Assembly: GCA_964035545.1 (NCBI GenBank)
Contig: OZ037767.1
Location: 941,680-1,005,679 of the forward strand
Reading direction: 5' to 3'
From: Bugula neritina
Taxonomy: Eukaryota > Animalia > Bryozoa
DNA: 64,000 nt
Positions within the stretch are counted from its first letter, which is position 1, and the number at the start of each line of letters is the position of its first letter. The notes under the pieces are model-generated. The model ran no database searches and had not been told where the DNA came from. It was given only the letters and a program-made list of their open reading frames with translations. Shown in pieces: positions 1 to 64,000 of the stretch. Made by a program: the position numbers and the translations under genes.

Positions 1-169
1 TATTGTATATTATATATTGTTTGTGATGCCTTTAGTACGTTATAAACCATACTATACTAAAAAGATATTAGATTATATATCCCCGTCCATGTATAACATT
101 TACCATCTGCTAACTCCCACAGATAAAATAAATTAACCTAAGAAACCCTATGGCATAAAACATTACATA

Positions 170-174
<5 letters not shown>

Positions 175-215
<41 letters not shown>
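175..215. repeat. (TA)n microsatellite
   Basis: About 20 consecutive TA dinucleotides. Confidence 0.95.
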
Positions 216-218
<3 letters not shown>

Positions 219-313
219 TACATACTCACTTGTACTGCATAGTATATAGTACTATACTAAGATATATAAATTACCTATACTGTACATTATATAGTAATAT
301 ATACTTACTAACT

Positions 314-548
314 AAAGGAGCAGCCGTGGTCTAGGGGTTAGAGCTGGTCTAGGGGTTAGAGCGTTTGCCTAGTAAACACGGGGGTCATGGGTTCGAGCCC
401 TGACAAAGGCCATTGGTGATGTTAGGAAGAGCATCCAGTCATAATTGCTCCTGTGCCTCATTTAAATAAGTCCTTAGCCCGCTTTAACAAAAACCCTTTC
501 TATTAGGGGTTTCTCACAGGGATAGCGACTATAAACTTGCGTGAGTTC
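314..548 (+). mobile_element. tRNA(Thr-AGT)-derived SINE with 14-bp target-site duplication
   Basis: A-box-like GTGGTCTAGGGG, anticodon-like loop CTAGTAA and B-box GGTTCGAGCCC, followed by a non-tRNA body. Flanked by identical TATACTTACTAACT at 300-313 and 549-562. A second copy lies at ~21.2 kb. Confidence 0.85.
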
Positions 549-939
549 TATACTTACTAACTGAGCACTGCATATTCTATTGTATAGCAGATTAAAACAT
601 AATAAGGGACTAAAGACAGTTTAATTGTATGAACTAAAATATTTGACGATGCTGTATCTACAACCATGTTGGGAATTCTGATGGTTACAACATTGTCATC
701 TTTCTTTAGCATGCATTGCATAATTCTCCAATCAGCTTCGTCAGTTTAAATTAGGTCAACAATAGTGTAAATTAGGTCAGCAAGCATTAGAATTCTATGA
801 CAGCTAGCAAAAAGATTGAAGGTTTTCCTAAAATAGAAAATAATATTTACTAACAGTTGAAGGAATTTTTTAAAACACACCCTGATGACACTTGAGATAA
901 ATATTTAGAACAGTTCATTTCACAGCCTACTAGTTTCTC

Positions 940-1238
940 ATACTCTCTATGTTTTATACTCTATACTCTATATGTTCTATACTCTATACTCTATACTCTC
1001 TATGTTCTATACTCTATACCTACTCTATATGTTCTATACTCTATACTCTCTATGTTCTATACTCTATACTCTATATTCTATACTCTCTATGTTCTATACT
1101 CTCTATGTTTTATACTCTCTATGTTTTATACTCTATACTCTATATGTTCTATACTCTATATTCTATACTCTCTATGTTCTATACTCTCTATGTTCTATAC
1201 TCTATACTCTATATGTTTTATACTCTATATTCTATACT
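940..1238. repeat. CTATACT/CTCTATGTT low-complexity minisatellite
   Basis: Degenerate tandem TCTATACTCTCTATGT units; source of the spurious ORFs at 949-1325. Confidence 0.9.
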
Positions 1239-2902
1239 TTGTGCTCTTCATTCCACATTACCATATATGCAGTACTAACATTGTCTAATTTTCTATTTTC
1301 TAATATCACAGCACCAATAAGGTGAACCTCCACCTAATTCTAAGTGCTAAAACCCCATTCATATAATATGTGTGAAATGGGGACATATGTACTGAAGCAC
1401 AACTTTGCAGAATTTACATGTTAGTTGAATGCAACTGAAATGTCCATAACTATTGAAATGATTATGCCCAGTAGACTGGTAGCAATTTAATAATTATTTA
1501 AATAATGCTTGCCCTTGTTCATCACGTAACTGAGTCGTGCTGCGAGTTACTTACTAGCTACCAGGTATCAAAGGAAAGTTTAAGCATCGATAGACAAGAT
1601 CTGCGAAAATGTAATTTTAAACAAGTGTAAGAAATTGTGATTACTTATAAAAAAGTTCATAACTATGTAAAGTATTTTAATAGCTATGTTACAGTTTTTA
1701 GAATTGTATAGCAAGTTGTTCTTTTCATGATACTGGTTTTAATAAATTGAAACTTCCTTGCAATGAAGCAAATTTACTTCCCATTAAAGCTAATCATTAC
1801 ACTCATAGCTATTTGAAAGTTACAGCTGTTACACTTTCGCTTTAAATAGCCATGATGTTGCAAATGGCAGTAGAATTTTAGTAGTTCACTTTCTTATTAA
1901 ATGAGTATAATGTATTGCTCTAGCATTAGATGAATAAAGTACGTAATGTTGAATAATACGGAATTGTTGCAAAGACTATAGATGAAGCTTAGAGCAACAA
2001 CGTTCTTGCAATGGTTGGATTCTGTTTATATTTGAATCAACCTAGACTATTGCATAATGTGTCACTACTGTTGATGGATTATTTATTTCTAACTTCTGTA
2101 AACAATGAATGAAGAGTGGATATATTTGTTATCTTTTCTACATGCATGTTATATTCTGTTTTCATTACCATGTATTACCAGCTACTATTCTGATGTTGAC
2201 TTGTGCTAGCTACTCTAAAATACAGAGTACAACTCTACCTTAGGTCAAGTTGGCCAACAACTTTGTGTTATATATAGCTTTGTCTATGACTTGTCTATAA
2301 AATGTCTACAAATTGTCTACAGACTGTGTATAAACTGTCTATAAACTGTCTACAACTTGTCCTCATGTTGATATCAACTTCTATATTATCTAAAAGTAGA
2401 AAGTTTTCTTATAGAGTCAAAACTGTCCCTTCAAACAAGCTAACAGCTGGCTCTAGGAAATGTGGTGAAGGCTGTCGCAAAATATCATTTTTTTACTCAA
2501 ATTTCAAATTCTTATTATCATTTTTTCAATTGAGATAGATTTTCAAACAAAATTTAGAATGAGAGCTTAGCGCTAGCTCAAGGTTATTTCGAAAAGCATT
2601 CACTAACTAAACATTTCATCAACATGATTGAATGGCAGATATTAATTTCACTTTATATTAAATCCAGCTGGCAATGTAATGCAATTTGCTGATGGAGAGA
2701 TAAAATTCTAGATAGGTAGTAGATGAAATAGTTGATTATGTTACAATTTGTAGTCTGTTTAGTTGCCTGGGATCCTAGCTTCAGCATAGCCCTAGGTCTC
2801 TCATTATTTTAGAAAAAAACCTAGACAATCCTTTCATAAAATTTCTATGATAATCTGAGTGTGTAACCCTATAAGTCATCAGATATTTATGTGAAACACC
2901 TT

Positions 2903-3226
2903 GAGTACTGTAGGTACTACTATGAGTACTGTAGGTACTACTATGAGTACTGTAGGTACTACTATGAGTACTGTAGGTACTACTATGAGTACTGTAGGTA
3001 CTACTATAAGTACTGTAGGTACTACTATGAGTACTGTAGGTACTACTATGAGTACTGTAGGTACTACTATGAGTACTGTAGGTACTACTATAAGTACTGT
3101 AGGTACTACTATGAGTACTGTAGGTACTACTATAAGTACTGTAGGTACTACTATGAGTACTGTAGGTACTACTATAAGTACTGTAGGTACTGCTATGAGT
3201 ACTGTAGGTACTACTATGAGTACTGT
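2903..3226. repeat. 21-bp intronic minisatellite (GAGTACTGTAGGTACTACTAT)
   Basis: About 15 copies, ending just before the Rh acceptor at 3237. Confidence 0.95.
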
Positions 3227-3237
3227 TTATGTTTTAG

Positions 3238-6200
3238 TGTTCCAGAATGTTCATGTGATGATGTTCATCGGATTTGGTTTCCTCATGACCTTCCTGAAGA
3301 AGTACGGCTACTCGGCTCTGAGCATCAACTTCCTGATTGCGGCTTTGGTGTTGCAGTGGCACATCCTGTTTAAAGGACTCATCCACTTTAGTCCCGGACA
3401 CTATGGCATTTCCGTTGGACTGACAGAGTGAGTTAGGGCAGGGGAGGAGAGGAGGGGGGAGGGGGGTCTTTTTGAATTTAGGGATTAGCTACTAAAGTAA
3501 CATCTAGATTTTAAACCATGCACTCAAATAAAGGATAGGAGAGAAAAGGAATAATTGCATTCAAAGAGTGTTTCCCTGTTATAAACTTCTTTTAGTTTTA
3601 TAAATAAATATAAAAGTTGCCACTTTATTCAAACTGCAAGAGTTGCAGATAATCTTTGTTTTTCAGTCTGATAACTGCAGACTTTACAGCTGCTGCCGTT
3701 CTGATCTCTTTTGGCGCCGTGATAGGAAAGACCAGTCCGCTACAGCTGGTGGTGATGGCGCTGTTGGAAGTTCCTATATTTGCTGCCAATGAGTACATTG
3801 CTGTCAAGTTTCAGGTATGTAACTCTATAAATTCTAAACTATGCAAAGCTCTATAGTTCCGCTTTTAAAGACTGCATAACAATTTATTGTAAATGAAGAC
3901 TTTTGATGCCAGTTTCTACAGCATGATTAATTGTAGGAAAGAAAGTACAAATATTGCCAAGGTTATTCGAATGTTATTTATAGTTATCATGGCCGCACAT
4001 AAACAAGATGCTGTCATTTATGCCTGTTTGTTAATAAACTCATGCCAAAGGTTATTTATTGCTCCAAGTTCTGTTTGATCAGCTAATAGTTCAACGCAAC
4101 ATAAACATGACAAGATGCTTTGAAGTGCAAATTTGTGGCAGAAAAATTTTTAAATACAGCTGTCAAATCCTGAATTTCACCTGTTTCTCACCTTTTGATA
4201 AGAGAATAATATGTTGTTCAAATACTTGTTGAATTATTGTTAAACTTAGTTGTCTTCTCTTGCAAATAGCTGTAGCCCAAGTTTGTTATTTGCAGGCATC
4301 AGACATAGGCGGGTCGATGGTGGTTCATGTGTTTGGTGCGTACTACGGTTTAGCTGTCGCCAAAACTATATATAAAGTCTCTCAGTCTCACCATGAGAAT
4401 GAAAGCTCCTCCTACCAATCTGATATCTTTTCTATGATTGGTCAGTTTGCTTATTCAGCTTACGCTATATGATACTATGTATTACTTTGTAATATATACG
4501 TAGTACTGTGTCTATACATATACTATAATATGTATGTATTACTGTGTATGTGTAATATGCATGTAACAATATACTACACATCATCTGGAGTTACTTTCTC
4601 TATATTAATACCTTGATCTCTCTAGGGGCCATTTTCTTGTGGCTTTACTGGCCCAGCTTCAACTCGGCCATAGCGACAAGTGAGGAGCAGCAGGTCCGGG
4701 CCATAATAAACACGTACCTGGCGCTAGCTTCCTGTGTGCTCGTCACATTCGCGATGTCGTCCATCTTTGATAGACATGCCCGATTCAACATGGTAAGAGT
4801 TTCCCAACTATTTCCTTCGCTTCACATTGCGAGCTCAAAATGTGCAACTTGAGTTTAATTGAAAAGGACATGATATTTGTTTGAAGATATCAAATATTAC
4901 TTTAATAAGTTTGCCGTTGCAGGTGCACATTCAGAATGCAACGCTTGCTGGTGGAGTAGCTGTCGGAACTTCTGCTAACTTTATGATTCAACCTTGGGGC
5001 GCAATTCTTATTGGTTGCTTGGCCGCTATACTGTCTACAACTGGTTTCGAGTATCTCCAGGTTTGTAGTCCTTAGTCTATATACTACATCATGGTCCTCA
5101 GTCTATACTCTGTAACAGACTAACAGTATGTAAAATGTATTTCTTTCCTTAGAAACTATACACTTCTTATTTATACACTGTAAATAGACGATAAACTATA
5201 AATAGAATTACGGTGATTGCAGCCAATGTTAGAGAAGAAGCTCCATCTGCATGACTCATGTGGAGTCCATAATCTGCACGGCATGCCAGGAGTCTTGGCT
5301 GCTGTTATTGCTATTATAGCCGTGTCTTTTGCCAATGTGGAGAGATATGGGCACGAGTGAGTTTACAGTTGTACTAGTATGTTTATTCTATAGAAGTAAT
5401 ATAACAGTTGCTAGTATTAGGAGCTAGTGTAATATGATAATACACACATATATTTGTAATATTAATACTACATTCATGATTAGAAGATTGAAATGTGATT
5501 ATCATGATTTTGGCACTCACACTGACATGAAATGAAGTACCACTGTATTTCTATAACATCACATACAAGATAATACTATCTATATGTCATCATCTGCAAA
5601 CTATAATAATGTGTGTAAAGTAATAGTTGTAACAAATGCAGTAATAATAATCACTACTATATTTATTTAGTAAGAAAAACAATTTATGGTAAAAAACTGA
5701 TTCCAGAGCTGCCTTCTCAGTTGTATAAATCATCAAAAAGTTATTAAATACCTTTTCTTTAAGTTTTATTTTTACTTAAATAAGTACTAACAGAATAAAA
5801 CAAAGTTGAATGAGTTGCAACAAGAAATGAGAATACTAACAGCTAACCATCATCTCTTTATGACAGACTCGGTGAAACGTTTCCAGCGATGGCCAACACC
5901 ACCGATGGTGCCAGAAGTAGCGCTCAACAAGCTGGTTACCAGGCGGCCACCCTGGGTGTCACCATAGCCATATCATTGGTTGGGGGATTATTTACAGGTA
6001 GGAGTTATTCTCTCTGCTTATTCTAGAAATCAAACTTTAGTACTTGTGAAAACATGTCTCTGAAGTTTTGATTTCAAATTACTTACAGTTTCCCAGCTGT
6101 TACGTTTTCTTTAGTTGGTTTTTCACTATAGTTGTGTGAACTTAGACTAAGCCTAGGGCCACACGGTGCGTATTTTCGCATGCGAAAATTGAAATCACAA

Positions 6201-6716
6201 GTAGCAAAGGTGTCCACTGTGCGCGTTGAGAAAACCTTCGCACTTGTCGCTCTGCATTTTCAACGCAAGTGCGAATCGTCTCTGTCGTCGTCACCTAATT
6301 GGCTGGTAGCTATTCAGCGAGCCCAATTTCTTTATTTAGTGCTATATTCCAGTAAATTGCGTTTTATTGAAAGCGAGTGCGATTTAAAAATGAAAGCTTT
6401 ATTTATCACGCATCACTGACGCTACAGTGGACACCTTTGCTACTCATGATTTTAATTTTCGCATGCGAAAATACGCACAGTGTGGCCCTAGGCTAAGTGT
6501 TGTGTGAACTTAGACTGAGTTTTGTGTGAACTTAGACTGAGTGTCCTTGCAGGTCTCGTGCTGAGGTTGGTGCCGGGTCTTGACCAGCCGGACGAGCACT
6601 ACTACTACTCTGATGCTAAGCACTTCCTGGTTGAAGAGGGAATGGAGTCCTTGAGCTCTAAGGCTAGCAGCAATGCAGACGCTCAGGAAGGGAAAGAAAC
6701 TGAAGAGAAAATGTAG
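3238..6716 (+). CDS. Rhesus-family ammonium transporter (RhAG/RhBG/RhCG-like), 5'-partial, 8 exons seen
   Basis: Exons 3238-3427, 3667-3814, 4296-4440, 4626-4792, 4923-5060, 5223-5356, 5867-5997, 6553-6716 join in phase with GT-AG introns. Rh motifs: [80 protein letters not shown]. The first coding exon was not found. Confidence 0.93.
6151..6493. mobile_element. MITE, PIF/Harbinger-like (TAA TSD, ~70-bp TIR)
   Basis: Left end GCCTAGGGCCACACGGTGCGTATTTTCGCATGCGAAAATT is mirrored by the right end ...AATTTTCGCATGCGAAAATACGCACAGTGTGGCCCTAGGC. TAA at 6148-6150 and 6494-6496. Confidence 0.88.
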
Positions 6717-7840
6717 ACCTCTTGTTTTTCTATGCAAGCAAGATAAAGCACTATATGCAATGTCATGTAATGTTCTGTAATGACACATGTATGCATTCAA
6801 CAACTGGTGAAGAAACTTGCTTTTCCCAGACTTTGAATTGTATATAATATATTTTTTTAATAATATATATATATATATATATAATAATTTTGGTGTTAAT
6901 TTTATATTATAGTTGGAAATCTAAAGAAATATAAAACATGTTTTTTATTATTGTATAGGGTAACATAATATCATATATATTATATGATAATATATATGAC
7001 ATATATATTATATGATAATATATATGACATATATATTATATGATAATAAATATGACATATATTATATACATCTACTAATTGAATATGCATATCTGAGCCT
7101 TTTAACTACCTCTATATATAACCAATTTGTCTATGAATAATAAAAAAACTGATTCTATAAATTATCTACTTGCTATACACACATTTCTGTACTATAAATA
7201 GAAGCAAAACATAACATAATCATGGAATATTGGAGCTGTATATTATGATGATTGTGTTTCTGAGAGCAATTATTGTAACTTGTTGCATTAACAATAAAAT
7301 TAACTAATGTAATAATGTAATTTCTAGTTATATATAGAAACGACTTAGTGCATTTAATATAAACTAATATAATTTAATAGCGAAAAAATTAAAATCATCA
7401 TCATAAAATCATGAGGTTGCCTATTATATTTAGGAGTTATCTCTTCAAATATTATGCCGTAGTCAAGCGTAACACCTGTTTTTACCTAACAGGGTCAAGG
7501 CTCTTCTGACTTCTAGTGATTAGATCAGCTCTGCGTTTATAATTTATCCAATACTTGAGTAACACAATATAAATATAATTCGATTCAAAAGACAGCCTAA
7601 TTAATTTACTGAATGTGGGAAACATATTTACTATATGTTTTATTAAGTTAAATACGACTATAATTTAACAAATTATTCTCATGAGCTACTAATCACAATT
7701 ATTATTAAGCACTCGCTTTGCCTCGTAGCTCAGTAGCTCAAGCTGTACCTCAAGTTCTTCAAGTTGTACCGCCACTTTCACTTTGTAAAGCTTAAGATTT
7801 TGACTGCAAATTTACTTGATGATTTTACTTGGAAAGTAGC

Positions 7841-10800
7841 ATGAACTTCTTCAATAAGAACGGTTTTACTTTAAACTTAATATTGTCGTTACACTTACTA
7901 ATCGTCTGCGAAGTCTATTTTTTGGGTAAGTAACATTGTACTAACTCTAAGTACACTACTTTTAGTTATAGTTATTCTTAAACTCAGTCTTATACTTATA
8001 GTTATAGTAATAGTTATACCCACGAGTCACAATCGGTATCGTAATGACATTATAAATCTAAATGTTGAATATTTAGATTAGAATGGATTAAAGTTGAGAT
8101 TATTACTAACTGTAGATAATCATTATTAAAACCAAAAGTAACTAAAAGAAAGTTACTAGTATAGTGGGCTAAGTAGTAGTACTACTACTACTAGTACTAG
8201 AAGTATTAAATCTATCACTATTGAGTAATGAATAATTCTAAAAGTAAACCAATTCGACACAAGACATTATTATATACTCATACTGATACTAAAAGTGAAT
8301 TGTGAATATCAATATTCATACGATAGCGATAAGTCCTAGTTGTTAGTGACTAGTAGATTCGGTCTCAATATTATATTGAACACTAACATTAACAGCAAAG
8401 CTGACAAATTATATTAGTAGGCCAACATCTCAGCACTAAAACACCAACAGGCAATATACACAAAATAAAACAATGTGTTCAGTATTTATGGTAGCCTTAT
8501 GAACGTTGTTCAAAAAACTAGTAATTTATAATTATATTTTAAATTTAACTTTGATTATGACTTAGAGTTAAACCAACTGTAGAGATTTACCAATAACGAT
8601 ACAATTTAAAGGTATTGCTTTGTCATAGTGCTGATACTTGTCTTATTGGTCATACTCTACTATTCATTATTCTCAGTAAATATTAATCGTCTGTTATAGG
8701 CCTGCATTGATACTAATATCTATACTATAGTGCTTCATTAACGAGATTTCTCCATCCAAATAACTCTTATTGATATTTGTAAACTCTGTTAAAAGTTTTA
8801 AGTTTTAGTTACTGTATTCAAATTGACTTCCAAGAAATTTATGTTATAGATGCGCATCAGTTGGGTGATTACATAACAGACTTTTCTCCTCAGGCATATG
8901 ATCTGGTACAGGTTCATCAACGGCATGTCATATCAAAACGATCTATTTACGATAAAGTCATCAACGTCCCTCTTCATTTTCATAGCAAGTTAGTAGCTAT
9001 TTCTTTAACCCTGTACAAGATCCTGTCAGTGTATAGAAAGCTGCAGCTATTTCTAGAAAGCTCCAGCTGTTTTTAGCAGTTTCTGAAATAGTTGTGGGTG
9101 TTGGAATTATTCTGGTAACTGAAAGAAAGAATCAAGTAAATTATATTGTTAACAGCGTTGTATTAACCTGTTAACAGCGTCGTATTAACCTGTTGACAGC
9201 GCTGTATTAACCTGTTGACAGCGTTGTATTAACCTGTTGACAGCGCTGTATTCACCTGTTGACAGCGCTGTATTCACCTGTTGACAGCGTTGTATTAACC
9301 TGTTGACAGCACTGTATTCACCTGTTGACAGCACTGTTTTAACCTGCTGTTCTATGACTCACATACTCTCTGCTTTCTCAGGAGACTGGATTTGACGCTG
9401 TACCCAGCTGACGAAGGCGTGTTTCATTCCCAGACGAAGCTGACGGTAGACGGAGAAGCTGCCCAGTTTGATCGGTCTCACCTGTACAATGGCGTAGTGA
9501 AAGGTAGGCAACTCCTGACTTAGCTGCAATGACCTCCCATACAATCTGCTAATGCTATGTAGACATCAAAGTGCAGACGTACTCTTGTGCTGGTTTAGTT
9601 AGGAGTGGTAGTGCCTTGCCACACCAACTCTCGTGTTACTCTGTAATGGTGTCGTGTTACTCTGTAATGGTGTCAGTATACTTTGAGACAAAACACTTCC
9701 AGTTGTAGATGTTTTTATTGTAAGTACGGATTATATGATAAACAGTGTTAGAGGGTCATAAACCTTCTAGTGTAGTACAGACATGCAATATAATATATGC
9801 ACTACCGCTTTGTATAATATAAGTAATACATATAATATAAACATTATACAGCTTGGTATAATATAAACATGACATATAATATAAACATTATACCGCTTTG
9901 TATAATATAAACATGACATATAATATAAACATTATACAGCTTGGTATAATATAAACATGACATATAATATAAATATTATACTGCATAGTTTAATTGTAAC
10001 ACCAACAGCTTGAATGTTGAATTTAATCATTACTATGAGATATACCATAATCACACATGCTTATATTTAATATGCTCATCTCTTAGATGTAATATAAGCA
10101 CTCTTAAATGATACATACAGCCAAGTTTTATATGTCAACTAGTATGTGAAGCTGAAAATCAGTTACTTGGTAGTCAAGTCAGTTAGTTACTTGGGAGTCA
10201 AGTCAGTTACTTGCAAGTCAAGTCAGTTACTTGGTAATCAAGTCAGTTACTTGCAAGTCAAGTCAGTTACTTGGTAGTCAAGTCAGTTACTGGGTAGTCA
10301 AGTCAGTTACTGGGTAGTCAAGTCAGTTACTTGGGAGTTTAAGCAGTTTATATTCCTTCTCCCAAGCCAGTCATGTCTTGTGCTGCTTTTATCTCTCCAC
10401 TAATAGCTTTGTTTGTCAAGTGTATAATAACCTCCTTGACTGTAGCAACTTATGCTGTCTTCACAAACATCTCTATTTATAGTTCAGTTTCAACTGTGAT
10501 AAGTCTTTACTTTCTTCTACGTCACGGTCACGTTTCTTTTCAACCTTTAGCATTTCATAATGGGCTGTAATTTCTGGGATATATAGACATGATTGTAAAT
10601 TATTAAATGAAATTCAGCCTGGTTTTTGTTGTTATTGCATGTTTTGTTACTAAATACACAATATAATATAATGTGTTCAATATATTATATTAACATATAT
10701 AAATACAATATACATATATAATATCTCTTAAAGTTACAGCACTACGCAACTAACTTTATATGAATCTGAATCTATTTCAATGCCTTGTAATAGATTCAAT

Positions 10801-13240
10801 GATTACATTTAGAGTGGAGTAGTTATGTAAAAGTGTAACATAATATTGTAACATAACTCAATGCTGTACAGCTTTCACTTTCCCTGTACCTACAGTACTA
10901 ACAGAGTATATCATATTACTAGTGTGGTGTAGCCACGCCCACTTGTATTATCAGTACTACTAATACTATGCTGTTATACACACAATGCACTGCCTCTCTA
11001 CTAGCTAGCAGTTGTGTTGGTCTCAGTTATCAGCCAATGTGCTTGCAGGTGACTCTGGCAGTCATGTGTCGGGGTCTATCATTGGTGGAGTGTTTCAAGG
11101 GGTGATAACCACCAGCTCTGGAGATGTCTACCATGTGGAGAGGAAGGCGTATCACACCCCCCACCCACTTACTGAACGGGACGAGGTGCACTCAGTCTTG
11201 TACAGGGAGGCGGATGTTGACATGGATAAGTTTCATCAGTATGTGCTTTTCTTCCTGCTCTCTAACACCAAAGAGTTGTTCAGTCTTATTTTATACTCTC
11301 ATATGAGTTCATATTTTCCTTGTATGACTTTATGATCACCGGAGTATTACATGCATGGGGAGACAATGTGTGTTCTAGAATGAGAGCAAAGAGAGGTGCC
11401 AAGAAAGACCGGTATAGCCACTTCTGTGGGCTGGACGAGGAAGAGAAGAGGAAAATGTTTGCCCTGGAGGACTCTGGACTGTTATACCAGGTAGGGAGGG
11501 TGAGTGAGGAATCTTACAGGCTAGTCGTGTACATCTAGTCTACACACTGAATACTGAGTTACTACTGAGTATCACCACTCTGATTCTGTAGCCACCGTTT
11601 GTGAGGGAGAAAAGAGCCACAACTCCTGATAAAAACACGTGCACCCTGTTTATGCAGACAGACCCCGAGTTTTGGGATCACATCAAAGCGACGCTTGGGA
11701 CTTCAGTGAGTCAAATATTTCTTGTACACTTGTGATGTCACTGAGTATAACCTGGTGATGTCACTGAGTATAACCTTGTGATGTCACTGAGTATAACCTT
11801 GTGATGTCACTGAGTATAACCTGGTGATGTCACTGAGTATAGTCTTGCGATGTCACTGAGTATAACCTTGTGATGTCACTGAGTATAACCTTGTGATGTC
11901 ACTGAGTATAACCTTGTGATGTCACTGAGTATAACCTTGTGATGTCACTGAGTATAACCTTGTGATGTCACTGAGTATAACCTTTTGATGTCACTGAGTT
12001 GAGTCTGGTGATGTCACTGAGTATAACCTTGTGATGTCACTGAGTATAACCTTGTGATGTCACTGAGTATAATCTTGTGATGTCACTGAGTATAAACTTG
12101 TGATGTCACTGAGTATAACCTGGTGATGTCACTGAGTATAGTCTTGCGATGTCACTGAGTATAACCTTATGATGTCACTGAGTATAACCTTGTGATGTCA
12201 CTGAGTATAACCTGGTGATGTCACTGAGTATAACCTGGTGATGTCACTGAGTATAGTCTTGCGATGTCACTGAGTATAACCTTGTGATGTCACTGAGTAT
12301 AACCTTGTGATGTCACTGAGTATAACCTTGTGATGTCACTGAGTATAACCGTGGTGTCACTGTGTTACAGGACGAGACGATGATCAGACAAGAGATATCT
12401 GCCTTCGTTGCTTTTCTTGTCAATGAGGTCAACGGGATTTACAAAACTCAGGAGTTTGGAGGGAACATAGGATATGAGTTTAGAGTTGACAGATTAACTG
12501 TAAGTATTCGAGTTATAAGTAAGAGTTGATGAGTTGATATGTAGATATATGTAATAAGTTATAAGTAAGAGTTCATGATTTGATATGTAGATATATGTAA
12601 TAAGTTCCTAACTCAAGTGCTACTCAAAATAAAACTTGATTTAAGACTCATGATGAGTCATTGGTAAAGAGACACACTACGTATTAGTAGTTGATAATTT
12701 TCTTCTTTTCTCCTTCTTCATCTTTTGCAAACTTGTTTTAATGCTTTGTATCACTATTCACTTTACATTCTATTATTTTCAAAAGAACCAGGGATAATGA
12801 GGTTAGTTGGCGTAAATTAGCTGTTACATCATTTCCTGTTCGCTTTCTCTCTTCCTGTGTAACAGTCAATTTATATTTTCACACTAAATTTCTGGCCTGT
12901 AGCCCTGTTAGTGTTTTTGGCCTAAATTGAGAGTTTTTATAAATATTTTTTTCACTTGAAAATAAAGAGAAGACGATGTAAATTGACTGTTGCATTCACG
13001 GTTCTGGCTTTGTGTTTGTCTGCTATTCTCTCATGGAACCAGGCTATACTTGCTGCAGGTGGGGGGGGGGGTGGAGGGACGTACCATTAGCTCACACAGA
13101 CAGGTATTCTGACAGTCAGCACATTTATCTGGCTGCATGCCCTCTTGGCTGCCATGTTTTTGTCGCTGACTTGGAATGAGGAAGCCTGTCTGTCAGACTG
13201 GTGCATGGGAATGAGCTCACCATGCTTACTAATTGTTAGA

Positions 13241-13278
<38 letters not shown>

Positions 13279-16200
13279 CTTGGCTCAAGGAATGGAGAAG
13301 GCAGTTTCTCTGTAATTATCTCCACCTGCATGTACTTATTTGTGATTTTATATGCCAAGTAGTTACAGACTTGTATGGTAAGAGCTCTCTGTCTTCCATG
13401 TGCAAGGAGTGCATACGTCTGCAGAGTGAATGTCTGCAACTCTCTCCATACTCTCGGCTGTATTCCAGATAAACCAGACGTGTCGCACCACGGAGGACCA
13501 CTGGTTCTGTAAGAAGAGCATAGACGTGGCCAACTTCCTCAATCTCAACACCTACACCGATCATGACGAGTACTGTCTAGCCTATGTTCTCACGTACCGA
13601 GACTTTGCTGATGGGACGCTAGGCTTAGCATGGGTTGCCAAACCCGGATGTAAGTACTGATAATTCCCTAAAAGTTTATTGATTTACAAGAGTAACTTCT
13701 ACCGGTTTTCATGGTCACAACTAGAAGTATGTGAAGTATTCCAGAACATTCCATCTCTATTTCTTGTCATGAATTGAATCACTCGTCAGTGATTACTGTA
13801 TAGAGTGCAATCTACAGACAATAGAGAACGTTTCCTGTGTCTGCAGCTTTACTAGGAGGAATCTGCAGCAAGTATAAGCCCTACTCTGAATCGGGGTCCA
13901 AAAGACTGAAGAGTTTGAACACCGGAGTTGTAACGGTGAAGAACTACGGGGAAAGAGTTCCCAAACTGATGTCTAAACTAACTCTCGCTCATGAGATCGG
14001 ACACAACTTTGGATCTCAAGTGAGAATCTTTTCTCTATTTCAACAACTCGCAACTCATACACCTCGCAATATTTTGACATGCTAGCGAATGATTTTAACA
14101 TATCTTCTCTCTGAGTTTCATGTCATAAAGTTATTAATATGAATAGTTTTACTAACATTGAAATGTTTCCATTGACAGCACGATGAGTCGGGCAATTCTC
14201 TTGACTGCACCCCGTTTACAGACAACCAAGACGAGAGAGGAAATTACATCATGTACTACGCAGCCATTTCCGGCAAGAGATCCAATAATCTACTCTTCTC
14301 TCCGTGCAGCATTCAAAATATGAGCTTGGTGCTGGCTGATTCCACAAATACAGCTTGCCTCAAAAGTAAGTGTTGCTATATATAGCTACTGTGTTACTAT
14401 ATATAACTACTGTGTTACTATATATAGCTACAGTGTTACTATATATAGCTACTGTGTTACTATATATAGCTACTGTGTTACTATATATAGCTACTGTGTT
14501 ACTATATATAGCTACAGTGTTACTATATATAGCTACTGTGTTACTATATATAGCTACTGCGTTACTATATATAACTATTGTGTTACTATATCTAGCTACT
14601 GCGTTACTATATATAGCTACTGTGTTACTATATATAGCTACTGTGTTACTATATATAACCACAGTGTTACTATATATAACTACAGTGTTACTATATATAG
14701 CTACTGTGTTACTATATATAACTACAGTGTTACTATATGTAACTACAGTGTTACTATATATAGCTACTGTGTTACTATATATAACTACAGTGTTACTATA
14801 TATAGCTACTGTGTTACTATATATAGCTACTGTGTTACTATATATAGCTACTGTGTTACTATATATAGCTACTGTGTTACTATATATATCTACTGTGTTA
14901 CTATATATAGCTACTGTGTTACTATATATAGCTACTGTGTTACTATATATAACTACTGTGTTACTATATATAACTACTGTGTTACTATATATAGCTACTG
15001 TGTTACTATATATAGCTACTGTGTTACTATATATATCTACTGTGTTACTATATATAGCTACTGTGTTACTATATATAGCTACTGTGTTACTATATATAGC
15101 TACTGTGTTACTATATATAGCTACTGTGTTACTATATATAACTACTGTTTTACTATATATATAGCTACTGTGTTACTATAGATAAACTAATGCATTCAAT
15201 TACACAGATAACACCGATGGATACTGTGGTAATGGAATCATGGAGGGTACAGAGCAGTGTGATTGCGGGTTTAAGGATGACTGCTCCACCTGTTGTGGGT
15301 GCTGTGTTGGTAGAACCAAGGATAACGAGGGAAATCCAAAGATTTGTACGCTGCAGGCTGGTTGGTTGATACAACAGTTTAAATATGTACAGTCTGTATG
15401 GTTAAAGTAGTATTGAACTTGACTTCACTGTGTAGATTTTCTACTCCCCGTACTATTTACTCTGAGATTTGCTGGCTCTCTCTGTGAACAGGGATGCTGT
15501 GTGACCCCTCCCAAGGACCTTGCTGCTCAGCCAGCTGCAACTACCACAACACCACCGTCTGCAGTCCCGCTACCGAGTGTGCCCTCCAGGCTACATGTGA
15601 CGGGACGGGATATCACTGCCCCGCCCCAATACCGCTCAGTAATTTCACCGAGTGCAATGGGAAAACTCAAATTTGCATGAACGGAGTAAGGGTTGCTATA
15701 TATTGGTTTAAACTGTGTTTGGAGTTGTCATTTCCCTTTAATGTTTACAACTATTGGAAGTTGTCAGCACATGGAGTAAACATGACTCAAATACTTTGAT
15801 GTTAGCTGAACACACAAAATAAGTGGCTAAATTTAACTATTTATGTTTTAATGGGATGTATTTATGTTTATGTTAGTTGCCAAGGAAAGGGGGGAAAGAA
15901 AAACCCGCCATCTATCATCATTAAACTGTCTCGTGTCACAGGATTGGTTCTTGCAGCTTTATATTGTGGACTATATTTGAAATTATATTGCTACGCTGTC
16001 GTGAATTCTAATGTAGCTGACATATGTTTGGCCTCGCTTCAGTGAACATCATTAGTTTGTCTTCAATGTGACTAAGAGTGATATTACATAGACATATGTC
16101 TCTGTGTTCTTTTCAGCTCTGCGCTCTTCATGCGTAATAATAAATCTATATTATAGTAGATTTTTTTTCTGCGATATCATTTTTATGACATCTTGTTTTT

Positions 16201-19200
16201 CAGGAGTGTACAGGCAGTATTTGCAGTAAGATAAGAGGGGGGCTATGGGAGGAGTGTAGCCAGTCATCTGATGACAAGGGGGTGAACGCCAACTCTCTTT
16301 GTACTGTCAGCTGTAAAGACCCGAGCACTGGCACATGCCACAGTAGCTATGACCCCGGCAGCGTGCCCGCTGACTTCAAGGACATGTTACAGGCCGTCAA
16401 CAGTGGTGAGACCATCACCCTCAAGCCTGGTACGCCCCGTTTTATCTCCGGCGTAGTCTGTAGTTATCTTCTCCTGTTCAGTACATTTCCAGACTCTGCA
16501 GCACATTGTGCCATCAAAACTTTAGAATAAACTAGAATAGATTATTGAGTTGATCTACTATATTCTAGTGTGTATCAAAATACTTCAAATAGCACAGATA
16601 ATAAGTTTCCACTCTTAATCAGTGCTTTCTAACAATTGTTAGTCTGTAGTGTGTATAACAAGTATTAGTCTGTAGTGTGTATAACAAGTATTAGTCTGTA
16701 GTGTGTATAACAAGTATTAGTCTGTGGTGTTATAACAAGTGTTAGTCTGTAGTGTGTATAACAAGTATTAGTCTGTGGTGTGTATAACAAGTATTAGTCT
16801 GTGGTGTGTATAACAAGTGTTAGTCTGTAGTGTGTATAATAAGTGTTAGCCTGTGGTGTGTATAACAAGATTAGTCTGTGGTGTGTATAACAAATGTTGG
16901 CCTGTGGTTTTAGGATCTCCATGTGACCAGGATCTGGGGTTCTGTGACTACTTTGATGAGTGTCGGCAAATCGACGATTTGGGACCTTTGGCTAGATTGA
17001 AGAAGCTTTTACTAAGTCTCACGTCTCTGGAGAATCTCGTGGAGTGGCTCAAGGTGAGTAATTAGGTCACAAGAATTAGATCACAAGGTATATAGGTCAT
17101 AAGATATATAGGTCATGAGATATACACCGGCTTTCCATGTACCGATCTCAGATCGATCTCAGTGAGATCGATCCATGGAAAGACGCCAAAGATCGATCTG
17201 AGAAGTAGAAAAAGACTGCGCGCTACAATGTTGTCTGCTAATAAAAATGATAACTTATTGATAATTACTAAGCAAAGTATTAAATAATCATGATAGCCAC
17301 TTTTTCAGATGCCAAAACTTTGACTTTCAGTACAATGATTAAGAAAACTCAATTATATGCAGTAGAAGGTAAAAAAAATGGGAAAATTTAAATTGAGTTT
17401 AAATGACTATCAAAACTTAGTTTTATTAGCTATTTTCTTTGTAATTTTAAGCCTAACAGTCCTGTAAGTTTATTAATAATCTGCAACACATTCATTAATT
17501 TTATATAAGCTGTCAAGCTAAAATATTAAAATTAATTATTTTAAATTGGCCAAATTACCATACACTGAAAGCTTTGCTGCGTATAGTTTATAGCTGGGAT
17601 TAAATTTTAGACTACTACCATCTTGTTTTCAACAGTAGTAGCTTTAATCACTCAAATAGGTGAACAAATTATAATTTTAAAGTATCCTTCACTTGAGAGG
17701 AGGCAACTTCGCGAGATCGATCTGACACTCTCATGGAAAAACGATCGATCTGAGCACACTACTCAGATCGATCTCAGCGAGATCGATCTGAGATCGGTAC
17801 ATGGAAAGCCCGTGATATAGGTCACAAGGTATATAGGTCACAAGATATATAGGTCATAAGATATATAGGTCACAATAATTAGGTTACAAGGTATATAGGT
17901 CACAGTAATTAGGTCACAAGGTATATAGGTCACAAGGTATATAGGTCATAAGATATATAGGTCACAATAATTAGGTTACAAGGTATATAGGTCACAGTAA
18001 TTAGGTCACAAGGTATATAGGTCACAAGGTATATAGGTCACAAGATATATAGGTCACAAAGTATATATGTACCAAGGTATATAGGTCACAAGGTGTATAG
18101 CTCTATAGTTTTATAGACGTCATAAAGTCTGCTGTAGTAATCAGCTGTGATATTCACAGGTGTACTGGTGGGTAGTGTTACTGTCCGTAGCTGGCCTCGT
18201 AGCTTTCATGACTTTGCTGGTGAAGTTTGGGGCGGTCTTCACCCCCAGCTCAAACCCTGACAAAAGTGAAGCTCGGAAATTGTCTAAACCCCTGACTAAG
18301 CCAAAGGATTCTCGAAGAAAGGTGAGTCATTCAGCTGTATGATATGCTGCCTCTACTCTACTTGGTTATCTGTATATACTCTCTACTCTACTTGGTTATC
18401 TGTATATACTCTCTACTCTACTCGGTTATTTGTATATGCTCTCTACTCTACTTGGTTATTTGTATATGCTCTCTACTCTACTTGGTTATCTGTATATACT
18501 CTCTACTCTACTTGGTTATCTGTATATACTCTCTACTCTACTCGGTTATCTGTATATACTCTCTGCTCTACTTGGTTATCTGTATATGCTCTCTGCTCTA
18601 CTTGGTTATATCTAATAGCAGAAAAAGAGAAATGTTTTGCTAGTTGAACTCAGAAGTATTTTATATTTGAAGAGTGCTGTTGTGGTCCCAGAGGTGTGTA
18701 TTTACCTTCTCTAGAGAGCTAGTCAGTATTTACCTCTCAGTCTAGAGAGCTAGTTAGTATTTACCTCTCAATCTAGAGAGCTAGTCAGTATTTACCTCCC
18801 AGTCTAGAGAGCTAGTCAAACAAATTGCTGCTGTATTCTAAATCTTTGCTGCTATTTTAATGAGATGCCTTAAAATTATGGACTTTGCTTACTAATGCGG
18901 GCCCACTATGGCCCCCCCCAACCTCCGTGTAGCCTTAGTTCTCCTCAGTTCTTGACCTCTATTGATAGAACCTCCTGATATATATTTAGAGATGCGAGAC
19001 GAGCAGAGAGAGATATTATGTAACGTTATGTTTGAGTTTAGTTAGTGACTCCCGTAATGCATATGACTCCCTCGCTAAAACTGAGGCTATTAGACTGAGA
19101 TCTCTTCATCAAAGAGACACCGAGTGGTTGCTTAGCATTGCATCAATGATTTTCACCAGGAAATTTCTTAAAGCTCTCAAATTTGAAATTATATTGATTT

Positions 19201-19494
19201 ATGGGGTATTTTAATTTAATTGGTTTGTCAATTTTGGTTGAACATTAACAAAACAACATTTGGACTGCCAATGCGTTGAGTTACACTGAAAGTTTTGCTT
19301 CCTTGAAAAGTTCAAATGCGTAGAATTGATTGACTACATTGAGAGGGTGTGTCTTTAAACTAGTTTGTAAGGGGCGTGGCTACGTCTAGCCTCATTCTGA
19401 TCTCCATTTTTGTGTTTTCTCAATTCAGGCCGAAGGACCGTCGGTTGGCTATCGGCAAAGTGATGGGCGTGTGCAAATGAACTATGCCCAGTAG
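7841..19494 (+). CDS. ADAM10: ADAM10/Kuzbanian disintegrin metalloprotease, 16 exons
   Basis: Exons approx. 7841-7925 (signal peptide), 8850-8988, 9382-9503, 11049-11238, 11379-11490, 11592-11705, 12371-12499, 13469-13649, 13847-14019, 14179-14365, 15208-15360, 15492-15685, 16204-16428, 16914-17053, 18161-18321, 19429-19494. Furin site [27 protein letters not shown], zinc motif [11 protein letters not shown], Met-turn GNYIM, disintegrin [29 protein letters not shown] segment then TPSSNP. Confidence 0.93.
9148..9345. repeat. 22-bp minisatellite (TTAACCTGTTGACAGCGCTGTA)
   Basis: About 9 tandem copies just upstream of the ADAM10 exon 3 acceptor. Confidence 0.9.
10160..10338. repeat. 20-bp minisatellite (AGTCAGTTACTTGGTAGTCA)
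   Basis: About 9 tandem copies. Confidence 0.9.
11730..12362. repeat. 23-bp minisatellite (GTGATGTCACTGAGTATAACCTT)
   Basis: About 27 copies filling almost the whole ADAM10 intron 11706-12370. Confidence 0.95.
13242..13276. repeat. (CTG)n microsatellite, intronic
   Basis: About 11 CTG units. Confidence 0.9.
14369..15180. repeat. 21-bp minisatellite (GTTACTATATATAGCTACTGT)
   Basis: About 38 copies starting right at the donor (14366) and filling the intron. Confidence 0.95.
16638..16905. repeat. ~26-bp minisatellite (TAGTCTGTAGTGTGTATAACAAGTAT)
   Basis: About 10 copies abutting the acceptor at 16913. Confidence 0.9.
17125..17814. mobile_element. Non-autonomous DNA transposon with CAC termini (CMC/EnSpm-like), ATA TSD
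   Basis: Left CACCGGCTTTCCATGTACCGATCTCAGATCGATCTC; right end reverse-complements to CACGGGCTTTCCATGTACCGATCTCAGATCGATCTC. Subterminal GATCGATC repeats. Removing the element plus one ATA restores the host repeat unit GATATATAGGTCA. Confidence 0.82.
17815..18100. repeat. ~16-bp minisatellite (AGGTCACAAGGTATAT), also present at 17063-17124
   Basis: Tandem copies on both sides of the transposon. Confidence 0.9.
18350..18610. repeat. 30-bp minisatellite (CTCTACTCTACTTGGTTATCTGTATATACT)
   Basis: About 8.5 copies. Confidence 0.93.
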
Positions 19495-20439
19495 CCCCGC
19501 CCACTCATGGCAGAATTAGCTCCGCCCACATCCCATCTATTTTCCTGAACCTAACACTCTGTTATATAATCCTACACTCTAACATGCATCTGCTATTTTA
19601 CGCAGTCGTTTTTATGTTTTCAAAATTTTCAGGGGTCAAGTTTTGTGATAGAGAAATTATTTATACTAATTATTTACTTGCACATTCCACTTGAGTTTTT
19701 CTAACTTTTAGCTTAAATGTTTGCGTAATGCATTTATTATAATATAATATATTATAATATAGCATATTATAATATGTTATATTAGGTTATATATAATATA
19801 TTATGTTAATGTATATTATACACTATGATATAACATATAATAATATAATATGTTATATCATAATATATAATATTATATTAAAGTATGCTATATAGTATAT
19901 ACTGTAATATAGCGTACAGTAACATGCGTGATTTTCAATTGCATACACTTGTGATAAGATTTTATACACAGTTGCTAATTTTTCATTCTTTTCCTCAGTT
20001 TTCTTTGTGGCTGATATATTTTAATAAAAGTTTCAAAATGGTTTGTATTTTTTGGTCTGCGTATCTCAATAGAGCTCGTTTTACTTTGGAAATATTTCTG
20101 TCAACATGCATAGGACTTCATTTAAGGTAGCCGCAGGTAAATGTTGGGGAATATCTTCCTGTCTGCTAACTGATGGTACAAGGTGAGAAATAATTTATAC
20201 TAGTCTATGCAAGCGAAAAGTTTGGCAGTAGAAATGTGTAGTTATTAGAATTGTACCCATAAAAACGTCTTTCATTACACAAATATTTGTTGGGGAAACC
20301 CACTCAGCTATATTTTATTGAATTTATGTTTTATGTTCAATTTTTCTGGCAACTTTTAATTTGATGATAATTTTAATTACTTTTTGTGTGGGAACTTTTC
20401 AGTGGCCAGGTTGTCGTGTTGACTGTTAGTTTACTGCAG

Positions 20440-20660
20440 CTACCTGCACTACCTAGATATACCTGCACTACCTAGATATACCTACACTACTTAGATATAC
20501 CTGCACTACTTAGATATACCTGCACTACCTAGATATACCTGCACTACCTAGATATACCTGCACTACCTAGATATACCTGCACTACCTAGATATACCTGCA
20601 CTACCTAGATATACCTGCACTACCTAGATATACCTGCACTACCTAGATATACCTGCACTA
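20440..20660. repeat. 19-bp minisatellite (ACCTGCACTACCTAGATAT)
   Basis: About 11 copies. Confidence 0.93.
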
Positions 20661-21119
20661 AGTTGAGGAAACGAAGTTAACTGGAATCATTGTGGCTAAA
20701 CTTCTGTCCTTTACTCTGTTATATAGGTAAGGTTAATAATATTTATAATATTCACTATTTCAATATAGTTTTGTATAAGGAGTTGCAATGGTAACATGTA
20801 TATATTATAGGTTTTAATAGTTGCTTTGTCAGCCACTTACTGTATATATTCATATCTTCTGAAATGGGAAGCTAATTGCTTCGATTCTGCAACTTTTAAC
20901 AACCAGCTGCCTGGTTTTCTATTATTTGAAAATACAAGTTGGGGAAAGAAGTTGTGCTCAAAGAGAAAGTTGTATTACAGTAGGTTGTATGTTTTCTGTT
21001 TGTCTTTGGTGTTGATACAAAAATTCCACCAGACACATTAAATTCTATTTCATTTGTGTAAATTATGATGTATAATTTTTGTAGATGTACATATTGAGTT
21101 GAAGTTGGACATCTATAGA

Positions 21120-24100
21120 ATGCCAACTCAAACTGAAGGTACGTCTCTTGTGAACTGAAATGATGTGTCCTGTTTACAATAACATAATTACCTAATACTG
21201 AGAGCTATGATTGAAGGAAGCAGTCTGGTCTAGGGGTTAGAGCGTTTGCTTAGTAGACACAAAGTCATGAGTTTAAACCCCAGTAAAGGCCATCAGTGAT
21301 GTTAGAAAGAGCTTCCAGTCACAATTGCTCCTGTGCTACATGTGAATAAGTCATTAGTTCGATTTAAAAACAAGTATAATTAACCTTGACCTGCCTTTAT
21401 CTACTTTTATTCTGTTTTAGAGATTCTTATAGATGGTTTAGTATGGGAAGACACTCTTGCCATAGCTGCCTGCATGGTGGCAGTCATCATAGTTGGTCTG
21501 GTGGTGAGTCACTCATTCTCAAATTGACAAACCCGATCACTACTTAGTTACTGGGGTCATATTTTCAATTATTTAGGGTGAAAAATAATCAAGTCTGCTG
21601 TATTTCTGTTGACTAGTTTATCAATAGCTTATACTTTATGTACAACTATGAAATTGCTGTCTATTAATACCTTATATACTATATACAACTATGAAATTGC
21701 TGTCTATTAATACCTTATATACTATATACAACTATGATATTACTGCTTTGTAATTTTGTAGTCTTCAGCATATAACCGTGGATCAATTTCTGGATATTTC
21801 CTGGCAAACAGAGATGCTCACTGGTTTCCTGTAGGTACCCTCCCCCTACCCTCTCTCTACCCTCTCTCTCTACCCTCTCTCTCTACCCTCCACCTACCCT
21901 CTCCTGTATCTCCCCCTAGCTGCCCTCCCCTGTATCTCCCCCTACTCTATCTTCCTTCCCCTTTCTATATCTCTCCCCTTCTCTCCCTCCCCCTTTTAGA
22001 TTTTTATATTAAATCACAAAATACCTGATTACTCTACTCTTTGGAATCACTTATATAAAGCAAGATTGTGTTGTATCTTAAATTCTTTCTTTTCAGGTGG
22101 GTCTCTCAATATTCGTGTCAAACATAGGAATAGAACACTTCGTGGGCGTTGTGGCTGCTGCCTCCAGTCATGGGTTATCTATTGCCCTGTTTGAATTGCA
22201 TGTAAGTTGAGTATCATGAGTGTAACATTATAGTATAATATAGTATATTATGTCATAACTATAGTACATTATGTCATAGCTATAGTATATTATGTCATAA
22301 CTATAGTATATTATGTCATAACTATAGTATATTATGTCATATTGACAATGCTTTAGGCTCCGTTTATTTTACCAATACTTGGATGGATATTCATGCCAAC
22401 TTTTCTTGCCTCTGGTGTCAGCACAATGCCGGAATACATCTCCAAGAGATATGGAGGGAAACGGCTGGGGAGATCTTTGGCTATTCTTTCCTTAATGATC
22501 TACATCTTCGCCAGAATTTCGGTCTGTTATCTGTAGAACTTTTATCAGCAAGAGCATTTGTAGAGTACATGTAGATCATCTGTAGAATATCTGTAGATTT
22601 TCTGTAGAATATCTGTAGATCATCTGTAGAATATTTGTAGATCATCTGTAGAATATCTGTAGATCATGTGTAGATCATATGTAGATCTTCTGTAGAATAT
22701 CTGTAGATCATCTGTAGAATATCTGTAGATCATCTGTAGAATATCTGTAGATCATGTGTAGATCATCACATGTAGAATATCTCACAGGTTACAGTATATT
22801 TCAGACGATACTCTACGCCGGAACGGTGTTCGTGAAGAATACTCTCCACTGGAACCAACCAGCAAGTCTGCTGATGATGCTGTCAATATCCGCCATATGT
22901 TCAATGGCTGGGGGGATGACAGGGGTGTTGTGGACGGATGCCATTCAGTCAATCTTGATGATTGTTGGCACCAGCATTCTCACAGTACTCGGTCAGCAAA
23001 CTATTCTACCTTCAAGACAAAAGATCTTAGAAAAGTTTGATACTTTTGGTACTACACAACAGACACAGTATTATACTTATTTGGTTCATTCATGATAATG
23101 GAGTTATATTTCTCTGTTGTAGGTTTCGTCAAAATCGGAGGTTATCATGTGATGATGCAAAATGCTTCGTCAGCCATTGATTGGCCTTTAACTTTGAATG
23201 AGTCCCTTAGCTTTGAGTATGTCAGAAGTTGTCTGACTCTTTCTCTCAAACTTACAGTTGATAATTTATTACTTTCAACACTTCTTTTATATTTCTTCAT
23301 TGGAATCTCCATCTTATGGTTACTTACAACTCCAAAGTAAATGCCTATATTCCTAGCTCTCCTTCAACTCCTCTTTCAGGGGGTATGATGAATGTCCCAC
23401 ACTCAAACCTGACTCCTTTTACACCAGCCTGTTCCAGCCAGCTGACTCACAGAGTACACCTGGACTTGGCTACTTTGGTATTCTAATCTTAGGCATGTGG
23501 TACTTCTGCAACGACCAGGTATGGTTTTACTGAGCCATGTTGTCATGTGTATCAATCTGTTATAGAAGAACAGAAGTATTCTATAAAAACATCATGTTAA
23601 AATATACATTTGTTAGTATTCTTGACTTTCTACATAATAGAATATATTTTACATGTTTTCGCAGGTGATCATCCAGAGGGCGTTGGCCAGCAAGAACTTC
23701 ACCCACGCCAAGGCGGCCACCGTGTTTGCCGGCTATCTCAAGGTGCTCCCTTTTCTGACACTCATATTTTCTGGTGTGATCTCTCGAATTCTATTTCCTG
23801 GTAACTACAAGCATCAACAGTATTTCTCTGTATTTCTAGTTGTTCAGCGAGCATAGTCAGAGTTTATTATTGCACGAGTTTTTCTGTTTTTTGCTATCAT
23901 TATCTAACTATACTCACGTTCACAATATGGCAGTTTCACAATTTACATTTGGCAGATATACTAGCGTGCTCTACACCTGAACGATGTGAATTAGCCTGTG
24001 GTCAAAGAGACGGCTGTGCTAACATGGCACTTTCATTGCTTGTGTTCCACGTTCTGCCCAAAGGTATGTATGCCACACTGTAAGATTTTTATCAAATGGT

Positions 24101-27100
24101 AGTTTATCTAATCAATATTGCATAGTATTACCTTGAACTATTTGCGAAACCACAAAAATTGAAGTCTGCTCAATATTTTTTCAGGTTTTAGGGGGTTCTT
24201 TTTCGGCGTGACACTGTCAGCGTTAATATCTTCGCTGACATCAATTTTCAGTGCCAGCAGTACGATAGTCACGCTTGACTTGTGGCCGCAGCTACGTCAC
24301 AGAGCCAGTAACAACGAGAAGATGATAGTTGGTCGGTAAGCGTTCTGCTGCTCCTTCATGTCCTTATATGGACATGTCCTTATATGGACATGTCCTTATA
24401 TGGACATGTCCTTATATGGACATCTAGTTAGCTTTTACATGTAACAGTCAGCTTTGCCCCAATTTCCATACTTTCCTAATTGTTTGCTGACAGAGCTATA
24501 GTGCTGTTGATGTGTGGTGCCAGCATTCTCTGGGTGTTTGTACTGGATGGCGTAGCGGGAAATGACCTCTACCACATCAGACAGAAAGCTCATGCCTATC
24601 TCACTCCATCTATAACAGCCGTGTTCATGGCGGCCATGTTCTGGAGGAGGTCAACAGAAACAGTAAGTTAGTTGGTGTACGACATTCCATATTCAGATAG
24701 ACTAACTTCCAGTGAACTTTTCTTGTATTAACAGTTACTTGTGACTAATTTAATTCATGAGTTAGTAAGACTAATACTAATACCCGGGTGAGTCAGCAGT
24801 AGCTGTCCATAGACATCTTAGCAAACTGTCTTTTCAAACGGACTGAGAGTCTGTCCTTCTAATTACTACTGTTATTATTCTGAGTCATGTTTTCCTTCAA
24901 TACCAGAAGCTGTCGTTCTATCTCAGGGCGCATTCTACGGCCTCCTGTTTGGAACAAAGGTCGGCATACTCAGGTTCGCCATAGACTACTCGTACCCCGA
25001 GCCGAGCTGTCACCAGCCAGATACTCGGCCGGAGATTGTCCGCCATTTTCACTACTTGTACTACACGATCTTCCTCTTTTGTTTCTCTGGGTTGGTCATC
25101 ATCGTGCTGTCCTTGCTTACTAACCCTCCAGATGAAAAGCATGTAAGTAACCTGCACCCATGAAGTGGCCATATATTTTCTTTGCCATTTACTAACTGAA
25201 TATTTTTGGTTGCGTTCCTTCTCAAATTTAACAGTTGATTGGTTGCTTTGCATCATTAACTAGCCAAGTATTTATTTATCCTTAATTTAGTTGCTATGGA
25301 AACCGAAAATATTGCGCTCGAAATATATTTTATAATCTAACCAGCACATAATGTAACCATTTGTCACCTTAGAAAGGACTAAGGATTTATTTCTGCTAAA
25401 TTTTCTTCTAGTAATGCCCAATTTATAACAAACAGTTTCTTTGTAGTTAGCAGATTATATTTTATTACATCACTTTCTCTCATCAGTTTGTTATCAAACA
25501 ATTTTATATTATAACTTTTTTGTTATCAGTTGCAAAAAGCATTCAGCTTTGAAATTCACCGAATGAAGTTTACCAGTTGTCATGATGTACATTGTGATAG
25601 GTTTGTTAGTAATAGTGTACACTGTGATAGGTTTGTTAGTGATAGTGTACATTGTGATAGGTTTGTTAGTAATAGTGTACATTGTGATAGGTTTGTTACT
25701 GTGGTTTAAGGAAATATCTCATATAATAATAATAAACCGCTGTTTTTAGCTCCACAGATTGACATACAAAACTCGGAGAGATCTGGAAGAACCTGAGCCA
25801 TTCACGGATCAAAGTAGTAGGTCTACATTGAGTCTGAATCAGTAGTTAGTGTATGGTCAGATCAAAGTAGTAGGTCTACATTGAGTCTGAATCAGTAGTT
25901 AGTGTATGATCAGATCAAAGTAGTAGGCCTACATTGAGTCTGAGTCAGTAGTTAGTGTATGATCAGATCAAAGTAGTAGGTCTACATTGAGTCTGAATGA
26001 GTAGTTAGTGTATGACCAGATCAAAGTAGTAGGTCTACATTGAGTCTGAATGAGTAGTTAGTGTATGATCAGATCAAAGTAGTAGGTCTACATTGAGTCT
26101 GAGTCAGTAGTTAGTGTATGGTCAGATCAAAGTAGTAGGTCTACATTGAGTCTGAATCAGTAGTTAGTGTATGATCAGATCAAAGTAGTAGGTCTACATT
26201 GAGTCTGAATCAGTAGTTAGTGTATGATCAGATCAAAGTAGTAGGTCTACATTGAGTCTGAATCAGTAGTTAGTGTATGGTCAGATCAAAGTAGTAGGTC
26301 TACATTGAGTCTGAATCAGTAGTTAGTGTATGATCAGATCAAAGTAGTAGGTCTACATTGAGTCTGAATCAGTAGTTAGTGTATGATCAGATCAAAGTAG
26401 TAGGTCTACATTGAGTCTGAATCAGTAGTTAGTGTATGATCAGATCAAAGTAGTAGACCCCTGTCTACATTCAGTCTGAATGAGTAGTTAGTGTATGGTC
26501 AGATCAAAGTAGTAGGTCTACATTGAGTCTGAATCAGTAGTTAGTGTATGATCAGATCAAAGTAGTAGGTCTACATTGAGTCTGAGTCAGTAGTTAGTGT
26601 ATGGTCAGATCAAAGTAGTAGGTCTACATTGAGTCTGAATCAGTAGTTAGTGTATGACCGTTTCGGCTACTATTTAAAAATTATGTGCGGTGTTTTGTTT
26701 GTGTAGGGAAATCTGGTGTTAAGACGCTGTGTTAGCTTGTAGTGCTGAAATACTTATCCTATTTGGAGTTGTCACAAGTTTAAGTTATATAATGTGGAAA
26801 CAACTCTAACACTAAACTTTTAGATTCAGGAATGAAAAGACATGAAAATGGTTGATTGTATGTTGATGGTCTATAGACTGAAAGTTTACTGCAACGTTTT
26901 TCTGTTTTCAAATAAAGTGTATGTTTTGCATTTGAAGATGAGGGTGATAGGCAAAGCATAGAACTTCAAGCTAGAGGCAATTCTGATACTAATGGCCAAT
27001 CAGCTTTTGACAATAGTTCTGCTACTGGAAACACGTCTGCTACTGGAAACAAGTCTGCTACTGGAAATACGTGTGCTACTGGAAATACGTGTGCTACTGG

Positions 27101-28721
27101 AAATACGTGTGCTACTGGAAATACGTCTGCTACTGGAAATACGTGTGCTGCTGGAAACACGTCTGCTACTGGAAATACGTGTGCTACTGGAAATACGTGT
27201 GCTACTGGAAACACGTCTGCTACTGGAAATACGTGTGCTACTGGAAATACGTGTGCTACTGGAAATACGTCGGCTACTGGAAATACGTGTGCTACTGGAA
27301 ATACGTCGGCTACAAGAGGCACGTATGCTATTTGGACTGTTGCTACTGACAATATGTTCTACAATAGTCAACAACTCCAATTGAAGTATTTTTACAAGTT
27401 CTTTCTCTTTTGCAGTTACCACAGAACTACACACTGAAACCATTCTCCATGTGAATAATCTCAACTATTCCAACAACCTGAATGCTCAGTGCGGAGCTCA
27501 GAGTCAAGCAAGTGGTCAGTTTATTACATTCGCTACATATCACCTCTGTCATGTCTCACCTCTGTCATGTCTCACCTCTGTCATGTCTCACCTCTGTCAT
27601 GTCTCACCTCTGTCATGTCTCACCTCTGTCATGTCTCACCTCTGTCATGTCTCACCTCTGTCATGTCTCACCTCTGCCATGTCTCACCTCTGCCATGTCT
27701 CACCTCTGTCATGTACCACCACTGTCATGTATCACCTCTGTCATGTCTCACCTCTGTCATGTCTCACCTCTGTCATGTCTCACCTCTGTCATGTCTCACC
27801 TCTGTCATGTCTCACCTCTGTCATGTCTCACCTCTGTCATGTCTCACCCCTGTCATGTCTCACCTCTGTCATGTCTCACCTCTGTCATGTCTCACCTCTG
27901 TCATGTCTCACCTCTATCATGTACCACCTCTATCATGTCTCACCTCTATCATGTCTCACCTCTATCATGTCTCACCTCTGTCATGTCTCACCTCTATCAT
28001 GTCTCACCTCTATCATGTCTCACCTCTGTCATGTCTCGCCTCTGTGATCTTTTCAAGTTTTGACTGGATGTGTTTCTTTAAATAAGACGGTAATTTTACC
28101 TCCAGGCTGCGAGTTGTCGGTGATAAATGTTCCGGAAGAAGTTCCGGTGAGACAAGACTTAGAACCTGACTCTCTAGACATCAGTTTGGATTTAGCTGGT
28201 TTGCCAAACATGGTCACCTTAGAGCAGGAGGAGAGGGAGAGGGCAGGTAAACAAAATACTTTTCGATTAAAAAAATAAAAATAGGCAGAGAATACCAGCG
28301 ACTATTTTGAGAGAATTTCAATGAATACATAAGAATTATCTGAAAAACTGTATCTATTCAATCCGAAAATTTACAAAAGTTAAACAATGCTATCGGCTTC
28401 ATAGCTCAGCAGGTTGCTAATAAGGTCTTGCCGTTTAATATTCCCTCTTAGCCTGTAGAACTTTAGCCCTGGGTCCATGTGTATTTCATAGCTATAGCTG
28501 AGAGGCGGGCTAGTGAGGGGGTCCCAAGGAGGCTGTTCAGAGCTGTGTTTGGTGTGGACGGCTTAGTAATCTCTGAGAGGACCCACCAGAGTGAGCTGGA
28601 AGCTCTGAACAGACACAAATCTCTCCGCGAGGATAAATACTTGAAGTTAAAGTCGACGTGTAACATTGCTGCGTTTGTGCTGGTGGGGCTGGGTGTGTTT
28701 TGCCATATTTACTGGTCATAA
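21120..28721 (+). CDS. SLC5/SGLT-like sodium:solute (sugar/inositol) symporter, paralog A
   Basis: Approx. exons 21120-21138, 21421-21503, 21762-21830, 22097-22201, 22357-22461, 22805-22991, 23123-23216, 23380-23518, 23665-23799, 23956-24063, 24185-24335, 24494-24662, 24926-25142, 25751-~25816, 26938-~27318, 27417-27514, 28106-28246, 28491-28721. Motifs [91 protein letters not shown]. Confidence 0.9.
21215..21365 (+). mobile_element. Truncated, diverged copy of the tRNA-derived SINE
   Basis: TGGTCTAGGGGTTAGAGCGTTTGCTTAGTAGACAC...AAAGGCCATCAGTGATGTTAGAAAGAGCTTCCAGTCACAATTGCTCCTGTGC aligns with 345-470. Confidence 0.85.
22555..22785. repeat. 11-bp unit minisatellite (ATCTGTAGATC/ATCTGTAGAAT)
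   Basis: About 20 units in an intron. Confidence 0.9.
25807..26657. repeat. 53-bp minisatellite that begins inside an exon and includes the splice donor
   Basis: GATCAAAGTAGTAGGTCTACATTGAGTCTGAATCAGTAGTTAGTGTATGGTCA, about 16 copies. Confidence 0.95.
27019..27313. repeat. 18-bp tandem repeat, probably coding (ATGNT[S/C])
   Basis: GCTACTGGAAATACGTGT, about 16 copies, in an open frame continuous with the exon starting at 26938. Confidence 0.9.
27540..28045. repeat. 16-bp minisatellite (TCACCTCTGTCATGTC)
   Basis: About 31 copies, intronic. Confidence 0.95.
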
Positions 28722-30323
28722 TGTGTAGGACACTAATATATACATTATACTGTATATATTATATGCAGTACTTTACCATGTTATAGAATATATACTCTTG
28801 ATTGTGTTTTGACTTTACTTAGTTACAACTGCTGGAGAAGCCTGTAGTCTTGGATTTCTATGAAATGTGCTTCTTATAAAATGTAACATAACCTGAGGCT
28901 ACTGAATAGTGAAACAGTAGCATAGACCTGAGGCTACTGAATAGTGAAACCGTTAAAAATCATAGCCTGTAGATCAGCCTGTAATAACAGACTGTATATT
29001 GTTCTAATTTTATTCCTAACATTTTTTGTATAAAAACAAACTCGAAATGGACACAATATGCGTTACTCTTTCTCTTGTAGTCTGTTAGAATTCCATTAAT
29101 CTCTCTTATTGTCTTTTAAAAGTCCATTAATCTCTCTTATAGTTTGCTATGAGTCATTTGTATGTATTTACCCACTCTTACCCTCTGCTGAACTGTTCAA
29201 CTGTAATTGCTGTCATGACCCCTTGACCCTGTGCTCCCCTTGACTGTGCTCCCCTTGACCATGTGCTCCCCTTGACTCTGTGCTCCCCTAACCTCACTGC
29301 ACTATTAATCAGTATATAAAGCTATGAAGTAGAACATTCATTATTATAGCTTCCCTACCCAATACTATTATATATTAGTATCTTTTAACTCTGCATATTT
29401 GTCTATAGTAAACTAATATCTTTTTCTGTTCTAAAAATAGAAAGCTCAGACTAACAAAGTAGTTGTTATATAATTATCAGACATATGTAACTACAGATCC
29501 CCTTCAAGCTAGGGTGTGTCCTTTTCTTTGCTATTGTTCACACAAAAGTGATGCTTGGTGCTACGAATACTATTTTGGTTTGTTGCCAATATGTCTTTTT
29601 AGCAGTTCTATTGAGTGGATACATTCTCGTGCTATTGTGTAACATCTTACAGCCTAGTTTAATCTGAACAAGGTGCATCATGTGCCATCGTGCCTTAGTT
29701 GCTTCCCTATTTATTTAAAACACTCGGATGTTGGTGTTTTATCAGATTAAACCTTCACACCAGTCTTTTTGAAAAAATTATCAAAAGGTAAGTTATATAT
29801 CATGTTAATATAAAATATTATCTCGTAATATATCACATAATATATAATAATATCATAATATGCCATATGTACTATCATAATATGCCATATATACTATCAT
29901 AATATATCATATTATTTCCTTGACTTCAGTTGAGTTGAGTTCATCTGTAGAGTTATCCCACCTCTGTGGGCTACTTTATGGCCACATTTATTCTAAAACA
30001 TGTTGTTTTCGTATGAAAAGCTTAGAAAAAGTTGACTAAATATCTAGCTATTTGAGGTTGCTATTGCTATTGGCCATTTTCATTGCTTGCTGTTTAATAA
30101 TCTGATCAAAAATGTGTTCTGGGACATAAATCAATTAAATAGAAGGGGAAGTATTAGTTTAATGGTCGAACTTTGCTTTTTTTTCAGGTTGTTGTAGTTT
30201 CGTTTACAACCAAATCCCTTATAAGTAATCATTCAAGCCTAAACGAGCACTAGACACTACTTGGGGTACCATAAACACACACTTTGAGCACCTGATCGGC
30301 CAGTCAAGTACCTGGCAGGTGGC

Positions 30324-33300
30324 ATGGAGTCTGGTACTCTCACTATAGATATTTTCAGAGCCGGCTTGGCGTCAGCTGACTATATAGTTTTGACCTGCTG
30401 CATTTTCTCCATTATCATCGTTGGGCTGCTCGTAAGTTATATTTAAACCACTCTTTACTCATGCAGTTTAATATGGTGATTTATTCACCTGGCGTTGTCT
30501 CTAGAATCATAACTAAGGTAAATAGAACCACAAAAAGCAATACTAATATTAGAAAAACAACTAATACTATGCTAGCCAGGTTAGTTGGTGGAATACAAAC
30601 AGCTCAGCATATGCTCACCTACTGGTGAAGATAACTTCTAATTCATTAGAAATTATAGAAAAGAGCATTTGGTTAAGATTTTAAGTGAGGTTAGCCGGTG
30701 CTTTGTTGAAGGAAGTACTTTACAACTGTAGCAAGTTATAACATAGTTGTGAAGCAATAGCTGTAACATGTAGTTACTAAGTTATGGTGCAGCGAGCAAT
30801 GCTTGTTACTTAATTGAAAGCATCTGAAACATTTGAAAATAATTTGATAATTTTTTTACAGAAGATACAAACATTTTAGTTGTCCATGGATAAAATTTTG
30901 CTCATGTTAACATCTGTAATTTCTTAAATATTTAATACGGTCTAGTAACACTTCAGTTTCCTGGTGGAATAATAAAAACTTGTAGATATTCTGTGAAAGC
31001 TCTTCATATCTTTTAAAACTATAATCCTTACACTAATTATTATTTAAATTTTAAAGATGTTATGATAGATTCTTGGCTACTAATTACAAAACACTGCTTG
31101 AAACAGCTAAGTTGTGACAAAAAGCTACCAATAGATTATAGCAAGATTGCCACTAGCTGCAGCTGGAGGTGTGGCCATTATTGTTACACGAGTTACGTTA
31201 TTATTGGCTTGGCAGTAGAGATGGAGAGTGAACATATTTTATTAAGTGTAGACTCTCGGTTTCTTGTAAATCTATGAAGATGAAATATTACTCCATCATT
31301 GTGCCAACATTATTAGCTTTACCTGTCAAGTGACACCGCAAATACCTGGGCTTTATATGTCACCATTTTCCTACGCGAGGTAGGAACTCTCGCCAACTTA
31401 TACTCATATTTGAAACTCTGCCAATATTATATTCCAACAAATACTAAATACTCTTATGCAACATAAAGCGATAATTTTCTATTTTAAAAAATTAAAGGGA
31501 TAAAACTCTCTCCCTAAACGCTACATAAATCTGGTTGAGATTGAAGGAATGGGTAGCTGCAGTTGGCAGCTGCATGTAATACATTCTATCCACTCATGAC
31601 AGAGTCCGTGTAAAGTTAACACTTGCTGTTGTGCCAAATTATTATATTTTTCTTTGTTGCACTCATTCAGTACAGGTTTATATGGTCTTCATGACAAAAT
31701 AATTAAAATAATTTAATGCAGACTGTAGGAAGAGACAAACAGACAGATGCATAAATAAGTAATATTTATATCAAATTACAGCAAAATTTTATCTAATTCC
31801 AGTCTTCGAGATGCAACAGAGGCTCCTTAAACGGCTACTTTCTGGCCAACAGGAACACACATTGGATAGCTGTAAGTCCTCTACTGTATATAATATCATA
31901 TGTTTTCTTAAGTGCACATAGCATACAATGTCTGACAATATACCCCATCAGCTTACCCATTCACAATCAGTGTACTAATATCATTTCCGTGTAAGAAATT
32001 TCACTCAAACTTATTATTTACCTGCAGGTTGGTCTGAGCATTTTTGTGTCTAACATCGGCACTGAGCATCTCATTGGCCTCACCGGGACAGCAGCAAATG
32101 ACGGCATCTCAGTTGCTGTGTTTGAATTCCAGGTGTGAATACTGACTCTGCAGGTTTTCTTTTCCAAATATCCTGTTTCATTTGTTGCTCAAAGGTTTCA
32201 CTAGCAATGGGTGAAGCTGTAGAATAGAGATGGCAATGTTTATACAAAGTCATTGAAAACTTCACTCAAGTTATCGATAGAGATTTTTTAAAGAAATATT
32301 TTACCAAAATAAATCTCTAATCCATAACTATTTATTGTTAGTGTGAATTAGCATTATATAGTTTGGATAACAATTAAGTTTCTTTATGCCAATTTTTAAA
32401 GAAAACTAACGGACCTTTTAAGCTTTAGCTAAATTTTTTTACAGAAGACAAGCTGTTTCAGAAATTATTTTATTTTGTAACTGAAGGAAGCTGTTTTGGA
32501 ATAATGCCCAGTTCACACTATTAGCTGCAGTGTGAACTGGGCATTATTTTAAGGTTCAACTTTTATTTGTAGAGGTATAGAATATACAGAGTGTAGAGGT
32601 GTAGAATATATAGTATAGAGTATAGAGTGTAGAGTATAGTATCACATAAACAAGTACTTATTGTTAACAATGTAAGCTTTAATGTAACTTTTTGTTATCA
32701 ATTACTAGACTAATTGTTTCATTATTGTTGACTATCATGAACATCATTTTTCATCTAGAACACAGGCTTTTCTCCATGTTGAAGCACTGTTCCAACGACC
32801 AACTCAGTTGGCCTCAGTTCTAGTAAAGTTGTTAATATTTCAGGCTATGCTGGTGCTGCCGATACTGGGCTGGATTTTCATGCCGGTATACATTGCGAGT
32901 GGAGTCCGTACGATGCCCGAATACATCTCCAAACGGTTTGGAGGGAAACGACTCAGCGCCGCCATTGTTATTCTTTCTCTCATCATTTATATTTTTACCA
33001 AAATTGCAGTAAGTTCTTGTTTGTCTCAGTCATAGCAGCTGTTTCGTATCTCTATGTCTTTTAGTTATTAGTGCCCAACTGAAGTGTAGCTCTACAGAGA
33101 GACATGTCATGATCATTCTATCAGCATTCTTCTAATAGAGTGTGTTTTACTTCTCAACCTCTAGGCCCTGCTACATGCCGGCTCCCTCTTCCTCAAAGGG
33201 GTGTTACAATGGGAGCAGCTGGGCAGTCTGCTGTCCATGGTGATGATTGCTGCCATCATTTGTGTCCTTGGAGGCATGACAGCGGTCATTTGGACAGACG

Positions 33301-36300
33301 TCGTGCAGTCACTACTGATGATTAGCGGCACTATCACGCTGACGGTCTACGGTAAACTCAAGGCAGCACTTTCTAACAGCGCTTTGTATCAGAACTAAAA
33401 TCATAAAGTGACAACATTTGAAATTTCCTAACCTAGTGAATCTACCCATCATGATCAAACTTGTTAAAAAAGCGCAGATTTAAAACATATCTGCCGTATT
33501 TTACTTCAACCCAACTGCTGTCTATGATAAGCTTCCCCTTTGGGCTAGATATTTAGTCGATACATGATTGATATAGAAGAATGCCTTCATTCGTTTCCTT
33601 AACTAAAACCTTTGCTGTTTTAACTGCCATTTTTAAACCGAAAGTAAAAGATAAATTAATTATTTCAGGATTCAATTTGATTGGTGGATATAATGAGATG
33701 CTGGAAAAGTATCCCAATGCAGTCGACTCTGTACTGAATAATCGAACTAACAGGTTTACCTTCCTACCAATTATACACTACAACTGGACTGTTGGCTTGA
33801 TATTAGAGTTCTTTGTTGTGTTCATAGCAGGCCTGGTTTATAATATCATCAATGCAATAATATTATATAGTAGTCAACTTTATTAGTTGTCAAAATTAGC
33901 CTACTTTTTCGAGCATACCATATATAGAACTTAGTCTATAGCCTTATCGTACATTTCTCAAACTGAGCGATTCCAGCTCTTCTATTCCTGTAATGTGAAG
34001 CTGACATTGATTCTCTGTTAACGTAATTCCAGCACAGAAGTATGTCGGGGAGCAATACCCGGCCCGTACCACATGATCGTGTACAATCCCAACAACTCTA
34101 AGACTTTGCCTAGTTTGGGGTATATCGGGATATTCATCATGGCCATCTGGTACTGGTGTTGTGATCAGGTATATAAATGAGTTGAATTACTAACTTTAAC
34201 TGAATGAACACTACTCTCTAACTAAGTTGAAATATATAACAAACTCTAAAGTTTTTAATTAAATTGTTTTTCAACTTTTTTACTGTAAATTTGCTGAAAC
34301 AAAAATCAATAACAGCATGACCTTTATAGTTCAGTGTTTGACCTCTATAGTTCAGTGTTTGACCACTATAGTTGATTACACGACCTCTATAGTTGATTAC
34401 ATGACCTCTAGGTGATGGTACAAAGAGCTCTAGCTAGTAAGAATTTGACTCATGCAAAAGCTGGCACAGTCCTGGCCGGGTTTCTCAAAATGCTGCCATT
34501 ATTCACCTTGGCTTTCCCCGGAGTCATCAGTCGAATAAACAACCCAGGTAATTACAAACAAAGTATAGCAACAGCATTGTGTCTTAAACTGTTGGGCAAA
34601 GTAATGCAAATTATTTTAAAACGATCTGTAAAATTTTATTCAGCAGAAATGTTACGTTTTTCACAAAATATTATGTAGATTATATATGTTTGTAGACATC
34701 ATAGCCTGCGCCAGCCCTGAGAGGTGCAAACTAGCCTGTGGGAAAGAAGACTGCAGTCACATGGCTCTACCCCTCCTCGCGTACTCTGTCTTTGAGAAAG
34801 GCAAGTTTGTTTATAGAGGGAAACTGAAGGAGTTACTGCACAAACTTCTTTACAAATATAAGCCGTATTTTGCCCTATATTGAAGTTATGTCCCTTGTTT
34901 TTGGAAACCTCAAAAACTGTTGAAACTTTATTTAACTAAAATTGTCAGGTGCAAAAGGTTAGACATTTGCTTAGCTTAGGTGTATAAGATTTGGCTTGGT
35001 GTTTTGGTTTGAAGCATCCAGGGCAAAACCTCATGCTGCAAATATTGTTTACTAGCACTAATGCTATCTGAAAAATATGTAACATACTCTAGAAAGACTT
35101 GAGACTTCTAATCTAATTATCTATAACTGGCACACAGTTAGTACCCAGTGACTTAGTCAGTACTCAGGAGTACCCAGTGACTTGGTGAGTACTCAAGAGT
35201 ACCCAGTAAGTCACTGGGTACTTATCAAGTCACCTGAAGCAGTTAGTTACTAAGTTTATACCTTACAGCATGTTTTTTGTTCTTCTCAACCAGGGGAAGG
35301 GCTGAGAGGATTTTTCTTAGGAGTGATGCTAGCATCTCTGGCTTCCTCCATGACGTCTGTGTTCAACTCCAGCTGCACCATCATATGTGTGGACATCTGG
35401 AAGAAAGTGAGACCACGAGCACAAAACAAAGAGCTGATGATTGTTGGAAGGTAAAAGAAATATTAGAGCAGAAGCAAGTATCACCGTTCCCAGTAGTTGG
35501 GTAACTTTGAGACTCTTGGCAAAAAATCGGTAACTGTGTGAAAGCTTTAAACAGTATTAAGTTTCTCTAAACAGGCTTTCAACAGCGCACGTGCTGGTAA
35601 AAGTTTTATCTTTCAAGGTAGTAGTTCTTGGCAGAATAAAGAGAATACAATAGAGGTCTGGTTTATGTCTACTATCACACTATAGCAAGTATTTTACAGC
35701 CCTGTATCCACAAGGTTTTTATTTCTGAATTACGTGTGTTGCCAGTTCATGCTCAAGGAGTAATTAGTAACTAGTTGTGGTAAAAAGTGCTCTTGGTTAC
35801 CCAAACACACTCTTTAACACAACTACCCAAACAATGTGAATGTTATACAAAGCTGAAGTCAATGCTAAAGTTATTTGAGACTGGGATAATTTGCCATCTG
35901 TTACAGCTGTATTACATGGCTGATTATTGCACAATATTCACTGTGATTGTGTTTTTCAGCCAAAAACAAATAAAACTTAAATTAGATCAAATTCATCAAG
36001 TCAAATTTTGATTAAAATTCACACAAATTTAACTCAAGTGTATTCAGTAATTTAGTAATATACTGTTTGACCTTCACATTGCCCTTGATTTAAAACAATC
36101 TACCACAACTACTCATCTCTATACTTCTACGATATGTTATTGACTTTCTGGATCTCTCCAGATGCGCCCCCTGTGTGTTGCAGAGTGTCCATTCTACTGA
36201 TGGTAGCAGCGAGCACCCTTTGGGTGTTGGTGCTCAACTTGCCAGAAAACTTTGATGACTTTTTCCACTCAATCCAGAGACTGACTGCCTTCTTCACGCC

Positions 36301-39300
36301 TCCTATAACAGCGGTTTTCATCACAGCTCTGTTCTGGAAAAGAACCACAGAAAAGGTGCAGCTTTACTTGATTTCTTATGTCAAAGTTGATGACAATTAT
36401 GAACAGCCTTGTATTTTAGTGGCAACAAACCACTTGATTATATTTCACACTAATCTACATTCACAGAGTTTATTTGCTCAAAGTCAAACTGACCTCAATC
36501 AAGCTAGTGAGCCACCTTCTTTGTCTCGTTATTTTATATTTGGTAACTTTGGAGTGGATGCCTACAGGTGTTTATCAAATAGCTTATAAGAATATAAAAT
36601 ATGAAGAGCCATTTGTGTAATAATGTGGATAGGTACTGGTTGTTACATGGTAAACATTTAAAAACTAGCAGCTAAAATTGCGTTATAGAACCTAAGATAA
36701 GTTAAAACAGATATTGTGAGTTACCTTTCATATACAAGAACTTTTGGACAAGCCTGCTTGATATAAGGAGGATAAAGCGTGCTCACTGCAAACAGCAATA
36801 AAAAAGTCGGTTTCACCGACAGTTGGTACAATTACTATCAAGTCTTTCACATGAATCACACTTCACTTGATGTAACGTCTGTAAACTTCAACAATCTTCC
36901 ATATTTTTAGGGAGCTTTTTATGGTTTGATGATCGGAACTGTGGCTGGACTAATTCGACTGATCCTGGAAAAATCTTACCCGAGTCCTAAATGCTCAGAA
37001 GATACAAGACCTGACATACTGAAGAACTTCCATTACCTTTACTTCTGTACCTGTTTGTTTGTTCTTTCCCTTCTGACTATTGTGGTGGTGTCATTGCTTA
37101 CAGACCCTATTGATCCCAAACATGTGAGTTGATCAACTTTATTACATCTTGTCTTCCTCAACTGCCCAAACACTTCACTGAATGTATTACCATGATTTTA
37201 TATTCTCTCTTACAATTCTCATATTTTTACATCAAACAAAGTTGTGACTTGTAAGAAACATCACCATTTCAGAGAGCAATAATATATAATCTAGCTTTTT
37301 GTTCATCTCTCTTAGCATCCTTGGATAGAATGCAAGCTGCATCATCTACTCAGTGTAATTTTCCCACATGTTTATTTGAGACACTAAATGGCTATTTCTG
37401 CAATGTTACAGCTTCCCAAGTTGATGTTCCAGACCCGGAAAGGCAAGTCCGATCAAAAGAAACAGAGTAAGTCTATTATGTATGCATATGAAGGTATTTG
37501 GTTGGTGGTTTCTGACTGTTTCTCCAGTTATCCAACCATCAGGGTTGCCCCTAGACTCCCTCTACACTCTACAGTATGTTGTGATCAAACCAGCTAAGCT
37601 AAAGCATTGTCTTCGCCCACTTTACACATGTGTATTATGCTTGTGATAAATTATGTTACATGCATGTTTTCTAGAAGGAAAATTTGAAGTTGAGAATCTA
37701 AACATATCGGAACCAACAACTGATGAAACATCCGGAAAGACAAAAACCAAAAGAGTGTCATTCATCGACGTTAAGTTAAACTCGGCAGTTTCCACATCAA
37801 CTGAATTCAATGCGTCTGAAAACTCCGAAGATGTGACGATTAATAACCTAGACTCTCCTCCAAGCTGCGAGCAGACCACCGACAGGAATACAGGTGAGCT
37901 CTAACAATTGCTGCTTAGTAACACATCATCTGTACATACACCAACACACTCAATAAAACTTGCTACTATAAATATGCTCTCTGTGCGGTAAATACTTGTC
38001 ATCTGGAACAACATTACAAGAGAAGACAATAAACATGGCATACATACAAATAAGAAATCGTTCTATTTTGGTGCAAGCTCCTTATACAGTGATTGAATCA
38101 AAATAGCCCAGCACATCTGCAGTGAACTACTGTAGTTGTTATGCAATGTACTTGACGACAAGGATGTGTTTCAGCTGGGCCAAGGGCTGTGTATATTATG
38201 ACTCAGAAGCTCTTCATGGCATCACCAGTAGTCCAGCTCGGGTTCGAACCCGTGACCTTGCACACACTAGGTCATCTAGTGCTTCAGCTGCTAGCCATAA
38301 GTAGAAATATTTACAATGAAATACAGCAAACTTTTCAGCTGTATAGTAATACAACACGAATGCCTTGGTCCATGTTGATGCCTTTTCATTTACCAATGTT
38401 TAAATAAACTGCACTATAAATTTAAGATTTGATTTTTAAAAAATGACAATTTTGTTATAAAGGGTCATCCAGTGAGTACAGTATTGACGGTGACTTAACG
38501 ATGGTGCCTACTCCGCCGTTGGAGTTGAAGACCGAAGAAGATGAAAAGAAGGAAGATGAAGGTTAGATAGCAAGGTCGTTGGCATGCCAAGGACATTACC
38601 ATTATTTTGGCTTACCTATTAAAAAGTTTAGCGGAATTATTCTAATCAAAATATTGTTGTCAAACAGTTGTAAAATCACATGCTACAATTATATAGGCTA
38701 ATTAGAGAGTGCTAACCAGGACCTTCTATGATAGATCTCCTGCACCAAAGAGCTTGTTCTTCTGCTGCACATATATTTATTGTATATCTCAGCAGCAGGC
38801 AAACTTCATTTCAACTTATTTACTCACTAAACAACTGACTTGTCATGGGAGAGAACTCTCAAAAGTGTGTTATGTTGGAATATTGGCTGCTAACTCAAAA
38901 CTGCACCCTTTCAGCATGTCTAAAATTCCTTGCAAATTGTAAATAGAATGAGTTGCATAACTTAAGTTAGTGTACAAAAACTCGAAAGATTTCGGTAAAT
39001 AGTTCTAAAAAAACCTTCTTTAAAGTTGTTGCTACTTAAGTGAATTCATTTTAAAATTTAAAATTTCTTTTCATTTTAGCTCACGCTAAGATGTTGGCAG
39101 ACGAGAGCATTATTTCGAGGATAGTGCACTACGTTTCGGGAACTGACCAAGTAATCAGGTCCGAGGAGACCCATCTTAGCGAGCGAGTGGCTTCAGAGAA
39201 AGCTAGGTCTATCATTGAGAGCACAACTTCATATTACGTTTGTAACATTGCTGCATTCTTGTTGGACACTGTCTCTATTTTCATTCATGTATACTGGTCA

Positions 39301-39342
39301 ACTGACTGGAGACCAAACGCCAACTCTCTGTCTGAAATTTAG
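30324..39342 (+). CDS. SLC5/SGLT-like sodium:solute symporter, paralog B
   Basis: Approx. exons 30324-30431, 31803-31871, 32028-32132, 32844-33008, 33165-33351, 33669-33753, 34033-34168, 34412-34547, 34697-34800, ~35293-35450, 36184-36355, 36911-37123, 37411-37447, 37675-37893, 38463-38561, 39080-39342. Motifs [83 protein letters not shown]. Intron positions match paralog A. Confidence 0.9.
32500..32548. mobile_element. Perfect 20-bp hairpin, probable TIR-only MITE remnant
   Basis: AATAATGCCCAGTTCACACT, 9-nt loop, AGTGTGAACTGGGCATTATT. Confidence 0.6.
38175..38300 (-). mobile_element. Diverged tRNA-derived SINE fragment
   Basis: Minus strand reads GGTCACGGGTTCGAACCCGAG (B-box), then TGGTGATGCCATGAAGAGC..GTCATAAT, matching the SINE body TGGTGATGTTAGGAAGAGC..GTCATAAT. 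Confidence 0.65.
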
Positions 39343-39365
39343 TGACTGATCTCCCATATTTAGAA

Positions 39366-39725
39366 CTTTATTCCCTATACTATGTCATATATTTATTCCC
39401 TATACTATGCAGTATGTTTATTCCCTATACTATGTAGTATATTTATTCCCTATACTATGTAGTATATTTATTCCCTATACTATGTAGTATGTTTATTCCC
39501 TATACTATGTAGTATGTTTATTCCCTATACTATGTAGTATATTTATTCACTATAATAATATGTAGTATATTTATTCCCTATACTATGTAGTATATTTATT
39601 CACTATAATATGTGGTATATTTATTCCCTATACTATGTAGTATGTTTATTCCCTATAATATGTAGTATATTTATTCACTATAATAATATGTAGTATATTT
39701 ATTCACTATAATATGTAGTATATTT
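39366..39725. repeat. 25-bp minisatellite (TTTATTCCCTATACTATGTAGTATA)
   Basis: About 14 copies just after the paralog B stop codon. Confidence 0.9.
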
Positions 39726-40230
39726 TTCACAGTCAAAACACTGGGAAATATTACAACTTTCTTCAAACAGCTGGAATTCACCAACATGCGATTTTGATTT
39801 TTGGTGCTTGGAAAATTGACATTGATTAATTTTATTCTCACAAAATATTCTTTCCTAACAATCTGTATACAATTTGAATTGAAAATTGTTATAATATTGA
39901 TATTTTTCTGTGGGGCTGAGGGTTCTATCACTTTTTCCATTTTTAAACTATATGGTCATGAGATATATAAAAAGCTACATATCACCCAGTATAACAAACA
40001 CTCATTAAGTGAGGATACAAAATTATGTGTGGATACCCATTATGTGTTTCATACACAGAGTAGGATATACATTTTATTTTAAATTCATCTATTTACAGAA
40101 ATTACAATTTTATCCAGAGTTGTCACTACAATGTCACGCAGACAACTACAAAATATGTGCAAAAATATATTAAAATATTATCTTTCAAAGGGCTAGCCAG
40201 AGTTCCTGAACACCGTGTATAGTACCACGG

Positions 40231-42310
40231 CTAACGTAGACGAGTCCTCTTTTGAGCAGGCTCAGTGTCCGTGTCACCACCAGGGGTCACTTCCATGTCA
40301 AGGCTGTTTCCATGGTTACTCGCGCTTTCACCTACGACGGTATTTGTAGCACTGCCTTCCACTGTTTCCACTTTTACGTTTTCTCCTGAAGTTTCTGCTG
40401 CTGCCAGGTCTTTGTCGGCAGCGAAGAGACTAGTGGTGCGCACTTTCTCCAGGGCAGTCACTGGGTGGACAGTAGACAGCATGCATGACTCATAGTAGAC
40501 AGCATGCATGACTCATAATACCATTTCTATCTGCAGCTGCCACAGTCACTCTCACAGTCACTCTCACAGCTACTCTCACAGTCCCTCTCACAGTCACTCT
40601 CACAGTCACTCTCACAGTCACTCTCTCAGTCACTCTCACAGTCACTCTCACAGTCACTCTCTCAGTCACTCTCACAGTCACTCTCACAGTTACTCTCACA
40701 GTCACTCTCACAGTCACTCTCACAGTCACTCTCACAGTCACTCTCTCAGTCACTCTCACAGTCACTCTCACAGTCACTCTCACAGTTACTCTCACAGTCA
40801 CTCTCACAGCTACTCTCACAGTCACTCTCACAGTCACTCTCACAGTTACTCTCACAGTCACTCTCACAGTCACTCTCACATGATACATCTTAACAAACCA
40901 TCATCATATATCTTTTAGTAATTCCACATATACAGGTATAAAAATGCATTTCTTGAGCAAAATTTAACCCCCTTCTTGATGAAGTTATATATAATATTTA
41001 ACCCACTGGACAGCTTAAACTATGAAACAAGAGATGTGGAATGCATCACGACACGACATTCACGCTACCGCTGCCTAAGGTAGAGTAAATATTCGCACCT
41101 TGCTGTTCCATCATGAGACCCTGACTTTTGAGTAACTCTATATCCGTGATGAGTTTGTTGTTCTTCCTCTTTAGCAGTACTATGTATTCTGTGGCTTTCT
41201 TCAGCGCTTGTGCTCTTGAACACTGTAACATATATTACTATATGCATCATATATTACTATATGTAATATACTATATGTAACATACTATATTACTATATGT
41301 AATATACTATATTATTACACTTACCCTATAACTGTTGATTGTGGGTAGACAACTCATAAGAGTGTTGAAACTGTCTTTTATGTGGTCCCGCCTTTTCCTC
41401 TCCAATGCATTGTGGTGCGCTCTTTTGTCAGCCTGCATACCACAATTGCATTATACATGGTTACTAGTAAGTAGTGACTACTAGTCAGTCACTAGTAAAT
41501 AGTGAGTACTAGTTAGTAGTGAATAGTGAGTACTAGTTAGTCACTAGTAAATAGTGAGTACTAGTCATTATTGAACAGTCACTTGATGCTATAAGACCAG
41601 AGCGAGTAGATATACTGCCCTAACAGCCACTTGACCCTGGAGAAATATACATATAGCCCCAGAAACAGACCAACACAAGTATTGAGCAAACTTACAGGCG
41701 TTGGGTCTGATATCACCACATCAAATAAATCTGTGATATTCTCATCCAATGGGCCACTCCCTTCTTCATCCTACAGGCAGCATGTTACATAATACAAAGT
41801 ATGTCATGGCAGTATATAAAGGTTATAATGGATAGTAATATCTAAAAATAATAGTAAAATTACAGTTGAAGACAATTAGTTAAGAATTTCATGGTGCTAT
41901 AGACAGTACAGCTGAAGCTAACTTAAGTTACTACGGTACTATATCTGTCATACTACTCTATATCCAAAACACCTGTAGAAGACACAAACTAAACATATAC
42001 ACATGTATGTATTTCCACAAGGATAGAAGACACTAACTAAACATATACACATGTATGTATTTCCACAAGGATAGAAGCCACTAACTAAACATATACACAT
42101 GTATGTATTTCCACAAGGATAGAAGCCACTAACTAAACATATACACATGTATGTATTTCCACAAGGATAGAAGACACTAACTAAACATATACACATGTAT
42201 GTATTTCCACAAGGATAGACGCCACTAACTAAACATATACACATGTATGTATTTCCACAAGGATAGAAGCCACATACCTGATCTATATCCACATATTCTT
42301 CATCACTCAT
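40231..42310 (-). CDS. MAX: MAX (MYC-associated factor X), bHLH-Zip
   Basis: Approx. exons 42310-42278 ([11 protein letters not shown]), 41771-41696, 41432-41325 ([22 protein letters not shown], the MAX basic region), 41223-41098 ([13 protein letters not shown]..zipper), 40461-40231 (VTALEKVR..., basic C-terminus KRTRLR). Confidence 0.92.
40540..40880. repeat. 12-bp minisatellite (CACAGTCACTCT)
   Basis: About 28 copies in the last MAX intron. Confidence 0.95.
41975..42272. repeat. 48-bp minisatellite
   Basis: About 6 copies directly after the donor of the first MAX coding exon. Confidence 0.93.
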
Positions 42311-44789
42311 ATTAAAAATTAAACACAACTACTTAATGGACCAACTTGAAGATCTAGAAACAAACAAAAATAACAAACAAGTAAGTGTAAATTTTAAAAT
42401 TGAACTACAAAGATTGGGTATAAATATATATAACATCATGATTCTATTTCACCATTGTTTCCATAGCAGATGTCACTTTAAATTTCAAAACAAAAGAAAA
42501 TATAAAAAATATAATTATTAGACAAAATCAAAACACACAATCTATCTAACACTCGCTTCTCCACTTACTCTAAGAATTCAACTGGAAAATAATTTATACA
42601 TTATATATGGTCTCACTCTAACTGCATAAATTTTATTTGCATTCCTAAAATTACAGTATGTTAATACACATTATGATTATACAAGGACATACTAATAGCA
42701 CTGCGTTGAAACGCTTCCAATTTTAGCTATAACCAGTACCAGTAGATGTAGTAGTACTAGTATCTGTGTTGAGTAATAACAGTTACTTATATTTATAAGT
42801 TATAACGTAGATGTAGTAGAACTACAACCAGACGTAGTAATTGTAGTTACATCAACATATTGAGATAATGATATGGCTCACATTTAACCGACTTCTACTT
42901 AACGTTAGCCAAACTCACTTAAAAATTACTAATTAGTAATATGAGTCTGAGTGTTACTATTACTATTAGTATAACTATAAGTATAACTAATTCACAATTC
43001 AATATTTATATTTGTATACATTTATTTAGTCGCACATTGGGCAGCACTTATTGCTAATATGCTGGCTAAGACATTTAAATCTTGAGGAGTACCGCTTTCT
43101 CCAGAATTTAGTGTTGCAGTAGCTTTTTGGCAGTTTTCCAAAAATCATTGTGTAACGAAAGCTATTTGTGAAAGCTTTCGGGATAGCTATTTACTGATAG
43201 TTTTGGTCGATGAGTCAGTGTAGCTCAGTTTTCCTCCTGCTAAAGATGCAGGCAATCTATACTTAATTGTCAAAATAATTGTAAGTATTAAGTATTATAT
43301 TATCTTTTGAACTTCATTAACTAAATGTTTTGTCAGCTATGTAATTAATGTTAAGTTAACAAGATTTTTGTAATTTTCATGGTTATAGGTTACAGTAAAG
43401 TACAAGTACAAGTAAAGTACGAGTATGAGTATGAGTGCAAGTATGAATGAAGTCTAACTTAGAAAATATACTGTTGGCAATAAACAAAAATAGAGTTGTG
43501 GCCTGCATCTGTGTCCTCCATTCATTCACCCCTCATTAATTTTGAGTGAATCACAATACATAGGCATCCGTGCCAAACAGCACCCGTGCTGACGCAGCAA
43601 CAATTATCAGCTGATACAGTAACCACTATCGGCTGTCACATTTAGTACTTCCTACAGACGAAGATGTAAGATGTAACTATAACGATAACTACTATAGTCT
43701 ATAAGTATTACTATTAGTATTAATAATAATGTTGACATTGTCATTATCATTATCATTATGATTATCATTAAATGATTAATCTCATGATTATCATTACCAT
43801 TAACTTCAAGTTTAACTTTAAAAAACTAAAATAAAAATTAAACTGAAAAAATAACTTTATACTTTATAGTTTTAAAGTGGCAATCATTGAAACTATGATT
43901 ACAATCACTTTTACTAGCGCATAATCAGTGCATACTGCATAGCCATGGCATACGCCATACAATATTCACACTGATACTCATAGACCTCTACTAGGAGAAA
44001 CTGGGATAGCCTAAATTCTTCAACTTTATTGTTAAATTTTAGTTTGGGGCGCGGGTTAAAATTCTTGCGAAGGATACTTATACTCAATCTCATACTGATA
44101 GTCTCAGTCTTAATTGAAATTGATAAAATTTCAAATTGACAGTCTGATAATCGTGGTCATTGGGATTGTACTTTTACTTCAGTACTGATACTTGCAGAAT
44201 TAAAACGTAAAAGTAGTCAATATTAATTATTATTATAAGTATAAGCAGTACTGTTGGTATTACTATATAATTTTGATTGTATCATCATTATTATATCTAT
44301 TACTACTACTACTAGTACTAGTACTAGTACAGTATGAGTAGACGTAGTACTATCTAGTATCTAGTATCTTAGAGTTAGTCTTACTATGACTATCTAGTTT
44401 TACAAGTACAGTTCCAACTTAGAGTTAATAATGCTACTAGTACTACTACTAGTGTCTAGTAGTACTACTATTACTATTAGCAGCCTATGGCTATAGGTAG
44501 GTATGGGGTATCAGCATACAAATGTGAATATGGCCATGCATTCAATTTTAAAAACACTCCTCTTTTAATTACTTATTTTGAATTAAACTCATCAAGGTAG
44601 CACTGATTATCATTGTGATTATAAATAAATAAAACAAATGAGATTCAGAATTAAAGTTTCACTTGTCTTTTAACCATACAGCATGTTAAGGATGAATAAT
44701 TTGAATTTCCAACTGTAATCGTGTTGTGTTGGCATCATCTTGTGATTGATTTAATTATTATTACTTCTAAATCATACTACCTTTAGGTT

Positions 44790-45730
44790 GCAGAGCATAA
44801 AACTAAAAGCCATGGTCAAGAAAATGATCTTATCGAATCATCAGGTTTAGCAGAGCAAATGCTAAAAGAGATAGAAAGAGATCCAAGTAAGCCAACTAAA
44901 AGAATCTTTGACGGAACATACATGTAAATGTTTATCAAGTTCCAAAGTATCACAAAGTGAAGTCAAGATTAGTAAGAAAGAGAGCGTTGCTGAACCCTGC
45001 CATACCTCATGAAACATCTGATGTGGAAATTGTAGGACAATGGAAAAGAACGTGGGCGTGAAGTAGATTTATCTCTCACCAAGATAACCAGTGGGGATCC
45101 TTGTATTTGAAACCAAAAAATGTTTAAGATGTTGCAACAATGTAACATTTTATATGTTGATAGGACATTTAAAACCTTACAAACCGATTATTACAATCCA
45201 TGGGTTATTTCATGGAAGACCTCTACATTTGTAATGGCCCTCATGGGAGGAAGACAGTGGGACAGTATAGACAGCTGTTTCAGCATGTTAAAAGCAAAGT
45301 GAGGGAAGTAACAGGTCACCATTGGTGACCAAAAAGAATCGTATCTGACTTTGAAATTTCTCTCATCACAGCTATTGAAACAGAGATGCCCTAAGTCCGA
45401 ACATCCGGGTGCTATTTTCATTTGTATCAAAGTATGTGGCGTAGAATTCAGCATGTTGGCCTCAGTAGAGGTTACAGGTGCTGTAACCGTCTTCGAGAAA
45501 CGCCTAAGGAAATTTATGGCTATTGGATACTTGCCTCTAGCGTTGATCTGACAAAACTTCCGATTGCTAGCCACTTCAAACTCAACGCAGCAATTAGTAG
45601 CCCGCCACCCTGCTCTGCTAGAGTTTATTAGACACAGGAAACAAAATTATCTAAATGGGCAGTTTCCTCTAGCCTTTTGGATTGTATTTAACCGGAATGG
45701 TGACTCAAGAACCAACAATAATGTTGAAGG
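44790..45730 (+). pseudogene. Decayed Mutator/MULE-family transposase
   Basis: Fragments in shifting frames: ILYVDRTFK (cf. DGTFK), SDFE, GCYFHLYQSMWRRIQHVGL (cf. GCxFH), RTNNNVEG. Interrupted by frameshifts and stops; no TIRs found. Confidence 0.8.
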
Positions 45731-46099
45731 TAACGTTATTGTTCTTCCAGGCAATAAAAATATATATTTGTAAATGAAGAAAGTGTGCAATATAGCCATA
45801 TATTAGCCCTCAACTAAGGGGTTTTCCTTCCTTACACAATTGCCCTAGCTCCTGTTTGAGTTTGTTTATGGGACTTAGTCTGCTGTAGCTCAAATAATTA
45901 ATTGCTTTATAGTGTTCAAATTCCCAAATAATATTTTGTGTCTATGTTAGGTAAACCCTGATGAATTTAAAATTGTCCTGGATTCATAGGATGTACTGTT
46001 TGTACGTACTGACTTGTTTTGGAGAAACTTCACAAACCTTTTGTGTTAATAGAAATTTTAATATTTGTTCTATATTGATACTATAATCTAACTATAGAC

Positions 46100-46392
46100 T
46101 TGCTATAGACTGACTATTTACTATTTATAGACTGACTTTAGACTAGCTATATACCAACAGTAGACTGACTATAGACTAGCTATATACCAACAGTAGACTG
46201 ACTATAGACTAGCTCTATACCAACAGCAGACTGACTATAGACTAGCTATAGACTGACTATAGACTATCTATATACCAACAGTAGACTAGCTATAGACTAG
46301 CTATATACCAACAGTAGACTGACTATAGACTATCTATATACCAACAGTAGACTGACTATAGACTATCTATATACCAACAGTAGACTGACTAT
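46100..46392. repeat. Minisatellite (TAGACTGACTATAGACTAGCTATATACCAACAG)
   Basis: About 8 copies of a ~33-bp unit. Confidence 0.88.
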
Positions 46393-46900
46393 GTAGAAAA
46401 TCTAAGGTTTGCACAGTCTGAAAGTATCTCATACAAATAATACTGAACTCTACTCCTTTGTAGGCAGACAGTCAACAGTCCAAAAATAAGGGAAAACAAC
46501 TGTGAAATGTTCACTAAGTGCTACAGGGAGCACAACTCCTAACAATAGTGTACACAATACCTCGCACACAGACAGTACTCAGAACATATTATCAAGACAG
46601 AGTCCACATGGTACACATCCAGAGAGCTCAGACTGGAGAGAGTACACATCTGTCCACGGTAGCTACACCTCTCTTGTGTTATGGTATACTCTTCTTATTG
46701 CACTGTGACTGGTGATGTGATAGTGACTGGTGATGTAATAGCTTAAGTTCTCTACTCCAGGTGTCAGCGGTGCATTAAATCACAGTCTAAGTTGAAGGTG
46801 AGGTCATGTGAATATTTGTTAGTAGTTTGAGAACATCATAAGTCTTGCTTGTTCCTCTGTCTGGGTAAAATAATTCTATATAGTTTATTAGCATAATGTC

Positions 46901-47112
46901 TAGTGTGAGTACTTGGTAGTGTGAGTACTTGGTAGTGTGAGTACTTGGTAGTGTGAGTACTTGGTAGTGTGGGTACTTGGTAGTGTGAGTACTTGGTAGT
47001 GTGAGTACTTGGTAGTGTGGGTACTTGGTAGTGTGAGTACTTGGTAGTGTGAGTACTTGGTAGTGTGAGTACTTGGTAGTGTGGGTACTTGGTAGTATGA
47101 GTACTTGGTAGT
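46901..47112. repeat. 16-bp minisatellite (GTGTGAGTACTTGGTA)
   Basis: About 13 copies. Confidence 0.93.
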
Positions 47113-47743
47113 TTTGAGTTTAGTATGTATGCAATGAGCCTTAGTTTATATTTTCATACTCCGATGATTAATTTTAGGCTCTGGTCTTATACGTCCACAG
47201 CCTTGGGTTTGGTTAAAGGAAATACGAAATAGTTTCAAACTTCCTACGGCATAAAATATCTGACCTTCCTTTAGAACAGACATTCAGTGATTTAGATTTC
47301 CAGAAACAAGAAATGTTTTATATTCAAGAGAGGTGACAACTCCCTCTATTCAGTGTCTAACCAGCTGAGATAGTTTTTCAACTATTTATAAAAAGTATTC
47401 TGCAGTCAGTAGAGGAAATTTGTCTAATCTGTGCTGTTTATGTTGCTATAGCAACAGTATTGTATTTATAGTTTATCTAAGTTACTTTATCTTCGCTATG
47501 CAAATACTGGTTAGTTGTTGAAATGTCTTTTACTTTATTTGACAGTTTGTGAATATTAAATTTAGAATGCATTTTTAGAATTTTGAACAAAGTGCACATT
47601 AAAACACAAATAAATGCCAACTAGCTACTACGTTATGTTATTTCTCAAATGTAGGAGTTTGTTAATTTCATAGAAATTCTTTTAGTAATATCATATTAAT
47701 AGTTAATTTTAGTCTTTGTTGCTGGCTTTCGAAACGAAGAGGC

Positions 47744-50078
47744 TTACAGCTCTGTTTTGATTTCAGCAGACATCTTGTTTCCTGTGTGTGTGTCCAGCTC
47801 AGTGTCAGGGTCATATTCCTCGGGCTGTTTGTGTCGGAACTTGTAGACTAAACAAAGGAGTGCGAATATCGCTAAAATATAGATATAGTATAGATACAGA
47901 CTAGAGTGTACTTTTAGATATAGTAAACTTGTAGATATAGTAAACTTGTAGATATAGTAAACTTATAGATATAGTGTAGATATAGTATACTTGTAGTATA
48001 GATATAGCACAGGTCATTCTAATGATATAGGAAAATATAATTGTAATAGTTGCTCTCAACTCTTCTACACTCTTGGATTCAGAGAGTATAAGGGAGTAAT
48101 GTATTATTATTTTATACTGGCCACTGATGGGCTCATTTGTTATGATTATTTTAGAAAAATGCCTGTTGTCCCACTTTTGGTTGATAAAACTTCTTGTGAA
48201 AAGTCAATAGTTAGTCTGGATTGAGGAACTTAAGTTTAGGATTCTAACTTTGACGAGTGAAGTTGCTCAATTAGCACCAGGAAATCATATTAGGAGTGCC
48301 ACAATCGGCTGGCTTGTCTAAGAAAATAGTTACATCTTGATATAAAGGGTTCAGTTTTTAAAAATAGTGTCCAAGGCACATGTATTCGTGTTTTTCACAT
48401 GACAAAATGTATCATATTTTCAAAATGATAAAGGAATAGGTTTTAAAAGTGGAAGAGTTGGAAAGTCGAAGAATTAGCTCAGTGGTAGTGGCTTGGTTTT
48501 GTGAATTCAATTGTTTTGTGGATTCAAAACTCAGCTATTTTTGAAAAAAAAAGCTTTTTACATAAATATTTCATAATGAAAAGCAGTAGGTTTTAAAAGT
48601 GTTGAATGAAAAGGGTCAAGCGGTAGCTCAGTGTTAGAGGTCTGATCTTGTGATACTGCGTTTTGTGGGTATAAAACAAGGTTATTTATTAACAAATAAT
48701 ATTTTTTCTATATAAATACTTTCAAAATAAAATTTAAATAGGTTTTATAAGTGTAGAGAGGGAAGGTACAAGCGGTAGCTCAGTGGTAGTGGCTTAGTCT
48801 TGTAATCCTATGTTTGAGGGTTCAAGTCTCCACCTCTGTGTGGAGCTTACCTGGGTGTATTTATTTGTGTATATTTTGCTGTAAAATAGATTGAGTTGGT
48901 AAGAATTAGATGAACTAGTATGTCTTCCTAAAAGGGGGACCCAAAGTAGCACAGTGGTAGAGCCCATGTCAAAACACCTCAGAGGTGTGGGTTCAAATCC
49001 AGGTTGCGATTGACTCATTGAAGTCTCTTGCTGAGTCTCATTCTAGACCCCTCTCTCAGGCACTCTTTAAACCAAAAATAAATTATTTTGCTAAAATTTA
49101 GTATTTTCAGAGAAAATTTTAGCAAAATAATTATTTCTTATTGGCCCTCGCTGGTTTAAAGAATGCCTGAGAGAGGGGTCTAGAATGAGACTCATAGGAG
49201 ACTCAGCAAGAGACTTCAATGAGTTAATCGCAACCTGGATTTGAACCCACACCTCTGAGGTGTCTTGACATGGGCTCTACCACTGTGCTACTTTGGGTCC
49301 CCCTTTAAGGAAGACATACTAGTTCATCTAATTCTTACCAATTCAATCTATTTTACAGCAAAATATACACAAATAAATACACCCAGGTAAGCTTCACACA
49401 TAGGTGGAGACTTGAACCCACCAACATAGGATTACAAGACTAAGCCACTACCACTGAGCTACCGCTTGTACCTTCCTCTTTTATACTTATAAAACCTATT
49501 TAAATTTTATTTTGAAAGTATTTATATAGAAAAAAATATTATTTGTTGATAAATAACCTTGTTTTGAACCCACAAAACGCAGAATCACAAGATCAGACCT
49601 CTAACACTGAGCTACCACTTGACCCTTTTCATTCAACACTTTTAAAACCTACTGTTTTTCATTATAAAATATCTATCTAAAAAATTTTATTTTAAAAATA
49701 ACTGAGTTTTGAATCTAATTTTATTATAGAAGAAAATAATATTTGTCAGAAAATCACCAAGTTTTGAACCCACAACAAATTAATTAAAATACATATTTTT
49801 TGATATTTATAATTATTTAATTTTATTATTTGATGTATGACTATGAGTCATACAGTACTACTCACAAGTAATTTGCACATTTCACAATAATTGAGCTTAA
49901 ATGTGTCTCCATCAAAATTTTGCTTTTGCGATGGCCAGTTTTCCAAGGCAGATTTTTACAGACGTTTCAACTCTTTGCTGAATACAATGAAACCTATCCT
50001 CACTAAGTATTTATTATCACAACCATTATAGCTGATAGAATTACCTATGATAAACACCAACAGGAGAATATAGGGAGT
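47744..50078 (-). CDS. Two cryptic coding exons (50078-50045, 47871-47744): TM helix plus tail ending KTEL; possible alternative 3' end of SGPP
   Basis: AG/GT boundaries are phase-compatible. Joined translation: TPYILLLVFIIAIFALLCLVYKFRHKQPEEYDPDTELDTHTGNKMSAEIKTEL*. Confidence 0.5.
48521..49715. repeat. ~1.2-kb inverted repeat built from tandem tRNA-like units
   Basis: Arms ~48521-49098 and ~49112-49715 are reverse complements with scattered mismatches and short indels. Each arm has repeated TAGCTCAGTGG / GGGTTCAA box pairs. Confidence 0.92.
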
Positions 50079-50559
50079 CTAGAGCACTCATCCATGTATA
50101 AATGCATACAAATGGAAACTCATAGACAATAAAGGAAAAAACATAAACTTTACTAGAATAAAAATAAGATTGAACTTTAGCAGATTGCTAGGCTAGGTTT
50201 AATGATCACTTCTCTACCTTTATAGTATAACAAAACATAAAAAATGTAGAAGGAAACTTAAGATAAGAGGTTAAAGTTCACTGCAAGTAGTTGCTGAAAT
50301 AATAGGGGCAATAACTCCTAACACATCTCACTTGAAGCATTCATTATGCATTAAATAATCGGCCAAATACCCTGTAACACTTGTGCTTTAGTAAAACATT
50401 TAAATACTATTTCTACAGATAACCGTCTACGGGTAATATTCAACTGCAGGTGGCCTTCCCAGAGTGCAATTGGCAGCTGGGTTACGGAATGGTGCGTATT
50501 TACAACAGAGAGCATACTATCCTAGTGTGTATAACTAGTTTCTAGTTCCTAGACCGTCA

Positions 50560-53500
50560 TTACAGCTCTGTCCAACAGGTCGGCCTCTCAATATCAAAGT
50601 ATCTGAATATAAGGGGAGAGAGATAGACTACGTTGAGAGAAATAGCACAGTAAGTGAAGTATTTGTATGGCAGCTCAACTATCATCAGCTTCTTGTTCTT
50701 CTCGTATTCCTCAGGTTTTAGTCTGTACAGCCAGCACGATATTTTATAAGTCACTTGTTTCATACTCTACAGAACAGAGAATAACGTGGTGTGACACAGT
50801 AATACTAATCTTATGTATAACATGGTGTGACACAGTAATACTTATTCTATGTTCTTAAGAATAATGGGAATAGCTGAATTATATTCGCATATTATTAGTT
50901 ACAGGTTAAAAACATATCCATGACAATTACAGTACAATGCAAGTTAATTACTGATGAACATATTTATTTTGAATTAAGACCACCTATCTATAAATAACAG
51001 CTGAAATAAAGATATTCAAACAATACACTCGGAGTAAGATAAGTCTCTCCACATTTCCCAACTATTTGCTAGACACGACTTTAATCAGACTTACAGCACG
51101 AGTGAGAAAGAGAGAGCTGTAGCCAATCACCATGCGCAGCAGAGCCATCTTAGCCCACTCAATATCGGGTGTCTTGATGTGGTAGGGTGGAGACCCAACC
51201 AGCTCCACCCCGTCATGTGGAATGAAGTTGTTTTGGTAGTTGATCCATGAGGCTATAGCCACGCCCACTTGCACCCCTGCAATACACGCCCACTTGCATG
51301 GTAATGCTGCCTGTATTACGCTATAATACTGCCTGTAATACGCTATAATATAACATGTAATACCTTGAAATATAACCTACAATACTTGGTTATATAACCT
51401 GTAATACGCTATAAAATAACCATTGGTAGACCATAGAGTGGTTTCAAAGACCAATTTCTTAATTTTTAAATGTTCAATAAAAGAACAAATTTTAAGATAA
51501 ATTCGTGTAACTTTTGTATTTTTCATTATCTACATTGAAACTTTAAAAAATCTTTTGAAAATTTATGCCAACATGGGAAGTTTTGCTACTCACAAAGTTC
51601 TTTATACATATTTACCTGTCAAAGAGCAAGGTGCAACAACTCTAAAAATCAAATATGCTTAGAAAACACATCCCAGATTATAAAGACTCAGAGAAACCTT
51701 GGAGGACACTATACAGAGAGACTTGGTAGTTGCCCACCCCTGTTACTATCAGAATGTGTTAAAGGAAGTGTTAGTTGGATATGAATTAGATTGTGTTTGT
51801 GTGACAGAAATACCATTTCTCAATGCTATGGTAGATGCATACAATTTCAAAAGCATTTCACAAACACCTTAAGAATTATCCTCTCTTTCAATTTGAACAT
51901 AGGATAACTCCTACAAGTTAATTTATAAACAATGACAGTGGAAGAGAATGACTGGTAGCCGTGTTGTAAGATTCTGGAATATGGCAAATCACCACACTGA
52001 CTGTTGAGATGACGGACAGCAACAGAGAAATCACATTAAACAGTTGACAACAAATAACTTGAAGAGGTAACACTGACAGGTAACACTGTCAGGTAACATC
52101 AACATGTAACATAAAAAGAGAAGACAAGCTATTGCACAAACCCTGACTATGATATGAATACATAATGTGACTTAACAAGAAATAACATGGTAACGCATGT
52201 AGTAGTGTAACGCAATGTAAGGTCCATGAGAAGATAATTGCAGAGGCAGTCAAATTGATTAGATGATCATACAGGTACAGAAAGAGAGTCCCATAACCCA
52301 CACATGCTGCTGGTTAAATTATCTGGTAATTAGAAGAATTAGCATGGAACAGGGTGTTACAACAGTGGTACAGTGGTATTGGCTACACAATAAAACATCT
52401 CCCATCACCAAAATCACTATCTAAAACTATATGGCCAAAATGCATTCATCTAAATATAGCTCAGTGGTGGTGGTGGTGGTTGTTTCAACCAAATTATATG
52501 CACTACATCTACTGGGAAAAGCAGTGGATAATTAGCAACTAGGCAACACAAATGGCCATGCAGTTAAAGATAATGATGGGGCAGAGGTGCTGTTGTAGAA
52601 CTGTTATTATGAATAGGCAAATAGCAACAGAATTGGCTAAATTAGATTTGTACGTACCAAGTGTTGCTACAGTGTCGCCCCTACAAGTGCTCCAGGAAGG
52701 CAATCCTATAGCACATTATACAGAATTATTAGTCTGTCCTACTTGTTGCTCAGTGGCATTCAGTATTACTCAGTAATGACTCAGTAGTACTCAGTAATGA
52801 CTCAGTAGTACTCAGTAATGACTCAGTAGTACTCAGTAATGACTCAGTAGTACTCAGTAATGACTCAGTAGTATTCAGTAATAAATCAGTAGTACTCAGT
52901 AATGACTCAGTAGTACTCAGTAATGACTCAGTAGTACTCAGTAATGACTCAGTAGTATTCAGTAATGACTCAGTGGTATTCAGTAGTACTCAGTAATGAC
53001 TCAGTAATATTCAGTAATGATTCAGTAGTGACTAAGTAATACTCAGTATTACTCACTGATGACTCATTAACGACTAAGTAATGACGACTCAATAACAACT
53101 AACAGTCACGACTCCATGTACGCTCCTACCATTTCCAATCTGACTGAGAAATACTGTAACTGTATATAGACCGGCAGAAACAAAATAAGCGCGTGCAAAG
53201 CATAACCTGGCAACGCAGAAAGAGGACACAACTACCACAAAAGCAGCAAAAACAAAATTCCATCCCGGTTTAAAAAGAGTAGAGCACAAAAACTTAGTTA
53301 CGTGTTAGTTTAGGATTTACTAGAAGTTGAAAGAACTAGGAAGTCGATGTAATGCATACGCACAGTCACTATATCAAGGTATGTGGAGACAACTGCTAAG
53401 ACAGGCAGCGGACACAACAGCTAGGTATCCATAGAAACAGTCACTTCCTGGCATGCAGACAGTACTAGTGTAAGTACATACAGTACTAGTGTAAGTACAT

Positions 53501-56500
53501 ACAGTACTAGTGTACGTACATACAGTACTAGTGTAAGTACATACAGTACAAATGTACATACAGTACAAGTGTACATACATACAGTACTCATATACGTACA
53601 TACAGTACTCATATACGTACATACATAGACTAGTGTACGTACATACAGTACTAGTGTAAGTACATACAGTACAAGTGTACGTACATACAGTACTCATATA
53701 CGTACATACATAGACAAGTACATACAGACATAGAAGAGAGAGATGTGACATGGAGTGATCTTCATGTACTTACGAACACTTTAAATTGGAGATGTTGCAA
53801 ATGAACTTGGACTATGATAATAAGATAAGCTACATAGAACAGTGATATAGTAGCAGCAGCAGTAGAAGGAAAAGTAATAGTAGTAGTAGTACTAGTGGTG
53901 GTGGTAGTGGTGGTGGTAGTGGTACTGGTGGTGGTGGTGGTAGTAGTAGTACTAGTAGTAGTAGTAGTAGTAGTTGTACTAGTAGTAGTTGTAGTAGTAG
54001 TAGTAGTAGTATTAGTAGTAGTAGTAGTAGTAGTACTAGTAGTAGTAGTAGTGGTAGTAGTACTAGTAGTAGTAGTAGTAGTAGTACTAGTAGTAGTACT
54101 AGTACTAGTAGTAGTAGTAGTACTAGTAGTAGTAACTGGTAATAAAACTGAAAGCAAAATGAAATAAAGAGTTGAACTGAACTAAGACTAGAGTTAGAAG
54201 GTCAGTAGGATGCTGACTCTACAAAGGCCAAGAGAATGCTGACTCTACAAAGGTCAGTAGAATGCTGACTCTACAGAAACTCGATCTAGCACTAACACAA
54301 CTTCCTCTCAAAGGAGCTCCTAGCAGAAGAGTAAAAGTTACAACAGCTTATTTCGATGAATCAAATGAAATCAACATAGCTCTGGTTGGCTAGAAGAGGT
54401 TGAGTCGTGTTAGTGATTATTCACAGTGAGTGAGTGAAGAGATCAATGTGATAGACAGATAATCATTGGTGACTGTGGCTAGTGACTACAGGAAATGTAA
54501 ACAACCTGTTACTATGACAACTTACCGAGTATGAGCATGGTGTCTCCCCTGCAAGTGCTCCACTCGTCTATGCGGGGGTACATGAGGGCAGCAAGCACTG
54601 TGACAGCAACCATGACAAAGGGGGCGTACTGGTGCTTCAGCTGAAACTCATCTATCCAATCAAGAGCCGGTATTATGAATATCATCAGTATGGTAGCCAA
54701 ACCTAGCCCGGCCAACACGTCCTAAACAAGAGAGGAGATACAGAGTGTAGGATACAAGTATAACATATACTAAAGGATAAATCATACTCGATTAAAACAA
54801 ATGGTAAAGGTGATGTACTTGTAGCAAAGTCTAGGAGAGATCTCAGTGTCTGGTTGGCGTGGCGCCAGACTTTCTACAACAAGTCTGGTAGTTGTAAGGT
54901 TTCTGAGCCAAGTATCGCAAAACACAAGAGTTATCCCTCTCCAGTGATTTATCTCACTCGTCTTGAGATTGGAAAGAGACATTTTTTCAAGAGCAAAATG
55001 AACATCTTGATAAATGTTATTATTCTTGAATATTGTTTTTACTTTTTTCTCATCAACAAATCCATTTCCGTCTACTCATCGAAACAACATTATATTAAGT
55101 GTTGTAAATATGTATCAGGGTACTCTTTCTAGAACGTGTTTTGGTAAAGTAATAATTATAGGGAGTATAGACTGAACAGCTGATGGAGTCAAACTGGTTA
55201 GCGGATCAGAATATTGTCAAAGTTGTCTTAAAAGCAGAGTGTTATTGACAGTGCTAAGTGTTACAGCAGCCATTTTAGACTATTGTTAGTCTTTGATCCC
55301 CCATTGTGGTGTCACTTGAACTTTAGAGGGTTGAAGTTTGGACTAGAAGCCATTAGAGTTTGGACTGTATGCATCACAATGCCCAGCTTCTCTTAGTGCA
55401 AACATTGCACAAAAATGTTATAAATAGCTTCACTCCCACAAATATTGGGTTAAACACTGGGACTGCTTGTCCCCCCCCCCTTCTACTACTGTGTAGCTAA
55501 GACTAACAGAAACAATGTGAGTAGGGTAGAGATGGGCAAGGTTCAAATCCCCTAGATAACACTCTACTGAGTATGTAAGATAACAACACTCTACTGAGTA
55601 TGTAAGATAACAAGTGATGTACAATGTGGTATAGCAGCTAATGGGTGTTGGATCCATCAAAAACAATTCACTACAATGCTAATTTCATCTGGTGATTTTC
55701 TCTAGCATATCATAACAATTATGAATCATAAATATGATAAATAAAGAGTGAATTAGGAGTTGTCTCCTCATATAGAGTGTACCATAGTGATAATGACATG
55801 CCCCCTTTCCGACTTATACACATTGTTTTATACCAGTCTCTCATGTGTTATGTAGACTTCAGCTGTCCTAGCTTGGTTTGTATGCACTTTTATACTGCTA
55901 CCACAGTACCCTTTTATACTGCTGCTACAGTATCCTTTTATACTGCTGCCAGCAGTATCTTTTCAGTCAGCACAAAGGTGAATATTCTATTATGGGTTTT
56001 AATGAAAAAATTTGTGATATAAAAGTAAACAAAAAGTGAATGGAGTTACACAGGCAGTGGTATGTCCCTATTATATCATTTCCTGCCCTTATGGTAGTTT
56101 ACTGGTGGAAGAGTCAATACCCTGCTGCTATAGTAGTATAGCACAGCCAGACTACTCTACTGCTATAGAGTATAGCATAGCCAGACTACTATACTGCTAT
56201 AGAGTATAGCATAGCCAGACTACTGTACTGCTATAGAGTATAGCACAGCCAGACTACTGTACTGCTATAGAGTATAGCACAGCCAGAATACTATACTGCT
56301 ATAGAGTATAGCACAGCCAGAATACTATACTACTATAGAGTATAGCACAGCCAGACTACTGTACTACTATAGAGTATAGCACAGCCAGACTACTCTACTG
56401 CTATAGAGTATAGCACATCCAGAATGCTATACTGCTATAGAGTATAGCACATCCAGAATGCTATACTGCTATAGAGTATAGCACAGCCAGAGTATTTTAC

Positions 56501-57862
56501 TACTAGGTACTATAGTAATTAGGACTAAGTTCAGACTAAGTCTTTGTAGCAATAAATAACAGATGAATCACTACAAGTGAAAAGTAGTATTGATTCAACA
56601 GATGACCTCACAGGCTTCAGTCAACATGGCTAAGTTCTGTCAATAGTACAATATATTGTATAGAGTAGAGTGTATTATATTATATAGAGTAGAGAGTATA
56701 TTGTATAGAGTATATAGTACAATATATTGTATAGAGTAGAGTGTATTATATTGTATAGAGTAGAGAGTATATTGTATAGAGTAGAGAGTATATTGTATAG
56801 AGTACTATATTATATAGAGTAGAGAGTATATTGTATAGAGTATATAGTACAATATATTATATAGAGTAGAGAATATATTATACAGAATAGAGAGTATATT
56901 ATTATATAGAGTAGAGAGTATATTGTATAGAGTACTATATTATATAGAGTAGAGAGTATATTGTATAGAGTACGATATTATATAGAGTAGAGAATATATT
57001 ATACAGAGTAGAGAGTATATTGTACAGAGTAGAGAGTACAATATATTATATAGAGTAGAGAGTATATTGTATAGAGTACGATATTATATAGAGTAGAGTG
57101 TATTATATTATACAGAATAGAGAGTATTATATTATATAGAGTAGAGAGTATATTGTATAGAGTACGATATTGTATAGAGTAGAGAATATATTATACAGAG
57201 TAGAGAGTATATTGTACAGAGTAGAGAGTACAATATATTATATAGAGTAGAGAGTACATTATATAGAGTAGAGAGCAGACAACTTACAGCCACGCTGTGC
57301 ATACCCAGGTAGAGACGACTGAGACAGACACACAGACACCAGGCCAGGCCGAATGTGATGGCCACCTGGTTGTTCACCTGTAAAGTAGAGTAAACAGTGC
57401 TGTATATATGTATGTACACTGTATGTACACTGTATGTACACTGTATGTACACTGTATGTACACTGTATGTACACTGTATGTACACTGTATGTATGTATGT
57501 ACACTGTATGTACACTGTATGTATGTATGTACACTGTATGTATGTATGTACACTGTATGTATGTATGTACACTGTATGTACACTGTATATACGTATGTAC
57601 ACTGTATGTACACTGTATGTACGTATGTACACTTACTTCATATCTGTTTATACTGAAGTAGATAAACGCCCAGGGAAATGCCAGGCCTATCATAGCGTGG
57701 GTGGAGGGCATCCCATATTCCAGCTCATAGCGCTTTTCCATTCTCACTACAGGCGGGCTGGCTGGTCGTGGCAGCCTACAAAGGGCAATAGAGTGTAAAG
57801 AATATGGGCTAATTTCTCAATAGGTAAATAAACAGTACTAGTACTAGTAGTAGTAGTAGTAC

Positions 57863-57922
<60 letters not shown>

Positions 57923-58683
57923 CAGTAGTACTAGTAGTAGTAGTAATAGTGGTAGTAGTGTCTTGAAGGAATACTAAAGTATATGAGGTAATAGTAATCT
58001 ACATAAACAAACTTGAATACAAGAGGTTGCAGGTAATGTAATGTAATGTAATGTAAATCAATTAATTAATGGCTCCAATAAAAAGAAAATCTATTAATTT
58101 TCTACTCCTATTAGCATAAGCCGTATAAAAGAGCCACTTCTACTGGGAGACAAAGAAATAGTTGTGTTCACCTGATAATGTCCTTGAGCGCCTGACCTAT
58201 GTACATGATGAGACACCAGGTGAGCACCAGCCTGCGACACACGTATCCGTCCACGTTCCAGAACCAGTAGGGGAAGAAGCAGCAGTAGAACATCTCGTTA
58301 CCTAGCCCGGCACCAATGTGGAATAGGTAGTAGAAGAAAGACGACCCAACTTCATAATCTACATCCGTGGAGGAACTGCCGCTCTTACTGGAGGAGGTAC
58401 TAAAGTCACTCGCACTCCTCGTGTGCGTCCTGTACGGCTTCCTGTTTCTAAGATTCCGTTTATGTATGCTACCGTTTGTATGATTGTTATAGTCGTCTAT
58501 CACTGCACTCTTATCAAATATGTGTCCATTTTTACCGGAAAACTCTATGGGTCCATCGGAGTCATCCAGGGTGTCAATTGGGTCGGTTTCTGTCGGGGAC
58601 ACTTTGTACGTTATACCAAAGAACTTCTGGAATTTGGCTACAAGGTGAGGGTCATTGAGAGTTTGGAATAGTTGGGAGGCCAT
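50560..58683 (-). CDS. Sphingosine-1-phosphate phosphatase (SGPP1/2-like, PAP2 superfamily)
   Basis: Exons 58683-58172, 57775-57637, 57377-57288, 54721-54526, 51276-51095, 50766-50560. PAP2 motifs [17 protein letters not shown] and SRLYLGMH, plus SGPP-type [23 protein letters not shown] and VELPYKY. Confidence 0.92.
52757..53090. repeat. ACTCAGTA(G/A)T(G) minisatellite
   Basis: Alternating 10/11-bp units, about 30. Confidence 0.9.
53458..53725. repeat. ~21-bp minisatellite (ACATACAGTACTAGTGTAAGT)
   Basis: About 12 degenerate copies. Confidence 0.88.
53878..54135. repeat. (TAG/TGG)n microsatellite
   Basis: Long GTA/GTG run; source of the poly-T and poly-V ORFs. Confidence 0.95.
56125..56492. 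repeat. 34-bp minisatellite (GCACAGCCAGACTACTGTACTGCTATAGAGTATA)
   Basis: About 11 copies. Confidence 0.93.
56645..57275. repeat. Degenerate TATAGAGTAGAGAGTATATTG minisatellite
   Basis: About 28 variant units adjoining the SGPP donor at 57287. Confidence 0.9.
57405..57632. repeat. GTACACTGTAT minisatellite
   Basis: Fills the SGPP intron 57378-57636. Confidence 0.92.
57834..57960. repeat. (TAG)n microsatellite
   Basis: About 40 triplets. Confidence 0.95.
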
Positions 58684-59061
58684 ACCTGGTGGTCCTGTAA
58701 AGGTAATACAGACAGTATGACTAGTAGCACTTCCATTGTTTACTCACAACCCTGGCTAGCATTCAGTCAATGTACCATCAACTGACACTCTTGGGGGGTT
58801 TTAAATGACATTAGACTGCAAGTGACTTGTGTAGTGACAGTAGACACAATGTACTATGATTCACCAGTCGTTGCCCTTAATAGACTGAGTTCACAGACAC
58901 CAGTACCTGCACATAGCATAGCGCAATATCATGCTGACACAAGTCAACCAGCATGTAAGTAACAGGGGAAATCTAGGATGTGTTTTACGTATGTCAGATA
59001 TTGAGCTGAGATATAGCAGTGAAAGTGTACAACTCCTTCATATCAAAGGGCTGCTACCTTA

Positions 59062-59734
59062 CCCCTCATTCACACTTACCGTATCGTACGCCGTAACAGC
59101 AAAAATAAAATGGCGACGCTGTTGCATTTTGTCAACGGGTGTTCACACATTGCCGTAAAAATACAACGCATGACGTTGAGTTGTGACCAATCATAATGAG
59201 GTTAATTTTTGTCTGCGGTGACTTGGATATTATTTACAAATTATTCGCAACATTCTTATCAAAAGATGTTATATAAATGCTATTTACTAAATAAAAGCAA
59301 TTACATGAAAAGAATCTTTCTTTTAAATATATTCGTTTTTAAAATAATTGTGCAAACTAATTTAAATAATGAATATTTAAGCCGTCCAAATCATTTTTAA
59401 GTTTTTGGTTTGCTTGATTTTGTGATTATGGAAAGCTAGATTTTTAAGCTGAGTTTAATTCAAACAAGCCAGATAAAGATTTTTTAATCTTTTAAAACTT
59501 TTGAATTGATTAAATTAAATCAAAAATAAGCGATTAAAATAAACTAGCGAAAATGTTCTTTAAATTTTAGTACCAGATCAACTCTACCCAATAGGAGCCC
59601 GCCGTGATTTTTTGAATCAAGCACTGCTTGATCAGCGCCGCAACGTATACCGGAGTACGATTTATTCCGGATGTTAACAAGAATCGCTAAAATCTGCTGT
59701 TACGGCGTACGGTACGGTAAGTGTGAATAGGGGG
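59062..59734. mobile_element. MITE, PIF/Harbinger-like (TTA TSD, ~40-bp TIR)
   Basis: Left CCCCTCATTCACACTTACCGTATCGTACGCCGTAACAGCA; right end reverse-complements to CCCCCTATTCACACTTACCGTACCGTACGCCGTAACAGCA. TTA at 59059-59061 and 59735-59737. Confidence 0.87.
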
Positions 59735-62700
59735 TTAGCCTCCCTCCCTCCCACAAAACCTTATCAGGTAAGCATCTCACTAAGCAAACACAAGTGATTC
59801 AAATAGACGCTAAGTGGGCTTATCTCCCTAGCAGATCGTGAAGTTGTAGTAAAACAGCTCACACAGAATACGCGACTTTGGAAGGTAAAAAGGAATGGAT
59901 TTCATGTATTCAGAAGAAAACTGAGTTGTGAAAAACAGCATTAGCGTCCAGTATTATCTGGCTAAGTATATGTAAACACCACATCACAGTGATAGTTAGT
60001 CTCAATGGGGGATAGACACTGGAAGCTGCTATAAACAACTACATGCAGAGTAGTTAGTTGTTCAAATAAGTGTAATAATAGAGTAGATACTAAATACAAG
60101 GTAGAAGGAAACTTGCCAATATAATCAAATGTAAATAAAACCATTAGAGAAGGTGGAGAAGCTATAGCTTGTTGACAAGTGACATTGGCTATAGCGTACA
60201 CTTGAAATCATTGGCTGAAATGATATCCCCACATGAAGTAATTGCTGGAGGAGTTTTGTATGAATTATTGGATTTTTGCCTCTAAGTGAGTGGCATTGCT
60301 ATGGGGAAATTAATTACTTAGTTTACCACAAATAACAGAAAGCAATGTCAACATCAATAATATATTGGAAGTCAAAGTGAAACCTTTACTCAACACTCCT
60401 CACTGCTGGTGAAAATGAAAGAGTACGTGATAATTGCATATTATTTCACATATAAATTAATTTAACAAAATAGAATAGTTCAGGCTGGAAATTAGTTTAT
60501 TGCTAAAAACTAAATCATCAATTCAGATAATAGAATAGTACATTTCCTCACCTTTTAAGTAAAACCTACTTGCCGTTCACAGTAACCGAATAGCTTAGGA
60601 TTGAATTCCTAATTCATTACACAGATAACGTCAATTGGTCATTTAAAGCTAATCAAAACCCAACACTAACTCTAATGTTACTTACACTTTATTTGTAAGT
60701 TAAATAGAGAACTAACTCACTAAACTATTACTACTTCTGTCACTATTACGACTGTTATGATTATCATAATCATAACGAATATAGCCATGAGTCAGATTAG
60801 AGTGATTCCTATAACTAACTGCTACAATAAATAGAATGAAATGCTTTATTACTCACTTTACTAGTCTTACTACAACTTTCAGGAATAGTGATTAAAACTT
60901 ATACCTATTAGGTTTAACAACAATATTATCAAGTTTTATAGTCATAGTGCAACTACAAGTACAACAACTAGTAGTACACAGACTATTCCAATACACTATG
61001 ACTATTACTATATCTACATCTACTAACACAGTTTGAGTTTCAGTTTGAATTACTCTATAGAGTTACTTAATCACAAGTGTAAGCTAACAATGTTTAGCTT
61101 ACAAAGTTAGTACTAGTAGTGTTAGTAATAGTAATACTAATAGTAGCACCTGTACTACTAGATACATCAACGATTTCTAATATAGTAATACGTATAATAT
61201 TATCATTATGATTAACTATCACTTATAATAATACTGATATACTTATAGTCATACTTTAACTTAGTCTTAATCTTATAAGTTATAATCAATGTTATACTTA
61301 TACTTATTGCATAACAGTATAACATTCACATTGACTTATAAGTTATACTTATACTTAACTTATAGCCTCATTAGTAGTACTACCCTTAAACTTAGAGACG
61401 TACAGTATCATATAATCATAGTGATAGTGACACTGACTGTGATAATCATAATGTCATTGTCAATGGTACTCATAACTTATACTTATAGTTATAACTTATA
61501 AGTTATAAGGCTAAGCATACTGGTAGCGGTACTCATACTGACAGTTTGACTTGTCAGTGGCACTCTCAGTCTCATAAGTCAAGATTAGGTAGTACTACTA
61601 GTAGTTCTAAGTTCTTATCCAAGTTGACGTTGAACTTGAAATACAAGTGGTATCTGACTTTTAGTTTTACTCTGTTAGACTTAACAGTTAATGTACTTCA
61701 CTACTAGTACCTGTACAGTGTACTACACTACTAGTAGTAGTACTAGTACTACTTCAACTTGTACTTGTAGTACTAGTAGTAGTTAGTTGGCGTTGCACTC
61801 ACTTTTACTCTTAGTCTTTAGATTTAGTTACACTTACTCTTAGTCTTAGTCTTACACTTACACTTACTGTTAATGTTACTCTTACTCTTAGTCTTAGTGT
61901 TATTGTGTTAGTTTTACTATTACTGTTAGTGTTACTGTTAATGTTATACTTATACTTATAGTTATTCATATTCAATATTCATATTCATATTGCTCAGTCT
62001 GATTCTGAGTCTTACTCTTAGTGATAGTGATAGTCTAAGTCTTACAGTTTGAGTTACTACTTAAAGTTAGTACTTACTTTAACTTTGCTTCTAGTTAATC
62101 CGTGTTATAAAATTAAATATAGGTATTATATAAAATAATTAGTCAAGAATATACTTTGGTTGACTTAATAAAATCTCGTTCAACCTGAATTAATGTGACT
62201 ACAAACATCCAGATGGAGATATTCGCGAGTGCGTAGGCCTGAAGCCACGGAGAGCTCTGTGAATGAACAGCGGTAGTTGGAGATCTATAATAATGCGACC
62301 TCGATTATCGACCAATAAAATGAGCATAATAATATAAAGAAACGCTCAGCCGAACGACCATTCACTTCGATTGACTTTCGCAGATTGGGTTTGAAGATAG
62401 ATTTGCGATGAGAGGAAAATGTCGTTTTCATCGTGTTGTCGTTCGGTGAATTTTATTCGAATACGTTCGTTGTTATTATGAATCTACCTTAATTCTAGCA
62501 TGGCCCTCATCGCTTGAGTAGCTGCCTAAAAAGCCGGTTAACATAATTTCAACAGCTATTGCCAACTAAATTAGAGGAGATAACCCCCTAAAACTTTTTC
62601 AACCCTGCGATTCTGAAACATGGAGAATAATATTACAAGAATAGTTTTCAACTATAGACTAATAAATTCAACCAGTAGTGTTTATTTTATTGTGGTTTTT

Positions 62701-64000
62701 GAAATATAGAATAATTTTGTTTCAATTTTTTCATTCACATAAAGTTGTAAATACCCAAAAAGATGTAAATCGTGGCCAATGCGACCCAATTAATTTACCA
62801 GGGTAGTAAAGAAAATCACAAATTGTGAAAAATATTGTGTCTGTGACCATTAGTTTCTATGGAAACGAGGACAGAGCAATGTATAACTTTACTAATGTAA
62901 GAGAAGTTGAGTCTGCTTATACCATTAGATTAGAGAATGCATTAACAACTCTAAGAAAGAGTATGCAACTTTACCACACTATACTGGAAACATGCCCAAT
63001 AGGAGGAAGCAGCTTAACTATTCTAAAAACTAATACGGAGCAAAATTATTTATAATATTAAAATACAACTGCAGCGTCAAGATGACTTGTCTTTCATAGT
63101 GATATCTGTTTATGTATGCATAAACTTATTTACACCACAGCTTCTCAACAAATACATGTTAGGTATATGATGTGTAAGTTACAACTTGTTTTTAAAAAAG
63201 TGTTTCAATTTCAGACTTTTTTCAGTCTTTTTTGTGTGATAGTGAGAGCAACTCTGTCTTGTTATCAATTATTTATAGTGCAATAATATTATCTTAATTA
63301 TATCTTAACAGCTAGGCTAGCAATTTAATTATGAATAGGCATACGAGAAACATTTTTTATTACCTTATCACACAAAATAATTAACTAGTATTACAGGCAC
63401 CACTGTCTCTATCTTCCATATTGAACACGCTATACTAGTACTATTCTTTGGTTTTATTCTGATCAATGTTTTATATTAATTTATTATCTATTAATAAAAT
63501 TCTTCCCTCTACTCAATTTGAATGCAGCTAATTTTTATCTTGTAAAGGATTGTGCTTGTTTGTATGTAAATATATGGTCTAAACTCTAAACACTGCTCAA
63601 TCAGAGTATGTGGGCCTTCTGCTTCAGTCATAGCTCTATCCTTGAACTTAACTTTAACCCATTACTACTTGGGATGTCACCATTACTATGACGGTAATCA
63701 GGGTGGGATGAGTTGGTGTTTGTCCATGAAGTCAGGTGGGCATGCCATGTCTCATCAACCAATGCTTGCAACATTTCAAAATGATTAAAAAGCGGGAAAA
63801 AAGTTCACATCATGCTATTGACTCCACCCGCAATGTTAAAATTGTGCTAAAATCTTACTACAATAAACAAAACTTGCCCATGAATTTATACTATTGGTAG
63901 GGCATAGCTTACACGATGAGCTGCGAGTTTATTGGCTACTCTAATGACGAGTTGCAAGTTTATTGGTTAAAATTTTTCACTCCAGCAACAGACAAAATAA

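Follow-up and report, generated by a model that had tools for sequence, protein, structure and literature searches.

What is the palindrome of ~1.2 kb that lies in a 64-kb stretch of the genome of the bryozoan Bugula neritina (the window in the following), with arms made of tRNA-like units that face each other across an almost absent loop? It may be read as a gene for a hairpin RNA, as a mobile element, as a set of binding sites for RNA polymerase III (Pol III) and TFIIIC, or as the outcome of duplication without function. In our view, it is probably a neutral inverted duplication of an array of tRNA pseudogenes, with arms homogenised by gene conversion, and neither a gene nor a mobile element.

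Anatomy of the palindrome and its tRNA-like units

An inverted-repeat search delimits an imperfect palindrome at 48521–49715, the extent already given by the first-pass annotation, with arms that are 92–96% complementary (Table 1). The 64-kb window contains no other long inverted repeat except a low-complexity pair. Its loop, read earlier as ~13 nt, measures 14 nt, and the arms, described there as several percent apart, differ by 4–8%, plus indels near the centre. As RNA, the palindrome is predicted to fold into a single hairpin of −923 kcal/mol.

Each arm consists of tandem units of ~150 bp and one different inner tRNA-like unit. The periodicity that the first-pass annotation had noticed is recovered with a period of 152 in TRF and direct-repeat spacings of 149–153, and the motif AGGTTTTA.AAG recurs at 48438, 48588 and 48740. 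The units do face inward, and the fourth, different unit is likewise present. The claim that every unit carries an A-box and a B-box holds in part: A-boxes occur in all four units of the left (proximal) arm, but unit 2 has lost its B-box and retains none that would be usable. Runs of T also distinguish the units. In the proximal arm, unit 1 contains internal TTTT at 48497 and 48514 and a T5 at 48538, and unit 2 an internal TTTT at 48661; for unit 3, with its anticodon-loop-like CTTGTAA, the first T4 lies at 48874, and for unit 4, which forms no cloverleaf, at 49086.

The right (distal) arm had been said to mirror the left. This is true of units 2', 3' and 4', but not of the outermost unit, whose 5' half is missing; next to it come an additional unit-2-like 3' half (49725–49775) and, beyond this, an inserted dispersed repeat of ~113 bp (49777–49889). 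Towards the centre, 13 nt are missing from the proximal arm (49013–49099) relative to the other three arms, counting those of the second locus described below, and the distal arm (49114–49224) has an 11-nt insertion relative to the others.

Table 1. Features of the palindrome and of its flank, in window coordinates
Feature	Position	Strand	Remarks
Outer part of duplicated block	44183..44702	.	more diverged, 70–77%
Shared flank	45978..48437	.	~90% identity over 46.1–47.9 kb, 74–84% nearer palindrome
Unit 1, proximal arm	48438..48586	+	upstream motif, A-box 48475, degenerate B-box 48521
Unit 2, proximal arm	48587..48738	+	decayed tRNA-Thr(TGT)-like core; A-box 48624, one mismatch
Unit 3, proximal arm	48739..48890	+	tRNA-Thr(TGT)-like core ~48770–48845; A-box 48776, B-box 48819
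Unit 4, proximal arm	48935..49012	+	different tRNA-like unit; consensus A-box 48947, B-box 48990
Inner non-tRNA part, proximal arm	49013..49099	+	includes left half of central repeat (49074–49099)
Loop at symmetry axis	49100..49113	.	asymmetric, 14 nt
Inner part, distal arm	49114..49224	-	includes right half of central repeat (49114–49139)
Unit 4', mirror copy	49225..49302	-	A-box 49280–49290, B-box 49237–49247, both minus strand
Unit 3', mirror copy	49347..49498	-	
Unit 2', mirror copy	49500..49651	-	B-box-like GGTTCAAAACA kept, lost from proximal unit 2
Truncated outer end, distal arm	49652..49775	-	unit 1' 3' half (to ~49720) and extra unit-2-like 3' half
Nested inverted repeat (outermost)	48521–48570/49666–49715		76%
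Nested inverted repeat	48540–48707/49531–49698		168 nt, 92%
Nested inverted repeat	48702–49039/49198–49535		338 nt, 96%
Nested inverted repeat	49032–49074/49152–49194		98%
Central short inverted repeat	49074–49099/49114–49139		14 nt separating arms

ARAGORN predicts 0 tRNA genes in the window and at the second locus, and Rfam finds no tRNA at the gathering score. The best unit reaches 17.2 bits against the Rfam tRNA model (cut-off 29) in an end-to-end alignment with the acceptor stem unpaired, in agreement with the earlier remark that acceptor stems are missing and that these are not tRNA genes; unit 4 gives no match whatever in the tRNA search. By these measures, the tandem units are tRNA pseudogenes and not functional tRNA genes.

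Within a panel of only 38 distinct tRNAs, tRNA-Thr(TGT) is the best match for five of the seven tandem units tested. Aligned to the genome's own tRNA-Thr(TGT), the units score 32–50, against shuffle maxima that average 19 (50 against 19 ± 2.4 for unit 2 of the second locus), and share 41–46 of 59 core positions with it. This similarity is significant and runs in order through the D, anticodon and T arms. The comparison shows that the tandem units derive from the genome's own tRNA-Thr(TGT), the isotype that had been guessed for unit 3. In a limited panel, unit 4 is closest to tRNA-Cys(GCA), at z values of 4.6–6.6 that are not decisive for the isotype.

A second palindrome in a shared block

Across the 216-Mb genome, BLAST with either version of the arms, together with four pattern searches, returned one other copy of the arms, on contig C7, the window being part of contig C3; two exact-pattern scans of metagenome contigs, beyond the animal's own genome, were blank. 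The C7 copy is also palindromic, with 635-nt arms that are 99% alike and, in the region 971550–971650, a loop of 17 nt, with which the flanking bases of the 14-nt C3 loop align. At both loci, the symmetry axis is occupied by a short inverted repeat of 26–32 nt, whose spacer is asymmetric, and the polarity of the loop with respect to the shared flank is the same.

Homology between the loci continues into the flank on one side only. It is well aligned over ~2.4 kb, and weaker collinear homology extends the shared block to ~5.5 kb (window 45978–48345 with C7 975324–972421, and window 44183–44702 with C7 978201–977787). The shared flank at 45978–48437 is non-coding and contains tandem repeats of 16, 17 and 33 bp; a dispersed repeat of 1.2 kb, which sets the outer part at 44183–44702 apart from the rest of the block, has been inserted at 44731–45975 in the C3 copy only. 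Past the distal arm, no homology between C3 and C7 was found. This shared flank shows that the palindromes are paralogues which belong to a single duplicated block. The block was found to be bounded by neither inverted nor direct terminal repeats, and its homology fades at each end, where neither a sharp terminus nor any duplication can be recognised.

The many dispersed copies with independent flanks that characterise a tRNA-derived SINE are thus not what we see, and a dispersed SINE or foldback family was rejected: the arms are restricted to the C3 and C7 loci, and with just two copies and a common flank on one side, they do not form such a family. Paralogous host genes as the source of the shared block were rejected as well, given that a tblastx comparison between the window and the 90 kb surrounding the C7 locus detected no common coding exons outside the block. 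Units 1–3 are orthologous between arms and between loci, and the array is therefore older than both the palindrome and the duplication. Each distal arm, finally, terminates in sequence that its own proximal arm lacks: an additional tRNA-like unit 0 at C7 and the half unit at C3.

As to the genes in the vicinity, Pfam recognises a sodium:solute symporter exon at 36089–36586 (+) and gives a weak hint of PAP2 at 57135–57632 (−). Protein-atlas look-ups of two presumed last exons, 51065–51376 and 50563–50766 (−), were without match. On our reading, the palindrome would lie ~0.8 kb downstream of the stop codon of this putative neighbour gene.

Concerted evolution of the arms and competing explanations

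The four arms can be aligned over 536 columns, 55 of which carry differences common to both arms of a locus (AABB). Two columns follow arm identity (ABAB), none is ABBA, and single-arm changes account for 26 + 7. Within a locus, the arms are 92–99% identical, above the identity between loci, which is equal for corresponding and non-corresponding arms. The pattern of 55 versus 2 columns is concerted evolution. Arms group by locus and not by corresponding arm, as arm-to-arm gene conversion predicts, and this is most likely the homogenising process. When polarised by the other locus, the single-arm changes comprise 13 strong-to-weak and 9 weak-to-strong substitutions, at few sites.

We envisage the following history, the order of which we infer from the present arrangement, as we do the seeding of the palindrome by the short inverted repeat at its centre. 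A tRNA-Thr(TGT) gene with a ~75-bp spacer would have expanded into three to four tandem units of ~150 bp, a short array that adjoined a second tRNA-like sequence (unit 4), and all units would have decayed to pseudogenes. An inverted duplication of the array, centred on a short inverted repeat whose asymmetric spacer measures 14–17 nt, would then have given rise to the palindrome. Later, a block of ~3.8–5.5 kb whose limit was the far edge of the palindrome would have been copied to a second chromosome, and gene conversion would have kept the arms of each locus alike as the loci drifted 10–25% apart. Transcription of a host gene across the palindrome would give an RNA with a stem of 560–640 bp, which we take to be a by-product.

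Between the loci, identity is ~90% in the flank versus 74–88% in the palindrome, and 79–91% in the tRNA-like cores versus 85–92% in the spacers; in this two-locus comparison, there is no extra conservation of the palindrome over its flank or of the cores over the spacers. Mismatches between arms comprise 11 G:U versus 8 A:C at C3 and 4 versus 2 at C7, with 13 + 7 transversions, and no strand-biased tolerance of G:U was found at either locus. Apart from themselves and the sister locus, the arms have no match in the 216-Mb genome, and the longest word that they have in common with a real tRNA-Thr is 11 nt, which speaks against the earlier idea of a source of siRNAs directed at tRNA-derived SINEs. 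Rfam matches at the centre (MIR2606, mir-944, MIR6288, MIR5070) were rejected as miRNA genes; all are far under the gathering scores, and any long hairpin fits them. Taken by themselves, these sequence tests give no indication of a functional role.

The neutral duplication has several competitors. An unlikely one is that each locus folded independently after the block had been duplicated, the arms being alike because they are young and not because of gene conversion. Here, an ancestral single arm would have ended in a short inverted repeat, and fold-back priming or template switching would have copied it at both loci. The higher identity within than between loci would fit, as would the end of between-locus homology at the distal side of the palindrome and the inverted repeat with its asymmetric spacer at both centres. 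However, the same rare event would be required twice, with similar extent; the distal arms end in an extra unit or half unit missing from the proximal arms and are not continued by the proximal flank in inverted form; and the C3 arms differ by ~6%, near one lineage's share of the ~10% divergence between the loci.

Rather improbable, though compatible with a neutral inverted duplication, is the view that units 3 and 4 are live Pol III or TFIIIC sites, which might yield tRNA-like RNAs of ~100–150 nt or act as extra-TFIIIC chromatin boundary sites in a symmetric pair. The A- and B-boxes of these units are intact in nearly all arms, and Pol III or TFIIIC binding is therefore possible. In these two units only, the boxes fit the consensus at tRNA-like spacing, the interior is free of T4, and the next such run comes 45–85 nt downstream; moreover, the boxes of unit 4 do not differ between any of the four arms at the two loci. 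Yet such conservation is as expected from ~10% neutral divergence with homogenisation of the arms, and it does not set the cores above the spacers; the A-box of unit 3 has three changes in one C7 arm, and in units 1 and 2 the B-boxes are degraded and terminators lie within the unit. Production of double-stranded RNA by convergent Pol III units finds no support: the RNAs of both arms would be same-sense, so that convergence produces no double-stranded RNA, and T-runs would stop the units before the centre.

There is also a small chance that the palindromes are selected as hairpin-RNA or TFIIIC-bound elements and that the 55 matched changes are compensatory and not due to gene conversion. Gene conversion and hairpin selection predict the same pattern of shared changes, and sequence alone cannot fully separate them. 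Near-perfect palindromes with loops of <20 nt are usually unstable, and the survival of two short-loop copies through ~10% divergence could be a hint of selection. If this were true, the palindromes might, for example, be symmetric pairs of Pol III boundary sites or long hairpins, intronic or downstream, that supply Dicer or ADAR with substrate, and would be the first locus of such a type in a bryozoan.

A hairpin-RNA gene proper appears very unlikely. A Pol II transcript crossing the palindrome, from a host-gene intron at C7 or by downstream read-through of the neighbour gene at C3, would fold and be processed by Dicer to regulatory endogenous siRNAs. The long predicted hairpin would supply the double-stranded stem, foldback transcripts are known Dicer substrates (PMC4408798), two copies have been kept with their 55 changes matched in both arms, and the C7 copy begins ~70 bp past a putative exon with a GT donor and weak Pfam support. 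Nevertheless, the arms have no target in trans, their mismatches show no excess of G:U over A:C and include many transversions, and conservation is no higher in the palindrome than in its flank.

It is highly unlikely that the palindrome is a foldback-type transposon, whole or as the end piece of a larger one, whose long inverted repeats consist of tandem subrepeats, even though the long inverted arms, the ~150-bp tandem units and the tiny loop resemble the ends of Drosophila FB elements and a second copy lies on another chromosome. Only two copies exist in 216 Mb, and the several kb of flank that they have in common on one side imply that the palindrome did not move alone. Bounding terminal repeats and a target-site duplication were not found where the homology fades, and there is no coding capacity, the three largest open frames of 45.2–46.7 kb having no match in Pfam at E <= 0.01. 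The undescribed multi-tRNA-headed foldback element suggested by the first-pass annotation finds no support in these results; the genome-wide BLAST that it had called for, which might have shown recurrence with defined ends and target-site duplications, brought up a single further copy with neither. Lastly, fold-back chimeras are a source of false palindromes in long-read assemblies, but the divergence and indels between the arms, the independent palindromic copy on another contig with the same unit order at 10–25% divergence and the concerted pattern across two loci rule out such an artefact with near certainty, as the first-pass annotation had maintained.

Relation to known systems and significance

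Among the closest parallels are the palindromes of mammalian X and Y chromosomes, whose arms are homogenised by arm-to-arm gene conversion (PMC8600007, PMC8327919, PMC8981503). As in these, the arms within a copy are far more alike than those of the sister copy, and the changes that distinguish the copies have become fixed jointly in the two arms. By contrast, mammalian arms span 10 kb to 1 Mb around a kb-scale spacer and contain genes, whereas the arms described here are ~hundredfold smaller (0.6 kb), enclose a 14–17-nt loop and carry only tRNA pseudogenes; with so few sites, no GC-biased signal is detectable.

Drosophila Foldback (FB) elements are dispersed, vary in copy number and have target-site duplications at their flanks. 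They and other foldback transposons share with the present loci inverted repeats of tandem subrepeats with a similar period of ~150 bp and almost no loop; here, however, two copies reside inside one duplicated block without defined ends. Tandem units of ~150 bp with a tRNA-related head, A- and B-boxes and an unrelated tail recall tRNA-derived SINEs, but they are found in local tandem only, not as dispersed copies, and lack a terminal simple-repeat or poly(A) tail. The arms of Drosophila hpRNA loci originate from a target gene, which they match, whereas those of our palindromes match only themselves; the likeness to such endo-siRNA loci and to Dicer-cut foldback transcripts (PMC4408798) lies in the long near-perfect inverted repeat and in the double-stranded stem that would form if it were transcribed.

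Symmetry and seeding have precedents of their own, too, to which the B-box-bearing tRNA-type units, mirrored about a centre, and the repeat on the axis may be compared. Fission-yeast centromere cores are flanked by inverted repeats with symmetric chromatin boundaries of tRNA genes and TFIIIC; the tRNA genes there are functional and separated by tens of kb, whereas ours are pseudogenes at distances of 300 bp to 1 kb. In Tetrahymena rDNA and in palindromic gene amplification, the palindrome is seeded by a short inverted repeat. The 26–32-nt inverted repeat with its short non-palindromic spacer, located exactly on the axis at both loci, would suit such a mechanism, which we deduce from anatomy only; here, the product is a small interstitial palindrome and not an amplified chromosome end.

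The palindrome pair opens no long-standing question. For annotation, it counsels caution, since arrays of tRNA-like A- and B-boxes and long hairpins can mimic Pol III or small-RNA genes. Beyond this, it provides a clean small-scale case of concerted evolution, in which paralogous copies serve as mutual outgroups, and indicates that 0.6-kb arms around a 14–17-nt loop can persist, homogenised, through ~10% divergence, which bears on the stability of short-spacer palindromes in animal genomes.

Architecture of the palindrome and its sister locus

A repeat search of the window resolves the palindrome at 48521-49715 into a nested series of inverted repeats (see the table), for which RNA folding predicts a single hairpin of -923 kcal/mol with a 14-nt loop; a low-complexity pair aside, these 64 kb contain no other long inverted repeat. 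Its left, proximal arm carries three tandem units, each opening with AGGTTTTA.AAG and followed by an A-box some 35 nt later, and their spacing of 149-152 bp (TRF period 152) agrees with the ~150-bp array described in the first-pass annotation. A different, inner tRNA-like unit 4 has consensus A- and B-boxes. The putative promoters lie on the plus strand in the left arm and on the minus strand in the right, so that the units indeed face inward. The right arm had been said to mirror the left, which holds for units 4, 3 and 2; of unit 1, just the 3' half remains at the truncated outer end, beyond which come an extra unit-2-like half unit and a ~113-bp dispersed repeat. The latter adjoins the distal palindrome end, contains a short internal palindrome and has at least 40 copies (73-87%) across many contigs; it resembles a MITE that inserted at the outer end of the arm or took its place.

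BLAST searches of the 216-Mb assembly with the arm from the window's own contig (C3), with unit 4 plus the centre (E <= 10) and with the arm of the copy on another contig (C7) return exactly two loci, and pattern searches, exact or near-exact, for every unit type find the same two. Because these are the only loci, the units do not constitute a SINE family; two exact-pattern scans of metagenome contigs gave no match to them either. The C7 copy is likewise palindromic, with arms of 635 nt at 99% identity, 99 nt apart; within this gap, a 32-nt inverted repeat encloses a 17-nt loop. Since a diverged second palindromic copy exists, an assembly or fold-back read artefact is ruled out, whichever origin holds.

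On the proximal side, the two palindromes share a collinear flank, interrupted in C3 alone by a 1.2-kb dispersed repeat, and no homology extends past the distal arm. By these alignments, both loci belong to a single duplicated block and are paralogous. When the window was compared by tblastx with the 90 kb surrounding the C7 locus, no common exons appeared outside this block. The collinear flank rules out that the palindrome transposed by itself, and the block bears no mark of a transposon: terminal inverted or direct repeats are absent, and its homology fades at either end without a sharp terminus. Thus, the whole palindrome does recur, albeit without defined ends or a recognisable target-site duplication, and the proposed mobile foldback element is unsupported, given two loci only, a one-sided flank and no terminal repeats. 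The palindrome resembles Drosophila FB ends in shape, but not in mobility.

Several other repeats were seen in the region. The 1.2-kb repeat has copies on C2, C4, C5 and C6 (85-90%) and is absent from the C7 block; no Pfam domain matches its 127-aa open frame. About 5 kb from the C7 palindrome lies a segment to which a 669-bp stretch of the window is 95% identical; the pair may be copies of a young dispersed repeat, or the two regions may have a second small segment in common. Dozens of copies (87-93%) of a ~140-bp high-copy repeat occur on all large contigs, probably representing a young SINE or MITE family.

Features in the window and at the sister locus (window positions unless a contig is named)
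Feature	Position	Strand	Basis or details
Inverted repeat	48702-49039 / 49198-49535		338 nt, 96%; repeat search
Inverted repeat	48540-48707 / 49531-49698		168 nt, 92%; repeat search
Inverted repeat	48521-48570 / 49666-49715		76%; repeat search
Inverted repeat	49032-49074 / 49152-49194		98%; repeat search
Central inverted repeat	49074-49099 / 49114-49139		14-nt gap between arms; repeat search
Starts of units 1-3, left arm	48438, 48588, 48740	+	
A-boxes of units 1-3, left arm	48475, 48624, 48776	+	
A-box / B-box of unit 4, left arm	48947 / 48990	+	
Extra half unit	49725-49775		
~113-bp repeat	49777-49889		
Sister locus	C7:970779-972300		BLAST and pattern searches of 216-Mb assembly
Collinear segment	45978-48345		C7 975324-972421, opposite strand
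Collinear segment	44183-44702		C7 978201-977787
1.2-kb repeat	44731-45975		
669-bp stretch	17150-17817		C7:965656-966320
~140-bp repeat	43500-43645		
Sodium:solute symporter exon	36089-36586	+	Pfam
Putative PAP2-type phosphatase gene	from ~58.7 kb downward	-	weak Pfam hint
Its putative last exons	51065-51376, 50563-50766	-	open frames
WSTCRGDT frames	54515-54721, 52542-52715	-	open frames
Long mini-/microsatellites	2891-3431, 14370-15164, 27000-28085, 40490-40918, 53374-54201, 57000-57800		

Identity of the tRNA-like units

ARAGORN finds no tRNA gene in the window, Rfam at gathering scores gives no match there, and Rfam at E <= 10 gives no tRNA match over 47500-50700. We aligned the units with the genome's own real tRNA-Thr(TGT) genes, located for the purpose. 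The D arm, the anticodon arm with its CTTGTAA loop and the T arm are collinear between the two, while the acceptor halves do not align; the cores are identical at 41-46 of 59 positions, with a longest common word of 11 nt. Seven tandem units were compared with 38 distinct tRNAs from the same genome; five have Thr(TGT) as their top match, and unit 2 of C7 scores 50 against it (best match of shuffled units, 19 +/- 2.4). The Rfam tRNA model spans this unit end to end but scores 17.2 bits where the cut-off is 29, and leaves the acceptor stem unpaired. Collinear arms, panel scores, core identity and the sub-cut-off alignment together show that the ~150-bp units are decayed tRNA-Thr(TGT) copies with a ~75-bp spacer, in line with the earlier remarks that unit 3 resembles the tRNA-Thr(TGT) anticodon loop and that the units are not tRNA genes. 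Unit 4 resembles tRNAs generically, in its boxes only; it has no Rfam match, and its top panel match is Cys(GCA) (z 4.6-6.6).

A first genome-wide look with the Rfam tRNA model yielded ~18,700 candidates in 216 Mb, which suggests a very large population of tRNA-derived repeats elsewhere, unrelated in sequence to the palindrome units. Separately, a small contig (C214:41188-45349) has at least 11 closely spaced tRNA genes, ~100 bp apart; since this layout looks organellar, bacterial or phage-like and not nuclear-like, the contig may stem from a symbiont or contaminant.

Gene context and tests for function

We tentatively place the palindrome ~0.8 kb downstream of the stop codon of the putative PAP2-type gene, whose two presumed last exons found no match in protein-atlas look-ups. 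The C7 palindrome starts ~70 bp past a probable exon with a GT donor end and a weak Pfam hint of an Ig-like domain. At both loci, the adjacent gene would thus, tentatively, read into the palindrome from the distal side, a coincidence that with n=2 is indistinguishable from chance. Two open frames both encode ...WSTCRGDT...LG; in the PAP2/phosphatase-like gene they may represent an exon that is duplicated or used alternatively. Long mini- and microsatellites, open in several frames, are unusually abundant in the window, some of them inside or beside probable exons (e.g. at 57.1-57.8 kb in the PAP2-like gene).

Between the loci, the flank (46.1-47.9 kb) is ~90% identical, compared to 74-88% for the palindrome, within which conservation is no higher in the tRNA-like cores (79-91%) than in the spacers (85-92%). 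Selection on a one-strand RNA hairpin should yield arm mismatches favouring G:U on that strand; no such preference was found in C3 (11 G:U, 8 A:C, 13 transversions) or C7 (4, 2 and 7, respectively). As the arms match nothing else in the genome, siRNAs from them would target the two loci themselves, not SINEs as had been proposed. Double-stranded RNA from convergent Pol III promoters fails on anatomy: left-arm (+) and right-arm (-) transcripts would be near-identical instead of complementary, they would be halted before meeting by T4 runs at 49086 (+) and 49124-49127 (-), and units 1 and 2 contain internal TTTT runs. Because units 3 and 4 retain consensus A- and B-boxes, they could conceivably still bind TFIIIC or Pol III; the conservation of these boxes does not exceed neutral expectation.

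Concerted evolution of the arms

In an alignment of the four arms, 536 columns (48540-49100) contain all four. Most are invariant (442); 55 show a difference common to both arms of one locus, and only 2 a difference tracking arm identity across loci. Single-arm changes account for 26 columns in C3 and 7 in C7, other patterns for 4. The C3 arms are as similar to the non-corresponding as to the corresponding C7 arm. The two loops align at their edges and are oriented alike with respect to the shared flank. As units 1, 2 and 3 correspond as orthologues between arms and between loci, the tandem array would predate both palindrome and duplication.

The simplest reading of these patterns is one ancestral palindrome whose arms were homogenised within each locus. 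Alternatively, independent fold-back might have occurred in each locus, at one and the same short inverted repeat; we consider this improbable, since it is less parsimonious, and since neither distal arm runs on into the proximal flank in inverted form: each ends in a tRNA-like unit, or half of one, that the proximal arm of its locus lacks.

With a single ancestral palindrome, a tRNA-pseudogene array would have been duplicated in inverted orientation, giving rise to a neutral palindrome; the palindromic block would then have been copied once to another chromosome, and arm-to-arm gene conversion would have kept it symmetric. We regard this history as likely. In behaviour, the Bugula palindrome would come closest to the palindromes that undergo gene conversion on mammalian sex chromosomes (PMC8600007, PMC8327919), although on a scale a hundred times smaller.
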